64,000 nt of DNA from Dendrobates tinctorius (taxonomy: Eukaryota), in assembly GCF_039654945.1 (NCBI RefSeq), contig NW_027362202.1:186001-250000 (forward strand), in the 5' to 3' direction. The notes below the pieces were generated by a model. It did no database searches. It was not told the origin of the DNA and saw only the letters and a list, made by a program, of their open reading frames with translations. Shown here piece after piece: positions 1 through 64,000 of this stretch; position 1 is the first letter of the stretch; each line of letters opens with the position of its first letter. The position numbers were made by a program, and so were the translations under genes.

Positions 1-2232
1 AGGAAAAAGTTTTCAACCTGGACGGTGCCAAAATGTGACCGTCCAGGCTGAGAAACACTGGTGAAAGAGCTGCTGCGAGTGTACCCTCAGTGATGGGCGG
101 TGATATCATCGAGGTTAACACCGGTCACTGAGGCTGCATTCCCAGCTAGGCTGAACTGCTGTGACTTTGGTGAGATCCCCGCTAACACCCGTGCTACAGG
201 GCATGTGGGAAGAGCCGGGCAAAGCACCAGAATTGGCGCCTCTAATAGATGTGCCTTTTCTGGGCAGCTGCGGGCTGCTATTTTTAGGCTGGGGGGCCAA
301 TATCCATGGCCCCTTACCAACCTGAGAATACCAGCCCCCAGCTGTCTGCTTTAGCAAGGCTGGTTGTCAAAAAATGCGAGGACTCTACGCCTTTTTTTTT
401 TTTTGTTTAAATAACACTGGTCAACAGCATTTTTGGTGCCAAAGATATTTCATCGAATTTAGGGTATTTTTGGGGTGCTGATTCTGAATATGTCATCAGT
501 TTTGCCAGATTGGCTCAAGTTTTTGAGATTTTTGGTATCTTATTTATAGCACTTGTTGGTAAATGCGACGCATCATCTCATTAATTTCTTTGGATTAGTA
601 CTTGAACTGAGCAGTTCTCAATATAGGTTTGTGTTAATTAGTGTTCTAAAAGTTTGTTCATAGCTTGATTTTTGCACTAACTTTATGTTGTTGTCTGTTT
701 TCCAGTGAAAAGCATGAACTCATCAAGAAGAAGTTGTCTTAACGATCCAGACTCATTCTGTTACATTTGTGGTGAATACACACTGCCAAAACATAGAAGA
801 AACATAACAGACTTCGTAAAAAAAGTGTATTTTGCCTATTTTGGGGTTATGCTTGGGGACCAAGACAAGTTTTGGGCACCACACATAGTGTGCAAAGCAT
901 GTATCGAATTATTACGAAAATGGAGCAAAGGACAAAGAAAAAGCTTCAAATTTGGTGTTCCAATGGTGTGGAGAGAGCCAAAAAATCATCATGATGACTG
1001 TTATTTATGGTAAACACAGGTACAGGCACATCTTCACAATGAGGGACAGGCCTTCTTGCAGATTCCATGTTACTCCCATTTTCGTTTCTTATGCTTATTG
1101 AATCCTTGCACTTGCACTGCACAGAAATAACAGTCATCATGATGATTTTTTGGCTCTCTCCACACCATTGGAACACCAAATTTGAAGCTTTTTCTTTGTC
1201 CTTTGCTCCATTTTCGTAATAATTCGATACATGCTTTGCACACTATGTGTGGTGCCCAAAACTTGTCTTGGTCCCCAAGCCTAACCCCAAAATAGGCAAA
1301 ATACACTTTTTTTACGAAGTGTGTTATGTTTCTTCTATGTTTTGGCAGTGTATATTCACCACAAATGTAACAGAATGAGTCTGGATCGTTAAGACAACTT
1401 CTTCATGATGAGTTCATGCTTTTCACTGGAAAACAGACAACAACATAAAGTTAGTGCAAAAATCAAGCTATGAACAAACTTTTAGAACACTAATTAACAC
1501 AAAACTATATTGAGAACTGCTCAGTTCAAGTACTAATCCAAAGAAATTAATGAGATGATGCGTCGCATTTACCAACAAGTGCTATAAATAAGATACCAAA
1601 AATCTCAAAAACTTGAGCCAATCTGGCAAAACTGATGACATATTCAGAATCAGCACCCCAAAAATACCCCAAATTCATTAAAATATTTTGGACACCAGAA
1701 AAAAAAATTTTTTTCGTTGACCTGTGTAATTAAAAAATACGGAGTGGGGACCCCTCTCTTCTTGATAACCAGCCTTGTTGAAGCTGACAGATGTGGGTTG
1801 CAACCCCTAGCTGTGAGTTATGTCTGTCTGGTTATCACAAATACAGGGGAACTCACGCCGTTTTTTTTTAAATTTATTTACAGCGCAGGAGTCGGCTAAT
1901 GAATACACCCATCAGCTGCTCCTGCTGTCTGTAATTAGCAGATGAGAGCTGTAGTCTGATCCGCTGACCGGAAGTCAACTTTATACCTCTGATCTCAACT
2001 GAGCGCTCATGCTGTGTTTTGACGTGGGAATTGCGGCTCTCTGACTGACAGGGATGATTTCACCATCGATCAGAAGCGGTATTTGCCGCGCTGTCATGCA
2101 CATGACAGCATTGCAAACATTGAATGTTTGGCCTCCCCATTCAAGTGAATGGGGTCCGTGTACTGTTCTGGTACAAAAAGTTTGGGTAACTGTTCGACCG
2201 GACCCAAACATCCAGGTGTCTGCCCATCTTTA
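1..2232. mobile_element. Non-autonomous hAT-like DNA transposon remnant (left part outside window), interrupted by the 415-1726 element
   Basis: About 168-372 is homologous to about 6772-6985. Ends in GCCCATCTTTA, resembling the TAGAGATG/TAGTGATG-type termini seen elsewhere in the window. Superfamily is inferred. Confidence 0.45.
415..1726. mobile_element. Foldback (palindromic) derivative of a Chapaev3-like DNA transposon
   Basis: Termini CACTGGTCAAC and GTTGACCTGTG with a TAA 3-bp TSD (412-414, 1727-1729). Arms about 452-1003 and 1127-1680 are near-perfect inverted copies, each encoding a transposase N-terminus (CLNDPDSFCYICG...VWREPKNHHDDCY). The Chapaev3 assignment rests on CAC...GTG ends, the TWA TSD and recalled protein similarity. 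Confidence 0.75.
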
Positions 2233-2235
2233 CTC

Positions 2236-2485
2236 GGATGTCTCGTTTCATATGTTTCAAGGGTGGCTTTGTCATCGCCCGCTTGAAGGGGACAATTCCC
2301 GGCTCGTGATTCCAGACGGCGTGCACCTCACCGACATCGGCTTGGACGTTTTCCTGTCCGACCTCCAGTATGGTATTGAGCAGGCTTTGTTAATGGGTGG
2401 GGTCAGAGCGCAGTTTAGTTACTACACCCCTCCTTGGTGGTCTTTTTGGAATTCTTACATTTTTTTTCCCTGTAAGAAGGACTGA
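2236..2485 (+). pseudogene. C-terminal fragment of an SGNH hydrolase/esterase ORF, probably from a Ngaro-like YR retrotransposon
   Basis: PDGVHLTDIGLDVFLSDLQYGIEQAL contains the SGNH block V D-G-x-H motif (2315-2329). Confidence 0.55.
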
Positions 2486-2739
2486 TGAGCGCCAGGAGTC
2501 TGGCTGTTAGCAAATGATTTGCATTAATACATGTTATACCAGGCCAAGATGTGCCTTACGTTTTATACTGTATACCTCTCATACTGTGATCGACCTCCAT
2601 CCATTAAATGGATAATAATTTAAAGGTTATTGATGTGTGCTTTTTATTTATCTATGGGAATGTTATTTGTTTTGGTATGTTCAGGTCATCTCAGTCTGCA
2701 AGGTTCAGCAAATTTTGCCTTGTCACGCTCTGCACCACT

Positions 2740-3703
2740 CCCTCAACCACTCTACCCCTGAGGGTGGTTTGCACTTTAATGGCCAATTTTTACAATTCTG
2801 ACCACTGTCCCTTTATGAGGTAAGAACTCTGGAACGCTTCAATGGATCCCATTGATTCTGAGACTGTTTTCTCGTGACATATTGTACTTCATGATAGTGG
2901 TAAACTTTCTTTGATATGACTTGTTTTATTTGTGCAAAAAATGGAAATTTGGCGCAAATTTAAAAAAATTTGCAGTTTTTCAACTTTGAATTTTCATGCC
3001 CTTATCTCTGTGATTTATGTCACACAAAATAATTAACATTTGCTACATGTCTACTTTACATCAGCACAATTTTGGAACCAACTTTATTTTGTTAGGAAGT
3101 TTAAGGGTTAAAAGTTGAACAGCGATTTTTCTTTTTTTTTTTTTTTTTTTTTGGGACCACATCACATTTGAAGTAACTTTGAGGGGGTCTAAATGATAGA
3201 ACATTCCCAAAAGTGGCACCATTATAAAAACTGCACCCCTCAAGGTGTTCAAAACCACATTCAATAATTTTTTTAACCCTTCAGGTGCTTCACAGGAATT
3301 TTTGGAATGTTTTTTAAAAAAATTAACATTTAACTTTTTCACAAAAAATTTACTTCAGATCCAATTTTTTTATTTTCCCAAGGGTAACAGGAGAAATTGG
3401 ACTCCAAAAGCTGCTGTGCAAATTGTCCTGAGTATGCCGATACCTCATATGTGTGGGTAAATCACTATTTGGGGGCATGGCAGAGCTCGGAAGGGAAGGA
3501 GTGCCATTTGACTTTTTAAATGCAAAATTGGCTGGAATTGAGATCGGACGCCATGTCGTGTTTGGAGAGCCCCTGATGTGCCTAAATAGTGGGAACCACC
3601 CACAAGTTACCCCATTTTGGAAACTAGGCCCCCCAAGGAACATATAGATGTGTGGTGAGCACTTTGAACCCCCAAGTGCTTCACAGACGTTTATAACATA
3701 GAG
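2740..3703 (+). mobile_element. Degraded non-autonomous DNA transposon fragment (piggyBac-like, recalled as a common anuran repeat)
   Basis: AT-rich non-coding sequence beginning with a decayed (TTAA)CCCC-like end. Recognised from memory only. Confidence 0.35.
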
Positions 3704-3833
3704 CGGTTATACTCGCCTAACGCCTATTCCACCAAAACCCTCTTTCTCCTGTAATAAAACAAAAATATTGTTTTTTATTTTGTTGCAGGAGAACGAGGGC
3801 TTTGGTGGAATAGGCGTTAGGTGAGTATAACTG
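3704..3833. repeat. 130-bp palindrome (hairpin / micro-MITE)
   Basis: CGGTTATACTCGCCTAACGCCTATTCCACCAAA pairs with TTTGGTGGAATAGGCGTTAGGTGAGTATAACTG; arms about 60 bp. Confidence 0.85.
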
Positions 3834-4105
3834 TGTTGGTTAGGTGACTGGGTATGCGACAGAGCAGGAAGAGACACCAGGCCGATAAATAATACAACGA
3901 GATTTACTGGAACAGGGGCAACACAAATGGAGGTAATTCTGCAGCATCCGTAATGAGTCCACAATTAATCCACAATGAATTTACACAAAAGAGAGCAGAT
4001 TCAGGGGTGCCACGTGGTAACCCGACACCAGGGAAATATCAAAGTAGTCCTTGGATGAGTTCAATGGATCGAGCAGATGAGCGATACAACACAGTCCTAC
4101 GTGGC

Positions 4106-5176
4106 AGTGGAGTGCCCGCCAGGGCCGGGGGGTACTCGGTACTGGACCGGTTCTTAAGGGGATGTGTCACAGCAGCAGTTATCCGGTCTGTGGCCCTGGG
4201 CGTCCAATTAAAATGATAAAAGGGGAAAACTGTATAAACTTTAAGATATAGTATGTGACACCACCTGTGGTATTCGGCAAGTGATGACAGATGCTGCTTA
4301 AAGAGACTGCTGGGGCTGATGGTGATGCAGCAGAGTTGGTACAGTTCTCCACAGGTAGAGCTAAGTCCCAGGGCACTTATGATGTGAAAGATAGTGGTGA
4401 TGGTTGTAGTGCACAGTGGAGGGTGCCGTAAATAACTCTGAGGACACAGCAGGGTGCAGTTTTCACACTTTTACTCACGGTTTGTGGTGCAGGCCAGGGC
4501 ACTGATTACAGATGGTAATAGAGATCCGGGCAGCCTGGAAGCAATTCAGGATCCCCTGAGCCAGAATGGGGTTAGAGGCCTTCACACTGCGCTGGTCTCT
4601 GAGGTACTTGCTGCCTAAAGCTAAGCTCAGTCCTCTGTTTCATTGTCAATAGTACTTGCCCGTATGGCAGGCAGCTTGAGCCTATTACAGGAGTCGCTCC
4701 TTGTTGGCAGCTCCGGGCTCTGGGATACTGCTGTGCCTTCAGGTATATGATGGGGCCAGGAGGCCTGCAGTCACCTGCCCTCCGGATTTGTCTGTTGGGA
4801 CTGTTCTACCCCTGCAGCCATGGACTCCGGCATCCGATATTAAGCACTCTGCCTGGGGTGAGCTTGACCACAGCTCCACTCCCAAGGTTTTTCCTAAACT
4901 TCTCTCCTTTCCTCTCTCTTTACTCTGCTCTTGTCTGGGGATGAGCTCCACAGACTCTCACAGACTGACTAACCCCGCCTCCAGGCCAGAACTTACAGGG
5001 AAGCTTTCCTGAAACCAGGTGTTAGAGCTCCCCCTTCTGGTCTGAAGTCAGGAAAAGTGTTGGATGCTGGTGTTACCTGGTAAGGGGAACCCTCCTTGCT
5101 TCCAGGCATGACATTACCCCCCCCCCCCGTGAGGGAGGCAATGCCACTGTGGCTACCAGACTCCTGGGGTGCCACA
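4106..5176. mobile_element. Solo LTR (Gypsy-type)
   Basis: Termini (T>A)GTGGAGTGCCC and GGGGTGCCACA. Flanks GTGGC and GCAGC fit a 5-bp TSD GCGGC after CpG decay. Homologous to 21901-23026. Confidence 0.75.
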
Positions 5177-5259
5177 GCAGCTTCTAACAATACACACGGT
5201 CACTAGGATCTTTCCTCAGCATAAGATCCCAGTCCTTCACAGGTCACAACCAACAACAT

Positions 5260-5926
5260 CAAAACACTATATAGTGTCCTTAAAGTAATATATAGGCACT
5301 TCTACCACAATAATACACACTCAAGGGCAACAAGATGTAACTGATAAACAAAAAAGATATTATGTAATAAAATCACACAATTTTATTAGATGCAAAAAAG
5401 TTAAAAATACTACATAACATTACATACATATCATACCCCAAGGGGGAATAGTACACACAAATAACAATATCTCTATTATAGTACACCAAATTAGTCAAAA
5501 AAAGAATGTACATTAGATAACACAATATATTCTGGAATACCAATGTAGTACCCCCACACCCTTGCTGGAGCCCAGCTACTACATTATCATCGCTAAAAAA
5601 TTCAACTATCAAGAGTTCACAATACTAGGTTGTAAGGTGTCAGTGCTTTAATGACCTGCAGAAGGTCTATTTTTCAGTACCTACAAACACAATTGCTACC
5701 CAAAGATAATAGCAGTATATCTCATAATGACCCAAGCCAGAGTATATTGCAAAGGTGCCAATGTCTAAATGACCTACAAAGGTCTATTACTCTATACCTA
5801 TAACAACAATAACTGCCAAAAGTTAGTAGTGGTGTAGCTCATAATTACCTTAGCCAAAGTATGGAGGTGATCGTGGTCCTGTGCAGAGACCCCCGTGCCC
5901 CGACGCGCGTTTCGCCCTCTTGCTTC
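5260..5926 (-). mobile_element. Penelope-like element fragment with a truncated hammerhead motif, between duplicated flanks
   Basis: Minus strand begins GAAGCAAGAGGGCGAAACGCGCGTCGGGG. AT-rich body with an internal ~120-bp tandem repeat. Flanked by direct copies about 4965-5259 and 5940-6211. Confidence 0.55.
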
Positions 5927-7159
5927 TGTCTGCTACTCACTGACTAACCCTGCCTCCAGGTCAGAACTTACAGGGAAGCTTTCCTGAAACCAGGTGTTAG
6001 AGCTCCCCCTTCTGGTCTGAAGTCAGGAAAAGTGTTGGATGCTGGTATTACCTAGTAAGAGGAACCCTCCATGCTTCTAGGCATGACATTACCCCCCTGT
6101 GAGGCTACCGGACTCCTGGGGTGCCACAGCAGCTTCTTACAATACACACGGTCACCAGGATCTTTCCTCAGCATAAGATCCCAGTCCTTCGCTGGTCACC
6201 ACCAAAAACATTAGAGTCAGTCCTCAAATCCAGCATGGTGGTGAGACATCACAATTCTATGTGGCAAATTATCTCCAAGCTCCATACAAGGCACAGGACC
6301 TGGCTGCAGCTGCAGATCCTTGCCCTTCAAGGCACACAGCATCAACTAACTGAACATGTGGCTTATTGTCCTACCACTCTTGGGATCAGTCCCCCTTGAA
6401 CAAAGCACCAAGGATTAAGAATGTTCCAGAAATCCTGTCTGCAGTCTGTCTACAAGTTTGTGTATTAGAGATGCCCCCTGCAGAGGGGAACAAAGACAAG
6501 CATGCCCCCACCAGATACAGGGCAAGGAATGCTAATGTAAGACTGATTACAGTATGGTCCATGTGTACAGGCTGGGGATGACTCTCTGTTACAGGTTATT
6601 TTTAAATAAGAATGGAAAAATGTGTTTTTTTTATTTCTAATGAAAGACTTTATTCTGGTTGTGTCTTTATTTATCATACAACTATAGAAGTAGTAATGGA
6701 TAGGTGTCTTATAGATGCTTCTCCATTACTAAGCCGTGGGCTTGATGTCACCTGACAATAAAAAGGTGACATCAACCATACAAATATGAACCCCACTTGC
6801 CACCGCTACAGGGCAAATTGGAAGAGCCGGGCAAAGCACCAGAAATGGCGCATCTAACAGATGTGCCTTTTCTGTGCAGCTGCGGGTTGATATTTTTAGG
6901 CTGAGGGGTCAATATCCATGGACCCTTACCTGCCTGAGAATACCAGTCCCCTGCTGGGAGCTTTAGCAAGGCTGGTTGTCAAAAATGGTGGGAGCCCATG
7001 CAGTTTTAGTCATTTATTTATAGCGCAGGCTGATGAATACCCCTATCAGCAGCACCTGATGTCACTGTTATTAGCAGCAGCAGGGGTAGGATAATGGGAG
7101 TAAAAGTCCCATCAGCCGCTGCCTGCTGTCTCTTTCATTACTTAAATATAACTCCTCAC

Positions 7160-8594
7160 TATTCGGTCGTCCATGACAGCACCACGTGAGAGAGGGGATC
7201 TGCCCTTCAGGAACAGGAAACCTACAGATACAAAAGGGCGGCACCTCTCCCACGCATCAGTTGGTTTCCTGTTCCTAGAGGACGGGACTTCCTTCAGATG
7301 GTCAGTCATGGAGTCGTCAAGGGATTCCCAGGCCGGCTAACCGACCCAGGTAGTGGGGGGATCTCCTACCTCGGTCAGTTCGAGGTCCCTGGAAGCGCCA
7401 CGGTGGGGCTGGGTAGGTCGGCACGGCAGTGGTTGGAGCAGGTGGAGTAGAGGGTCCAGTGGACAGCCGCCTCCAAAGTACCAGCACCAGGAGGCATGTA
7501 TGCCCCGGGCCCCTCCTGGTGCGTTCCCCCCGGGGTCCGGTCTCTCTTCTGTCCGGGCCGGCGGTTGCGCCCGGTCGGCGGGCGCAGGTCAGCGCACGTG
7601 GGGCTGCAGGCATGCCTGAGCTGGGGGCGCCGTGCCGGCTCCTTTCCACGCGCTCCCGCGGTCTCAGACGAGCGGCGGAAGTGATGCAGCGGAAGGGGTG
7701 GGGCCGGGAACGCCGAAACCGGACCTCGGGTGCCGGCTGGCTTTCCGGTGTGCGCGGCTGTCCGGGGTGGCGCGCGGTGCCCGGGGCGGGGGGGGGTGCC
7801 GCGCCAGAACCCTGCTGAATCGGACACTGGGAGGCCTTAAAAGGCAGGAGGTGACGCTGCTGGGGTGCTTCTGAAGGCCCAGCAATGGATACGACAGAAG
7901 TCCCCATAGAGCAGCAGGACGAGGTGCAGGAGCGCCCACAGAAGCAGGCCACGGTAAAGCCTCATGCCAGCAGAAGAAAAACGAACGAGCGAACAGAGAG
8001 GTCGCCACCCGGGAAGCTGAGGGCGCATTCCACCAGAGCCATGGCGACCTCGTGGGCCGAGAGATCAGAAGTCTCCATTGACCAGATATGTAAAGCGGCT
8101 ACTTGGTCCTCTCCGAGCACCTTTTATAGTCATTATAGGCTAGACTTGGGTGCTTCCACAGACCTCTCTTTTGGTATAAGGGTGCTGCAGGCTGTAGTCC
8201 CTCCCTAAATAGTTATTACTCTCTGTAATTCTCTCAGGTGGTGCTGTCATGGACGACCGAATAAAGTCTTAGTTACTCACCGGTTAACGGTATTTTTCGG
8301 AGTCCATGACAGCACCCATATATTCCCTCCCTTTAGTTTAAATTTGGGTGTGCACTTCTTCCTCTTACAGTATATGTACACGGGTAATTTAAAAAGTCGT
8401 GTAAAGTATTGTATATAAATTATGCTATTAACCATTGTGGTCCTCTTGTGCTCTGTAATCCAACTGATGCGTGGGAGAGGTGCCGCCCTTTTGTATCTGT
8501 AGGTTTCCTGTTCCTGAAGGACGGATCCCCTCTCTCAGGTGGTGCTGTCATGGACTCCGAAAAATACCATTAACCGGTGAGTAACTAAAACTTT
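7160..8594 (+). mobile_element. Mini (internally deleted) DIRS1-type element B
   Basis: Left ITR about 7160-7263, right ITR about 8460-8594, and ICR about 8231-8317 complementary to both termini. ORF 7885-8208 ends in the YR tail AHSTRAMATSWA...HYRLD. Confidence 0.92.
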
Positions 8595-8753
8595 CTCCCC
8601 TGCTCGCGCCTATCGCCAGCAGAGCAGGGGAGAATGATGAGAGCCGTGTTCAGCACCCAGTGCTGGGGAACAGCGCTTACTGTAATACGTCTTCCCTGGC
8701 GTCCGTCTGTGTGGTACTGATATGACACGCATGCCACATGTGTGCTACAAGTA

Positions 8754-9650
8754 CCGCATTTTTCTGACCATAAGACGCACTTTTTCCCCCCAAAATTGGA
8801 AAAGTGGGGGGTGCGTCTTATGGTCGCAATATACTCACTCCTGTGCTGGTGGCGTGTGCGGCGGGGCTCTGTAGTGTGGTGGTGGTGGCGGGTTGTGCTC
8901 CGCTGCAGGGGCAGAGGCTCTCTGTGCTCCTTGGGGGGGCCCCGCTGGTATTTCCTCACAGCCCGGGATCTCGGGAGAAGAGATCTGAATCTGAGCATGC
9001 GCCGTCCCCGGACCAGTGGCCATCTTCCCGGCGTCCATGTTCCCAGAGGCCACCGCAACATGGCAGCAACGGATGTGCAGGGGCCTCCGGGCTTTGAGGA
9101 AATGCTGGCAGAGCCGGCGCTCCTGCACCAGAGCACAGTGCCCCAGCACAGCCCACCTGCCCCAGCACAGACCAGCTCACCCCACCTGCCCCAGCACAGC
9201 CCATCTGCCCCAGCACAGCACACCTGCCCAGCACAGCCCACCTCACCTGCCCCAGCCCACCCCATCTGCCCCAGCACAGCCCACCTGCCCCAGCACAGCA
9301 CAGCCAACCCCACCTGCCCCAGCACAGCCCACCCCACTTGCCCCAGCCCAGCCCACCCCACCTGTCCCAGCACAGACCTTTTGCCCAGCACAGCCCACCC
9401 CACCTGCCCCAGCACAACACACCAGCTCCATCACAGCACAGCCAACTCCACCTGCCCCAGCACAGCTGCACCAGCACAGCACACCTACACCTGCCCCAGC
9501 ACAGCACACCCCACCTGCCCCAGCACAGACCTTTTGCCCCAACACAGCACACCTGCCCCAGCACAGACCACCTGCCCCAGCACAGCCCACCCCACCTGCC
9601 CCAGCACAGACCTTTTGCCCCAGCACAGCACACCTGCCCCAGCACAACCA
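8754..9650 (+). mobile_element. Truncated Tc1/pogo-like MITE carrying a GC-rich minisatellite (about 9139-9650, unit about CACCTGCCCCAGCACAGC)
   Basis: TA followed by CCGCATTTTTCTGACCATAAGACGCAC, with a subterminal inverted copy GTGCGTCTTATGGTC. The tandem units are directly visible. Confidence 0.6.
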
Positions 9651-9654
9651 ACCT

Positions 9655-12230
9655 GTTGTGCCCCTGCTTCACCGGAGCATTGGAACGCTCGAAGACTACG
9701 AAAGATCTTCAGCGGCTGGGCCCAGCGGCTGCTACACCGAAGAACCATCGTCGGGACGCCGAGGGACGTCGAGCCGGTTAAGTGACACTATATAGTTAAG
9801 GACCCGTAGTCTGCCATACCGCGGCCCTATAGTGACCGGCTTTGCCGGACTTAGTTGTGTTCTTTGTTTTCCGTGTTGGCTTGTATTGAGTCCCCTGCGT
9901 GGACAATTCCTGTTATTTTGGTCAGTTGCTTAGACTATACCTGCGGATAGTTACCTGTAAACCTATAAAAGTTGTTACCAAAAGTACAAAACCGTCTCGA
10001 CACGGCATCCTGTGTACCTGCTAGTACCACATATGGCGTAGTCGGCAGGATGCAGTCTCCGAGCACGGACAACGAGGGCCACTGGCCCAGCATTTCTTTG
10101 GGGGCTATGCCAAGCAATCTACCCTGGTTCGCCAGCAGCAGTGCTATGCTGTAGGGCTGGACGGAGCGAATGCGTGGGTTATTTAGGATGCATCCGCTTA
10201 CCCCTGACCTAGAGGCAGAAGTGGCCCTGATGGCGTTGGACGGGGAAGCCCGGGATTCCGTAATGTTGAGGCCCCGGGGGCAGCGAAACACCTTCGTCAG
10301 GGTGTTACAGATCTTAGAAGAGACCTATGGGGACCCGACCGATGTGGGGTAACCCGGATGTTTACTCGCATGCAGAAAGAGGTGGAAACAGTGACCCAGT
10401 ATATGAATGCTTTGCAGGAACTGTTTCTAGCCATTGAAAGGATGGATGGAGTCGGCGTGAGGACCGTGGACGTAACATTACGTGACCTTTTAGTGACCGG
10501 GTTACGAGACACCATGACGAGACAGGCTTTGCGAGAGCGGGTGCGAGTGGACCCACATCTGACCTTTTCAGAGATTGTGAAGGAGGCAGGTGTTTGGGAA
10601 CAGGAGCAAGAGGTGATGGTCCCTGTGGGGATGGCACGGCGTATCGAAGTATCCGTAAGCACCCTGGGTGAACCCCACTGGGTACAAGAGGTGAAGCAAG
10701 AGATACAGAGTATTAAAGGCGAATTGGCCGAAGCCAAGAAAGAGGCCACAAGAAGTCGGCCAGGGCCGGGTAAAGGAGGCATGAACCATCGCAGCCCTCA
10801 CCCAAGTCGGTCCCCACGACCATTCGCCTGTTACAATTGTGGGGAATTGGGACACTCCGCCTGAGTGCCCACGTTCCAGGAGAAACCCGCCCCGCTGGCC
10901 AAGAAGGGCAGAGGACCCTGAGCGGTGGAGACGCCACCCGGAGCCTACCACACGGGGTGGTGGAAGTCACGAAGACCTGGTCGCGCGGTGTCCAGTGGTA
11001 TGGGCAGAGGTCGAAGGCCGTGCTGTACGATGCCTAGTAGATATGGGATCGCAAGTAACGACCTTGCCAGAGACTTATTTTCGGCAGCATTTTCCCGAAG
11101 CAGTGAGACCTCAGTGGGGGTCCGTGATAAAGTTGGTAGCCGCCAACCAGCTACCAGTTCCTGTCGTTGGAGTAGCCTGGATGCAGATTTCGATAAGCGG
11201 CAAAGCACTTGGCCGCCGGGGAGTGGTCCTGACCTAGGGAGACACAAACAGCAGCAGTTGAAACGCGTTGATCCTCCTCACTGGTGTGCTTGGTGTTTGC
11301 TATAAGAAATTTTTAAAGAACCAACATATTTTTAAGTTGTCCAATAAAGCTTTGTAAATTGCAGCCGCCTCCGTCTCCAGCTGGATCACTTTTCTTTTTT
11401 CTCTTCCTCTTGATCCGGTTACTCTGGGTATGAACATCCTACGAGAGTTCGGCAACCTCCTCCTCAATGAGCCCACACAAGAGACTCAACTGCTGGGGTT
11501 CTCGCAAGGCCCAAGGGCAGGTCTTCGAGCAGTTGGTGCGGGAGGCGCGAGTGCTCCAGGAGTGCCAGGAGGGTGAGGCGCTGGGCAAAGTCATCGTGCC
11601 GGCGGCTCCCCCGCTCGTGCTTCCTCCAGGGCAGACTGTGATGGCCCTGCCGATCCATGCCCCGATGCCACTGGAGGGCGTGGAGGTGCAGGTGGAACCA
11701 TGCTACTCAGAGCGCCTGCACCCTGGCATACTGGTAGCCTGCTCCCTGGCCACCGTGCGGGAAGGGACCGTCCTGGTGCGTTGTGTCAACCTGGAAGACC
11801 AAGAAATCACCTTGAAGCCCCAGGCCGAAATGGCCAAACTAGTAAGGCCTTTGAGGAGATGCTGCCGGACCCCGCGGTCCAGTTGAAGGTGCAGCCCGAA
11901 GATCCTTTGGCAGTAACGATACAGACCCTACAGACTGCTGTATCCTCGACCCAGGAGAAAGGTCAAGCCATCCTGGAACGTGGGCCGAACTTTCCTGCCT
12001 AGCACCAGCCCAACTTCTCCAGGTAGAGACACTTCTCAGACAATATTAGAGTGTCTTCGCCAGTCATGAGGAAGACTTTGGATGTACCACGGCCATCACG
12101 CATGGGATCCCGACGGCAGGAGTGGCCCCCATCCGGGAGCGATATCGGCAAATTCCACCGTAGCTATACCAGGAAGTGAAAACCCTATTAGCTCAAATGT
12201 TTCGGAAGGGGGTCATATGAGAAAGCCAGA
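9655..12230 (+). mobile_element. Degenerate Gypsy LTR retrotransposon: 5' LTR (3' part), PBS, gag, protease and pre-RT region
   Basis: LTR ends GTACCACA at 10031. Gag starts at ATG 10050 with stops and carries a zinc knuckle CYNCGELGH..ECP. Protease motif CLVDMGSQVT. A second LTR copy lies at 20617-20863. Confidence 0.85.
10034..10051 (+). other. Primer-binding site complementary to the tRNA-Ser 3' end
   Basis: TGGCGTAGTCGGCAGGAT, 2 nt after the LTR, is the reverse complement of ATCCTGCCGACTACGCCA (vertebrate tRNA-Ser AGA/TGA 3' end). Confidence 0.85.
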
Positions 12231-15200
12231 TGATGCTCTCAGTCCAAGTATGGACGCAGGCAGCCTAATAAGCAGGACTGCTGCACACACAAAAGGGTGG
12301 AAAAATGAACGCTTGGTAACTGTGCAGAAAAGCCGAATTACTTACCAGTAATGCTCTTTTAATGAGTCCACGACAGCACCCACTGGAGGTATCGGAGCCG
12401 CCCCATTTGGAACAGGAAACCCTTCAGGAAAATCAAAGGGGCGGTCCGTCTTTCCTCCTCAGTTTTGCATTTCAGAGTACCAGGAGGACCGCCAAGGATT
12501 AGGCAATGTCTTTGCATCACTAAACTTCGCTTATTCATTTTTAGCAGATATACTTTATTATCGATATCTTTAGCAGGGAGGGAAGTGAGCGGGTGCTGTC
12601 GTGGACTCATTAAAAGAGCAGCATTACCGGTAAGTAATCCGGCTTTTTACCCTTCGCCACGACAGCACCCACTGGAGAGATTCCAGAGACCATCACCTGG
12701 GTGGGACCACCGTGCCAAGGACAGAACTGCCAAAGTTTAGGTCAGAAGTAGATGAAAGGTCAAGTCTATAGTGATTATAGAAGGTAGAAGGTGTTGACCA
12801 AATTGCTGCCTTACTTATGGTTTCAATTGGAACGTCTCCCCTCTCGGCCCAGGAGGTTGCCATTGCTCTAGTGGAATGTGCTCTGATGCTCTCTGGAAGA
12901 TCTTCATTTTTCGTGGAGTAGGCTAAGCGAATAGCATCCCTGATCCATCGAGAAATGGTGCTCTTCATGACTCCGTACCCTTTTTTACATCCCTGAAAAG
13001 ATATGAACAGAGCCCTACACTGCCTCCAGCTCCTGGACCTCTCAATATACTTTAGGACAGTTCTTCTAACATCCAAAGTGTGGAATTTCCGCTCCTCTGG
13101 AGTGGAGGGATCTTCAAAGAAGGTTGGGAGAAGTATCTCTTGAGATCTATGGAATTTTGTTGATACCTTAGGCAGGTATGAGGGGTCTGGTTTTAATATC
13201 AACATATCTTGGTATACCTGAAAAAAGGGTGGATCTATGGATAGGGCCTGGATATCACCCATTCTCCTAGCAGATGTCAGTGCTACTAAGAGGGCCGTCC
13301 TGAGTGACAAGTATTTGAGGGATATCGTGTCTATTGGCTCAAAGGGTTCTTCTGTCAGGGCGTCTAAGACCAGATTTAAGTCCCATGCAAGGATTGTAGG
13401 TATGTGAACTGGAGCTATCCGTTCGCAATCTGTAATAAATCGTGAAATCCACTTATTTCCTGCTATATTATGGCCGTACAGTGCCCCTAATGCGGACACC
13501 TGGACTTTGTGTGTTTAGTGCCAGGCCCAAGTCCTTCCCTCTCTTTAGAAATTCTAAGATAGGAACTATCGGGTATGAGGCGCTGTATGAAACTGCAGGA
13601 ATTTTTTCAATATTCTTGTATAAATCTGGGTAGTGGACTGCTTCCTGCTCTGTAGGAGTGTAGCAATTAGTGTTTCAGAAAACCCTCTTGATCTTAGTAG
13701 CTGCCTTTCAAATTCCACGCCGTCAAGTGTAAGCTGTCCTCTTGGGGGGTGGAAAAAAGGGCCTTGGGAGAGTAGGTTGGGAATCGAAGGGAGGACCCAA
13801 GGATCTGTCACAGACATAATTCGCAGCCATGAGAACCACAGTCTCTTGGGCCAGAATGGTGCTATCAAAATAATTCTCTCCTTGTCCTCTCTGATCTTCC
13901 GAATGATCTGTGGCAGGAGAATTATCGGAGGGAAGGCATATGCCAGGTTGAACTTCCATGAGGCCTGGAGGGCATACAGTAAGTCTGGGTGATCTGACGG
14001 AGACAGGGAAGCAAACACCTTTATCGGTCTGTTCTCTTTTGTGGCAAAGAGGTCCACCTGAGGTTGCCCCCATAAAACTACTATGTCCTTGAAGACTCGG
14101 CGATTGAGGCACCACTCCCCTTGCCGAAGTGTGTGTCGGCTTAAGAAATCTGCCTCTTGGTTGTTCTCTCCCCTGATATGAAGTGCCAAGAGGGACAACA
14201 AATAACTTTCGTCTATGTTTAAGATTCTTGCCGCAGAAGACATCAGAGTCTCTGATCGAGTACCTCCCTGTCTGTTTATGTAGGCCACTGTAGTGGTGTT
14301 GTCCGACAAGTTCCTGACATGTTTCTGTTGGAGCTGCGGAAGTAAATGGTGTAGAGCATAATATACCGGCATCAGTTCTTTCAAATTTGACGAGTATCCC
14401 CATTCATCTCTATCCCACCTTCCTTGACAAAAGCTACTCCCCATATGGGCTCCCCAGCCATGGGGGCTAGCATCGGTGGTTAGGATACATGATGGTACTA
14501 TAACACATGGGACTCCTGAGGATAGATGGTTATCATCTAGCCACCATTCTAGAGAAGTCAAGACCTCCTGTGATAAGGTTACCTTGCTCTCGAGATGCCC
14601 ACCATGTCGCCTGTCCTCTCGGAGGATCTGATGCTGAAGTGTGCAGATATGATAATGGGCCCACCGGACTGCCGGGGCACAAGAACTGAGCGACCCCAAT
14701 AGCGACATTGCCCCTCTCAGAGACATACGTGGTCTACTTATGGCTGCCTCTCTCTCTTTTGTGAGTGCAACCTTTACCTGAGGTAGTAGACATCTCTGGG
14801 TTGTGGAGTCTAACTGGGACCCTAAGAACATGTGAAGGGAATGCGGAACGAGTCTGGACATTGATGATCCAGCCTAGAGCCTGCAAAGATGAGATCGCGT
14901 CAGCGACACCTCTGGTACACTGGGTGACCGAGTTCCCGACAATTAGGAAGTCATCTAGGTAAGGCACGATTAGAGTGTCTTTTTGAGGAAGATAGGCCAT
15001 CACCTCTGCCATCACCTTGGTGAAGATTCTTGGTGCTGTAGAGAGGCCGAAAATGATGGATCTTGCCTTCGAATACCGCCGCGACCCTTAGGTACTTTTG
15101 GTATCTATCATGAATAGGAAGATGATAGTAAGCATCCCTCAAATCAATCCCCGCCATTACACAGTTTGGAAAGAGAAGCTTTATGGTGGATCTGATTGAT

Positions 15201-18119
15201 TCCATCTTAAACATTTTTTATAAACGTAGTAAGCTTCCTTAAATTTATAATTGTCCCAAACTTACCATCTGGTTTGGAAATTAAAAATAAAGGAGAGTAG
15301 AATCCTCTACCTTCCTGTCCCTCTGGGACCTCTACTAAAACCCCTTTGGATAGTAGGCTCCGAATTTCTTCTTTGAGGGCCTTTTGTTGAACTATAGAGT
15401 TTAGGCAGGTTATGATAAAGAAATAAGGGATTTGAAGGAATTCTATTTTCATTCCTTCTTTAATAATGCTTAGAATCCATGGGCTCTAAGTTATTTGTTC
15501 CCATTTTGAATAAAAAAATTTTAATCTACCCCTTACTGGTGGGTCTAATTCTTTAATATTTATTTTCCTTCTGGAATGTTGAACCCCTGAACATGCTATC
15601 CTTTTGCTTTTCCTCCTTTGTGGGCCATCTATTTGATCTATCCGCTTGTCTCCTCCTTCCAAACGGTCGCCTTTTAAAGGTTCTCCTGTAGAAAGGGATA
15701 GAAGAATCAGGGAAGGCCTTCTTCCTTTCTTTTGCTTTGGCGAGTGTCATCTAGGGCTTTCCCAAAGAGAAACTCACCCTCGCACGGGGTTGCGCAAATC
15801 TTAGATTTTGATTGCGCGTCCCCCTTCCAGCTCTTCATCCACAGTGCCCGCCTGGCGTTGTTTACAAGAGCCGCCGATCTCGCTGCCAGCCGCAGAGTGT
15901 CTGCCGATGCATCGGCCATGAAGGCTGCTGCCCCTCTGATTAATAGAATAGCGGCCCGCAGTTTTTCTCTTGACACTTTCTGCTCGATTTGTTGATCCAA
16001 TTGGTCCAACCATACGAGCATAGATCTGGCGGTGCATGTGCTGGCTACTGCTGGCTTAAAAATTCCCGTGGTAGACTTCCAAGACCTTTTCAATAACGAC
16101 TCCGCCTTACGTTCTAGCGGGTCTGCCAACAAGCCTGCGTCCTCTACCGGAATAGTAGACTGTTTCGAGGTAGAGGCTACAACGGCACTTTGGTCCATTT
16201 TAATAGCTTGTCATTGCTAAATGGATATTTTCTCTTTGAGTCCGATGGGAGAAAACTTCTTTGATCATGTTTTTCCCTCTCTCTCTTTATTAGGGCCTTA
16301 ATTGCCGGTATTACTGGGAACGCTCTCCTTTTCTTTTCTGCCAACCCCGCAAACATTATTTCTTGTGCAGCTTGGGCACCCCTTGCTTCCTCACACCCCA
16401 TAGTGTTCCTCATGGATTTGACCAGGTTATCCACACTATCCAGGGGAAAACATGACCGTCCGTCCATGTCTGATGATGACGAGGATGTGAGTGAGGAATC
16501 GGAGATTAACCCCTGTTCTTCCTCTGACTCTGAGCTGAGGGTCACCTGTTTTTTGCTCCTAGTCTCTGAGGGAGTACTGGCACGGGTGATAGCCTGTATT
16601 TCCTCCCTAATTATAGCTCGAATGTCCTTTGATGACACTGCCGACCCTTGCCTAGTCTCTCTGGTGCACTGTTTACAGAGCTTTTTGGGGTAGGAGTCAG
16701 GGAGAGGTTCAGCGCATAAAGCGCATTCTTTATGCTTGGATTTTTGTTTTTTCTTTGCATGGAGAGGGGAGACATGGCAAAAGGAGAGAGGGGGGGTGGA
16801 GAGGTCAGCTTATTAGGCAGAGTATATACATTGCACACTCACCCAGTGAAGCTTTATATTACCGGATCAGATGGCTGAGATCCCGTCCTAGGTCTTGACT
16901 CTCCCACCTCGCTCCTGCGGGCGGTGTCTGTCCTGGTGGTGTGGTCCCTGGAGGAGCTGCCCCCCGCAGAGTCTCCTGCTGGAGCGTGCACTTCTGTTGG
17001 GGACGAGATGGTTCCTGCCACTCAGCTGCGGCGCTTGTTTAAATAGATTGCTCCCGCTTTTTTTTTTTTTTCTTCTGCCCCCGGAAGTCGCTCCTCCCCG
17101 GGTTCCCGCACATGCGCCGTCGCGCTCCTCAGACATCCTGCCCCGGAAGTTCACTCATTACTTCCGGGGCTCAGGAGCCTCTGCGCCGGCAGGCTACCGC
17201 GCCACAGCTCCTGTATGCGGCCCGCGCTTCTCCCCACGCTGCAGCCACAGCTGCTCTCTCTTTTTTTTTCCTCTGTGCCACTGGCGCACTTACTGCTCCC
17301 TGCAGCGGCGGCTCCTGCGTTTGGTGCCCCTGGCACGCTCCTAGGTGAGATAGGGCGGCCCCTCCCGGACCCGGTCATCACCTCTCAGCCATCAGATGAG
17401 GGGGGAGCCGTCTAACGGGGTCTCCCCCGACGCTGCTTCCATATCGCAGCCCCTGTCGTTCTCATGGACACTGCACAGGCGGCGTGCAAATCCAGGTACG
17501 TCTTCCTGAAGGATTAGTCAGTGGCGTAGCGTGGGGGGGGCGGGGGGGCGGTCCGCCCCAGGCGGCACGTGTGTGGGGGCGGCGCGGCAGCAGAAGCAAT
17601 TCCTCTCCTCTGTGGGAGAAGCGCGGAGCCTGGACTCACTGACTGTACATTTCGGCCTGCGGGGCTGTGCAGTGAGGGGGTAATGTAATGCAGCCTCTTC
17701 CCACCCTTCCTCCATCCTTCTCCTCCGCCTATCGGGAGTCTCTGTACCCCTGCTACCTAGCAGCTTCTCCCTCCTCTCCGCCTGGACCCTCAGTGAGCAG
17801 CGCTGCGCTGGGCAGAGGCAGTGCTGACGTCAGCCCCGCTGCACTGGAGGACTGTCATGGTGGGATGGTCGCGACTGCCAGGAATGTGATGCACACAAGG
17901 AGCCATGTTAGGAAGAGCCAAGCAGTGAGCTGGTGAGTGCGGGGCTGGGGTAAGGTGGTCTGCGGCTGCCCCCGGCGGCCCTGTGTGCAGGCAGCTGTCA
18001 TCCTCATCACAGGCTGCGCTGGGTGTGTGTCTGCCTCCATTGTGTGCAGTTATGTGCCACCAACACCGCTGCCTGTGTCTCACCATGTGCAGCAGCGAAA
18101 GGATCTGTGCATGCAGCCA

Positions 18120-18995
18120 NNNNNNNNNNNNNNNNNNNNNNNNNNNNNNNNNNNNNNNNNNNNNNNNNNNNNNNNNNNNNNNNNNNNNNNNNNNNNNNNN
18201 NNNNNNNNNNNNNNNNNNNNNNNNNNNNNNNNNNNNNNNNNNNNNNNNNNNNNNNNNNNNNNNNNNNNNNNNNNNNNNNNNNNNNNNNNNNNNNNNNNNN
18301 NNNNTGTGTACACCTGTTTGTGTGTATCCACCTATGTGTGTGTATGTACACCTATGTGTGTGTGTGTACACCTGTTTGTGTGTATGTACACCTATGTGTG
18401 TGTGTGTACACCTGTGTGTGTGTATCCACCTATGTGTGTGTATGTATACACCTGTGTGTGTGTGTACGCCTGTGTGTGTATCCACCTATGTGTGTGTACA
18501 CCTGTGTTTGTGTATGCCTGTGTGTGTGTGTCTGTGTGTGTGTATACACCTGTGTGTGTGTGTGTCTGTGTGTGTGTATATACACCTATNNNNNNNNNNN
18601 NNNNNNNNNNNNNNNNNNNNNNNNNNNNNNNNNNNNNNNNNNNNNNNNNNNNNNNNNNNNNNNNNNNNNNNNNNNNNNNNNNNNNNNNNNNNNNNNNNNN
18701 NNNNNNNNNNNNNNNNNNNNNNNNNNNNNNNNNNNNNNNNNNNNNNNNNNNNNNNNNNNNNNNNNNNNNNNNNNNNNNNNNNNNNNNNNNNNNNNNNNNN
18801 NNNNNNNNNNNNNNNNNNNNNNNNNNTGTGTGTATACACCTGTGTGTGTATATACACCTATGAGTGTGTGTATGCCTGTGTTTGTGTATGCCTGTGTGTG
18901 TGTGTATACATGTGTGTGTGTGTATATACACCTATGTGTGTGTGTATGCCTGTGTGTGTGTGTCTGTGTGTGTGTATACACCTGTGTGTGTACAC
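18120..18995. repeat. TG-rich minisatellite (about TGTGTGTGTAYACCTR) with two N runs (18120-18304, 18590-18826)
   Basis: Directly visible. Confidence 0.9.
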
Positions 18996-19354
18996 TCTGC
19001 GCATGTGTCAGCACAGCAGCAGCTCTGCTTTCCTAGGTTTTCTGTCCCGTCCTGGCACCGTAGCAGCTGCAGAGGCTCCGCCCTATTGATGCTCCCGGGA
19101 GGAGGAAAGAATATGGCGGTGCTGCTGCCCCGGCTGGGAGCGAGAGGAAAAGGGTAGGACAGTACTGCACGGGGTGAGGTGGGATACTGGGGAGCATGGT
19201 ATGGGGGCGATTTGTGGGAGAGGCTGCTGGGTGCACCGCGGCCATTACCGGAGAATGCACCACCAACATCTGTACGGGAGAAGCCACAGACAGCTGTCAC
19301 ATGCCACATAGACATCACACCACAGGTGTCCTAATACAATAATCATCCCCCATA

Positions 19355-19550
19355 TAAGTGTTCTCGTACATCCCCCCATATATACGTGTCCTCGTACATC
19401 CCCCTATACGTGTCCTCGTACATCCCCCCCATATATACGTGTCCTCGTACATCCCCCATATCCATATATACGTGTCCTCGTACATCTCCCCCTATACGTG
19501 TCCTCGTACATCCCCCCATATACGTGTCCTCGTACATCTCCTCCCCATAT
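19355..19550. repeat. Minisatellite with a ~24-29 bp unit ATACGTGTCCTCGTACATCCCCC
   Basis: About seven tandem copies visible. Confidence 0.9.
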
Positions 19551-19990
19551 ATTTTCTGTTTTTTTCTGTCACATTATTAAAAATTATTATTAAAAAAAGC
19601 CATTAGGTCTTCATCCAGCATCATCAAGCTAATACATACATATATATATATATATAGAGAGAGAACTGCAAGAAGATTAAAGTCTAGAAATGTAGAAATA
19701 ATAACAGCAGAGTTAGTAGCAGACTAAAAATTAGATCTTTGAGTGTAGTGTGGGCTCTCCTGATGCTTCCGGATTATCATCGACCAAAGGGGCGGCAAAT
19801 TTTTCGACCGCCCCGGGCGCCACAAACAGTTGCTACGCCACTGGGATTAGTCCTGAGGTTCCCTGGGAACAGGAAACCAAAACAGAGGAGGAAAGGCGGA
19901 CCGCCCCTTTTATCTTCCTGTAGGGTTTCCTGTTCCAAATCGGGCGGATCCGATACCTCCAGTGGGTACTGTTGTGGCGAAGGGTAAAAA

Positions 19991-20615
19991 GATAAGTATT
20001 TTTGCTTTTAAAAAAAGCAGTTTGCACAGCAGTGTGCAAACAGCAATGCAGCCATCAGGGAGCCTTATAAGGCAGCCTAATAACCAACAGAGCTGATGCA
20101 CAAAAATAGAGCCTCCCCTGTCACTGCACACAAAGTGTTGTGTTGTAAGTGGAAATCGCTAACAGCAGAAGCAGTTTTTTGGTTCTTCTTCCCTGCCTAA
20201 CGCTCTCCCTTATTCTGAATTAGCAGCAGCAACCTCTCCCTAATGCTAAGATCGGCAGAAGTAAGATGGCGGTCGGCGTGCACGCCCTTTTATAGCCCCT
20301 GTGACGCCACACAAAGCCAGCCAATCACTTGCATGCCCTTCTCAAAGATGGTGGTGACCGATGCCTATGTCATCGCGTTGCCTACAGTGTGCGTCCTCCA
20401 TCATTGGCTGAAAAAGGGTGCTGGAAGCATCTTTTGAAACGCGACTTTGGCTGAAAAAGGGTGCTGGAAGCATCTTTTGAAACGCGACTTTGGCGCTCTG
20501 GTCGCCCATCTCGTGGCCGACCTCACTCTATGGTCGTTTTTTTTTTTTCATGAAACCCGATTTCAGCGAAAGTCGCTGACTTTAGGATATGACCGACCCG
20601 TTTCGCTCAACTCTA
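19991..20615. mobile_element. Terminal part of a hAT-like element that hosts DIRS A (continues at about 12231-12327)
   Basis: Ends in CGCTCAACTCTA, related to the TAGTGATGAGCG termini at 36315. The GGCAGCCTAATAA motif occurs on both sides of DIRS A. Confidence 0.55.
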
Positions 20616-20616
20616 A

Positions 20617-20863
20617 TGACACTATATGGTTAAGGACCCGTAGTCTGCCATACCGCAGCCCTATAGTGACCTGCTTTGCCGGACTTAGTCGTGTTCTTAG
20701 TTTTCCGTGTTGGCTTGTATTAAGTCCCTGTGAGGACAATTCCTGTTATTTTGGTCGGTTGCTTAGACTATCCCTGCGGATAGTTACCTATAAAAGTTGT
20801 TACCAAAAACACAAAGCCGTATCGCATCTCGACACTGCATCCTGCGTACCTGCTAGTACCACA
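20617..20863 (+). repeat. Second copy of the Gypsy LTR 3' part
   Basis: Direct repeat of 9783-10031 ending GTACCACA, with no PBS following. Confidence 0.88.
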
Positions 20864-21287
20864 GCTGCATCAGGGGACTATGAGACAAGCTGCAACAGGG
20901 GTTTGTGTAACATTAGCAGCTTCCTCAGCTGAGGAAGAGCTGCAGCTTGCTTTATCACCCATGACTAGATTGATAGGCTAGGAATGAAATATGGGAGGGG
21001 AATGGTGCACTGTATGCAGGCTCTGAAATGCTTTAACAGCGTGCAGCAGCATCAGAAAATGAGCGTTGGTGGGTGGGCGTGGCTAATCATGTGTAAGGAG
21101 TGGGAATAGTGGAGCAAAATGGCAACCATGCAAGACTTATTATGAGCACAACTGGCAGCAGCCGAAGCAGGTGATCTCTGGCGGGAGGTAAAGCATCAGG
21201 CTCACCAAGGATGCAGGTGAGCCACGCGTTACCCACCCGTCTAATCATGTCTCAAACAGCTTCAGCTAGGCTGTCAGTCATGTGCCA

Positions 21288-21658
21288 GTGAGCAAAAACC
21301 CTGCTGTAAGTAAAAAGCAAAAGTGCATTTAAATGACACAGGGTTAGCATAAAACCCAATCCCACAATCGACAAGATGACCCTGATCGCGACAGTCCTAC
21401 GCTAATATTAAAAACCTTACCATGTGTCAGAGTTGACCTGTGTGTGTCAATAAGGGCAGACAAAAAGACCTGGTCCCGACCAGTGGACCCCAGTCTATGG
21501 AAGCCTTTAAATGTAATTTCCAGCTCAGGAGGGCGGCCACACCCCGGCTTGCACAGAATGCAAAAATACAAAGAAAAAGCACAAAAATTGAGCTTGGTTT
21601 AAGTTGGTATACATGCAGCACGTAAACGCATGTTCACATTGGCCATAAAGCATGCAAC
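21288..21658. repeat. ~370-bp monomer of a repeat family found in tandem, permuted form at 24185-24328, 25230-25270 and 30306-31050
   Basis: Shared blocks GTGAGCAAAAACCCTGCTGTAA, TAATATTAAAAACCTT and AAAATTGAGCTTGGTTT. Confidence 0.75.
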
Positions 21659-21900
21659 CCTATTTTTCCTCGATGTGGGGGTGAGGAGGCGTTATAGTAT
21701 GTTGGTTGGTGGGGGTTTGTGTGGCAGGGCAGTTTTTTTGTCTCAGTCCAGCCCTGTATAATGCATTCCCAAATAATTTCCAAAATGCCTTTTGGCTGTC
21801 ACGAACACTTGTTTTCCGAGGCCAATTCCTCATTTTCCAAGTAATCTCCATAACATCACACCTGCAAACTACAAAGGAAAAACAATTAAAGAGGGATAAT

Positions 21901-23026
21901 CGTGGAGCGCCCACCAGGGCCGTGGGGTTACTCTGTACCGGTCCGGTTCTTAAGGGGATGTGTCACGGCAGCAGTAACCCGGTCCGTTGCCCTGGGCGCC
22001 CAATGAAAAATGATGATTAAGGGGAAATATAGTTTATAAGAGATTATTTGTTGCACCACCTGTGATACTCAGCCAAGGGTGGCCAGCGCTGCTTAAAGAG
22101 ACCGCTGGGGCTGATGGTGATGCAGCACAGTTGACAGCTCTCCACAGGTAGAGCTTAGTCCCAAGGCAATTATACGTGTTAGAGGTGATGGTGGTTGTGG
22201 TGCAAGGCAGGTGACGCTGTAAATAAGTCAGAGCATACAGTAGAGTGCAGTCTTCACGCTTTTACTCTCAGTTCTTCCAGTACAGTCCCCAGCCGGGGTG
22301 CTGTGTCCTTTGGGTTGGTGGTCCAGCCAGCTCTCAGGTAATTTGGGGTACACAGTGTCAGAACCCCTTCATATATTTCTTCCCTGGCTGTCTCACTGCG
22401 CTGGCTCCCTCCTCTTCTGCGCTACATCTTCACACATAGTGTCCCTGGCCCCGGATCTTGTCGGACAACATGCTCTAAGTCCCCTTGATCCTATCCGGCT
22501 GCCTTTTCAGCGAATGTGTTGGATGTGACTGCAGCACGTGCAGATACTGCAACCCTCCGGTTAGCTAGCTGAGTCCTTAGCTTCTCCACTAGTCTGGGGC
22601 CGGTCCCCTACTGCGACCTGGTCCCTCCACCAGACTATGGTCGGCGTGGGTGCGGGCCCCATGGGTGTATTCCTCACATCCGTGCCCCTAAGACCCCTTT
22701 CTCTCTTTCACTGAAGCTTATCTTTCTGTTCTCCCATTTTTCCTTTCTCTCCTTCTACTGTCTTCTGGTCTAGGGATGAGCTCCTCACTGCTCAAGTCCC
22801 CAGCTCCAACTGACTCACCCTTTCACTGTCACTTTCTTCAGCTCTCCCTTCCTGCTTTCTCCACCCACACCCTCTGCCTAGTCCCTCCCTTGCATGTAGA
22901 GGTCTGATGTTGGATGCAAGTTTCTGGGTTCTAGGTAGTGCTTCCCTCCTTACCTGAGAGCGGAATACCACACCTCTGGCTGAGGTGCAATACCTCTGTA
23001 GCGAGTGAACCCTCAGGGGCACCACA
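21901..23026. mobile_element. Solo LTR related to 4106-5176
   Basis: Termini CGTGGAGCGCCC and GGGGCACCACA; colinear similarity over the first ~350 bp; no clear TSD. Confidence 0.7.
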
Positions 23027-24326
23027 ATGGCATTAAAGACTTGCCACAAACCATGTCTCCAGAAACTAGATATGTCTGATATGGTTAGAAGAAGAAAACA
23101 GTATCTGAAAGCTCATGTTTTATAGAAGAGCAAGCCAGCATCTTTTGAGGCAGTAGGGACCACCAGCACCAAGGTATATGCATATGACATCTTTTCAGCC
23201 CAATTTCGAGGGGGAATTGAGGACAGAGGAGACCCATGACCTGCAGAGAGAGTGTGTGGCGAGTCAGGAGCGTATAAGGAGACTTGCACGGGAGAGAGAG
23301 AGAGAGAGGCATCCCAACAGAGTGCTGAGAGAGAGGACCAGCACCGCGAGCAGCAATAGTCAGCACAGCAACAATAAGGGTCTGTTTCAGTAAGGACCCG
23401 GGAAGCATCGCCGAGCATGCAGAGCGAGAGTTTGTTGGGAAAGGCTCCCAGCCACAGAGCACAAATCCAGGACTGGCACAGTAAAGACTAGCAGGCGTGC
23501 AGGGAGATGTACGCCGTGCAGAGCATTACATTGCGGCTATGCAGATGACGGCAGCTGCTCAGAGGCACAAACGCCGATTGGAAAGTTGCAGAGAGCTTCA
23601 CTCTTCAGCTCAAAAGTTAGATGGACTAGGGGCTCAGCAGGCAAAACTGGTGACTGCCCTCTGCCGCCAGAAGTGAGACCGTGTTTTGGGTGAAGATGCC
23701 TGAAGATGCTGCACTGGCCTCCGCCGGTATCTCATCACCTGTTAGACCTCCAGAGAGTAACGGACAGCGGCGCTATGATATGTAAAACTTCCTGTAGGGA
23801 GATAACAGGGAAAAAGGGGAAAAGACTGTATAGTTGAATAGCAGTTATATTGTTTACCCTGCATCCCCTTTTTCCCTGTTATCTCCCTACAGGAAGTTTT
23901 ACTGTTAATTAAATAGTTAACCCCTACTCTGCGCCTCTGTCACTGCATCCAAGTACCTGCTTTACATAGTCATCAAAACTCTTCCTGTAGGCGTTTTAGG
24001 CTCCCAATAATAGGTTCCTACTACTGTCATTTTCAATCACTTGGTGGGATTCACCTGCAAGCACTCAGCTAGATGCCAACTTCAACTGTATTCCCTCTAG
24101 TGTGTTTTTTTTTGTTTTAAAACACATGCGCTACATGAGTGGGTATAAAAGAGGGGGGTTGGTCATGCTATATGTGAGGGCAGGGAAAAAACAAAAATGG
24201 AGCTTGGTTTGAGTTGATACACATGCATGTTGACATTGGCCATAAAACATAAAACCTGCAAAAGACAAAGTGAGCAAAAGCCCTGCTGTAACTAAATAAG
24301 TAAAAGCAAAAGTGCAGCTAAATAAT

Positions 24327-24863
24327 AAACAATTACTTACCGGTAATGCTCTTTTAATGAGTCCACGACAGCACCCACTGGAGGTAGCGGGATCTGCCCC
24401 AAAGGAACAGGAAACCTAGAGAGACATAAAAGGGGGCGGTCCGCCTCTCCTCAGTTGTATTTCAGAGTATCAGGAGGACCGCCAATAGTTAGGCAAAGTT
24501 ATTGCACTTTAAGTTTAACCTATTTACTTCATATTTAGGGAATACACTATTAATACATGGTGTATCTATCGCTATTATCTTTATAGGGAGGGTAGTGAGC
24601 GGGTGCTGTCGTGGACTCATTAAAAGAGCATTACCGGTAAGTAATTCGTCTTTTTACCCTTCACCACGACAGCACCCACTGGAGAGATTCCAGAGACCAT
24701 CACCTGGGTGGGACCACCGTGCCAAGGACAGTCCTGCCAAAGCTTAGGTCGGACAGCTTGATGAGAGGTCACGTCTATAGTGATTATAGAAAGTAGAAGG
24801 GGTTGACCAAATTGCCGCCTTACACATAGCTTCGATTGGAACATCTCCCCTCTCGGCCCAAGA
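24327..24863 (-). mobile_element. DIRS1 3'-end fragment C (3' ITR, ICR, YR tail), related to element A
   Basis: ITR 24327-24457, ICR about 24601-24685 and the YR C-terminus on the minus strand; colinear with 12328-12850. Confidence 0.9.
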
Positions 24864-25270
24864 TATATTGACTGTATAGTTGAATAGCAGTTATATTGTT
24901 TACCCTGCATCCCCTTTTTCCCTGTTATCTCCCTACAGGAAGTTTACTGCTAATTAAGTAAATAGTTAACCCTTACTCTGCACCTCTGTCACTGCATCCA
25001 AGTACCTGCTTTACATAGTCAAAACTCTTCCTGTAGGAGTTTTAGGCTCCCAATAATAGGTTCCTACTACTGTAATTTTCTATCACTTGGTGGTATTCAC
25101 CTGCAAGCACTCAACTAGATATCAACTTCAACTGTATTCCCTCTAGTGTGTGTTTTTTATTTTAAAGCACACGCGCTACATGAGTGGGTATAAAAGAGGG
25201 GGGGTTGGTCATGCTATATGTGAGGGCAGGAAAAAAAAAAAATTGAACTTGGTTTGAGTTGATACACATG

Positions 25271-28200
25271 TATTGTGAGTTCATTTTCCGATCCACCAGT
25301 TGTGAGTTCTCCTTCCAGGCTCCCTCTGGTGGTAACTGGAGGTAGTGAGGCTGATTTAATCAGTAGAAATCTGCCACCTGATAATGAGGATGACGATTGG
25401 ACCTCAGGAATCTCAGACTGGATTTAAGACAGCCGACACCCTAGTCTGGTGCTGGTGATTCCTTCTGTCAGGTCTTGGTTTTCAGCTCTGTTCCAGTCAT
25501 CTAAAGCTAAGTTTTTTCTGCTAATGTTCACACTTGATTTTGTTGGTCTATTCAGTTTTTTGTGTGGTCAGCCAGTCCCGGCTGGGGCTGCGCTAAATTT
25601 CCAACCTTATTTATCTGTATTTGCCAATTTGCTTTTTATCCCTTATTAGATTGAAATATTCTGAGACAGAGCAAAAAGGCCAGAGTGCTGATATAGTGGG
25701 AGAAATCTAGTGACTTCAGGGTTAAATTTTGCTATCAGAAGTGTTGGACTTTATTTTTGTAGGGTTTTTTGCAGATTGCAGACAGTGTCTTTCCTTTCCT
25801 ATCCTTTCTAGTTAGTTTGGGCCCCATCGTTTGCTCAGCCTATTTTCCTGCCTGTGTTTGTGCTTTCATCTTGTTTCACTGTCAATAATGTGTGGGGGCT
25901 GTCTTTCCTTTGGGGTCTGCTCTGGGGCAGTTAGTTTTCCCCTTTTCTTGCTTTAGGCTTATTTAGTCCTCCGGCTGTGATGAAGCGTCTAGGACCATCG
26001 TAGGTATGCTCCACGGCTGCTGCTAGTTGTGTGGTTAGGATCAGGGATCTGTAATCTGCATAGTTACCAACCTCTTTGGTTTTCTGTGACTTAGCTTGTT
26101 TTGTTTTTTTTTTCTCCTCGGTGACCCATTCATAACAGAATCACCAGCCATACCGCAGATTCTAGGGTACTCAAAAGCAGGAAGGAGTTGTTAAAGAAAA
26201 AAAAAAAATGTGTCAGGTTTTTTTTTATTTATTTTTTCCTCTTTTTTTTCTGGGGCCGTAGGAGGATTTTTTTTTTCCTAATGGAGATTAAGCAATTGTC
26301 TGATCGTGTGGAGCAACTTGCTGCTGAAGTGCAGGGAATTTTCACCTACCTCATTCAGTCACATGCTGCTGAACCTAAGATCCCTACTCCTGATGTGTTT
26401 TTTGGGGATCGGTCTAAATTTCTGAATTTTAAGAATAATTGTAAATTTTTGGTGCTGCATAATTTGCATGATACTATTGTTCTGGGTTTTCCCTGGTTGC
26501 AAACTCAATCCAGTTTTGGATTGGAAGTCTGGGTCTGTGGTGAGTTGGGGTTGTCAGTGTGTTCTTAGGGACGCGCCTGTTTTCTCCACCTCTCCTCAGT
26601 CTCATGATATTCCTGATTATCTAGCCGATTTTTCTGATGTATTTAGTGAGAGCAAGTCTGCGTCTTTGCCTCCTCATAGGAGTTATGACTGTGCAATTGA
26701 GTTGATGCCTGGGTGTAAATTTCCCAAGGGTCGGCTTTTCAACTTATCAGTACCCGAGCATGATGCTATGCGGTCCTATATTAAGGAGTCATTGGAGAAG
26801 GGTCATATTAGACCATTCTCGTCACCTTTTGAGGCCTGGTTTTTTTTTGTGGCCAAGAAAGATGGTTCATTAAGACCGTGTATTGATTATCATTCCCTTA
26901 ACAAGATGACTGTTAAATATCCGTTACCTCTGATGTCTGATTTATTCTCCAGAGTTGAGTGCCTGCTGGTTTACTAAGCTTGACCTCAGGGGGGCGTATA
27001 ATCTTATTCGCATCAAGCACGGGGATGAATGGAAGATGGCGTTTAATACTCCGGAGGGACATTTTGAGTACCTGGTCATGCCTTTTGGGCTCACTAATGC
27101 CCCTTCTGTCTTCCAGTCCTTTATGAATATTTTCCGTGACTTTGTGGATAAGTTTTTAATCATCTATCTGGATGATATTTTGATCTTTTCTAGTGATTGG
27201 GATTCTCATGTGGAACACGTCCGGACTGTGTTTCGGATTTTGAGGGAGAATTCCCTGTTTGTTAAGGGATCGAAATGCCTCATTGGTGTACAGAGGATTT
27301 CATTTTTGGGATTTATCTTGTCTCCAAATATTGAAATGGACCCGGCCAAGTTACAGGCCATTTTTGATTGGGTTCAGCCTATTTCTTTGAAGGCCCACCA
27401 GAAGTTTTTGGGTTTTGCCAATTTCTATCGTAAATTTATTGATAATTTTTCTGGTATTGTCAAACCACTGACTGATCTGACCAAGAAGGGCGCTGATGTG
27501 CTGAATTGGTCTCCTGAGACTGTCTCAGCATTTCAGGAGCTTACGCAGAGATTTATTTCAGCTCCAGTTTTACGGCAACCTGATGTCTCACTTCCATTTC
27601 AGGTGGAGGCAGATGCTTCTGAGATTGGTGCAGGAGCCGTTTTGTCCCCAAAAGACCCTGCGACTTCTAAGATGAATCCCTGTGCCTTCTTTTCTCGAAA
27701 GTTCTCCCCATCTGAACGTATCTATGACGTGGGGAATAGGGAATTGTTGGCCATGAAATGGGCATTTGAGTAGTGGAGACATTGGTTGGAGGGAGCTACA
27801 CATCAAGTTGTGGTCCTCACCAATCACAAAAATTTGATTTATCTGGAGTCGGCCAAACGCTTGAATCCTAGACAGGCTAGATGGGCCTTGTTTTTCATGC
27901 GTTTTAATTTTGTGGTCTCTTTTCTTCCGGGCACTAAGAATGTTAAGGCAGACGCCCTTTCCAGGAGTTTCTTTGCCGATTCTCTTAATGTGACCGAGCC
28001 TACTGCCATCCTAGGTCAGAGGGTAGTTCTTTCTGCCATTTCACCCGATTTGAGATGCGCCCTGGAGGAATTTCAGGAGGATAAACCGGAGCGCTGCCCT
28101 ATGGAAAAATTGTATGTTCCTGACCAGTGGAGAAAGAGTGATGTCTGAAATTCATTGCTCCGCATTGGCTGGTCATCCAAGTATTTTTGATACCAGAGAT

Positions 28201-30305
28201 TTGGTGAGTCGGTCTTTTTGGTGGCCTGCCTTATCTCGTGACGTTAGGAATTTTGTACAGTCCTATGGGACTTGTTCTCGGTCTAAACCCTGTTCTCGTT
28301 CTAGTGGGTTGCTGATGCCCCTGCCGGTGCCCAAGAGGCCATGGACCCATATCTCAATGGATTTTATTTCTGATCTTCCTGTCTCTCAGAGAATGACTGT
28401 TATCTGGGTGATTTGTGATAGATTTTCGAAGATGGTCCATCTTGTACCACTCCCAAAATTGCCATCTTCCGCTGAGTTGGTGCGCTTGTTTTTACAACAG
28501 GTGGTTCGGTTACATGGGATTCCTGAGAACATTGTGTCCGACAGAGGAGTCCAGTTTGTTTCCAGATTCTGGAAAGCCTTTTGTTCCAATCTGGGAATTC
28601 AGTTATCCTTCTCCTCCGCGTTTCATCCCTAGACCAATGGACAGACAGAGAACAAAGCAGACCTTGGAGTCTTATTTAAGATGTTTTATATCTGCTGATC
28701 AGGATGATTGGGTCTCATTTTTGCCCTTTGCCTAATTCGCACTGAACAATAGAGATAGTTCTGCCACTTTGATGTCACCCTTTTTCTGTAATTTTGGGTT
28801 TCATCCTCGATTCTCTTCAGGGCAAGTGGAATCTTCGTCTTGCCCAGGTGTGGACACTGTGGTTGAGAGAATGCAGCAGATATGGGACCAAGTGGTGGAT
28901 AAGTGGTCACTCTCTGGAAAAGGCCCAGCGATTTTCTAACCGGCATAGGACCATTGGTCCCCGGTTTAAAGTGGGTGATATGGTTTGGTTGTCGTCTAAG
29001 AATATTCCTATGAAGGTTGCATCTCCAAAATTTAAGCCAAGATTTATTGGACCTTATAAGATTTTGGAGATTCTTAATCCTGTTTCTTTTCGATTGGCTC
29101 TTCCAGTTACGTTCAAGATCCATAACGTATTTCACAAGTCTCTGTTGAAGAGGTTTGTTGAGCCAGTGGTTCCTATGGCAGCACCTCCTGACCCTGTGTT
29201 GGTTGAAGGCAATATGGAATATGAGGTAGAGAAAATATTGGATTCTCGCTTGGTTAGACGGAGACTCCAGTACTTGGTCAAATGGAAGGGTTATGGCCAG
29301 GAGGATAATTCTTGGGTCTCTGCCTCTGATATTCATGCCAATAGATTGGTTCGTGCTCTTCACCGGGCCGATCCTGATCAGCCTGGTGGCGTGGATGAGG
29401 GTTCGGTGACCCCTCCTCAAGGGGGGGGGTACTGTTGTGAGCTCATTTTCTGGTCCACCAGCTGTGAGTTCTCCTTCCAGGCTCCCTCTGGTGGTAACTG
29501 GAGGTAGTGAGGCTGATTTAATCAGTAGAAATCTGCCACTTGATAATGAGGATGACGATTGGACCTCAGGAATCTCAGACTGGATTTAAGACCGCCGACG
29601 CACTAGTTTGGTGCTGGTGATTCCTTCTGGCTTGTCAGGTCTTGGTTTTCAGCTTTGTTCCAGTCATCTAAAGCTAAGTTTTTTCTGCTAATGTTCACAC
29701 TTGATTTTGTTGGTCTATTCAGTTTTTTGTGTGGTCAGCCAGTCCCAGCTGGGGCTGTGCTAAATTTCCACTCTTATTTATCTGTATTTGCCAATTTGCT
29801 TTTTGTCCCATATTAGATTGGCCTCTTTTTGCTCTCTCTCAGAATATTTTAGAGTGCTGATATAGTGGGAGAAGTCTAGTGACTTCAGGGTTAAATTTTG
29901 CTATCAGAAGTGTTCAACTTTATTTTTGTAGGTTTTTTTTGCAGATTGCAGACAGTGTCTTTCCTTTCCTATCCTTTCTAGTTAGTTTGGGCCCCATCGT
30001 TTGCTCAGCCTATTTTCCTGCCTGTGTTTGTGCTTTCATCTTGTTTCACCGTCAATACATGGGTGGGGGCTGTCTTTCCTTTGGGGTCTGCTCTGGGGCA
30101 GTTAGTTTTCCCCTTTCTTGCTTCAGGCTTATTTAGTCCTCCGGCTGTGATGAAGCATCTAGGACCATCGTAGGTATGCTCCATGGCTGCTGCTAGGTGT
30201 GTGGTTAGGATCAAGGATCTGCAATCTGCATAGTTACGAACTTCTCTGGTTTTCTGTGACTTAGTTTGTTTTGTTTTTTTTCTCCTCGGTGACCCATTCA
30301 TAACA
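25271..30305 (+). mobile_element. Chromovirus (Tf1/sushi-type Gypsy) with both LTRs, gag-protease deletion and decayed pol
   Basis: LTRs 25271-26137 and 29433-30305; poly-G PPT 29419-29429; RT (LRPCIDY, YLDD), RNaseH, integrase and chromodomain YEVEKILDSR...YLVKWKGY. TSD is CACA or CACATG; the empty site is visible at about 24216-24235. Confidence 0.95.
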
Positions 30306-30405
30306 CACATGCATGTTGACATTGACCATAAAACCTGCAAAAGACAAAGTGAGCAAAAACCCTGCTGTAACTAAATAAGTAAAAGCAAAAGTGCATCTAA
30401 ATAAT

Positions 30406-30594
30406 AAGCTGGATTACTTACCGGTAATGCTCTTTTAATGAGTCCACGACAGCACCCACTGGAGGTAGCGGGATCCGCCCCAAAGGAACAGGAAACCTAC
30501 AGAGACATAAAAAGGGGGCGGTCCGCCTCGCCTCAGTTTTGGTTTCCTGTTCCCAGGGGAACCTCAGGAAGAATCCTTCAGAAGACATACCTGG
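30406..30594. mobile_element. DIRS1 terminal fragment C' with a 3'-type outer end joined to a 5'-type interior
   Basis: Outer end matches 24327 onward. After CTCAGTT the sequence matches the 5' leader of element A (reverse complement of 19852-19880 and 17492-17518). Confidence 0.85.
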
Positions 30595-32644
30595 GCAGAG
30601 TTACATACATACAGAGTTTTTAGTAACACTGTTCGGGATAGTCCTACACTGTCTAATATTAAAAACCTTGCCTTGTGTCAAAGTTGACCTCAATGTGTGA
30701 ACAAGGGCAGGCAAAAGAACTGGGTCCCAAACAGTAGACACCAGTCTGGGGAAGCCTTATATACAATTTCCAGCTCAGGAGAGGGAGGCCACACCCCAGC
30801 TTGCACAGAATGCAAAAATACAGAGGAAAAAAAAAAAAAAATTGAGCTTGGTTTGAGTTGATACACATGCAGCATATAAATGCATGTTGACATTTGCAGG
30901 TTTTATGGCCAAAGACAAAGTGAGCAAAAACCCTGCTGTAACTAAATAAATAAAAACAAAGGTGCATCTAAATAACAGTTTTTAGTAATACTGTTTTTGA
31001 TCAAGAGTAGCATGAAAGCTATCCCACCATGACACGGTAACATGTTAAACCTGATATAAAGACTGTATAGTTGAATAGCAGTTATATTGTTTACCCTGCA
31101 TCCCCTTTTTCCCTGTTATCTCCCTACAGGAAGTTTTACTGTTAAGTAAATAGTTAACCCCTACTCTGCACCTCTGTCACTGCATCCAAGTACCTGCTTT
31201 ACACAGTCGTCAAAACTCCTCCTGTAGGAGTTTTAGGCTCCCAATAATAGAAAATTACGGTAGTAGGAACCCATCACTTGGCGGTATTCACCTGCAAGCA
31301 CTCAGCTAGATATCAACTTCAACTGTATTCCCTCTAGTGTGTTTTTTTTTTTAGTTTTAAAACACACGCGCTGCATGAGTGGGTATAAAAGGGGGGGGGG
31401 GGGTCGGTCATGCTATATGTGAGGGCAGGGGCAGACTGACAGCTTTAGGCCCTTGCGCAAGAATTGTGTATGGGCCCCCCTCCTTTTATAGTATACAATT
31501 TTATGATATATTACGTATTTTACACACCTCTATTATATAGTCTCCTCATAATGTATATTGCCATCCCTTATTACACAGTGCCTTCTCTCGTGTACAGCCC
31601 CGTCGCCTACATATCGGATGTAAAGGACGGTGCTATATATAACGAGAATGCTATGCAATAATGAGACAGTGCTGTACATAAACAGAGGACACTACATAAA
31701 ACATGACCACCCCATACATAACTAGAGAGGATGGTACGCAATAAGGGAGACCCTCTCAGTAATAATATCCCCCATTCTGGGCCCCTTCCTGGGATAATGT
31801 CTCCCAACCTGACCTTAGTATAATGTGTCCCATCCTAGTATAATGAGCCCCTATCTGGTACATACGCCCCTTATCCTTGGTCACAACCTTATGTATATGT
31901 CCCCAACCATCTGTAATATACTCCATCCTACGTGGTCCTTTTTGTAATGCATCAATAACAAACTATACTACCTACCTTCCCCCACACCGTGCAAGATCCT
32001 CTTCTATTCCCGGTGTGGGAGCCAGCAGCTTGACTTCGGCATCCCCTCAGTGGCACATGAGATCACTGCTGTGCACCTCCAGTCATGCCATCAACCACCT
32101 GCCTCCGATTGGCCAGTGTCATGTATTGCAGCGCAAGGTGGTGACCGATTCCCTTCGCTGCAATACATTTTAGCTTAAAAAGGAATCTGTCACCAGCTTT
32201 GGCTAATATGAGTGACGGTCACTACTTTGAGGCGTAGGAGGTCCCCAGATGGAGCACTCCTCTCTGACAACTGCAGCACCCGACTTGGCTCTGCATGACC
32301 CTGTTCTGCATGGCTCTGCTCTACACAGCCCTCTACAGGCAATAGGCTCTCTCAGCGGCCTGTCGCAGTGCCGGTACTCTGAGGGAAGGGGGAAGCAGAG
32401 CGCGCTGCTCTCCGCTCACGCAAAACTGTCCTGCAGTGCATGCTTTCTGCTCTTATACCTCTGCTGCACATGCTTTTCCCTACTCACTCTCCGCCCTCCT
32501 TTTTCAGCAGGAAGCTCCATCTCACTAATGCTTCCCTCATGCAGCAGGGGAAGGTCCACCTCTCAGGCTTCCCCCTGGAAGCAGAGGATGCAGCCCTTTC
32601 AGTTCCAGACCCGGTATTCAGGTATCCGCAGTCCGGTCTATTGT

Positions 32645-34560
32645 TAATTCCAAAAAGAGGGAAAAATACGAAGCATTTAAAGGAAACCAGGATGGATGAA
32701 CACAGAACTTAAACACATGCTATAAAAAGGAAGAAAGAAATGTTTATCAAATGGAAAGAGGGAGGCATTTCTAATGAAGAATATAATGCTGTCTGCAGAA
32801 CACAAATCAGATTAGCTAAAGCTGACAATGAATTAAGGCTTTCAAGAGACATCAAAAGCAATAAAAAAGGATTTTGGGGATATGTCAAAAGTTAAAGAAA
32901 AGTCAAAGATCCTATAGGATTTTTACAGGATGAAAATGATGACATGGTAAGAAAGGATGTTGAGAAGGCCAAACTTTTAAATTCCTATTTTGCATCTGTT
33001 TTCTCTCAGAAAGGAACTGTAACATCAGCCGATCTTCACTGTCCTATTAAAGGAATAGAAGAATCCAGGATATCTATAAACAGAAATATAGTAAGGAAAC
33101 ACTTAGCTAAGGCTAGTTTCACATTAGCGCTTACGGCCGCAGCATCGGGCTGCGCACGGCCGCCGCTAAGCCCCGCCCCCTATCTTTAGCACTGGGGACG
33201 CAGGCCATGCGCAATATGCATTTGGCGGCGCATGCATCCTTCTGACGCTGCGCGGCGCGCACCAAATTGCAACCTGTTGCGTTTGGCGCTTGTCGGCGCA
33301 GCGTCAAAAGGACGCATGCGCCGCCAAAAGCATACTGCGCACGGCCTGCATCCCCAGTGCTAAAGATAGGGGACGCAGGACGCATGCAGCGTCATGCGTC
33401 CGTAGGCAGAGCTACCAGCGGAGGCGCAGCAGGGGGCGGGGTTTAGCGGCAGCCGTGCGCAGCCCGACGCTGCGGCCGTAAACGCTAATGTGAAACTAAC
33501 CTAACATAAATGAATTAAAGTCTCCAGATCCAAATGAATTAAACCCTAGAGTACTGAAGGAAATAGCAGAAGAACGTTTTGAACCACTCTCCATAACCTT
33601 TGAAAATTCTTGGAGAACAGAAGTCAGAGAAAACTGAAGAGCTGCAAATGTTCCCATCTTCAAAAAAAAAAAAAAAAAATGGGGAAGGTGGACCCAGGGA
33701 ACTGTAGGACGGTGAGTGACTTCTATACCAGGAGAGAACTTTGAACAAATTATTAAACATGCATGTACGTACCTTGATAAAAATGAAGTGATTAACCAGA
33801 GTCAGCCTGGGTTTATAACTAATAAGTTATGTCAGACTAACTTAATTTCCTTCTATGGCAGAACCACTGACTGAGTGGATCAGGGAAATGCTGTAGATAT
33901 AATATATCTTTACTTCAGCATAGCATTTGACAAAGTATCTCACACCATCCTTATTGAAAAAATAAGTATGGAATGGACAAGGCAACTATTAGGTGAACTC
34001 ATAACTGGCTTAGTGATCTGACTCAAAGGGTGGTCGTAAATGGCTGCATATCCAGTTGGAAGAAGGTCTCAAGTGGGGTACCACAGGGTTCTGTCCTGGG
34101 CCCTGTATTGTTCAACATCTTTATCAATGATTTAGATGAAGGAATTGAGGGTACACTGATTACGTTTGCTGATGACACAAAGCTAGGAGGGATAGCCAAT
34201 ACTAGAGAAGAGAGAGGGAGGATTCAAAAAGATATGAATAAACTGGGGAAAGTGGGCAGCAACTAACAGAATGGTTTTTAATGGAAAATTGCAAAGTACT
34301 ACATCTGGGCAATAAAAATGAAAAAAAGCATGTACAGAATGAGAGGAATAGGGCTAAGCTACAGCACATGTGAAAAACACTTGGGTATACTAATAGATCA
34401 CAGACTAAACATGAGTCAGTGTGATGCAGCAGCAAAAAAGGCAAATACAATTCTGGGATGTATTAACAGAAACATACAGTCTAGATCATGTGAAGTCATT
34501 ATCCCCCTATACTCCTCTTTGGTCAGACCTCATCTAGAATACCGTGTCCTGTTTTGGGCA

Positions 34561-34593
<33 letters not shown>

Positions 34594-35087
34594 ACACCCC
34601 ACACACACCACATCAAACTTGAGCAAGTTCAGAGAAAAGTGACCAGAATGGTGACCGGTCTGCCAACCATGTCCTATGAGGAACGGTTACAGGATTTGGG
34701 AAGGTTTAGCTTGGGAAAAAAAAAAAAAAAAAAAAAAAACAAGACTGAGATGGGGACTTAATAGCTGTCTACAAATCTCAAAGGGCTGTCACATTGTAGA
34801 AGGAGCATCTTTATTCTCATTTGCACAAGCAAAGACTAGAAGCAATGGGATGAAACTGAATGGGAGGAGAGAGATTAGATATTAGACAACTTTTTGACAG
34901 TTAGGGTGATCAATGAGTGGAACAGGCTGCCACGAGAGGTGGCAAGTTCTCCTTCCATGGAAGTCTTCAAACAGAGGCTGGACAGACATCTGTCTGGGAT
35001 GAATTAGCGAATCCTGCTTTGAGCAGGGGGTTGGACCAGATGGCCCAGGAGGTCCCACCCAACTCTACCATTCTATGAATCTATGAT
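32645..35087 (+). mobile_element. 5'-truncated CR1 LINE (ORF2 RT remnant and 3' tail)
   Basis: [21 protein letters not shown] and FADDTKLGG motifs, LVRPHLEY; 3' end ATTCTATGAATCTATGAT octamer repeats. Confidence 0.93.
33111..33501. mobile_element. PIF/Harbinger-type palindromic MITE inserted in the CR1
   Basis: TIRs GGCTAGTTTCACATTAGCG and CGCTAATGTGAAACTAACC; TAA TSD. Confidence 0.88.
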
Positions 35088-35264
35088 AAGTTTGGAAATA
35101 TTGCACTGGAATTTATCAAAATCTGAATCTCCTGAAAGATTAAAGACCAGTAAATACCCCAAACATGGAGTCCATTTAAAAGCATAAGAATATTTCAATG
35201 TATTGAATCTGTTTGCCAAAAAGTTATGTAAAAACAAAGAGTCAAAAGTGGCAGCAAATAAATG

Positions 35265-35270
35265 TTTATT
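35265..35270 (-). terminator. Candidate FTCD polyadenylation signal AATAAA
   Basis: TTTATT on the plus strand, 10 nt downstream of the TGA stop. Confidence 0.6.
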
Positions 35271-35280
35271 TAGTTAAATT

Positions 35281-35364
35281 TCACTCTCGCCCCTCACAAA
35301 GCAGCAGCACAGATTCAGCAGACGTGTTTGCCTCGTCCAACAGCTGGAAAATCTTCTTCCGAGT
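35281..35364 (-). CDS. FTCD: FTCD terminal coding exon 14 (27 codons plus TGA)
   Basis: TRKKIFQLLDEANTSAESVLLLCEGRE*; pyrimidine tract and TAG acceptor; length and pattern match the FTCD C-terminus. Confidence 0.9.
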   Translation of the reverse strand, partial: TRKKIFQLLDEANTSAESVLLLCEGRE

Positions 35365-36314
35365 CTATGGGAAAAACAAAAATGTATATCAGTTTTTGTA
35401 GACTAGAGCATGCAAAATAAAAAAAAATACCACTTAGGTGGGAATTCATTAAGAGCCCGGTTTCATACACCAGTGTTAATAACGTTAGTGCATCTTTGGG
35501 CACCACAAACTGAAGTCTTCACCAAGCACAAGCTAAAAAAATAGATTATTACCAGCTTCTGAAGTAAATTATAGGGAATTGTTCAGGGCTATGCAATTAT
35601 CTGCAATTTTTATGCCAGAAAACTAATGTAAATACCTTGATGTGCTCCCTACATCGTATGTACCCGAGGGAACATTCTGGAGACAACGTCACTGTGCACA
35701 ATGAGCAACAGCTTTGAGTTACTGTTACTATTCCATATTGAGGTTCAAAATTCTTTGCTGATCAATTTCAAAACACTTAATGCAGCAGGACTTAATGCTT
35801 GAACACATTAGAAGCTGTAGAAGTCTGTATGCATTGAGCTCCCGTAGCGTCAGGGCAGGCTCGCAAACCACCAGAAAGTTTAATAATTGCATCGTGTCTT
35901 TCTGGTAGATGCTCCACTGATAATTTTTATGAAGTCATCTCGGATTGAAGGATACATTTTAATCACTCTGCTTCAAATTCCTACATCAGACAGTGAAGCA
36001 TTTCAAACAAAGCAGTATATAAAAAAAAAAAAAAAAATGCAAGGCTGAAAGAAACTAGTACCAACTAATCTGCACAAAGGATAGCGCGCTAAAAGAAGTA
36101 GTACGTGTTTTGTTACCAACTGAAAATGTATTATATCAATACCAAACAGGTAAAAACTGACCCACACCAGGTCAAGCATATAATGCAGTCAGATACAGCC
36201 AGGTTATGTATATATACACACACATCCATCTATGGTAGTGCAAGACAATTCACTTAATGTCTATAGTACCAAAAGGCTGCAATTCCTACTGTGTTTGACA
36301 AAGTATTTATAAAG

Positions 36315-36603
36315 TAGTGATGAGCGAGTATACTCGTTGCTCGGGTGACCTCCGAGTATTTTGGCGTGCTCGGAGATTTAGTTTGTCGAAGTAGCTGCAT
36401 GATTTGTGGCTGCTAGACAGCCTGAATACATGTGGAGATTCCCTAACAAACAGGCATTCCTCACATGTACTCAGGCTGTCTAGCAGCCACAAATCATGCA
36501 GCTGTGTTGACACAAACTAAATCACCGAGCACACCAAAATACTCACAGGACACCCGAGCATGCTCGGGAAAGCCCGAACAACGACGCTACTCGCTCATCA
36601 CTA
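36315..36603. mobile_element. Palindromic hAT-type MITE in FTCD intron 13
   Basis: TIRs TAGTGATGAGCGAGTA and TACTCGCTCATCACTA; flanks TTTATAAAG and TTTATAAG (8-bp TSD with one indel). Confidence 0.8.
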
Positions 36604-37725
36604 TTTATAAGCACTGCTTTAAGAGGCAATGGTACATTCTCTGTGTATAGACTGTATAACCTGTTTGGCATGAATCATGCATAGATGGTGTCCAAGTAAC
36701 TGGATTTGCTCATGAGTAGCACAAGTCCAAAACATGTAAATAAGTCTGTGGTAACCAGTCGTTTTGTTGCCACTGAGCGTAAAATACTTGAACCAATATG
36801 TAGGTCTGATTAGTACCTCAAAGTGCAATATAGTGGTCCGCGCCACATAACCTCGGTAGGCAGAAAAGTCCAGGAATCAGTCGCAACAAACTAAATTCAG
36901 GGAGTCTTCACCCGAAGTAGTGAAGAGCTGTGCGCGAGAGCAGTCGGCGTGCAATGTCAACATGTTGCTCGTGTACGGAGACTTGGAGGGGCCATACTAT
37001 CCTTTATTTACCAAGTTGTGCTCTATGTGAACTAATCACACCACCAATGGTGTGTATTGCCTCTTGCAGCTTTTAACATTTTCCATTGAAGTTTGGACAA
37101 GCACCGGTATCCATATTTTCTCTGTTGTCCAGTTTATGCGGCTCTGATCTCCTTGCTTAAGGAAAGCGTCATTAACAAGCAGACAGCACTTCATTGAGAC
37201 TGCATAAAACTACGGTTCTCAAAATGGTAATTAATGAAGGAACACGTAACCAGATCGGCCCATCAGCCTCATTCAAAATAACCAGCTCTCCCATGTCTAG
37301 AGTTCTTCCAACTAGAGGAGGCTTATTGGCAAGTCTGGTCACTCGGCCCCCTATTTAAGATTCCTCACACAGCTATGCGCTCGTTCAGTCGTTTTAAAAA
37401 CTTGCATGGCATTGAATAGAGAAAGTCGAACATGTGCAGCCACCTCTCCGGTCATTAATCTAATGACAGCTTCCCTTTAAGCTGGGTTGTTTTATTTTAG
37501 GGGCTACAATGCATATTTATTGTTCCGTATCTTCTTGGTGCAACGTGGAGCGGGCAGTAGCCACGGGCTAGGTACTGGACTTCTGTGACTGCCCAGGGCA
37601 CTACTTGAAAGAGTGGGTCCTGCCTGGGTGTTGGTGCTGTGAGGGCTTTGCACCCGTGCAGGCTCTCTGTAGCCGATTGTGTTGGCCAGCGAGGAACATA
37701 GGCTCCAGAGTTCAGTAATTTAGAC

Positions 37726-38298
37726 CAGGGTTCCCCCAACTCCAGTCCTCAAGGCCCACCAACAGATCATGTTTTCAGGATTTCCTTAGGGTCCTGTCAC
37801 ACAATCTCGCTAGTGAGATCGCTGATTTTGTGGGGGGGGGGGGGGGAGGGTAATCAGTGACCGGCCCACCTGACGGTTATCGCTGATTGTGCTCGAGCGG
37901 CCTGGGCCGTTTTTTGATCGCTGGTCTCCCGCTGCCTAGCATGCATCGCTGCGTGTGGCAGCGAGAAACCAGCGATCAGCGACGCTGGTTTCTAATGTAA
38001 ACGTCGGGTATCCAAGAGCCGCGCTGCTCCTGTATATCCGACGTTTACATTAGAAACCAGAGTCGCTGGTCCTGATCGCTGGAGGGGCTGTCTATGTGAC
38101 AGCTCACCAGTGATCAGCCTAACGATGTCCCAGCGATCCCATCATGTCGGATCGTTGGTGGGATCGCTGGGACATGGTTTAGTTTAACGGGGGCTTTAGT
38201 ATTGCTCAGGTGATAATTGCTTCACCTGTGCAATATAAAGGGAATCCTGTAAACATGATCTGTTGGTGGGCCTTGAGGACTGGAGTTGGGGAAACCTG
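37726..38298. mobile_element. hAT MITE with a nested Harbinger-like MITE (37789-38195)
   Basis: Long TIRs (CAGG..CCCCAACTCCAGTCCTCAAGGCCCACCAACAG) and a perfect 8-bp TSD ATTTAGAC. The inner element is flanked by TTA on both sides. Confidence 0.85.
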
Positions 38299-39305
38299 AT
38301 TTAGACTCCCGTTCAAAATCTCAGTCTTTACTGAACAGTAGCTTGGATAGGGTTATGGGTACAGTGTCTTATGAACATTTCCTTCACAGTGAAAATCATT
38401 TTCACACAGTGTTCTACGGTAATCAATTCCAGGGCCTGTGAAGGTTTCACCCTACTTCACAGCCTAGCTTATCACTACAGCCCTGATCTGCAAGTCTCTC
38501 TACCTGCTCAATGGTCCCACGTACTATTTCTTCCACTACTGGTGCCCTGGATCTGGCTCAGGACCACCCACTAGTCCCACAAACTTAAACCTGTTTGGGT
38601 CAGTTAATTTTGGCATTTAGCAAGCTTAGGATTTATGATAAGTCGTCCTGTCCAGAGACCCCCTTAGAGGTGGGAGGACGTTGTCTCGTCTTCAGTCACT
38701 TGCAGGTCGCACTACTCCCTAGTCTCCTTTTCTTAGTTCACCCAACAGCACTGCTCAGTCATTTCCTACTCAAACTTGTCGCCATCTGCATAACTACAGG
38801 AAGCAATCACTTCCCCCAACACCAATCCTCTCCCACTATGGGTTAGTCCCAAACATTAACTCCAGTCACTATCTATGCTACTTGCCTTAACCTAAGCCTT
38901 ATCCTATACACTACCAACATGACACATTACATTAAAAAAAAAAAAAAATAAAAATAATGATGACACAATATGTGCAAAAGACACATTACACTATACAGAC
39001 ACACTGGAATTGGCGTCTTCAGGGGTATGAACCCGACAGCCCAGTCGACACCCCCTATATTGGTATACTATATGTATGTAGCTTGATTGGGTTGTATATT
39101 GCGCAAATTTTTAATTAGCTTTTGAGTCATCTGAACTATTCCACTAAGCCATTTTCTATGAATCCACACATTATTGCATCTGAATTTTTATAAGCCAAAT
39201 GCTACACTAATGGGCAATAATTCACAAAAAAAATAATGGGATCCAGTAGTGCCTCAAAATTATGCCCAAACAAATTTGGTGGAAGAAAATGATAGTTTTA
39301 ATTAC

Positions 39306-39401
39306 CTGACTTTTAAATTCATCATCCTCGATTTCTCGGAGGTTAATGAGAACATTGAAATAAGCTCCAAAGACTCCAGCCTCTAAAGCTTTAGCTGCCA
39401 C
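39306..39401 (-). CDS. FTCD: FTCD exon 13, 96 bp
   Basis: [32 protein letters not shown]; TAG acceptor and GTAAT donor. Confidence 0.96.
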
Positions 39402-39628
39402 CTAATTAAAGAGAATAAATCCAGTCACAGATGTACCAAAATAAAAGATGAAAATGCAATAAAAAATTAAAAGCACAAAAAAACAAACAAAAAAAAAAAA
39501 CAACGTGTGGAATATTCTAATAACGTCTCCTCTTCTTGACACAAGAACTAAGGTTTTTATCAGCATTAGCCCAATGCATTGTATGATACTTACACAAAAG
39601 TGGAAACTACTACATTTCATGTCAGTAC

Positions 39629-39767
39629 CTGCAAGTCAGATATACATGATATATTGCCGCATTTTGACAGCTCCAACAGTGGCTTCCACAAGGTGCTTAT
39701 TTTCTCAGCAAGACTTAGGGGCACACCAACGGCCTCCTTAAGGCCATTCTGAAGAGCCTGGAAACGT
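39629..39767 (-). CDS. FTCD: FTCD exon 12, 139 bp
   Basis: RFQALQNGLKEAVGVPLSLAEKISTLWKPLLELSKCGNISCISDLQ; CAG acceptor and GT donor. Confidence 0.96.
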
Positions 39768-40207
39768 CTGGAGAAAAAGAATGGATGAGCTTGAGGCCTT
39801 TGTTAAATATCCATATTAAAACTCACAGGCACGGAAGCCGGATATGAATAGCTGAAGTACATATAAAACGTTGTTGGCTAGAAAAATCTCTCTCCTACAC
39901 TAGCCTTATCCCCCCCAATGGCTTTTATTTTATGGTTTACCACTATCCAAATGAAATGCTTAGCTACTTACCAGTAGCGGTGTTTTTCAGGAGCACACGA
40001 CAGCACCACGAGAGAGGGGGATCCACCCTTCGGGGACAGGAAACCTATAGGCACAAAAAGGGCAGCCCTCTCCCCCGCTTCAGTTGGATTACAGAGCATA
40101 AGAGGACCTCCCTGGTTAGTAGCAATATAATATATATATATATATATTTTACACAAACGATGATTAAATACTTTTTACACCCGTGACTAAGATCTAACTT
40201 CCGAGGG

Positions 40208-43200
40208 AAAAATAGGTATTAGACCTACCGCTAATGATGTTTCCAGGAGTCCATCCTGACAGCACCATGGAGGATGTCCTCCTCCTCCTCCTTACAGGGA
40301 CAGGAAAAGCACACGAGAGGTTAAAAGGTCATGTCCCACCCCCTTTCCCTCAGTGATTTAACAAGTACCACAAGGTGGATGATGCTAGTAACAGTTTAAT
40401 GAAACAATCATATTACAGCATATGACGACATATAATACAACGTAGTATAACATAACAGGGAGGGAACTACCCGTGCTGTCAGGATGGACTCCTGGAAACA
40501 TCATTACCGGTAGGTCTAATACCTATTTTCCAGGACGTCCACCTGACAGCACCATGGAGAGTACCAAAGCACCTCCTCAGGGTGGGATTACCGCCTGGAG
40601 AACTTTTCTCCCAAATGCGGTCTGCTGACCAGCTAACACATCAAGCTTGTAGTGCTTGCAGAATGTATTAAGGTTGGCCCAGGTTGCTGCTCTACAGATC
40701 TGATCAACCGAGGCCCCCACCCGTTCCGCCCATGAGGCCGATACCGCCCTCGTAGAGTGGGCCTTTATGGAATCTGGCAGGCTGGCGCCTTCGGCTTGGT
40801 AGGCGTCAGAGATTACTGAGGTAATCCAGCACGCGATGGAGGCCTTAGAGGCCTTTTTCCCCCCTTTATTTTTGCCTCCAAAAAGAATGAACAGGTTTGG
40901 GTCGATGCGCCAGCTATTGGTGGCCTCTAGATAGTCTAGAACTGCGCGCCTCACATCCAGCGAGTGAAGACGCCGTTCCTTTTTATTACGGGGATTGTCA
41001 CAGAACGATGGTAACACTATCTCTTGGTTTAGATTCTTTGCGGAGGCTACCTTTGGGGTAAATGCCGGGTCTAACCTTAGGATTATACGGTCATCTCTTA
41101 TCTGAAGATATGGGTCCTTAGTGGACAGGGCCTGGATCGCCCCTATTCTTTTGGCCGTGGTAATGGCTACTAAGGCGGCCGTTTTACGAGTGAGAACAGG
41201 GATGGTTATTTTCTCGCTGAGGGCGTAGGGTTCCGTACAGAGAAACCTGAGTACCAGGCCCAGGTCCCAAGGCGGGGTGAGCTGCCTAATCGTGGGGCGC
41301 AGGCGCTGCGTGGCTCTTATAAATCTGATTATCCAGGGATGTGAGGCTAGCCGGTAGTCGAAGAAGGCGCTCAAGGCTGAAATCTGTACTTTGAGTGCTG
41401 TGCTTAAAGCCTTTATTAAAACCTGCCTGCAAAAAATTTAGTATACTAGGGAGGTCGGGGGTGCCCGCCCCGAGATCGGACCTGCCACCTTCCAGACAGA
41501 ATCTTTTCCATATCTTTTGGTAGATTGCAGATGTCACTGGTTTCCTACTGGCCTGTAGGGTGGATATGACCTGATCCGACAATCCCTTTGCCTTCAGGAT
41601 GTCCCTCTCAGGATCCAAGCCGATAGGTGGAGTCTTGCTGGGTTTGGGTGGTAGATCGGGCCCTGGTGGATGATGTCCTTCCGCAGGGGTAGCTCGACTG
41701 GGTTTCCTACTGCCATGGCCCCTAGAAGAGGGAACCAGCTTCTCTTTGGCCAGTATGGAACGATCAACATCACTCTTGCGTGGTCCTCGCGTATCTTCCT
41801 GAGCACTGCCGGTATGAGAGCCAGTGGTGGGAATGCATAAGCGAGGGATTCTCCCCAAGTCTGGCTCAGGGCATCTACACCTTCCGGGTGGTCCGTCGGA
41901 TTCAGGGAATAGAATCTGGGGACCTTCGAGTTCTTTCGGCTTGCGAAAAGATCTATACTGGGGGTCCCCCAACCCTGACAGAGATGGTCGAAGATCTCTT
42001 CGTTCAGTTCCCACTCTGTCGGGTGGATCCGTTGTCTGCTCAAGTAATCTGCTACTTCGTTCTGAGATCCTTCTAGGTGTACTGCGGTCACAGATCGGAC
42101 TGTTCGCTCCGCCCACGCGAATATCTTTCCCGCTAGGGCCTGTAGTGGTTGATGTCTGGGCCCTCCCTGGTGCTTCAGGAATGCCACTGTCATATTGTCG
42201 GATAGTATGCGGACGTGACGATTCTTTACTACCGACTGGTTTCTTCACAACGCTTCCCAGACCGCGAAGAGCTCTCTGAAGTTGGAGGATCTGGTCCTGA
42301 TGTCTACTGGCCATCTCCCCTGGAAGATCTTCTCTTCTATGTGGGCTCCCCAACCCCACGCGCTGGCGTCTGTGGCGACTACCACATATGGAGAGGGTGT
42401 CCATAGTACGCCCACCTGAAGGTTTCTGGACTATGTCCACCACCGAAGGGATTCCCTTACTCTTTCTGGCAGCCTTAAGGGTCTGTCTAGCAATGCCTGA
42501 CTTCTGTCCCACCTCGCGAGGATCTCTTTCTGTAATGATCTCGAGTGGAATTGGGCCCATCGGACACACTGGATGCAGGCCGTCATGAGGCCCAAGACCT
42601 CCATTGCCTCTCTTATGGAGCATTGACGCCTCAACAGGTCTCTGGTTCTGGCTTGAATGGTCCTCTGCTTCTGCTCGGGTAGCCAAGATATTCTGTCGGC
42701 TGAGTCTAGAAGGACTCCAAGAAATACTTTCCTGGTCTCTGGCCTGAGGTCCGACTTCTCCCAATTGATCACCCAGCCAAGGAACTCCATTACGGTAATT
42801 GCTCAGTTTGTGTCGCGAATGAGCTCTTCTTTGGATCTTGCCACCAGTAGGAAGTCGTCTAGATATGGAATGATCACGATACCCTGATCTCTCAGGTAGG
42901 CCACCACTTCTAACACCAGCTTTGTAAAGATTCTGGGAGCTGAGGCCAACCCAAATGGAAGACACTGGAACTGGAAGTGGCAGGTCCAGGCCGGTAAACT
43001 AACCGCGAACCTTAGTAGCCTCTGAGATGAGGGATGGATAGGGACCTGGTAGTAAGCCTTTTTTAGGTCTAGGGTACACATGACGGCGTCCCTGTCTATT
43101 AAGAGGATTGCGGAACGGATCGATTCCATCCGAAATCTCTTGTACCTGACCCAGGCATTTAGCGGTTTCAGGTTTATGATGGTACGAGCCTCGCCCGATG

Positions 43201-45614
43201 GCTTTGTGATCGAAAACAGGGAAGAGTAGTGCCCTCTTCCTCTTTCTGTCGGGGGAACTGGTACTATGACCTTTGAGTCTACCATGTCCTGTAGATCTTT
43301 CCACATTGCGGAGTTCTCCAGGACAACAGTGGGGGCAATATATCTCTGGGGGGGGGGGGGAGGAGAATAAAGCTCTATGCTGTAGCCTTCCGCGATGGTT
43401 CTGAGGACCCATTGATTGTGGGCGACTCGGGACCAGTTTGTTGCGAAGTGGCGAAGTCTCCCCCCAATACCTATGGCGTCATTGCCTCCTTGATCTAGAT
43501 GTTGACGTGAATGGGGGACCCTTGTTCCTCCGACCTTGGCTGAAGGAGCTCCTATTGGACCTTGCCCGACCCCTGAATTCAGTCTGTCTCCTAGAAAAGG
43601 AGCCTCTCCGAAACCCTTATTTTTATCGGACACCAGCTCTAGAATGTTATCTAAGGCTGGCCCGAATACCCTCAGGCCCGAGAAAGGGATGGAGCATAGC
43701 TTAGTTTTAGAAGCGTTGTCCCCCGACCAGGATTTAAGCCAGACTGCTCTTCGGGCCGCATTAGAGAGGGAGCCGTTTCTGGCTGCAAACCTTACTGATT
43801 CGGCCGACGTATCCGATAGGAACGCCGTGGCCGATTTCATGAGAGGAAGAGACGCTAGGATCTCTGATCTAGGGGTCCTGTTGGTTAGGCGTTCCTCCAA
43901 CTGCCCCATCCACAAAAACATAGACCTGGCCACCGAGGTGGCTGCTATGTTGGCTCTAATAAGAGCCGCCGACGTCTCCCATGCTCTCTTTAACAAGACG
44001 TCCGCCTTCCTATCCATCGGGTCTTGAAGACCTGATGAGTCCTCGAATGGGATGGCCGTTTTTTTGGTAACCTTGGCGACTGGGACATTTTAGGGACTTC
44101 CCATGCCCGGGTTTCCTCGGGATCAAAAGGCAGTCTATTTTTAAAGTCTCGGGAGAGTATCAACCGACGTTCTGCCTCCTTCCACTCCTCCTGGACCATC
44201 GTTTTGATGTGTTCACTTACGGGGAACACCACCTGTTTCCTGGCCACTAGTCCTCCAAACATCAAGTCCTGTCTGGACTGTGGTTTAGGGACTTCTATTT
44301 GCATAGTGTTCCTGACTGCCTGGACCAACTCGTCCGTGTCCTCCAGTCTGAACAGGTACTTCCTGCTCTGATCCTGTCTGTCCCCCAGTATCTCGCCTTC
44401 TTCCTCCTGATCTGAGTCCCGGAAGTCAGACTCCTCACTAGGGCTTGCTTCCAACTCTGGGTCTGCCTCCCACCTTGGACGTTTGCGACTCGGCCCTGGG
44501 CTGGGGGACTGACGACGTGCGCAGCTGGCTGTAGAGACCCGGACTTCCTCCCTTATCAGCGATCTCATTTCGGCAAGGAGGGATGGCTGTTCCTCGCCTA
44601 TGACCCTTGAGGTACAGGGTCCGCATAGGGTCTTGTTATAGGTGTCTGGCAGCTTTACCCTGCATACGGGGCAGCGGACTGATTTGGAGGGGGCCTTTGC
44701 CGGGTCCTCCACCCCCAAGGGGGATTCTGCCGGGGTTACCTTCTCCTAATACAGAAGGGGCTCTACTTAGATCTGAGTTGTGGGGATGGATGGGGGAGGG
44801 TGGTCTGCGCTATGCGCACTTAACACTCCACCTGCTGGAGCGTTTCCTTCCATCCTGGCGCAGTCTGTAGAGCGCTATGGATCTCCGAAGTGTGCGCTGT
44901 GGCAGTAGCGCGCTCTGTGGACCTCAGGAGCACGCGCTGAGATTCAAGGCCGGCGTGTGACGTCACCGGATGTGATGCGCGACCTCTCGCGATAGGCCGC
45001 CCACTTCCTGCCCGGGCTGACCGCGCGGCTTCTGCCTGCTATGGCGGCCTGTTGGAGCAGTCGCTCCCCTCCCGGCGCCGACATCTTGTCGGCCGCCTGG
45101 CCTGCCGCCGCGGGGAGCTGACCCCCGCCTGCTGCAGCAGTCTGCTGTGTCTTTCTGCCACGGGGGCCCGGCCTTCGCCTGATATGGCGGACTGCTGGAG
45201 GCCTCGCTCCTGCCTCCCAGGGCCGCCCGCACCATCCTGTCGTCGGTGCCCGTTCGGCCAGCCGCCTACGGGGAGCCGACCATCGCCTCTATGGTGGTCC
45301 GTCCTGGAGCCTCCCATAGGGAGGAACGGCTCCCTCCAGGAGCGTCGTCCTGCTCCTGGCCTTTGGGGCAGAGGGACTCCCCCCTCGGAGAGTTTCGGCC
45401 CCGGGACCTCTTGACAGGGGAAGGCTTGGACTGGCCGTACGATCCCCTGAACCCCTCCAGTAAGTCTCTCGTGTGTCCCTCCATGCAGGGACAGGAAAAA
45501 CACTGAGGGAAAGGGGGTGGGACATGACCTTTTAACCTCTCGTGTACTTTTCCTGTCCCTGTAAGGAGGAGGAGGACGTCCTCCATGGTGCTGTCAGGTG
45601 GACGTCCTGGAAAA
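40208..45614 (-). mobile_element. DIRS1-type element E (distinct family), full length with few lesions
   Basis: ITRs about 40208-40356 and 45501-45614, ICR 40473-40559, gag with CxxC..CxxC at 43990-44745, RT YLDD, MT-like DLFAS..AFPP, YR 40577 onward (TAKR, HSTR, HY), and a long overlapping ORF 41286-42965. Confidence 0.96.
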
Positions 45615-46308
45615 TATGTTTTCCTCTTGTGACAGCAGAAAGCCGCAATGACTGAGACCAGGTCGGAGGCAGACTGCTGCAACTCTATCCTGCCTGGAAG
45701 GACATTTCAAATAGCTACTGGATCCTTAGCGTCATTAAACCGGGGCTTAAATTTGAGTTCCGAGAAACGACTATCGATCGATTTTGTTCGGACTCCTGTT
45801 CGTTCTTCCCTTGTGGAACAACGGGCGTTAGAGTCCGGGAACTTCAGCAGAAGGGTGTCCTGGTGAAAGTTCCAGAGGTTCAGAGAGGTAAAGGTTTTTA
45901 CTCCCCCCTCTTCTTGGTCAAGAAACCTGATGGTTCCTTCCATACCATCATAAACCTTAAAGGCCTCAATAAATTTATTTTCATACGCACCTTCAAAATG
46001 GAATCTGTTAAATCTGCCATAAAGTTACTATTTAACAGATGCTTCATGGTGGTGATAGACCTTAAAGACGCCTATTATCATGTCCCGATACATACAGATC
46101 ATCAGCGTTTCCTAAGAGTAGCAGTTTCGTTGGGGGGGGGGGGGGGACTTTAAACATCTTCCAATTCAGAGTACTCCCCTTCGGGGTGGCGGTCGCACCA
46201 TGAGTTTTCACTAAGATAATGGTGAAGGTTATGGCCCATTTACACGAACAGGATATTCTCATGATCCCCCATTTAGATGACCTGTTGATTGTGGGAGACT
46301 CAGAGCTA

Positions 46309-46633
46309 GGCCCTGTGCGGATACTGCCGCGGATCTGCAGCAGAACTGCAGGTGATGTACAGTACCATTAAACACTATGGAAAAAAAGAAAACCCGCTGT
46401 GCACATGCTGCGGATTTTTCCGCACGATTTTCGTGCGGAAAAAAGCAACATGTGACTTTGGTGCGGTTTTCCACCTACTCCACTATAGGAATCTGCAGGT
46501 GGAAAACCGCACGAAAACCGCAAAAAAACAGGAAGAAATCCGCAGGAGAAATGCAGGTCATTTGACCTGCGGATTTCGTGAATTCTGCACAAAAAAAATG
46601 CATGCACAGAATACGCACCGTGTGCACATAGCC
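46309..46633. mobile_element. Harbinger-type MITE inserted in the RT of element D
   Basis: TIRs GGCCCTGTGC and GCACATAGCC; CTA/TTA TSD. Removing it restores the frame HLDDLLIVGDSELHCTAQLQKVV. A related MITE lies at about 52265-52558. Confidence 0.85.
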
Positions 46634-49600
46634 TTACATTGCACCGCACAATTACAGAAAGTAGTAGCCAGCCTCCAACACTTGGGATGGATCATTAATT
46701 TAAAAAAAATCATGATTGAAACCCATGGAGACGCAGCAGTTCCTTGGTCCGCTAATAGATTCCAGGTTGCAAGAGTGTCGCTTACCGGAAACAAAGGTGG
46801 GCAGTATTCAGCGGCAAACACTCAGGGCAATACAGAACCCTTCGGTCACTCTAAGGGGTGCAATGTCATTATTGGGCTCACTCACTTCATGTATACCAGC
46901 GGTTCTTTGGGCCTAATACCACACCAGGTCCCTGCAGTGGGATGTATTACACAATACTTGCCAGTTAGGTCACTTAGAGGAAATTTTACTCTGTCCCAAG
47001 AGGCGATTCATTCCCTAAGGTGGTGGACTCACAGACCAAACCTGTGTAGAGGGGTCCCTTGGATAAATCAGATCTCCCGAATCATATCCACAGATGCTAG
47101 CCCCAGGGGTTGGGGGGCATATATGGGGAGATGTGGATCCAAGGGGTATGGTCACCATAGGAGCAGGACTACACATCTAATATAAAGGAGTTGTTAGCAG
47201 TAGAATGGGCCTTAAGTGGCTTCCTTATGTCCCTACAGGGCCGGCATGCCAGGGTTCTCTCAGACAATCAGGTAACTGTGGCTTACGTTAGTCATTAAGG
47301 GGGAACGTGCTCCAGGGCTTTAATGGAGGTGGCAAATCATATCTTTCAGATAGCCGAAGTTCTTCTGCTATCCCTTACAGCCCTCCATCTAAAAGGGGAA
47401 AAAACAATATTACAACCGACTTCTTAAGCCGCAACAGACTCAGGTAAGGAGAGTGGGTTCTAAACAGGGCCGTCTTCGAACAGATCGTGCACATGTGGGG
47501 GTCTCCAGAAATAGACCTGTTCGCCAACAGGAAAGACAGGCAATTGCATCAGTTTTGTTTGCTGGACCCCAGAGAAGACCCGCTTGCAGTAGACTCTCTC
47601 CTAATCCCGTGGAACTTTGGTCTGGCTTACGCCTCCCCCCCCCCACCCACTGAATTTAATTCCAATAGTGCTAAGGAAGATCCGGGAAGACAAGGCACTC
47701 ACGATCCTGATAGTCCCATTCTGGCCCAGGAGGCCATGGTTTAAATTGGCCGAGGAAGATGTCAGTGACCCAGCCATGGATTCTCCCAGATCTCCTGTCC
47801 TAGGGTCCAGTATTCCACCCGCACGTATCCAATCTACATTTAGCGGCGTGGAATTTGAGGGGGCACTACTGAGTAGAAAAGGCTTCCCTCAGGAGTTGGT
47901 CAACACCCTATTAAAGAGTAGGAAACCTTCCACGACAAATATCTACGTAAAAATTTGGAAAAGATTCTTGTCAGCCTCTGGGGCGGAGATCGAATCCGTA
48001 TTGGTCAAGTTTTAGAGTTCCTGCAGAAGGGTTTAGAGATGGGTCTGGCTACAAGCACGCTTAGAGTCCAGGTCTCGGCCCTACGGGCATTGTATAACTG
48101 TAACCTAGCGAGCAACTACTGGGTATCCAGATTCATAAAGGCAGCGTCTAGATCTAGGCCCATCATTAAAAGGAAACTAGTCCCATGGGATCTGAACTTA
48201 GTGTTATCAGCTCTAACAGAAGCCCCGTTTGATCCTATTGATTCTGCCCCTATTAAGGTCCTATCCTTCAAAACTGACCTACTGGTCGCATTGACATCAG
48301 CCAGGAGAGTTAGCGATTTGCAGGCTCTCTAGACTCTCCCCGTATACCCAGTTTAAGGAAGATAGTCATTCTAAGACCAGACCCCTTGTATTTGCCTAAG
48401 GTCGCCTCAAAGTTCCACAGGCTGCAGGAATAGTCCTTCCCTCCTTCTGCCCAGACCCTACTAGCCAGTCAGAGAGAACTTCACTCTTTAGACATAAATA
48501 GATGTCTCCTTGCTTACATTAGGGCCACAGACCCCTGGAAGAAGGACAAATCCCTATTAGTTTCCTTTCAGGGCGTTAGGAAAGGGCTTAGGGTATCCAA
48601 AAACACTTTAGCCAGGTGGATTAGGGAGGCAATTTCTCTAGCTTATACGGCAGGTGGTGCAGAAGCTCCGGAAGGCGTAAGAGCACACTCCACTTGGGCT
48701 GTGGCGACATCATGGGCGGAGTGCTCAGAAGTATCCATTGAGGACATTTGTAAGGCAGCTAACTGGTCATCTACATTCACGTTCTTTAAACACTATAGAT
48801 TGGATTTAGTCGACTCCTCCGATCTCACACTTGGGAGAAAGGTGCTTGAGGCTGCTATCCCTCCCTAGGCTCTTTACATCTCTGTAATTCTCTCGTGGTG
48901 CTTTCGTGGCGACTAAATAAATGCTTAGCTACTAACCGGTAGCGGTGTTTTTCAGGAGCACACGACAGCACCTTTCTAATCCCTCCCTTTCTCAGTTTTC
49001 TTTCTCAAGTATGGATCAGCACCTATCCTCTACCTTTCCTCCTGCCGGTATTGTCCCTCGATCTCTGTTTGACCTTCTCCTGTCAAACCACCTTCTTCTA
49101 TAATCTCACCTGTAAAAGGGTCTTCCTAAGTAGGGGAACCGTTTTTTTGTTTTTTTTTACAGTCGCCCACCTTCTCCAAGAGCTCGTCTAGTACCGAGCC
49201 AAACAGGTGTTCCCTTCACAAGGGATGTTGCACAATTTCGACCTGGCCTGCATATTCCCTGGCCAACACTTCAGCCATAAGGCCCTGCGGGCGACATTAG
49301 GCAAAGTTGCTGATCTGGCAGCAAGCCTTACAGAGTCTGCTGATGCATCCGAGAGGAATGATGCCACCTCCTGAATCATAGGGATAGAGGATAGAATTTC
49401 TTCCCTAGGGGCCTTGTCCCTGAGCTGTTCCTCTAGGCGGTCTAGCCACACCATCATAGACCGGGCTGTACATGTGGCTACAATAGCTGGCCTAAGATCT
49501 TGCTGAAGTTTCCCACGACCCTTTTAGGAACACGTCAGCCCTTCTGTCTAGTGGATCTTTCAGACTCCCCAAATCCTCGATTGGCAGAGTGGTTTTTTTG

Positions 49601-51675
49601 CAGGCCTTGGCTACCGCCGCATCCAGCTTTGGTGCTTTATCCCATGCGGCTGATGCTGACTCCTCAAATGGGTATTTCCACTTAAATGCTGACGGCAAGG
49701 AACCCTTCCTTTCTGTTTTCTTCCACTCCCAAGAAATCAGGAAATTTATTTTGTCAATAACTGGGAAGGACCTACGCGATTTCCTATCCAGTCCTTTAAA
49801 CATAAGATCCTGAATGGAACTTTCTGCCTGGGGCTCCTCGAGCCCCATAGTGGTGTTGACTGCTTTTACTAGCCAGTTAATCTGGTCCGGCGGAAAACAA
49901 GGACGACCAGCTCGTCTCTGAGGATGACGAGAATGAAGGGCATGAATCCGATAACAGCTCTCCTGAATCGCTCCCTGAGTCTGAACACTGGAGCCCGGGT
50001 CCCACTTCTCTAACCCGTCCTTCCCGTGGTCAGGCTCTGACTGAACCCTTAATCTCCTGTCTAACCAACTCTCTCAGGGTGGTGGACAGGTCTGGGGTTT
50101 CTTCTGCTATTAGGTTCTGGATGCAGGGTCTGCAAAGTTTCTTCCCATGGCCATCAGGGAGAGGAACGCCACACTCCCTGTGTTTGGTTTTAGCAGAACT
50201 TTTGTCCCTGCTTAATTTGGAGAGGGGGAACATAAGGGGAAGTGTGTGTGTGTGTTGATGTGTCTCTGTGGCCTGAGGACCTGCCGGACTTATCCTTCTC
50301 CTTGTGGGCACTTTTAGCTTCTGCAGGGCGGCTACTGCCACTAGACCACTGCTGAGAAGCTGAGGCCGATCCAATGATGCCGCTGATGCATGCTCTGAGG
50401 AATCCATTTTGCGTAATGGCATTGAAGCCTCTAGGCGCCTACGCAGCCTCCTTACATAGGCCGGCCTCACCCAATGGTACCTGCCCCCAGTGGGGCCAGT
50501 AGGCGGATCCGGGTGGCCTGCCCGGTACTATGCGCATAGGGGATTTAACCATATCCCCCGCCCCCCCCACGGCGCCCATCCGTGGGTTTCAGTGCCTCCC
50601 CCTGTCCACTGACACTATGCAGCACGGCATCCCGGAGGCCTGCGTCGCCGGCCCCACCACACGTGCCCGGCCGCGTCATCAGGGACTGCCTTTTCCGACA
50701 TGTCACGGCCGCCGCGCGACGGTGACACGCCGAGGCCGCCGGCTCCCAGACGGAGAAGCATCGCCCCGGACGCCGCCTGGAGGCCCCACCAGGAGAAGGG
50801 AGGCTCCCACGCGTGTACTTACCTGTACACATGGCGATGGGCCCCCTAAAGACAACTTTCCCCCAGGAGGGCGCCTTCGTGCTGCTGCCTCACGGACAGT
50901 CCCCCTGTCGTGGGCACTTCCAGAAGACCGGGGAGCCGTCACAGGGGCCCTCCCGCTGCTAGACCCGACCCCACGGCCCTGGGATCCTTACATAAAGTGA
51001 CGAGGTATATGCCGAGGTTCAGGAAACCAACTGAAGCGGGGGGAGAGGGCAGCCTTTTTGTGCCTATAGGTTTCCTGTCCCCGAAGGGCAGATCCCCTCT
51101 CGTGGTGGTGTTGTGGCGACTGAATAAAATAAAGTAACAAAAAACGCTAATGAGAGCCGCCAACTTTTTTTTTTTTATAAAAAACACACAGTTGTTCAGT
51201 CTGGGGCTACACAGTGAAAGTTGCTGCCATACAATCCATGTCAAAGAAAAAATTTGCAGCTTGAAAGCAAAATTGTTACCATGATTCTGTCTCAGAGCTG
51301 AAAAAAAAAAAAAAAAAAAAACCTAATTGCAAAGCATGAGACGATATGAGAACGCAACTCGATTGACTGACGATCACTGTGTAGTTCTAGACATGTCAAA
51401 TACCACATTGCTTTTTTTATTTTACAGCCTGGAAGAACAGGTCACAAAAACTGAAATTTCTGCAAATGAATGTCCAAAAATGCACCGAAGAGGTAGTTTG
51501 GGCCAAAATCTGAAAATACAAAGCTTAACACACCCAAGAAAGGACCCAACACAGGAGATAATGGGTCTCAAAAGTATATATGTTACTATTTTGTGCACCC
51601 CCGGTTATTAACCCTATACTATGAGGTCAATACAGAGACAGGTTGTGCGCTACAGTAGTAATCATTTATACTTAC

Positions 51676-51719
51676 TTCTGTTGTTGTTCTTCCGTGTCTT
51701 TGGGAAGCTTTAGTGCAGC
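51676..51719 (-). CDS. FTCD: FTCD exon 11, 44 bp
   Basis: AALKLPKDTEEQQQ(K); CAG acceptor and GTAAGT donor. Confidence 0.94.
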
Positions 51720-51835
51720 CTGCAGAGGGGGGACACCAAATGGAAATTAGAGTGTAAGAGAAGATCAGACTTAATGGCGTTAGGAATTGGAGTTCAAACA
51801 GAGCTAGAGTCAAAATACATTTAAAAATAAATTAC

Positions 51836-51997
51836 CATATAGCTTCCAAATGCATTGGAGTCTGAGTCTACGAGAGCCAGCAACTGATCGACTGCATGAT
51901 GAAAAGAGGGAATCAACTCTCTCATCGCTCCATCCAAAGATTCAAATTGACGTTTTCCGTAAGTCATCTGCCCCACCATACATCCTAGTGCCGCTCC
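51836..51997 (-). CDS. FTCD: FTCD exon 10, 162 bp
   Basis: [54 protein letters not shown]; TAG acceptor and GTAAT donor. Confidence 0.96.
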
Positions 51998-53120
51998 CTA
52001 CAATGAGAATGTGACCCAAACTGCAATATTGCAATCATCCAGCAAACTGGAAAGTGTGATTTCATTAAAAAGGGGTGATCGCCTCTCAAACATGTTGCAA
52101 TTGGTTATTGTTATTATCAAGCAACTTTGCAATTTACCCCTTAGTTAAACGCCTCAAAAAGGAAGCACTTTAATTCTATTGTGTAGAAGACATTGCCACA
52201 GAGGTGCAAACCCCCCGAGAAGACGTGCCAGATTCATTACGTTACGTATGCCACTTAATGATTTTGGCGCATTGTACACCTGCAGTTTCTGCTGTGGTGT
52301 ACAGTACCATTATTCCCTATGGGTATTAAAAACCGCTGTGCAGACACTGCAGAATTTTCCACATGGATTTTGCTGCGGTTTCAAATCCGCAGAAAGAGTT
52401 GCATGTCAATTCTTTCTGCGGATTCCGCAGCGGTTTACCATCTCCTCCATTGTGGAGATCATAAACCGCAGGGCAAAACTGCAGGTTAATCAGAAGGTCT
52501 TTTGACCTGTGGATTTTGCAGAATCCGCAGCAGATTCCACAGCATGTGCACACAGCCCAAGAGTGGGATCATGCAGTACATAGCGATGGCCACTACACCG
52601 TTGATGGAACCGAGCTATTCAGCTACAATACTGCCAACATCCGGCTGCCACTGACACCTAGAAAAGCTGAACAGTGGGGGGGGGGGGGGGGGTCCAGCCC
52701 ATCACCGGTCGGATATCGATCACTTATCCAGGAGGGCCACATGCACACGTTCAGCATTTTACATCCGGGTTTGTAAACCAAAAATCAGGAGTGGGGCAAT
52801 CAGAGAAAAGTCTAATAGAAAAACATCACCACTTCTGCATTTATCACCTACTCTCCAAATACTGAATGTGGCCTTAGGATAGGTCATCAATATAAAAAGT
52901 GGTGGAGTAGGCTTTTAAACAAAGTTTGTAAAATTGGAATTGGTGTTTATGTTGTATTTGGAAAAATTTCAATAAGAAGATTACCTAATTAAAAAAAAAT
53001 AAGTTTGTAAAGTGCCTAACCGACACACTGGTTGTGTGTTTCGCTTTAGGCCTACACAATAATTGAGTTCAAACAAATTGCATAATCCAAAATGTTCCTA
53101 CCCCTGCTCACTGTTCTTAC

Positions 53121-53247
53121 CATAGCCGACACAGCAGCAGACACAGAGCCACCTCCGGGGGTGGCCGTCCGCGCCCCCACACTGTGCACAAACCCTTTCA
53201 ATGTCTGTGTGATAAGTGATCCAGACAAGTCATCTTGAACAAAATAC
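53121..53247 (-). CDS. FTCD: FTCD exon 9, 127 bp (linker and start of cyclodeaminase domain)
   Basis: YFVQDDLSGSLITQTLKGFVHSVGARTATPGGGSVSAAVSAM, containing the cyclodeaminase PGGGS motif; CAG acceptor and GTAAG donor. Confidence 0.96.
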
Positions 53248-53349
53248 CTGCAATACATAATGTGTATTCATTATCAATTACAGGCAAGAAGTTTGAGGGA
53301 AAAGAGGCAGAATAACAGTGAGTAGAAGAGAAGAGCAAGGTCGACTTAC

Positions 53350-53411
53350 TCTATTATTCTTTTCTGAGGTTCAAAAGGAGCCAATGAGTCAAGTCCAAGT
53401 CTGTTAATAAC
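53350..53411 (-). CDS. FTCD: FTCD exon 8, 62 bp
   Basis: VINRLGLDSLAPFEPQKRII(E); AAG acceptor and GTAAGT donor. Confidence 0.95.
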
Positions 53412-53679
53412 CTTGAAAAGCAGGAAACTTATAAAAAACACAGTTCAGTATATAATACAAATCTGTTGGGTTTTCATTCTAAAATATTCAATACATTTTC
53501 CACTATTTTATAGGGAATCTGTCGACAGGTATTCGCTACCCCATTTGAAAGCATGATGCAGGGAGAGAGACCCCGATTCCAGCGATTAGTCACTTTACGG
53601 AGTACAGCCGTTGTGATAAAAGTTCTCTCTGTTGTAGATGTACCACCACACATCTTCGTGACATCACTGAAAAATCAGG

Positions 53680-54315
53680 CAAAACACAAGCCGCGGAGAC
53701 ACCATCACATGTTTCTCAACACAAGCAATGACTAGCCAGGTCTTTCCCCGGGAAGGAACAACCACGGGAAGGGCAGTCTCCAATGAAGGAAACCACCTAT
53801 GCCAAAACATGGTCTCCGCGGCTTGTGTTTTGCATGTTTTTGCATAATTCCCATAAGGGATGGGGGCATTGCTCTAGAATCACTGCGTTGAGAAACATGT
53901 GATGGTGTCTCCGCAGTGTTGGATATTGATCTCCATGAGTTTATTCATCCTCGTTTTTCACAGTCTTTTACTAGGCATTGCTCCTACTAGTCAGTTTCCT
54001 ACTCCACACTGATGAGGGGCAATACCCAGAAACAGCTGTCTGTGGATGGATACCATGTTTTGGCATAGGTGGTTTCCTTCATTGGAGACTGCCCTTCCCG
54101 TGGTTGTTCCTTCCCAGGGAAAGACCTGGCTAGTCATTGCTTGCGTTGAGAAACATGTGATGGTGTCTCCGCAGCTTGTGTTTTGCATGTTTTTGCATAA
54201 TTCCCATAAGGGATGGGGGCATTGCTCTAGAATCACTGCGTTGAGAAACATGTGATGGCGTCTCTGCAGTGTTGGATGTTGATCTCCATGAGTTCATTCA
54301 TCCTCATTTTTTCAC
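53680..54315 (+). mobile_element. Retrozyme-like non-autonomous retroelement: 1.4 tandem copies of a 353-nt unit plus an inverted partial copy
   Basis: 53812-53961 repeats at 54165-54315. 53679-53813 is the reverse complement of about 54052-54186. TSD-like TCACTGAAA(AA)TCAGG at 53664-53679 and 54317-54330. Confidence 0.8.
54003..54046 (+). ncRNA. Type I hammerhead ribozyme motif
   Basis: Stem I TCCACA/TGTGGA, core CTGATGA, stem II GGG-CAATA-CCC, GAAA, palindromic stem III ACAGCTGT, GUC cleavage triplet ending at 54040. The G10.1-C11.1 pair is replaced by G-A. Confidence 0.85.
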
Positions 54316-54518
54316 CTCACTGAAATCAGGGTCTCAGCACCTTCCTGCTGACAGATTCCATTTAAATTATGCATAAAATCAAGATGTACAACAAAATGAA
54401 ATGTATGATTAGCGCATTGTATAATCTGTCCTAGAAAAGCCACAATACGGGAATGATAGTTGTCGGAACAGCAGCTTATGAATAACTGGTTCTACATTGA
54501 AGGAAGGCAAAAGATTAC

Positions 54519-54650
54519 CAGTCGGATTTTGTGTTGTTCTTCTAATATAAACAAGTTCTCTTCTTTGATATAATATTCTGCAGACGTCAACAAGGCTTGA
54601 AGGGGCACTAAACCCACCAACTGCGAGCCGAGAATCGGAAGACTTAGCGC
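54519..54650 (-). CDS. FTCD: FTCD exon 7, 132 bp
   Basis: [44 protein letters not shown]; TAG acceptor and GTAAT donor. Confidence 0.96.
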
Positions 54651-54705
54651 CTAAAACAAGGCAAAAGTAGTTTAGCTACACAAAAAAAAAAAAAAAAAAA
54701 AAAAA

Positions 54706-57700
54706 AAAGACGGATTACTTACCGGTAATACTCTTTTGTAGAGTCCACGACAGCACCCACAGAGAGGGGATCCACCCCCGGAACAGGAAACCTACAGAGA
54801 TAAATGGGGCGGTCCCCCTCGCTCCCTCAGTTTGTGTTACCGAGAACAACGGAGGAACCGCCATACATGTTTTAGTCAATTTGTTTGGGCGATTCATCTA
54901 TCTTACCCCTACATCGTTTATGTTCGCCAAGCTTAACCACGTATTAAATTCTAATTACAGTCTCCGCCACCAAGGAGACCCATGTGAAACAAAAATTTTA
55001 CGGGAGGGAAGTGAGCGGGTGCTGTCGTGGACTCTACAAAAGAGTATTACCGGTAAGTAATCCGGTTTTTCCTCTTCGCCACGACAGCACCCACTGAGAG
55101 ATTTCCAGAGATCATCACCTGGGAGGGCACACCGTGTTAAGGACTGATCTACCGAAAGACAAATCCTCGGTAGAGGATAAATCTAGTCTATAGTGACTAT
55201 AAAAGGTAGATGGAGAAGACCAGGTTGCAGCCTTACATATTTGTTCAATTGGGACGTTTGCCCTCTCGGCCCAGGAGGACGATATGGCTCTAGTAGAGTG
55301 CGCCTTAATCCCCAGCGGAGGTTCTAACCTTTAGCCAAATATGCCATTGTGATCGCATCTCTAATCCACCTGGATAGTGTGCCTGTTGTAACTCCAGACC
55401 CCTTTCTGTTGCCCTGGAAGGAGACAAAAAGAGACCTACTCTGCCTCCAGGGACTGGTCCTATCAAGGTAGGCTAGCACAGCTCTTCTCACATCTAAGGT
55501 GTGATATTTCACCTCGTCCTGGTTTGACGGGTTTTCGTAGAAGGAAGGTAGGCATATCTCCTGAGACCTAAGAAATTTAGTTACCCGTTTGGGAAGGTAG
55601 GACGGATCTGTCTGTCTCGTGTTATTGACAAGAACGGAGGGTCTATTGAGAGAGCATGAAGATCACCTACTCTTCTAGCTGATACTAAAGCCACTAGTGT
55701 AGCAGTTTTCAATGAAAGGCACTTCACTGATGCTGAATCTATGGGTTCAAACGGGGCCTGAGTAAAGGCATCCAAGACCAGAGTAAGGTCCCATGCAGGA
55801 AGCCGAGGAATATGCACCGGTTCTGATCGTTGACAGGCTGAAACAAAACGGGTCACCCATCTATTTGCTGCCACGTTATAGTTAAATAGGGCTCCTAAGG
55901 CCGATATATGGACTTTAAGAGTATTTACTGAGAGGCCCAATTCTCGGCCTCTTTGAAGAAACTCTAAGATGGCCGTAATGGGTGGTTCACCGGCTAGCTC
56001 TGCTGGGTGAAAGGTCAGGAATTTCCTCCACACCTTAGCGTATATTCTTGTTGTAGATTCTTTTCTACTTTGTAGCAGGGTATTAATCAGGTTTTTCGAA
56101 AAGCCTTTCTGCTTTAATAGTTCCCTTTCAAATTCCAGGCCGCTAGGTGTAGGGCTTTGACCTGTGGATGGTAGCAGGGTCCTTGCGAGAGAAAATCCTG
56201 GTGCAGCGGCAGGATCCACGGGTCGGTTATTGACATGGCTCTCAGCCATGAAAACTACGGCCTTTTGGGCCAAAACGGGGCTATCAAGATGTCTGGGTTG
56301 TCTGACCTGTAGAGCGAAGCAACCCTTCTTACACGTCTGTTGGCTCTGGTCGCGAACAGGTCTATCTCTGTCTGCCCCATTCTTTCGCTATCGTCTCGAA
56401 GACGTGCCTGCTGAGGACCCACTCGCCCTGATATAGGACCTGGCGACTGAGATAGTCTGCTTGAGAGTTGTCCACTCCTCTTATGTGGAGCGCCGACAAG
56501 GAGTGAAGATGTACCTCGGCTACTTGTAGGATCTTTTCCGCGATAGACATCAACGGTCCCGATCGCGTACCTCCTTGTCAGTTTATATAGGCCACTGCGG
56601 TGGTATTGTCTGTCTGGACCCTCACGTGGGTTCCTCTTAACTGCGGGAGAAATTGAGACATCGCATAGTAAATTGCTTTTAGCTCCTTTACATTAGAGGA
56701 GGTTTCTATTTCATGTTTACGCCACCAGCCTAGCATCATGTGCTCCTCCAGGTGGGCCCCCCAACCCAAGGGGCTAGCATCCGTGGTGAGCACCTTGGAG
56801 GGAGTTACCCACCATTGCACTCCCTTTGACAAATTGGTAGGATTCAACCACTTTAGGGAATTAACCACTTCCGGCGATAGGGACATCCTCCCTTCCAACC
56901 GTCCCTGCAGTCTGTTTCCTGCAGAATAGCCCACTGTAGCTTTCTGGAGTGGAACTGAGCCCATTGCACCGCCGGGATGCACAATATCAGGACCCCAGCA
57001 AGGACATACCCTGTCTCAATGATATTACGGGTCTTCCTATAGTATTTTGTATCTTATTGATTATGGCCACCGCTTTAGCGTCTGGTAGAAAGCATTTCTG
57101 ACTTACGGAATCTACTTGCAGGCCTAGGAACCTCTGACAGGTCACTGGTTCTAGCCTGGACTTCTCCCAGTTGATTAGCCAGCCTAGTGTTTGTAAGGAT
57201 GAGATAATCTTAGCCATTCTTGTTTCGCACTGAGAAACAGAATTCCCCACTACGAGCAGGTCGTCCAAGTAAGGGATCACTAGGGTGTCATTCAGTCTTA
57301 CATACGACATCACCTCCAGCATCAATTTGGTAAATACCCGAGGAGCCATGGATAGCCCGAATGGCATTGCCGCAAACTGGAAATGCTGAATCCGACCCTT
57401 GAACCAGACCGCTACCCGCAGGAACTTCTGGTGCTCTCGGAATATGGGGAGATGGTAATAGGCATCCTTTAGGTCCAAGACTGCCATATAACACCTGGGA
57501 AACAAAAGTTTTATTGCAGAATTTATTGACTCCATCTTAAATGGCCTCAGCCTCAAGAAGGTATTAAGCTTCTTTAAATTTATTATAGTCCTGAAAGAGC
57601 CATCTGGTTTTGGGATTAAAAATAGAGGAGACTAAAAGCCCATTCCTCTTTCGTCCCTTGGGACCTCTATCAGGACCTGTTTAGTTAGTAGTACTGCAAT

Positions 57701-60139
57701 CTCCATCTCTAGTGCTTCCTGCTGTATCTGGGATTTCATGGAAGTCAATAGGAAGAGGTTCGGTGGATGCCGAACGAATTCTAGTTTTAGGCCCGATGAG
57801 ACGATATCAATGGCCCATGGGTTGGATGTTACCTTCCCCCATTGGTGGCTCAATTTCAGTAGTCTGCCACCTACCGGTGTACTGGTATTAGCGGAACCTG
57901 TCTCCTCTGAAGGGACGTTTTCCGAATAGATTGCTCCTTATTTCCCCAGCGATCCTGGGGTTTAAAGTCTTTTTGCCAAACGGCGGTTTTCTGTAGGCCC
58001 TGCTATTAAAGGGAATATACGGGTTAGGAAAACCTCTCTTTCTCTCCCCCGCTTTTGTTAAGATCTCGTCCAGTTCCGTGCCAAATAGGTACTTACCCTG
58101 GCAGGGTATAGCACACAGTTTAGTTTTTGTTTGCGTGTCTCCTTTCCACCCCTTCAACCATAAGGCCCGCCGGCCTGCATTGGTTAGTCCTGCTGCTCTA
58201 GCGGATAAACGGAGAGAGTCCGCTGAGGAATCGGAGAGGAAGGCAGCTGCTCCTTTAATGAGGGGCATAGAGGACAGGAGTTTATTCCTGGCCACTCCAT
58301 TTTTAATATTGTCCTCTAGGTCATTCAGCCACACCAACATTGACCTTGCCGTACACGTGGCTGCTATTGTGGGCTTAAAAGCTGCCGTACATGCTTCCCA
58401 GGATTGTTTAAGGAGTGTATCGGTCTTACGATCCAATGAGTCATCCAAAGTTCCTGAATCCTCTACCGGCAGGGAGGATCTACGAGAGGTAGAGGCCACT
58501 GCCGCATCCACCTTGGGGGCTCTCGACCAAGCCGTCAATTCCTCGTCGTCAAAAGGGTATTCACGCTTTGACGTTAAGGGGAGGAAGGTTCTCTGCCCCT
58601 GTTTCTCCCACTCCCTTTTTACTAGCTCTTTTATAGCTGGGACCACTGGGAACGCTCGGACCTTTCTACGGGAAATGCCTGCAAACATTATGTCTTGCGG
58701 AGTCTTGGGGTCCCTACTCTCTGGTAGCCCCATGGTATTCCGGACAGACTTAACCAAGTTACTGACGCCATCTGTAGGGAAGCACGTCTGTTCCTCATCC
58801 TCTGAGCAAGGGTATTCCTGGGATATATCAGTCTAGATCCCCGGTTTCTGACGGTGAGTTTGACGCCGGCGAAGCTCCCCCTCTCGGTGAACCTATTTCT
58901 CTCACGGAGGCGTGACCTCCCAGACTACTGGAGTTGCCTAAGGCCCGTAGCTCTTCTCTAATTATCGCTCGGATATCCTCTTTCTTCCGCGAGGATTCGT
59001 CCTGTAAGGCCTCCTCAATACACGACTGACATAATTTCTTAGGGTGGCCGTCTGGGAGGGGCTGAGAACATAAGGCACACTCTCTATTTTTCGCCTTCTC
59101 CGTTCTTTTGGCCTAAAAAAAGGGGGGTGTGGACCAGAAAAAACGAACATCAGTTATTTATTCTGACTAAAAACACTCACCCGTGAGTTTCGTCAGTAAA
59201 CTACCGGCTGCGGGGTCCGTGACTCAGGCCTAGGCGAGGCGTGGGACGGTTTTTTCTCTTTACGTTTTTTCTCTAAGGGCTCGTCTTGTCTGGAAGGTCC
59301 GCTAGATTCCTTCCTGGAGCTGCCACTTCTTCTGGTGCTACTTCTCCTCCTTGTAGTACCGCTTTGTCTGCTGCCATGTGGGGATTTCACTGGCTGATTT
59401 AACGGGAGCGAAGCTGGGTCATCTATGGATGACATGACTGCGCATTGGCGCTGTGCTCGTGGCTTCTTTTTATAGGTTTTATTATTGATGCTCCACCATT
59501 TTTTTTTTTTTTTTTTTTTCTCTTTCTGCCCCATCTGCGCATGCGCGGGCGTTTCCCCGCGATCGCCGCCTCCTGTGTTGACCCCGGAAGTTGTCATACC
59601 ACTTCCGGGTCGCCTCTGCCTGGGAGCGCCGCTGGAAGTCTGATGCAGCAGCCGCCGGACAGTGACACCCACGCACCCGGCCGCACCCCTTGCCACAGGT
59701 ATGATCCCCAGTAGCGCTGCCTGGCACAACGCTCAGGCTCTTCTGCTTTCTCCCGGGGGGGGGGGGGGCGCACGGCCACCATCCCGGATATGCCCTCATG
59801 GCCTCTGTAATGCGCTCGCCCCTTCCTGGGGGGGGGGGTAATATTCTTACCTCCGGCCTCACCTGCATTACCAGCTCTGGGGGGGGGGGGGGGAAAAAAA
59901 AAATAAATAAATAATATCGCCTCTCCGCCCGACGCCGCTTCCAGTCCTGGGGCCCCTGCTGCTCATATTATGCACGCAGGCGGCTACCAGACCAGGTATC
60001 CTCTTCTGCGGGTTCCTTTCCAGGAACAGGAAACCAAACTGAGGGAGCGAGGGGGACCGCCCCATTTATCTCTCTGTAGGTTTCCTGTTCCGGGGGCGGA
60101 GCCCCTCTCTCAGTGGGTGCTGTCGTGGCGAAGAGGAAA
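54706..60139 (-). mobile_element. DIRS1-type element F, full length but degenerate, in FTCD intron 6
   Basis: ITRs about 54706-54834 and 60036-60139, ICR 55017-55100, gag 57888-59435, RT YLDD (56987-57853), RH TTDAS, YR (SARR, HSTR, HY); A-runs on both sides. Confidence 0.95.
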
Positions 60140-60206
60140 AAAAAAAAAAAAAATAAAAAAAAACACACCTACACAGCTTACAGGCACAAGAAGGAATATC
60201 AAGCAC

Positions 60207-60344
60207 CTTGGCATCTTTGCGCGTTTCTTCATACACCATGTGAAGAGGAGTAATTTCATAATCTAATATGTTTGCAGACACTTGAGCCAGATTCTCTTCT
60301 TGCAGATACCAGCCAATCGCCTGCACTTTTTTGAGACGTCCAGA
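60207..60344 (-). CDS. FTCD: FTCD exon 6, 138 bp
   Basis: [46 protein letters not shown]; CAG acceptor and GT donor. Confidence 0.97.
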
Positions 60345-61011
60345 CTGAAATAAAACAGGGAGAAAAATAAATGCACATTGCAGAGCTTTTCCTATGCAAA
60401 TATATGTCAAGAACAGCTTTTTTGAAAGTGGTCTGATCATGACAAGTATCAGAGTAACCACCGGTGTTACCAATCAAATGACCGTGTCAATGAAAGAAAC
60501 CTCTTAGCCGCAAGTCTCACATGAGTTAAATAAAATCTGGCACAAGATTTAGGCAGCCTTATTTGAGAGACTCCAATTTTAGCATTCTGTCGCCTGTAAT
60601 CAAGAGCAGCAGATATAGAAAAGTGCTACAAAAACATCCTATTAGGTGACAGACCATCAGGGTTTCGCTCACTATATATTAACCTGTAGTGCAAGCCTGG
60701 CTACAGATCCTCCAAAATTGAAGTCAATGTGAATAAGTATGCAGAAGTACGTGCAAGACATACCGTTGGGGTCCGAATACGGGTATAGTTATCCCGACCG
60801 GCCGGTGGTCTCCTTAGCCAAACTCAACAGCCTCATATCCGAGTGGTCAGGAAACCCATGGCTGGTCCCATTATCACCATCAGAGATCTCAAAACTGTCT
60901 TATAGTGAACATTTTGTATCTCATTTCTAAAGCCAGGCCCTCTATTCAGATTGCAAAAAATTCCATTACATTTTGTCATACTTTAGCACATAAAGACCCA
61001 TTTCTGCTCAC

Positions 61012-61191
61012 CTGACCTTTCCCGCGACCACCTTCTCTGATGTTAAGCGCTATACGATGAGCAAGTTCCTTTGTAGTTAATAGATTTATATTGTACGCTA
61101 TGAGAAATTTCCGTGCTCCCGTCACAGTTGCCCCCCAACTTGGAACAAAAACTGGCTCTCCATAATCTGGTTTCCATTCTGAGTTTTGCAA
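61012..61191 (-). CDS. FTCD: FTCD exon 5, 180 bp
   Basis: [60 protein letters not shown]; TAG acceptor and GTGAG donor. Confidence 0.97.
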
Positions 61192-62752
61192 CTAGAGGGG
61201 AAAAAAAACAAAAAAACAAAAGATTAAAGTAAACTAGAGTTCAGTCTGAATTACACAGGGATATTTTTATAGTGATGTTCTGCTCTTAGGAAAGGCTATC
61301 AATATTAGATTGATGGAGTCTAATTCCCAGCAATCAGCTGTTTTAAAGGAATTGTGAAGCTTGGATGAGCACCATTGCCCATTAATCATACTCATCACTT
61401 GCGGCCCCCCTTCATATTGCGCGCTCCACCACCACCACACACATTCAGTGGCATCATCGGAGCTTACATCTGCACCACTCAACAAAAGGATTCTGGCGCA
61501 TGCACCAGCGAGGTCATGGACTAATGAAGCAGATGGAGTCACCGTGGGCTCTGTCGTGCATCATTTGCAGCCGTGTATGCCTATTGGAGGCTGACAGCAA
61601 AACGTAGTAAACTTAGAGATTTCATCCATAACACTGAGATTTGATTCATTAGTTCTGTGGAATAGAGATCTCTACCATCTCCATTTATACTGTGAATTTT
61701 CCAGACAGATTTAGCCATTTGCATTGTTCCATTTTTCAGTCTGCTGCAACCTATGTGTGCTTATATTCTGTGGCTATAGAATGGGGAAAACCATTCAAAA
61801 AAAAAAAAAAAAAAAGTTCTGTAATAGGAGTGGTGGAACCACTGTCCTGTGGTCTGAGAAGAGCCTGGAGGGGAGGAACTAGGTAAGCACCCGACTTCAC
61901 TAGAGCCTCTACTTGGCTCCCAATGGACACCAGGTGCTAATCTATAACAGACCTCAGACACAAGAGTTGACCCCCAAGGGACAGGAAGCTGAGTACAGGC
62001 AGGCAAGATAGGAACACAGATGTAGATGAGCATGGCTGGTATACAGGCTGACAAAGGCAGGTGCTGGCACGGATGTTAGGGATGGACAGACACTAGCCAA
62101 ACTAGGCAGGAACCTAGGAAGTAGCAAGTGTGTTCATAACGAACTAACAAGGTTGCACAGGCACCTCCATGCAGGAGGAGGTGCCTTAAATAAGTGTCTC
62201 CTAGCCATTGGCTGGGGACACTTTAGGACAGTGTGAGCAGCCCCTTAACAAGGGGGAGCGCGCACCCCAAGCACAGTGCCCGGGAATCACATCATTCTGT
62301 GATAACAGGATCTGCGCTGTACTACTCTCCCCTGCCATCTTGTGGTCATTTCACGGTACTGCACTCCCTTTTCTGTCTTTCCCTGCTGTTACCTTTCTAA
62401 CCTGTCAATCTCTGTCCCTAGTGCACAAACCGTCCCCGCCTTCTACCAGTCACGTCTGTCCGTCAAGTCACCTTCCCCACAACTACAGCAAGCAGCCCAG
62501 TAAGTGACACATTGCTGGAATCAGAGGTGACAGATTACCCATTGCTGTAAAGGGCCCCACTAAAATTGATCCGCAGTTTAAGATACAAGATTGGTAAAAC
62601 ATTTGTCATGACCTATTGTAGTGACCATATTTATCTAAAATAACTTCCTATTGTACATATACAGCTACCTAAATAAATGACAAATATGTTACAGGGTAAA
62701 AAAAAAAGTTTGAAAATTAACAATAATATTTGTAAAAAGTAATCTAAATTAC

Positions 62753-62841
62753 CTTGGTGGGAAGAGCTTCATACTCTCCAGCTCTCACAGTGGGGAGAGT
62801 TCTTCGATTTTCAGTGCGTGCGGCCTCAGCATAAAGATACA
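62753..62841 (-). CDS. FTCD: FTCD exon 4, 89 bp
   Basis: (V)[29 protein letters not shown]; TAG acceptor and GTAAT donor; phase matches flanking exons. Confidence 0.97.
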
Positions 62842-63697
62842 CTAGAATAAGAGAAAAAAAAAAGTTTGATAGTTTAGTAGACAAGTGCTACAGGATATTA
62901 ATGAGTAATTTCAATGCAACAGGCTGCCGACATAGGGGGAAGAAATACAACGACAACATCTGCGAGGAGTTTGGAAAGAAACACATAGTGATAGGGATTG
63001 TGGGCCCCAATGGGGACAGTGATAATGTCTGCAAATGTAAAAGATGTGGAATTAATGAAGCTATGAATAAAATATAGTGAAGGTAAAAGATCACTAGTAA
63101 ATTACAGCAAAGATCAATATCCCATTAACATTATCTTGCGAGTTAAGATGCCGTCACACGTAGCCCTCACTTGCCCTCATCCAGACGTCTCCAGTTTCTG
63201 CCTTTTCGGTTATACAGTTTGCCATTCTTACCCCTCTATTAGGCATCAGCTCCCATCTCCCAACAGGATTCTTATATGGCTCAATGGTCGCCTCAACTGC
63301 TGGGCTTGCCACTCTTGGCTGACATTTCAGCCATATTCCTACCTACATTTTCACTGTTAATGTCGTATTTCTGCTGGTAAATATGGGTTATACCTGGCAA
63401 ATAATCATGGTAATTTTTAAGTGAGGCCAAAATTAAGACTTGATTTGTGGATTACGTTAACAAGATTGTATCTACAACTCGGCATTCTGTCAAAGAGCCT
63501 AGCTCCTTCTAGAAATTGGACTAAGAAGTTGCAATTTGGCACCAAGATTTTATATGGTTTTATAATTTTCTGTATTTAGCACGGAGCCTTATTTCCCCAA
63601 GTTGGCCTCATGAATTAGGCTTCACTTAACTTCGTATGATTCTTTGACTAGCAATCAAATGTCACCAGAATAAGGGCTATAAATGCACATTTCTTAC

Positions 63698-63826
63698 CTG
63701 GGACATGCAGCTCAGTCGCTAGTCTTTCAGCGAAGTTGTTTGCGCAGGAAACACATTCAGCCATGGTCACGTTTCGGACAGGAATAAATGGACACACATC
63801 CAGAGCGCCCATACGAGGATGCTCAC
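63698..63826 (-). CDS. FTCD: FTCD coding exon (equivalent to exon 3), 129 bp
   Basis: Translates to (G)[42 protein letters not shown], the formiminotransferase [12 protein letters not shown] motif. AG acceptor and GTAAG donor present. Confidence 0.97.
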
Positions 63827-64000
63827 CTGAAGGGCAAGGATATAACTGTGTGGAATATGTAGTCAGCTATACATTAATTACCGTCCTACAAATCTGCTAA
63901 CTAGTCATGCGTGAACGTGCTGAGATAAGGTGTTATCTGAGCATGCTTGTGTGCGAACATAGCGACTTTGGTGAGCTCTAAAAATACGTTCCTTGTCCCA

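Follow-up and report, generated by a model that had tools for sequence, protein, structure and literature searches.

Two spliced introns in frog DIRS1-like retrotransposons, likely used to make Gag and Gag-Pol beside an unspliced RNA template

Retroviruses combine an unspliced genome with spliced subgenomic mRNAs and have suboptimal splice sites as well as splicing silencers that bind U1. In Ogre, the removal of an intron joins the gag-side and RT-side coding regions. This Ty3/gypsy element is cited as being spliced between its ORFs in the accessible part of PMC3735527. For the Ty1/copia elements copia, BARE1, and EVD, the available parts of two papers (PMC3735527, PMC5580714) describe a spliced gag RNA, a Gag to Pol ratio set by splicing, and packaging of the unspliced RNA; the optional gag intron of barley BARE1 is small, 104 nt. 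According to the accessible text of PMC7192593, a marker RNA that has been spliced is turned back into DNA by DIRS-1, which also acts in trans. Surveys of vertebrate DIRS1-like elements, in the portions available, describe three ORFs, and neither 'intron' nor 'splic' occurs there (PMC9210276, PMC3266345). The TMPO/LAP2alpha and ZNF451-L2a exons derive from DIRS1 gag, and the colonising sequence was inferred to carry a splice acceptor, which the accessible text of that study does not show in the element itself (PMC4495291); the acceptor of intron 1 described below is a candidate for it. The literature searched, with subscription reviews, Repbase, and supplements outside its coverage, yielded no report of native DIRS introns, and a prior mention is improbable rather than far-fetched. 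Retroelements should lose their introns. The frog DIRS elements analyzed here keep two over many subfamilies, together with a fossil record of each splice. We are confident, if short of certain, that both introns are really spliced and likely serve to produce Gag and Gag-Pol alongside an unspliced RNA template.

The window, a stretch of 64,000 nt from Dendrobates tinctorius, contains a broken copy of such an element, F (Table 1). The nearest named proteins are those of poison frogs. Its ITRs lie at about 60141-60035 and 54834-54705 (60128-60035 matches 54745-54834 inverted at 94%), and its ICR, at about 55101-55017, matches the left end through 55066-55101 and the right end through 55017-55070. 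Pfam recognizes PF11560 (LAP2alpha; 2.8e-18) and PF00078 (4.5e-18); RNase H and the tyrosine recombinase (YR) give a weak Pfam signal, the YR being backed by homologues, and one region we take, from a familiar motif, to be the MT domain. With gag, RT/RNase H, MT, and YR in overlapping frames, F is a DIRS1-like element. It resembles the Xenopus DIRS-like families in its ITRs, ICR, T-run ends, LAP2alpha-domain gag, RT/RNase H/MT, and overlapping YR but differs from them, as they are described in the accessible text, in having a split gag and, in our reading, a spliced Gag-Pol (PMC9210276, PMC3266345). The copy in the window is damaged, its exon-2 frame ending at 58830 and its pol and YR broken up into pieces. 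F is inserted in sense within the FTCD intron 54650-60206, and the host joint 54649/60206 is seen in RNA contigs.

Table 1. Features of element F and its surroundings, with homologous introns of two other elements, in window coordinates
Feature	Position	Strand	Basis or remark
DIRS1-like element F, broken copy	54700..60143	(-)	ITRs, ICR, LAP2alpha gag, RVT_1, weak integrase N-terminal matches
Host FTCD exon, upstream of F	60207..60344	(-)	Pfam FTCD 2.7e-18; spliced joints in RNA runs X5, X7, X8
gag exon 1, ATG and 77-codon Ser/Arg/Lys-rich leader	59205..59435	(-)	Sequence; pN 0.108 vs pS 0.434 between subfamilies
Intron 1, 92 nt, phase 0, GT..AG	59113..59204	(-)	Exact loss in 9 full-length copies; RefSeq models
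Used donor GTAGTT, weak consensus match	59199..59204	(-)	Intron-less copies; homologous upstream donor used in family B
Internal strong donor-like GTGAGT	59175..59180	(-)	Behind in-frame TGA; 31 nt from branch A; use unrecorded
Branch-like CTGAT	59149..59153	(-)	Sequence; branch A 55 nt past used donor; use inferred
Pyrimidine tract and acceptor TAG	59113..59127	(-)	Sequence, family copies, intron-less copies
gag exon 2, CxxC..CxxC and LAP2alpha domain	57888..59112	(-)	414 codons where frame open; window copy broken near 58830
Intron 2, 94 nt, phase 1, within gag coding sequence	58003..58096	(-)	Sequence; exact loss in B and G; F by homology
pol frame (RT, RNase H, MT), +1 to gag	56150..58002	(-)	Broken in window copy
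Candidate third donor, just past gag stop	57865..57870	(-)	One RefSeq model (P0012); not conserved in all families
Candidate recombinase acceptor, phase 1	56641..56642	(-)	YR opening; two RefSeq models (P0012, P0087)
Tyrosine recombinase frame, overlaps RNase H/MT	55117..56640	(-)	Broken in window copy
Homologous intron 1 of element B	16759..16862	(-)	Acceptor mutated in window copy
Homologous intron 1 of element D	44746..44823	(-)	Donor mutated in window copy; relatives have a single in-frame GTAAGT donor

FTCD itself occupies 51676-60344 on the minus strand; F sits in a small intron (5556 nt including F), in the T-tract of that intron. A near-identical second copy of the region, either a haplotig or a segmental duplication, lies at about 15.58-15.63 Mb of G000 C56 (L002, L032, L062, L087), carries elements B, D, E, and F arranged as they are in the window, and is the best match of the X5 contigs. 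An internal inversion, 49024-45614 on the plus strand, divides element E (45614-51132), which adjoins element D, and a 2.3-kb insertion containing a CA-rich repeat interrupts the 5' region of element B (12327-19990). At 7170-8590, 24330-25650, and 29430-30590 lie short or truncated DIRS pieces that have both terminal repeats or an ICR, and a 580-nt inverted repeat, 98% complementary with its arms 112 nt apart, lies at 430-1701.

Copies were sought in 6.4 Gb of genome, and five families were compared: F; B, D, and E, which are also in the window; and G, found by a Pfam search. Exon 2 of F reads AKRTEKAKNRECALC in phase 0, and no ATG precedes its Cys motif. Like a U2-type intron, intron 1 has a GT donor, a branch, a pyrimidine tract, and AG. 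Among the 30 best genomic matches of F, exon 1 measures 231 nt in 24, the length of intron 1 varies from 89 to 96 nt and covers all three phases, and GT is intact in 29 and AG in 28. Without splicing, the frame that the leader ATG opens ends at about 80 codons. B, D, E, and G likewise have a donor, a pyrimidine tract, and a phase-0 acceptor, 30-72 nt ahead of the Cys motif; in all five families donor, branch, tract, and phase-0 acceptor are co-located while the intron sequences differ. In family G (L131-L160), the pyrimidine tract of intron 1 has expanded as a CT microsatellite of highly variable length.

Divergence between F1 and F2 was computed from 14 non-independent pairs, a fixed-length filter having dropped 8 of the 11 F2 copies. 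In the leader, pN/pS is about 0.25; the first 60 codons of exon 2 give a pS of 0.483 and a pN of 0.043, and intron 1 differs at 0.162 of aligned sites, below the synonymous 0.43-0.48. The leader exon codes and is under purifying selection, and intron 1 is better conserved than silent sites. RefSeq gene models of 491 aa (77 plus 414) use the donor and acceptor of intron 1, and frog models use both intron junctions and are not recognized there as transposon genes; these models are predictions, possibly built on the same or a close genome. For the annotation of amphibian DIRS ORFs this matters, since ORF finders miss the true Gag N terminus. An earlier note on this DNA had described an ATG at 59435 opening 77 codons that end in CCG before GTAGTT from 59204, a 92-nt stretch (59204-59113) with CTGAT, a C/T tract, and TAG that is joined in phase 0, and a Cys-rich gag segment without an upstream ATG of its own, all of which is borne out in the sequence; its donor and acceptor are those of the intron-less copies described below and of the 491-aa models. 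The pattern it proposed to test, conserved signals with freely varying intron length, holds as to GT, AG, and the varying length; the intron sequence is constrained, not free. Beyond that note are the stronger GTGAGT at 59180, intron 2 at 58096-58003, and the broken state of the window copy.

Evidence for splicing comes from copies that have lost intron 1. A 65-residue junction-spanning piece of the RefSeq model was compared with the genome, and 150 of 11,139 candidates were scored. The nine best F matches are contiguous, and all lack exactly the nucleotides that align to 59204-59113 of the window; six are canonical, and three have the same junction with the next codon altered. Such copies had been proposed as a check in the earlier note. 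All nine retain left end, ICR, and right end, are 5.4-5.7 kb long, and have T-rich ends, with poly(A) in none of them. As full-length copies with DIRS ends and without poly(A), they indicate that the DIRS machinery copied a spliced RNA. A tenth, distant copy (L194; 77% identical, with nested insertions) also lacks the 92 nt and was excluded from the count; L289 and L220 were rejected as noncanonical deletions. In family B, the five best matches of the junction search are contiguous, and in four of them the intron, of 94 or 110 nt, is precisely missing, the upstream donor being the one used each time; the fifth carries a different deletion and was rejected. Through these nine F and four B retro-copies, intron 1 is confirmed, indirectly, as a real spliceosomal intron that is removed exactly from RNA. 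It is extremely improbable that the intron-less copies are DNA deletions or processed copies made by LINEs. The junctions do show 1-2 nt of microhomology, and the family is rich in other deletions, but those do not recur, whereas the same GT..AG-bounded loss recurs across many subfamilies with differing intron lengths, and the full-length F copies lack the 5' truncation, besides the poly(A) tail, of LINE products. Searching for exact intron-less copies is a generally applicable means of mapping the splicing of retroelements where RNA data are lacking.

Intron-less copies are rare. The intron motif is retained in 432 F copies, so that nine amount to about 2%, both counts being lower bounds. In a tree of gag exon 2 with 59 rows (L003, L027, and L194, short or unmapped, were omitted), the nine intron-less rows need 8 changes, 7 of them forced by strong branches, as against 8.5 for shuffled labels; they span at least four separate subfamilies. 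As judged from this tree, the losses are scattered over F and do not form one lineage. L188-L190 share the variant of the junction, so recombination or limited spread may occur, and the true number of losses may be below the tree count. Spliced RNA, then, is sometimes retrotransposed, and unspliced RNA is the likely usual genome, consistent with the low share and scatter of intron-less copies. The two-RNA system suggested in the earlier note fits these data: some 98% of copies still have intron 1, and those without it do not make up a lineage.

Intron 1 has more than one possible donor. In F, B, G, and E, a weak upstream site that shares the frame of the leader is followed, 17-24 nt downstream, by a strong GTRAGT, in a phase that is not conserved and, in F1 and most B copies, behind a stop. 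The F and B intron-less copies record use of the weak in-frame donor and never of the stronger out-of-frame one. The internal GTGAGT was also considered as the true donor of F and rejected; it is intact in the 432 copies, with 3 exceptions (non-T at +2) that are point mutants. By hand count, the strong donor lies 30-38 nt from the branch, the weak one about 55 nt, and the single donor of D about 57 nt. The minimum distance between donor and branch is generally given as near 45-50 nt. In B and G, a predicted stem buries the internal donor (z of -2.5 to -3.8 in five of five sequences); one-sided changes that keep the pairing occur in 5 of 15 pairs, and two-sided changes in none of these 15. The signal in F is weak (z of -0.3 to -2.0 in four sequences; -0.71 for the whole region). 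A role of the hairpin in intron 1 is a guess from such folding. More speculatively still, the unused GTRAGT within the predicted hairpin of B and G might damp intron-1 splicing or mark genomic RNA.

The second intron lies at the junction of gag and pol. Near the 3' end of gag, a phase-1 GTRAGT donor occurs in F, B, and G, with a branch, a pyrimidine tract, and an acceptor 94 nt further on. This acceptor is in phase 1 of the pol frame, and removal of the intron shifts gag into that frame, in which the first Met comes only once the conserved GGRL..W opening of RT has passed. At this very place, gag and pol are joined in RefSeq models of three frog species. In a junction search with a B-type query, 150 of 20,798 candidates were scored and about 30 matches were contiguous; exactly 94 nt are absent from 29 of the 30 candidates fetched (28 plus L201). 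These copies belong to B subfamilies that are 82-96% alike and to G, and two further ones turned up among the controls. On a tree of 80 rows (10 unmapped ones omitted), the 30 intron-2-less rows need 15 changes, 12 forced by strong branches, their clustering being partly due to sampling. Each of the two introns has therefore been cut exactly at its GT..AG from RNA later copied into full-length elements. In B and G, intron 2 is exitron-like: it lies within coding sequence, is removed exactly, and changes the frame. For F itself we infer it from position, length, and phase. Intron 1 is still present in 29 of the 31 intron-2-less copies; in one, a large deletion has taken the region away, and one is ambiguous. 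Conversely, all 13 exact intron-1-less copies keep intron 2. No copy without both introns is found among these 31 and 13, so the Gag-Pol mRNA itself is unrecorded. D and E have an acceptor-like site and no intron-2 donor, and the two-intron scheme is thus not universal. L009, L011, and L099, with a long gag-plus-pol frame, were rejected as cases of loss, since small deletions account for the frame. One E copy, L123, has pol in frame directly past the gag TGA (TGA then C; gag stop near 2868) and no intron-2 donor and is a candidate for stop readthrough; one copy was checked, and two more share the sequence.

RNA contigs were available from six of eight runs (X1, X2, X5, X6, X7, and X8), and the presence of spliced FTCD identifies X5, X7, and X8 as RNA. 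Contigs with locus-private variants bridge intron 1 unspliced (58566-59838 in X5, 58486-59386 in X7). The X5 contig matches 14 private variants of the locus at a depth of about 48, compared with about 200 for host mRNA contigs. Such contigs, which may come from either strand, may be retained host FTCD intron. Among the joints listed (15 at 5% for X1, X2, X5, and X6; 15 of 84 for X1, X5, X7, and X8), none is at either F intron; contigs drop rare forms, so missing joints are no evidence of absence, and the contigs neither show nor exclude spliced element mRNA. A joint at 44708/44793 near element D does not fit the predicted intron 1 and was rejected. F-specific contigs reach about a quarter of mRNA depth, and the next FTCD intron has almost none; it is possible that the F insertion causes retention of the FTCD intron.

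Might the splices be real but cryptic and functionless, at chance sites, with Gag and Pol made from a downstream Met or by frameshifting? The rarity of spliced copies and the unspliced contigs would fit, as would the position of the intron-2 signals within gag codons, where they could be partly forced by the protein. We consider this very unlikely, given that both splices keep the frame in every family, that the Cys motif lacks a start codon (ATG) of its own, and that the leader is under purifying selection in the joined frame. The use of a weak in-frame donor next to a stronger unused one and the co-location of the signals in five families also argue against chance sites.

We favor functional introns. 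Removal of intron 1 would join the ATG leader to a gag exon without a start, giving a 491-residue Gag, and removal of both introns would give Gag-Pol; optional intron 2 would then stand in for a ribosomal frameshift and set the Gag to Gag-Pol ratio. RNA that retains intron 1 would encode only the 80-residue leader peptide and would be the preferred template for reverse transcription, a preference that would explain why the introns persist. Either selection at packaging or simply rare splicing may keep the template unspliced. Possibly the introns persist through inefficient splicing alone, with no packaging preference, and intron-less copies are purged later, being unable to make the other products. 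The dominance of unspliced contigs and the weakness of the used donor agree with this, and two independent rare events, with an expectation of about 0.6 among 31 at 2%, would account for the lack of double losses. On the other hand, an intron-1-less element still encodes Gag, Gag-Pol, and YR and should spread unless intron 1 aids replication, yet no such spread is seen, and the low divergence of intron 1 relative to synonymous sites also counts against this reading; we regard inefficient splicing as the sole cause as rather unlikely.

With functional introns, the frog elements would resemble Drosophila copia, barley BARE1, and Arabidopsis EVD in that splicing probably sets the Gag to Pol ratio and, as in BARE1, a small optional intron lies in gag. 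In those elements, as far as their accessible descriptions go, splicing yields a Gag-only RNA from one ORF, whereas the polarity in DIRS would be reversed: Gag would come from RNA with the gag-internal intron and Gag-Pol from RNA without it, and the start codon would be provided through an extra intron. The intron of Ogre, an LTR/integrase element, lies between ORFs, while the frog DIRS are YR elements with an intron inside the gag coding sequence. They share with retroviruses suboptimal splice sites and, likely, a full-length unspliced genome, but retroviral Gag is made from unspliced RNA, and DIRS Gag would need splicing. The scheme offers a testable answer to how overlapping, start-less DIRS frames yield Gag and Pol, with a polarity opposite to that of copia and retroviruses.

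More speculatively, the recombinase might come from a further splice, into RNase H, where a candidate acceptor lies. The YR frame of F and B opens about 15 codons ahead of an acceptor-like CAG inside RNase H, and its first Met is codon 104. P0012 enters this candidate acceptor from a donor just after gag, and P0087 from a host KRAB exon. The splice was found at none of 15 loci retrieved with the P0012 junction query and in none of four pattern matches in family B. A full alternative-splicing programme that yields Gag, Gag-Pol, and a spliced recombinase, with a conserved hairpin and its decoy U1 site in intron 1 switching RNA between message and genome, is tentative and, in our judgment, somewhat more doubtful than probable. 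If true, it would account for the expression of overlapping DIRS frames and for the fact that, on two occasions in mammals, DIRS gag turned into an alternative exon (LAP2alpha, ZNF451).

D-like elements have a YR frame of about 950 codons with its own Met. In three copies of family D (L119, L121, and L126) the recombinase frame, of about 965 codons, begins directly past the TGA of gag and in frame with it; pol is +1, and its acceptor-like site has no matching donor. Their intron 1 shows a single strong donor, and the leader is 10 codons long. In P0087, the host KRAB exon is spliced into an F-family recombinase frame, a possible exon capture like that of LAP2alpha, and the candidate acceptor on the recombinase side may thus capture host exons.
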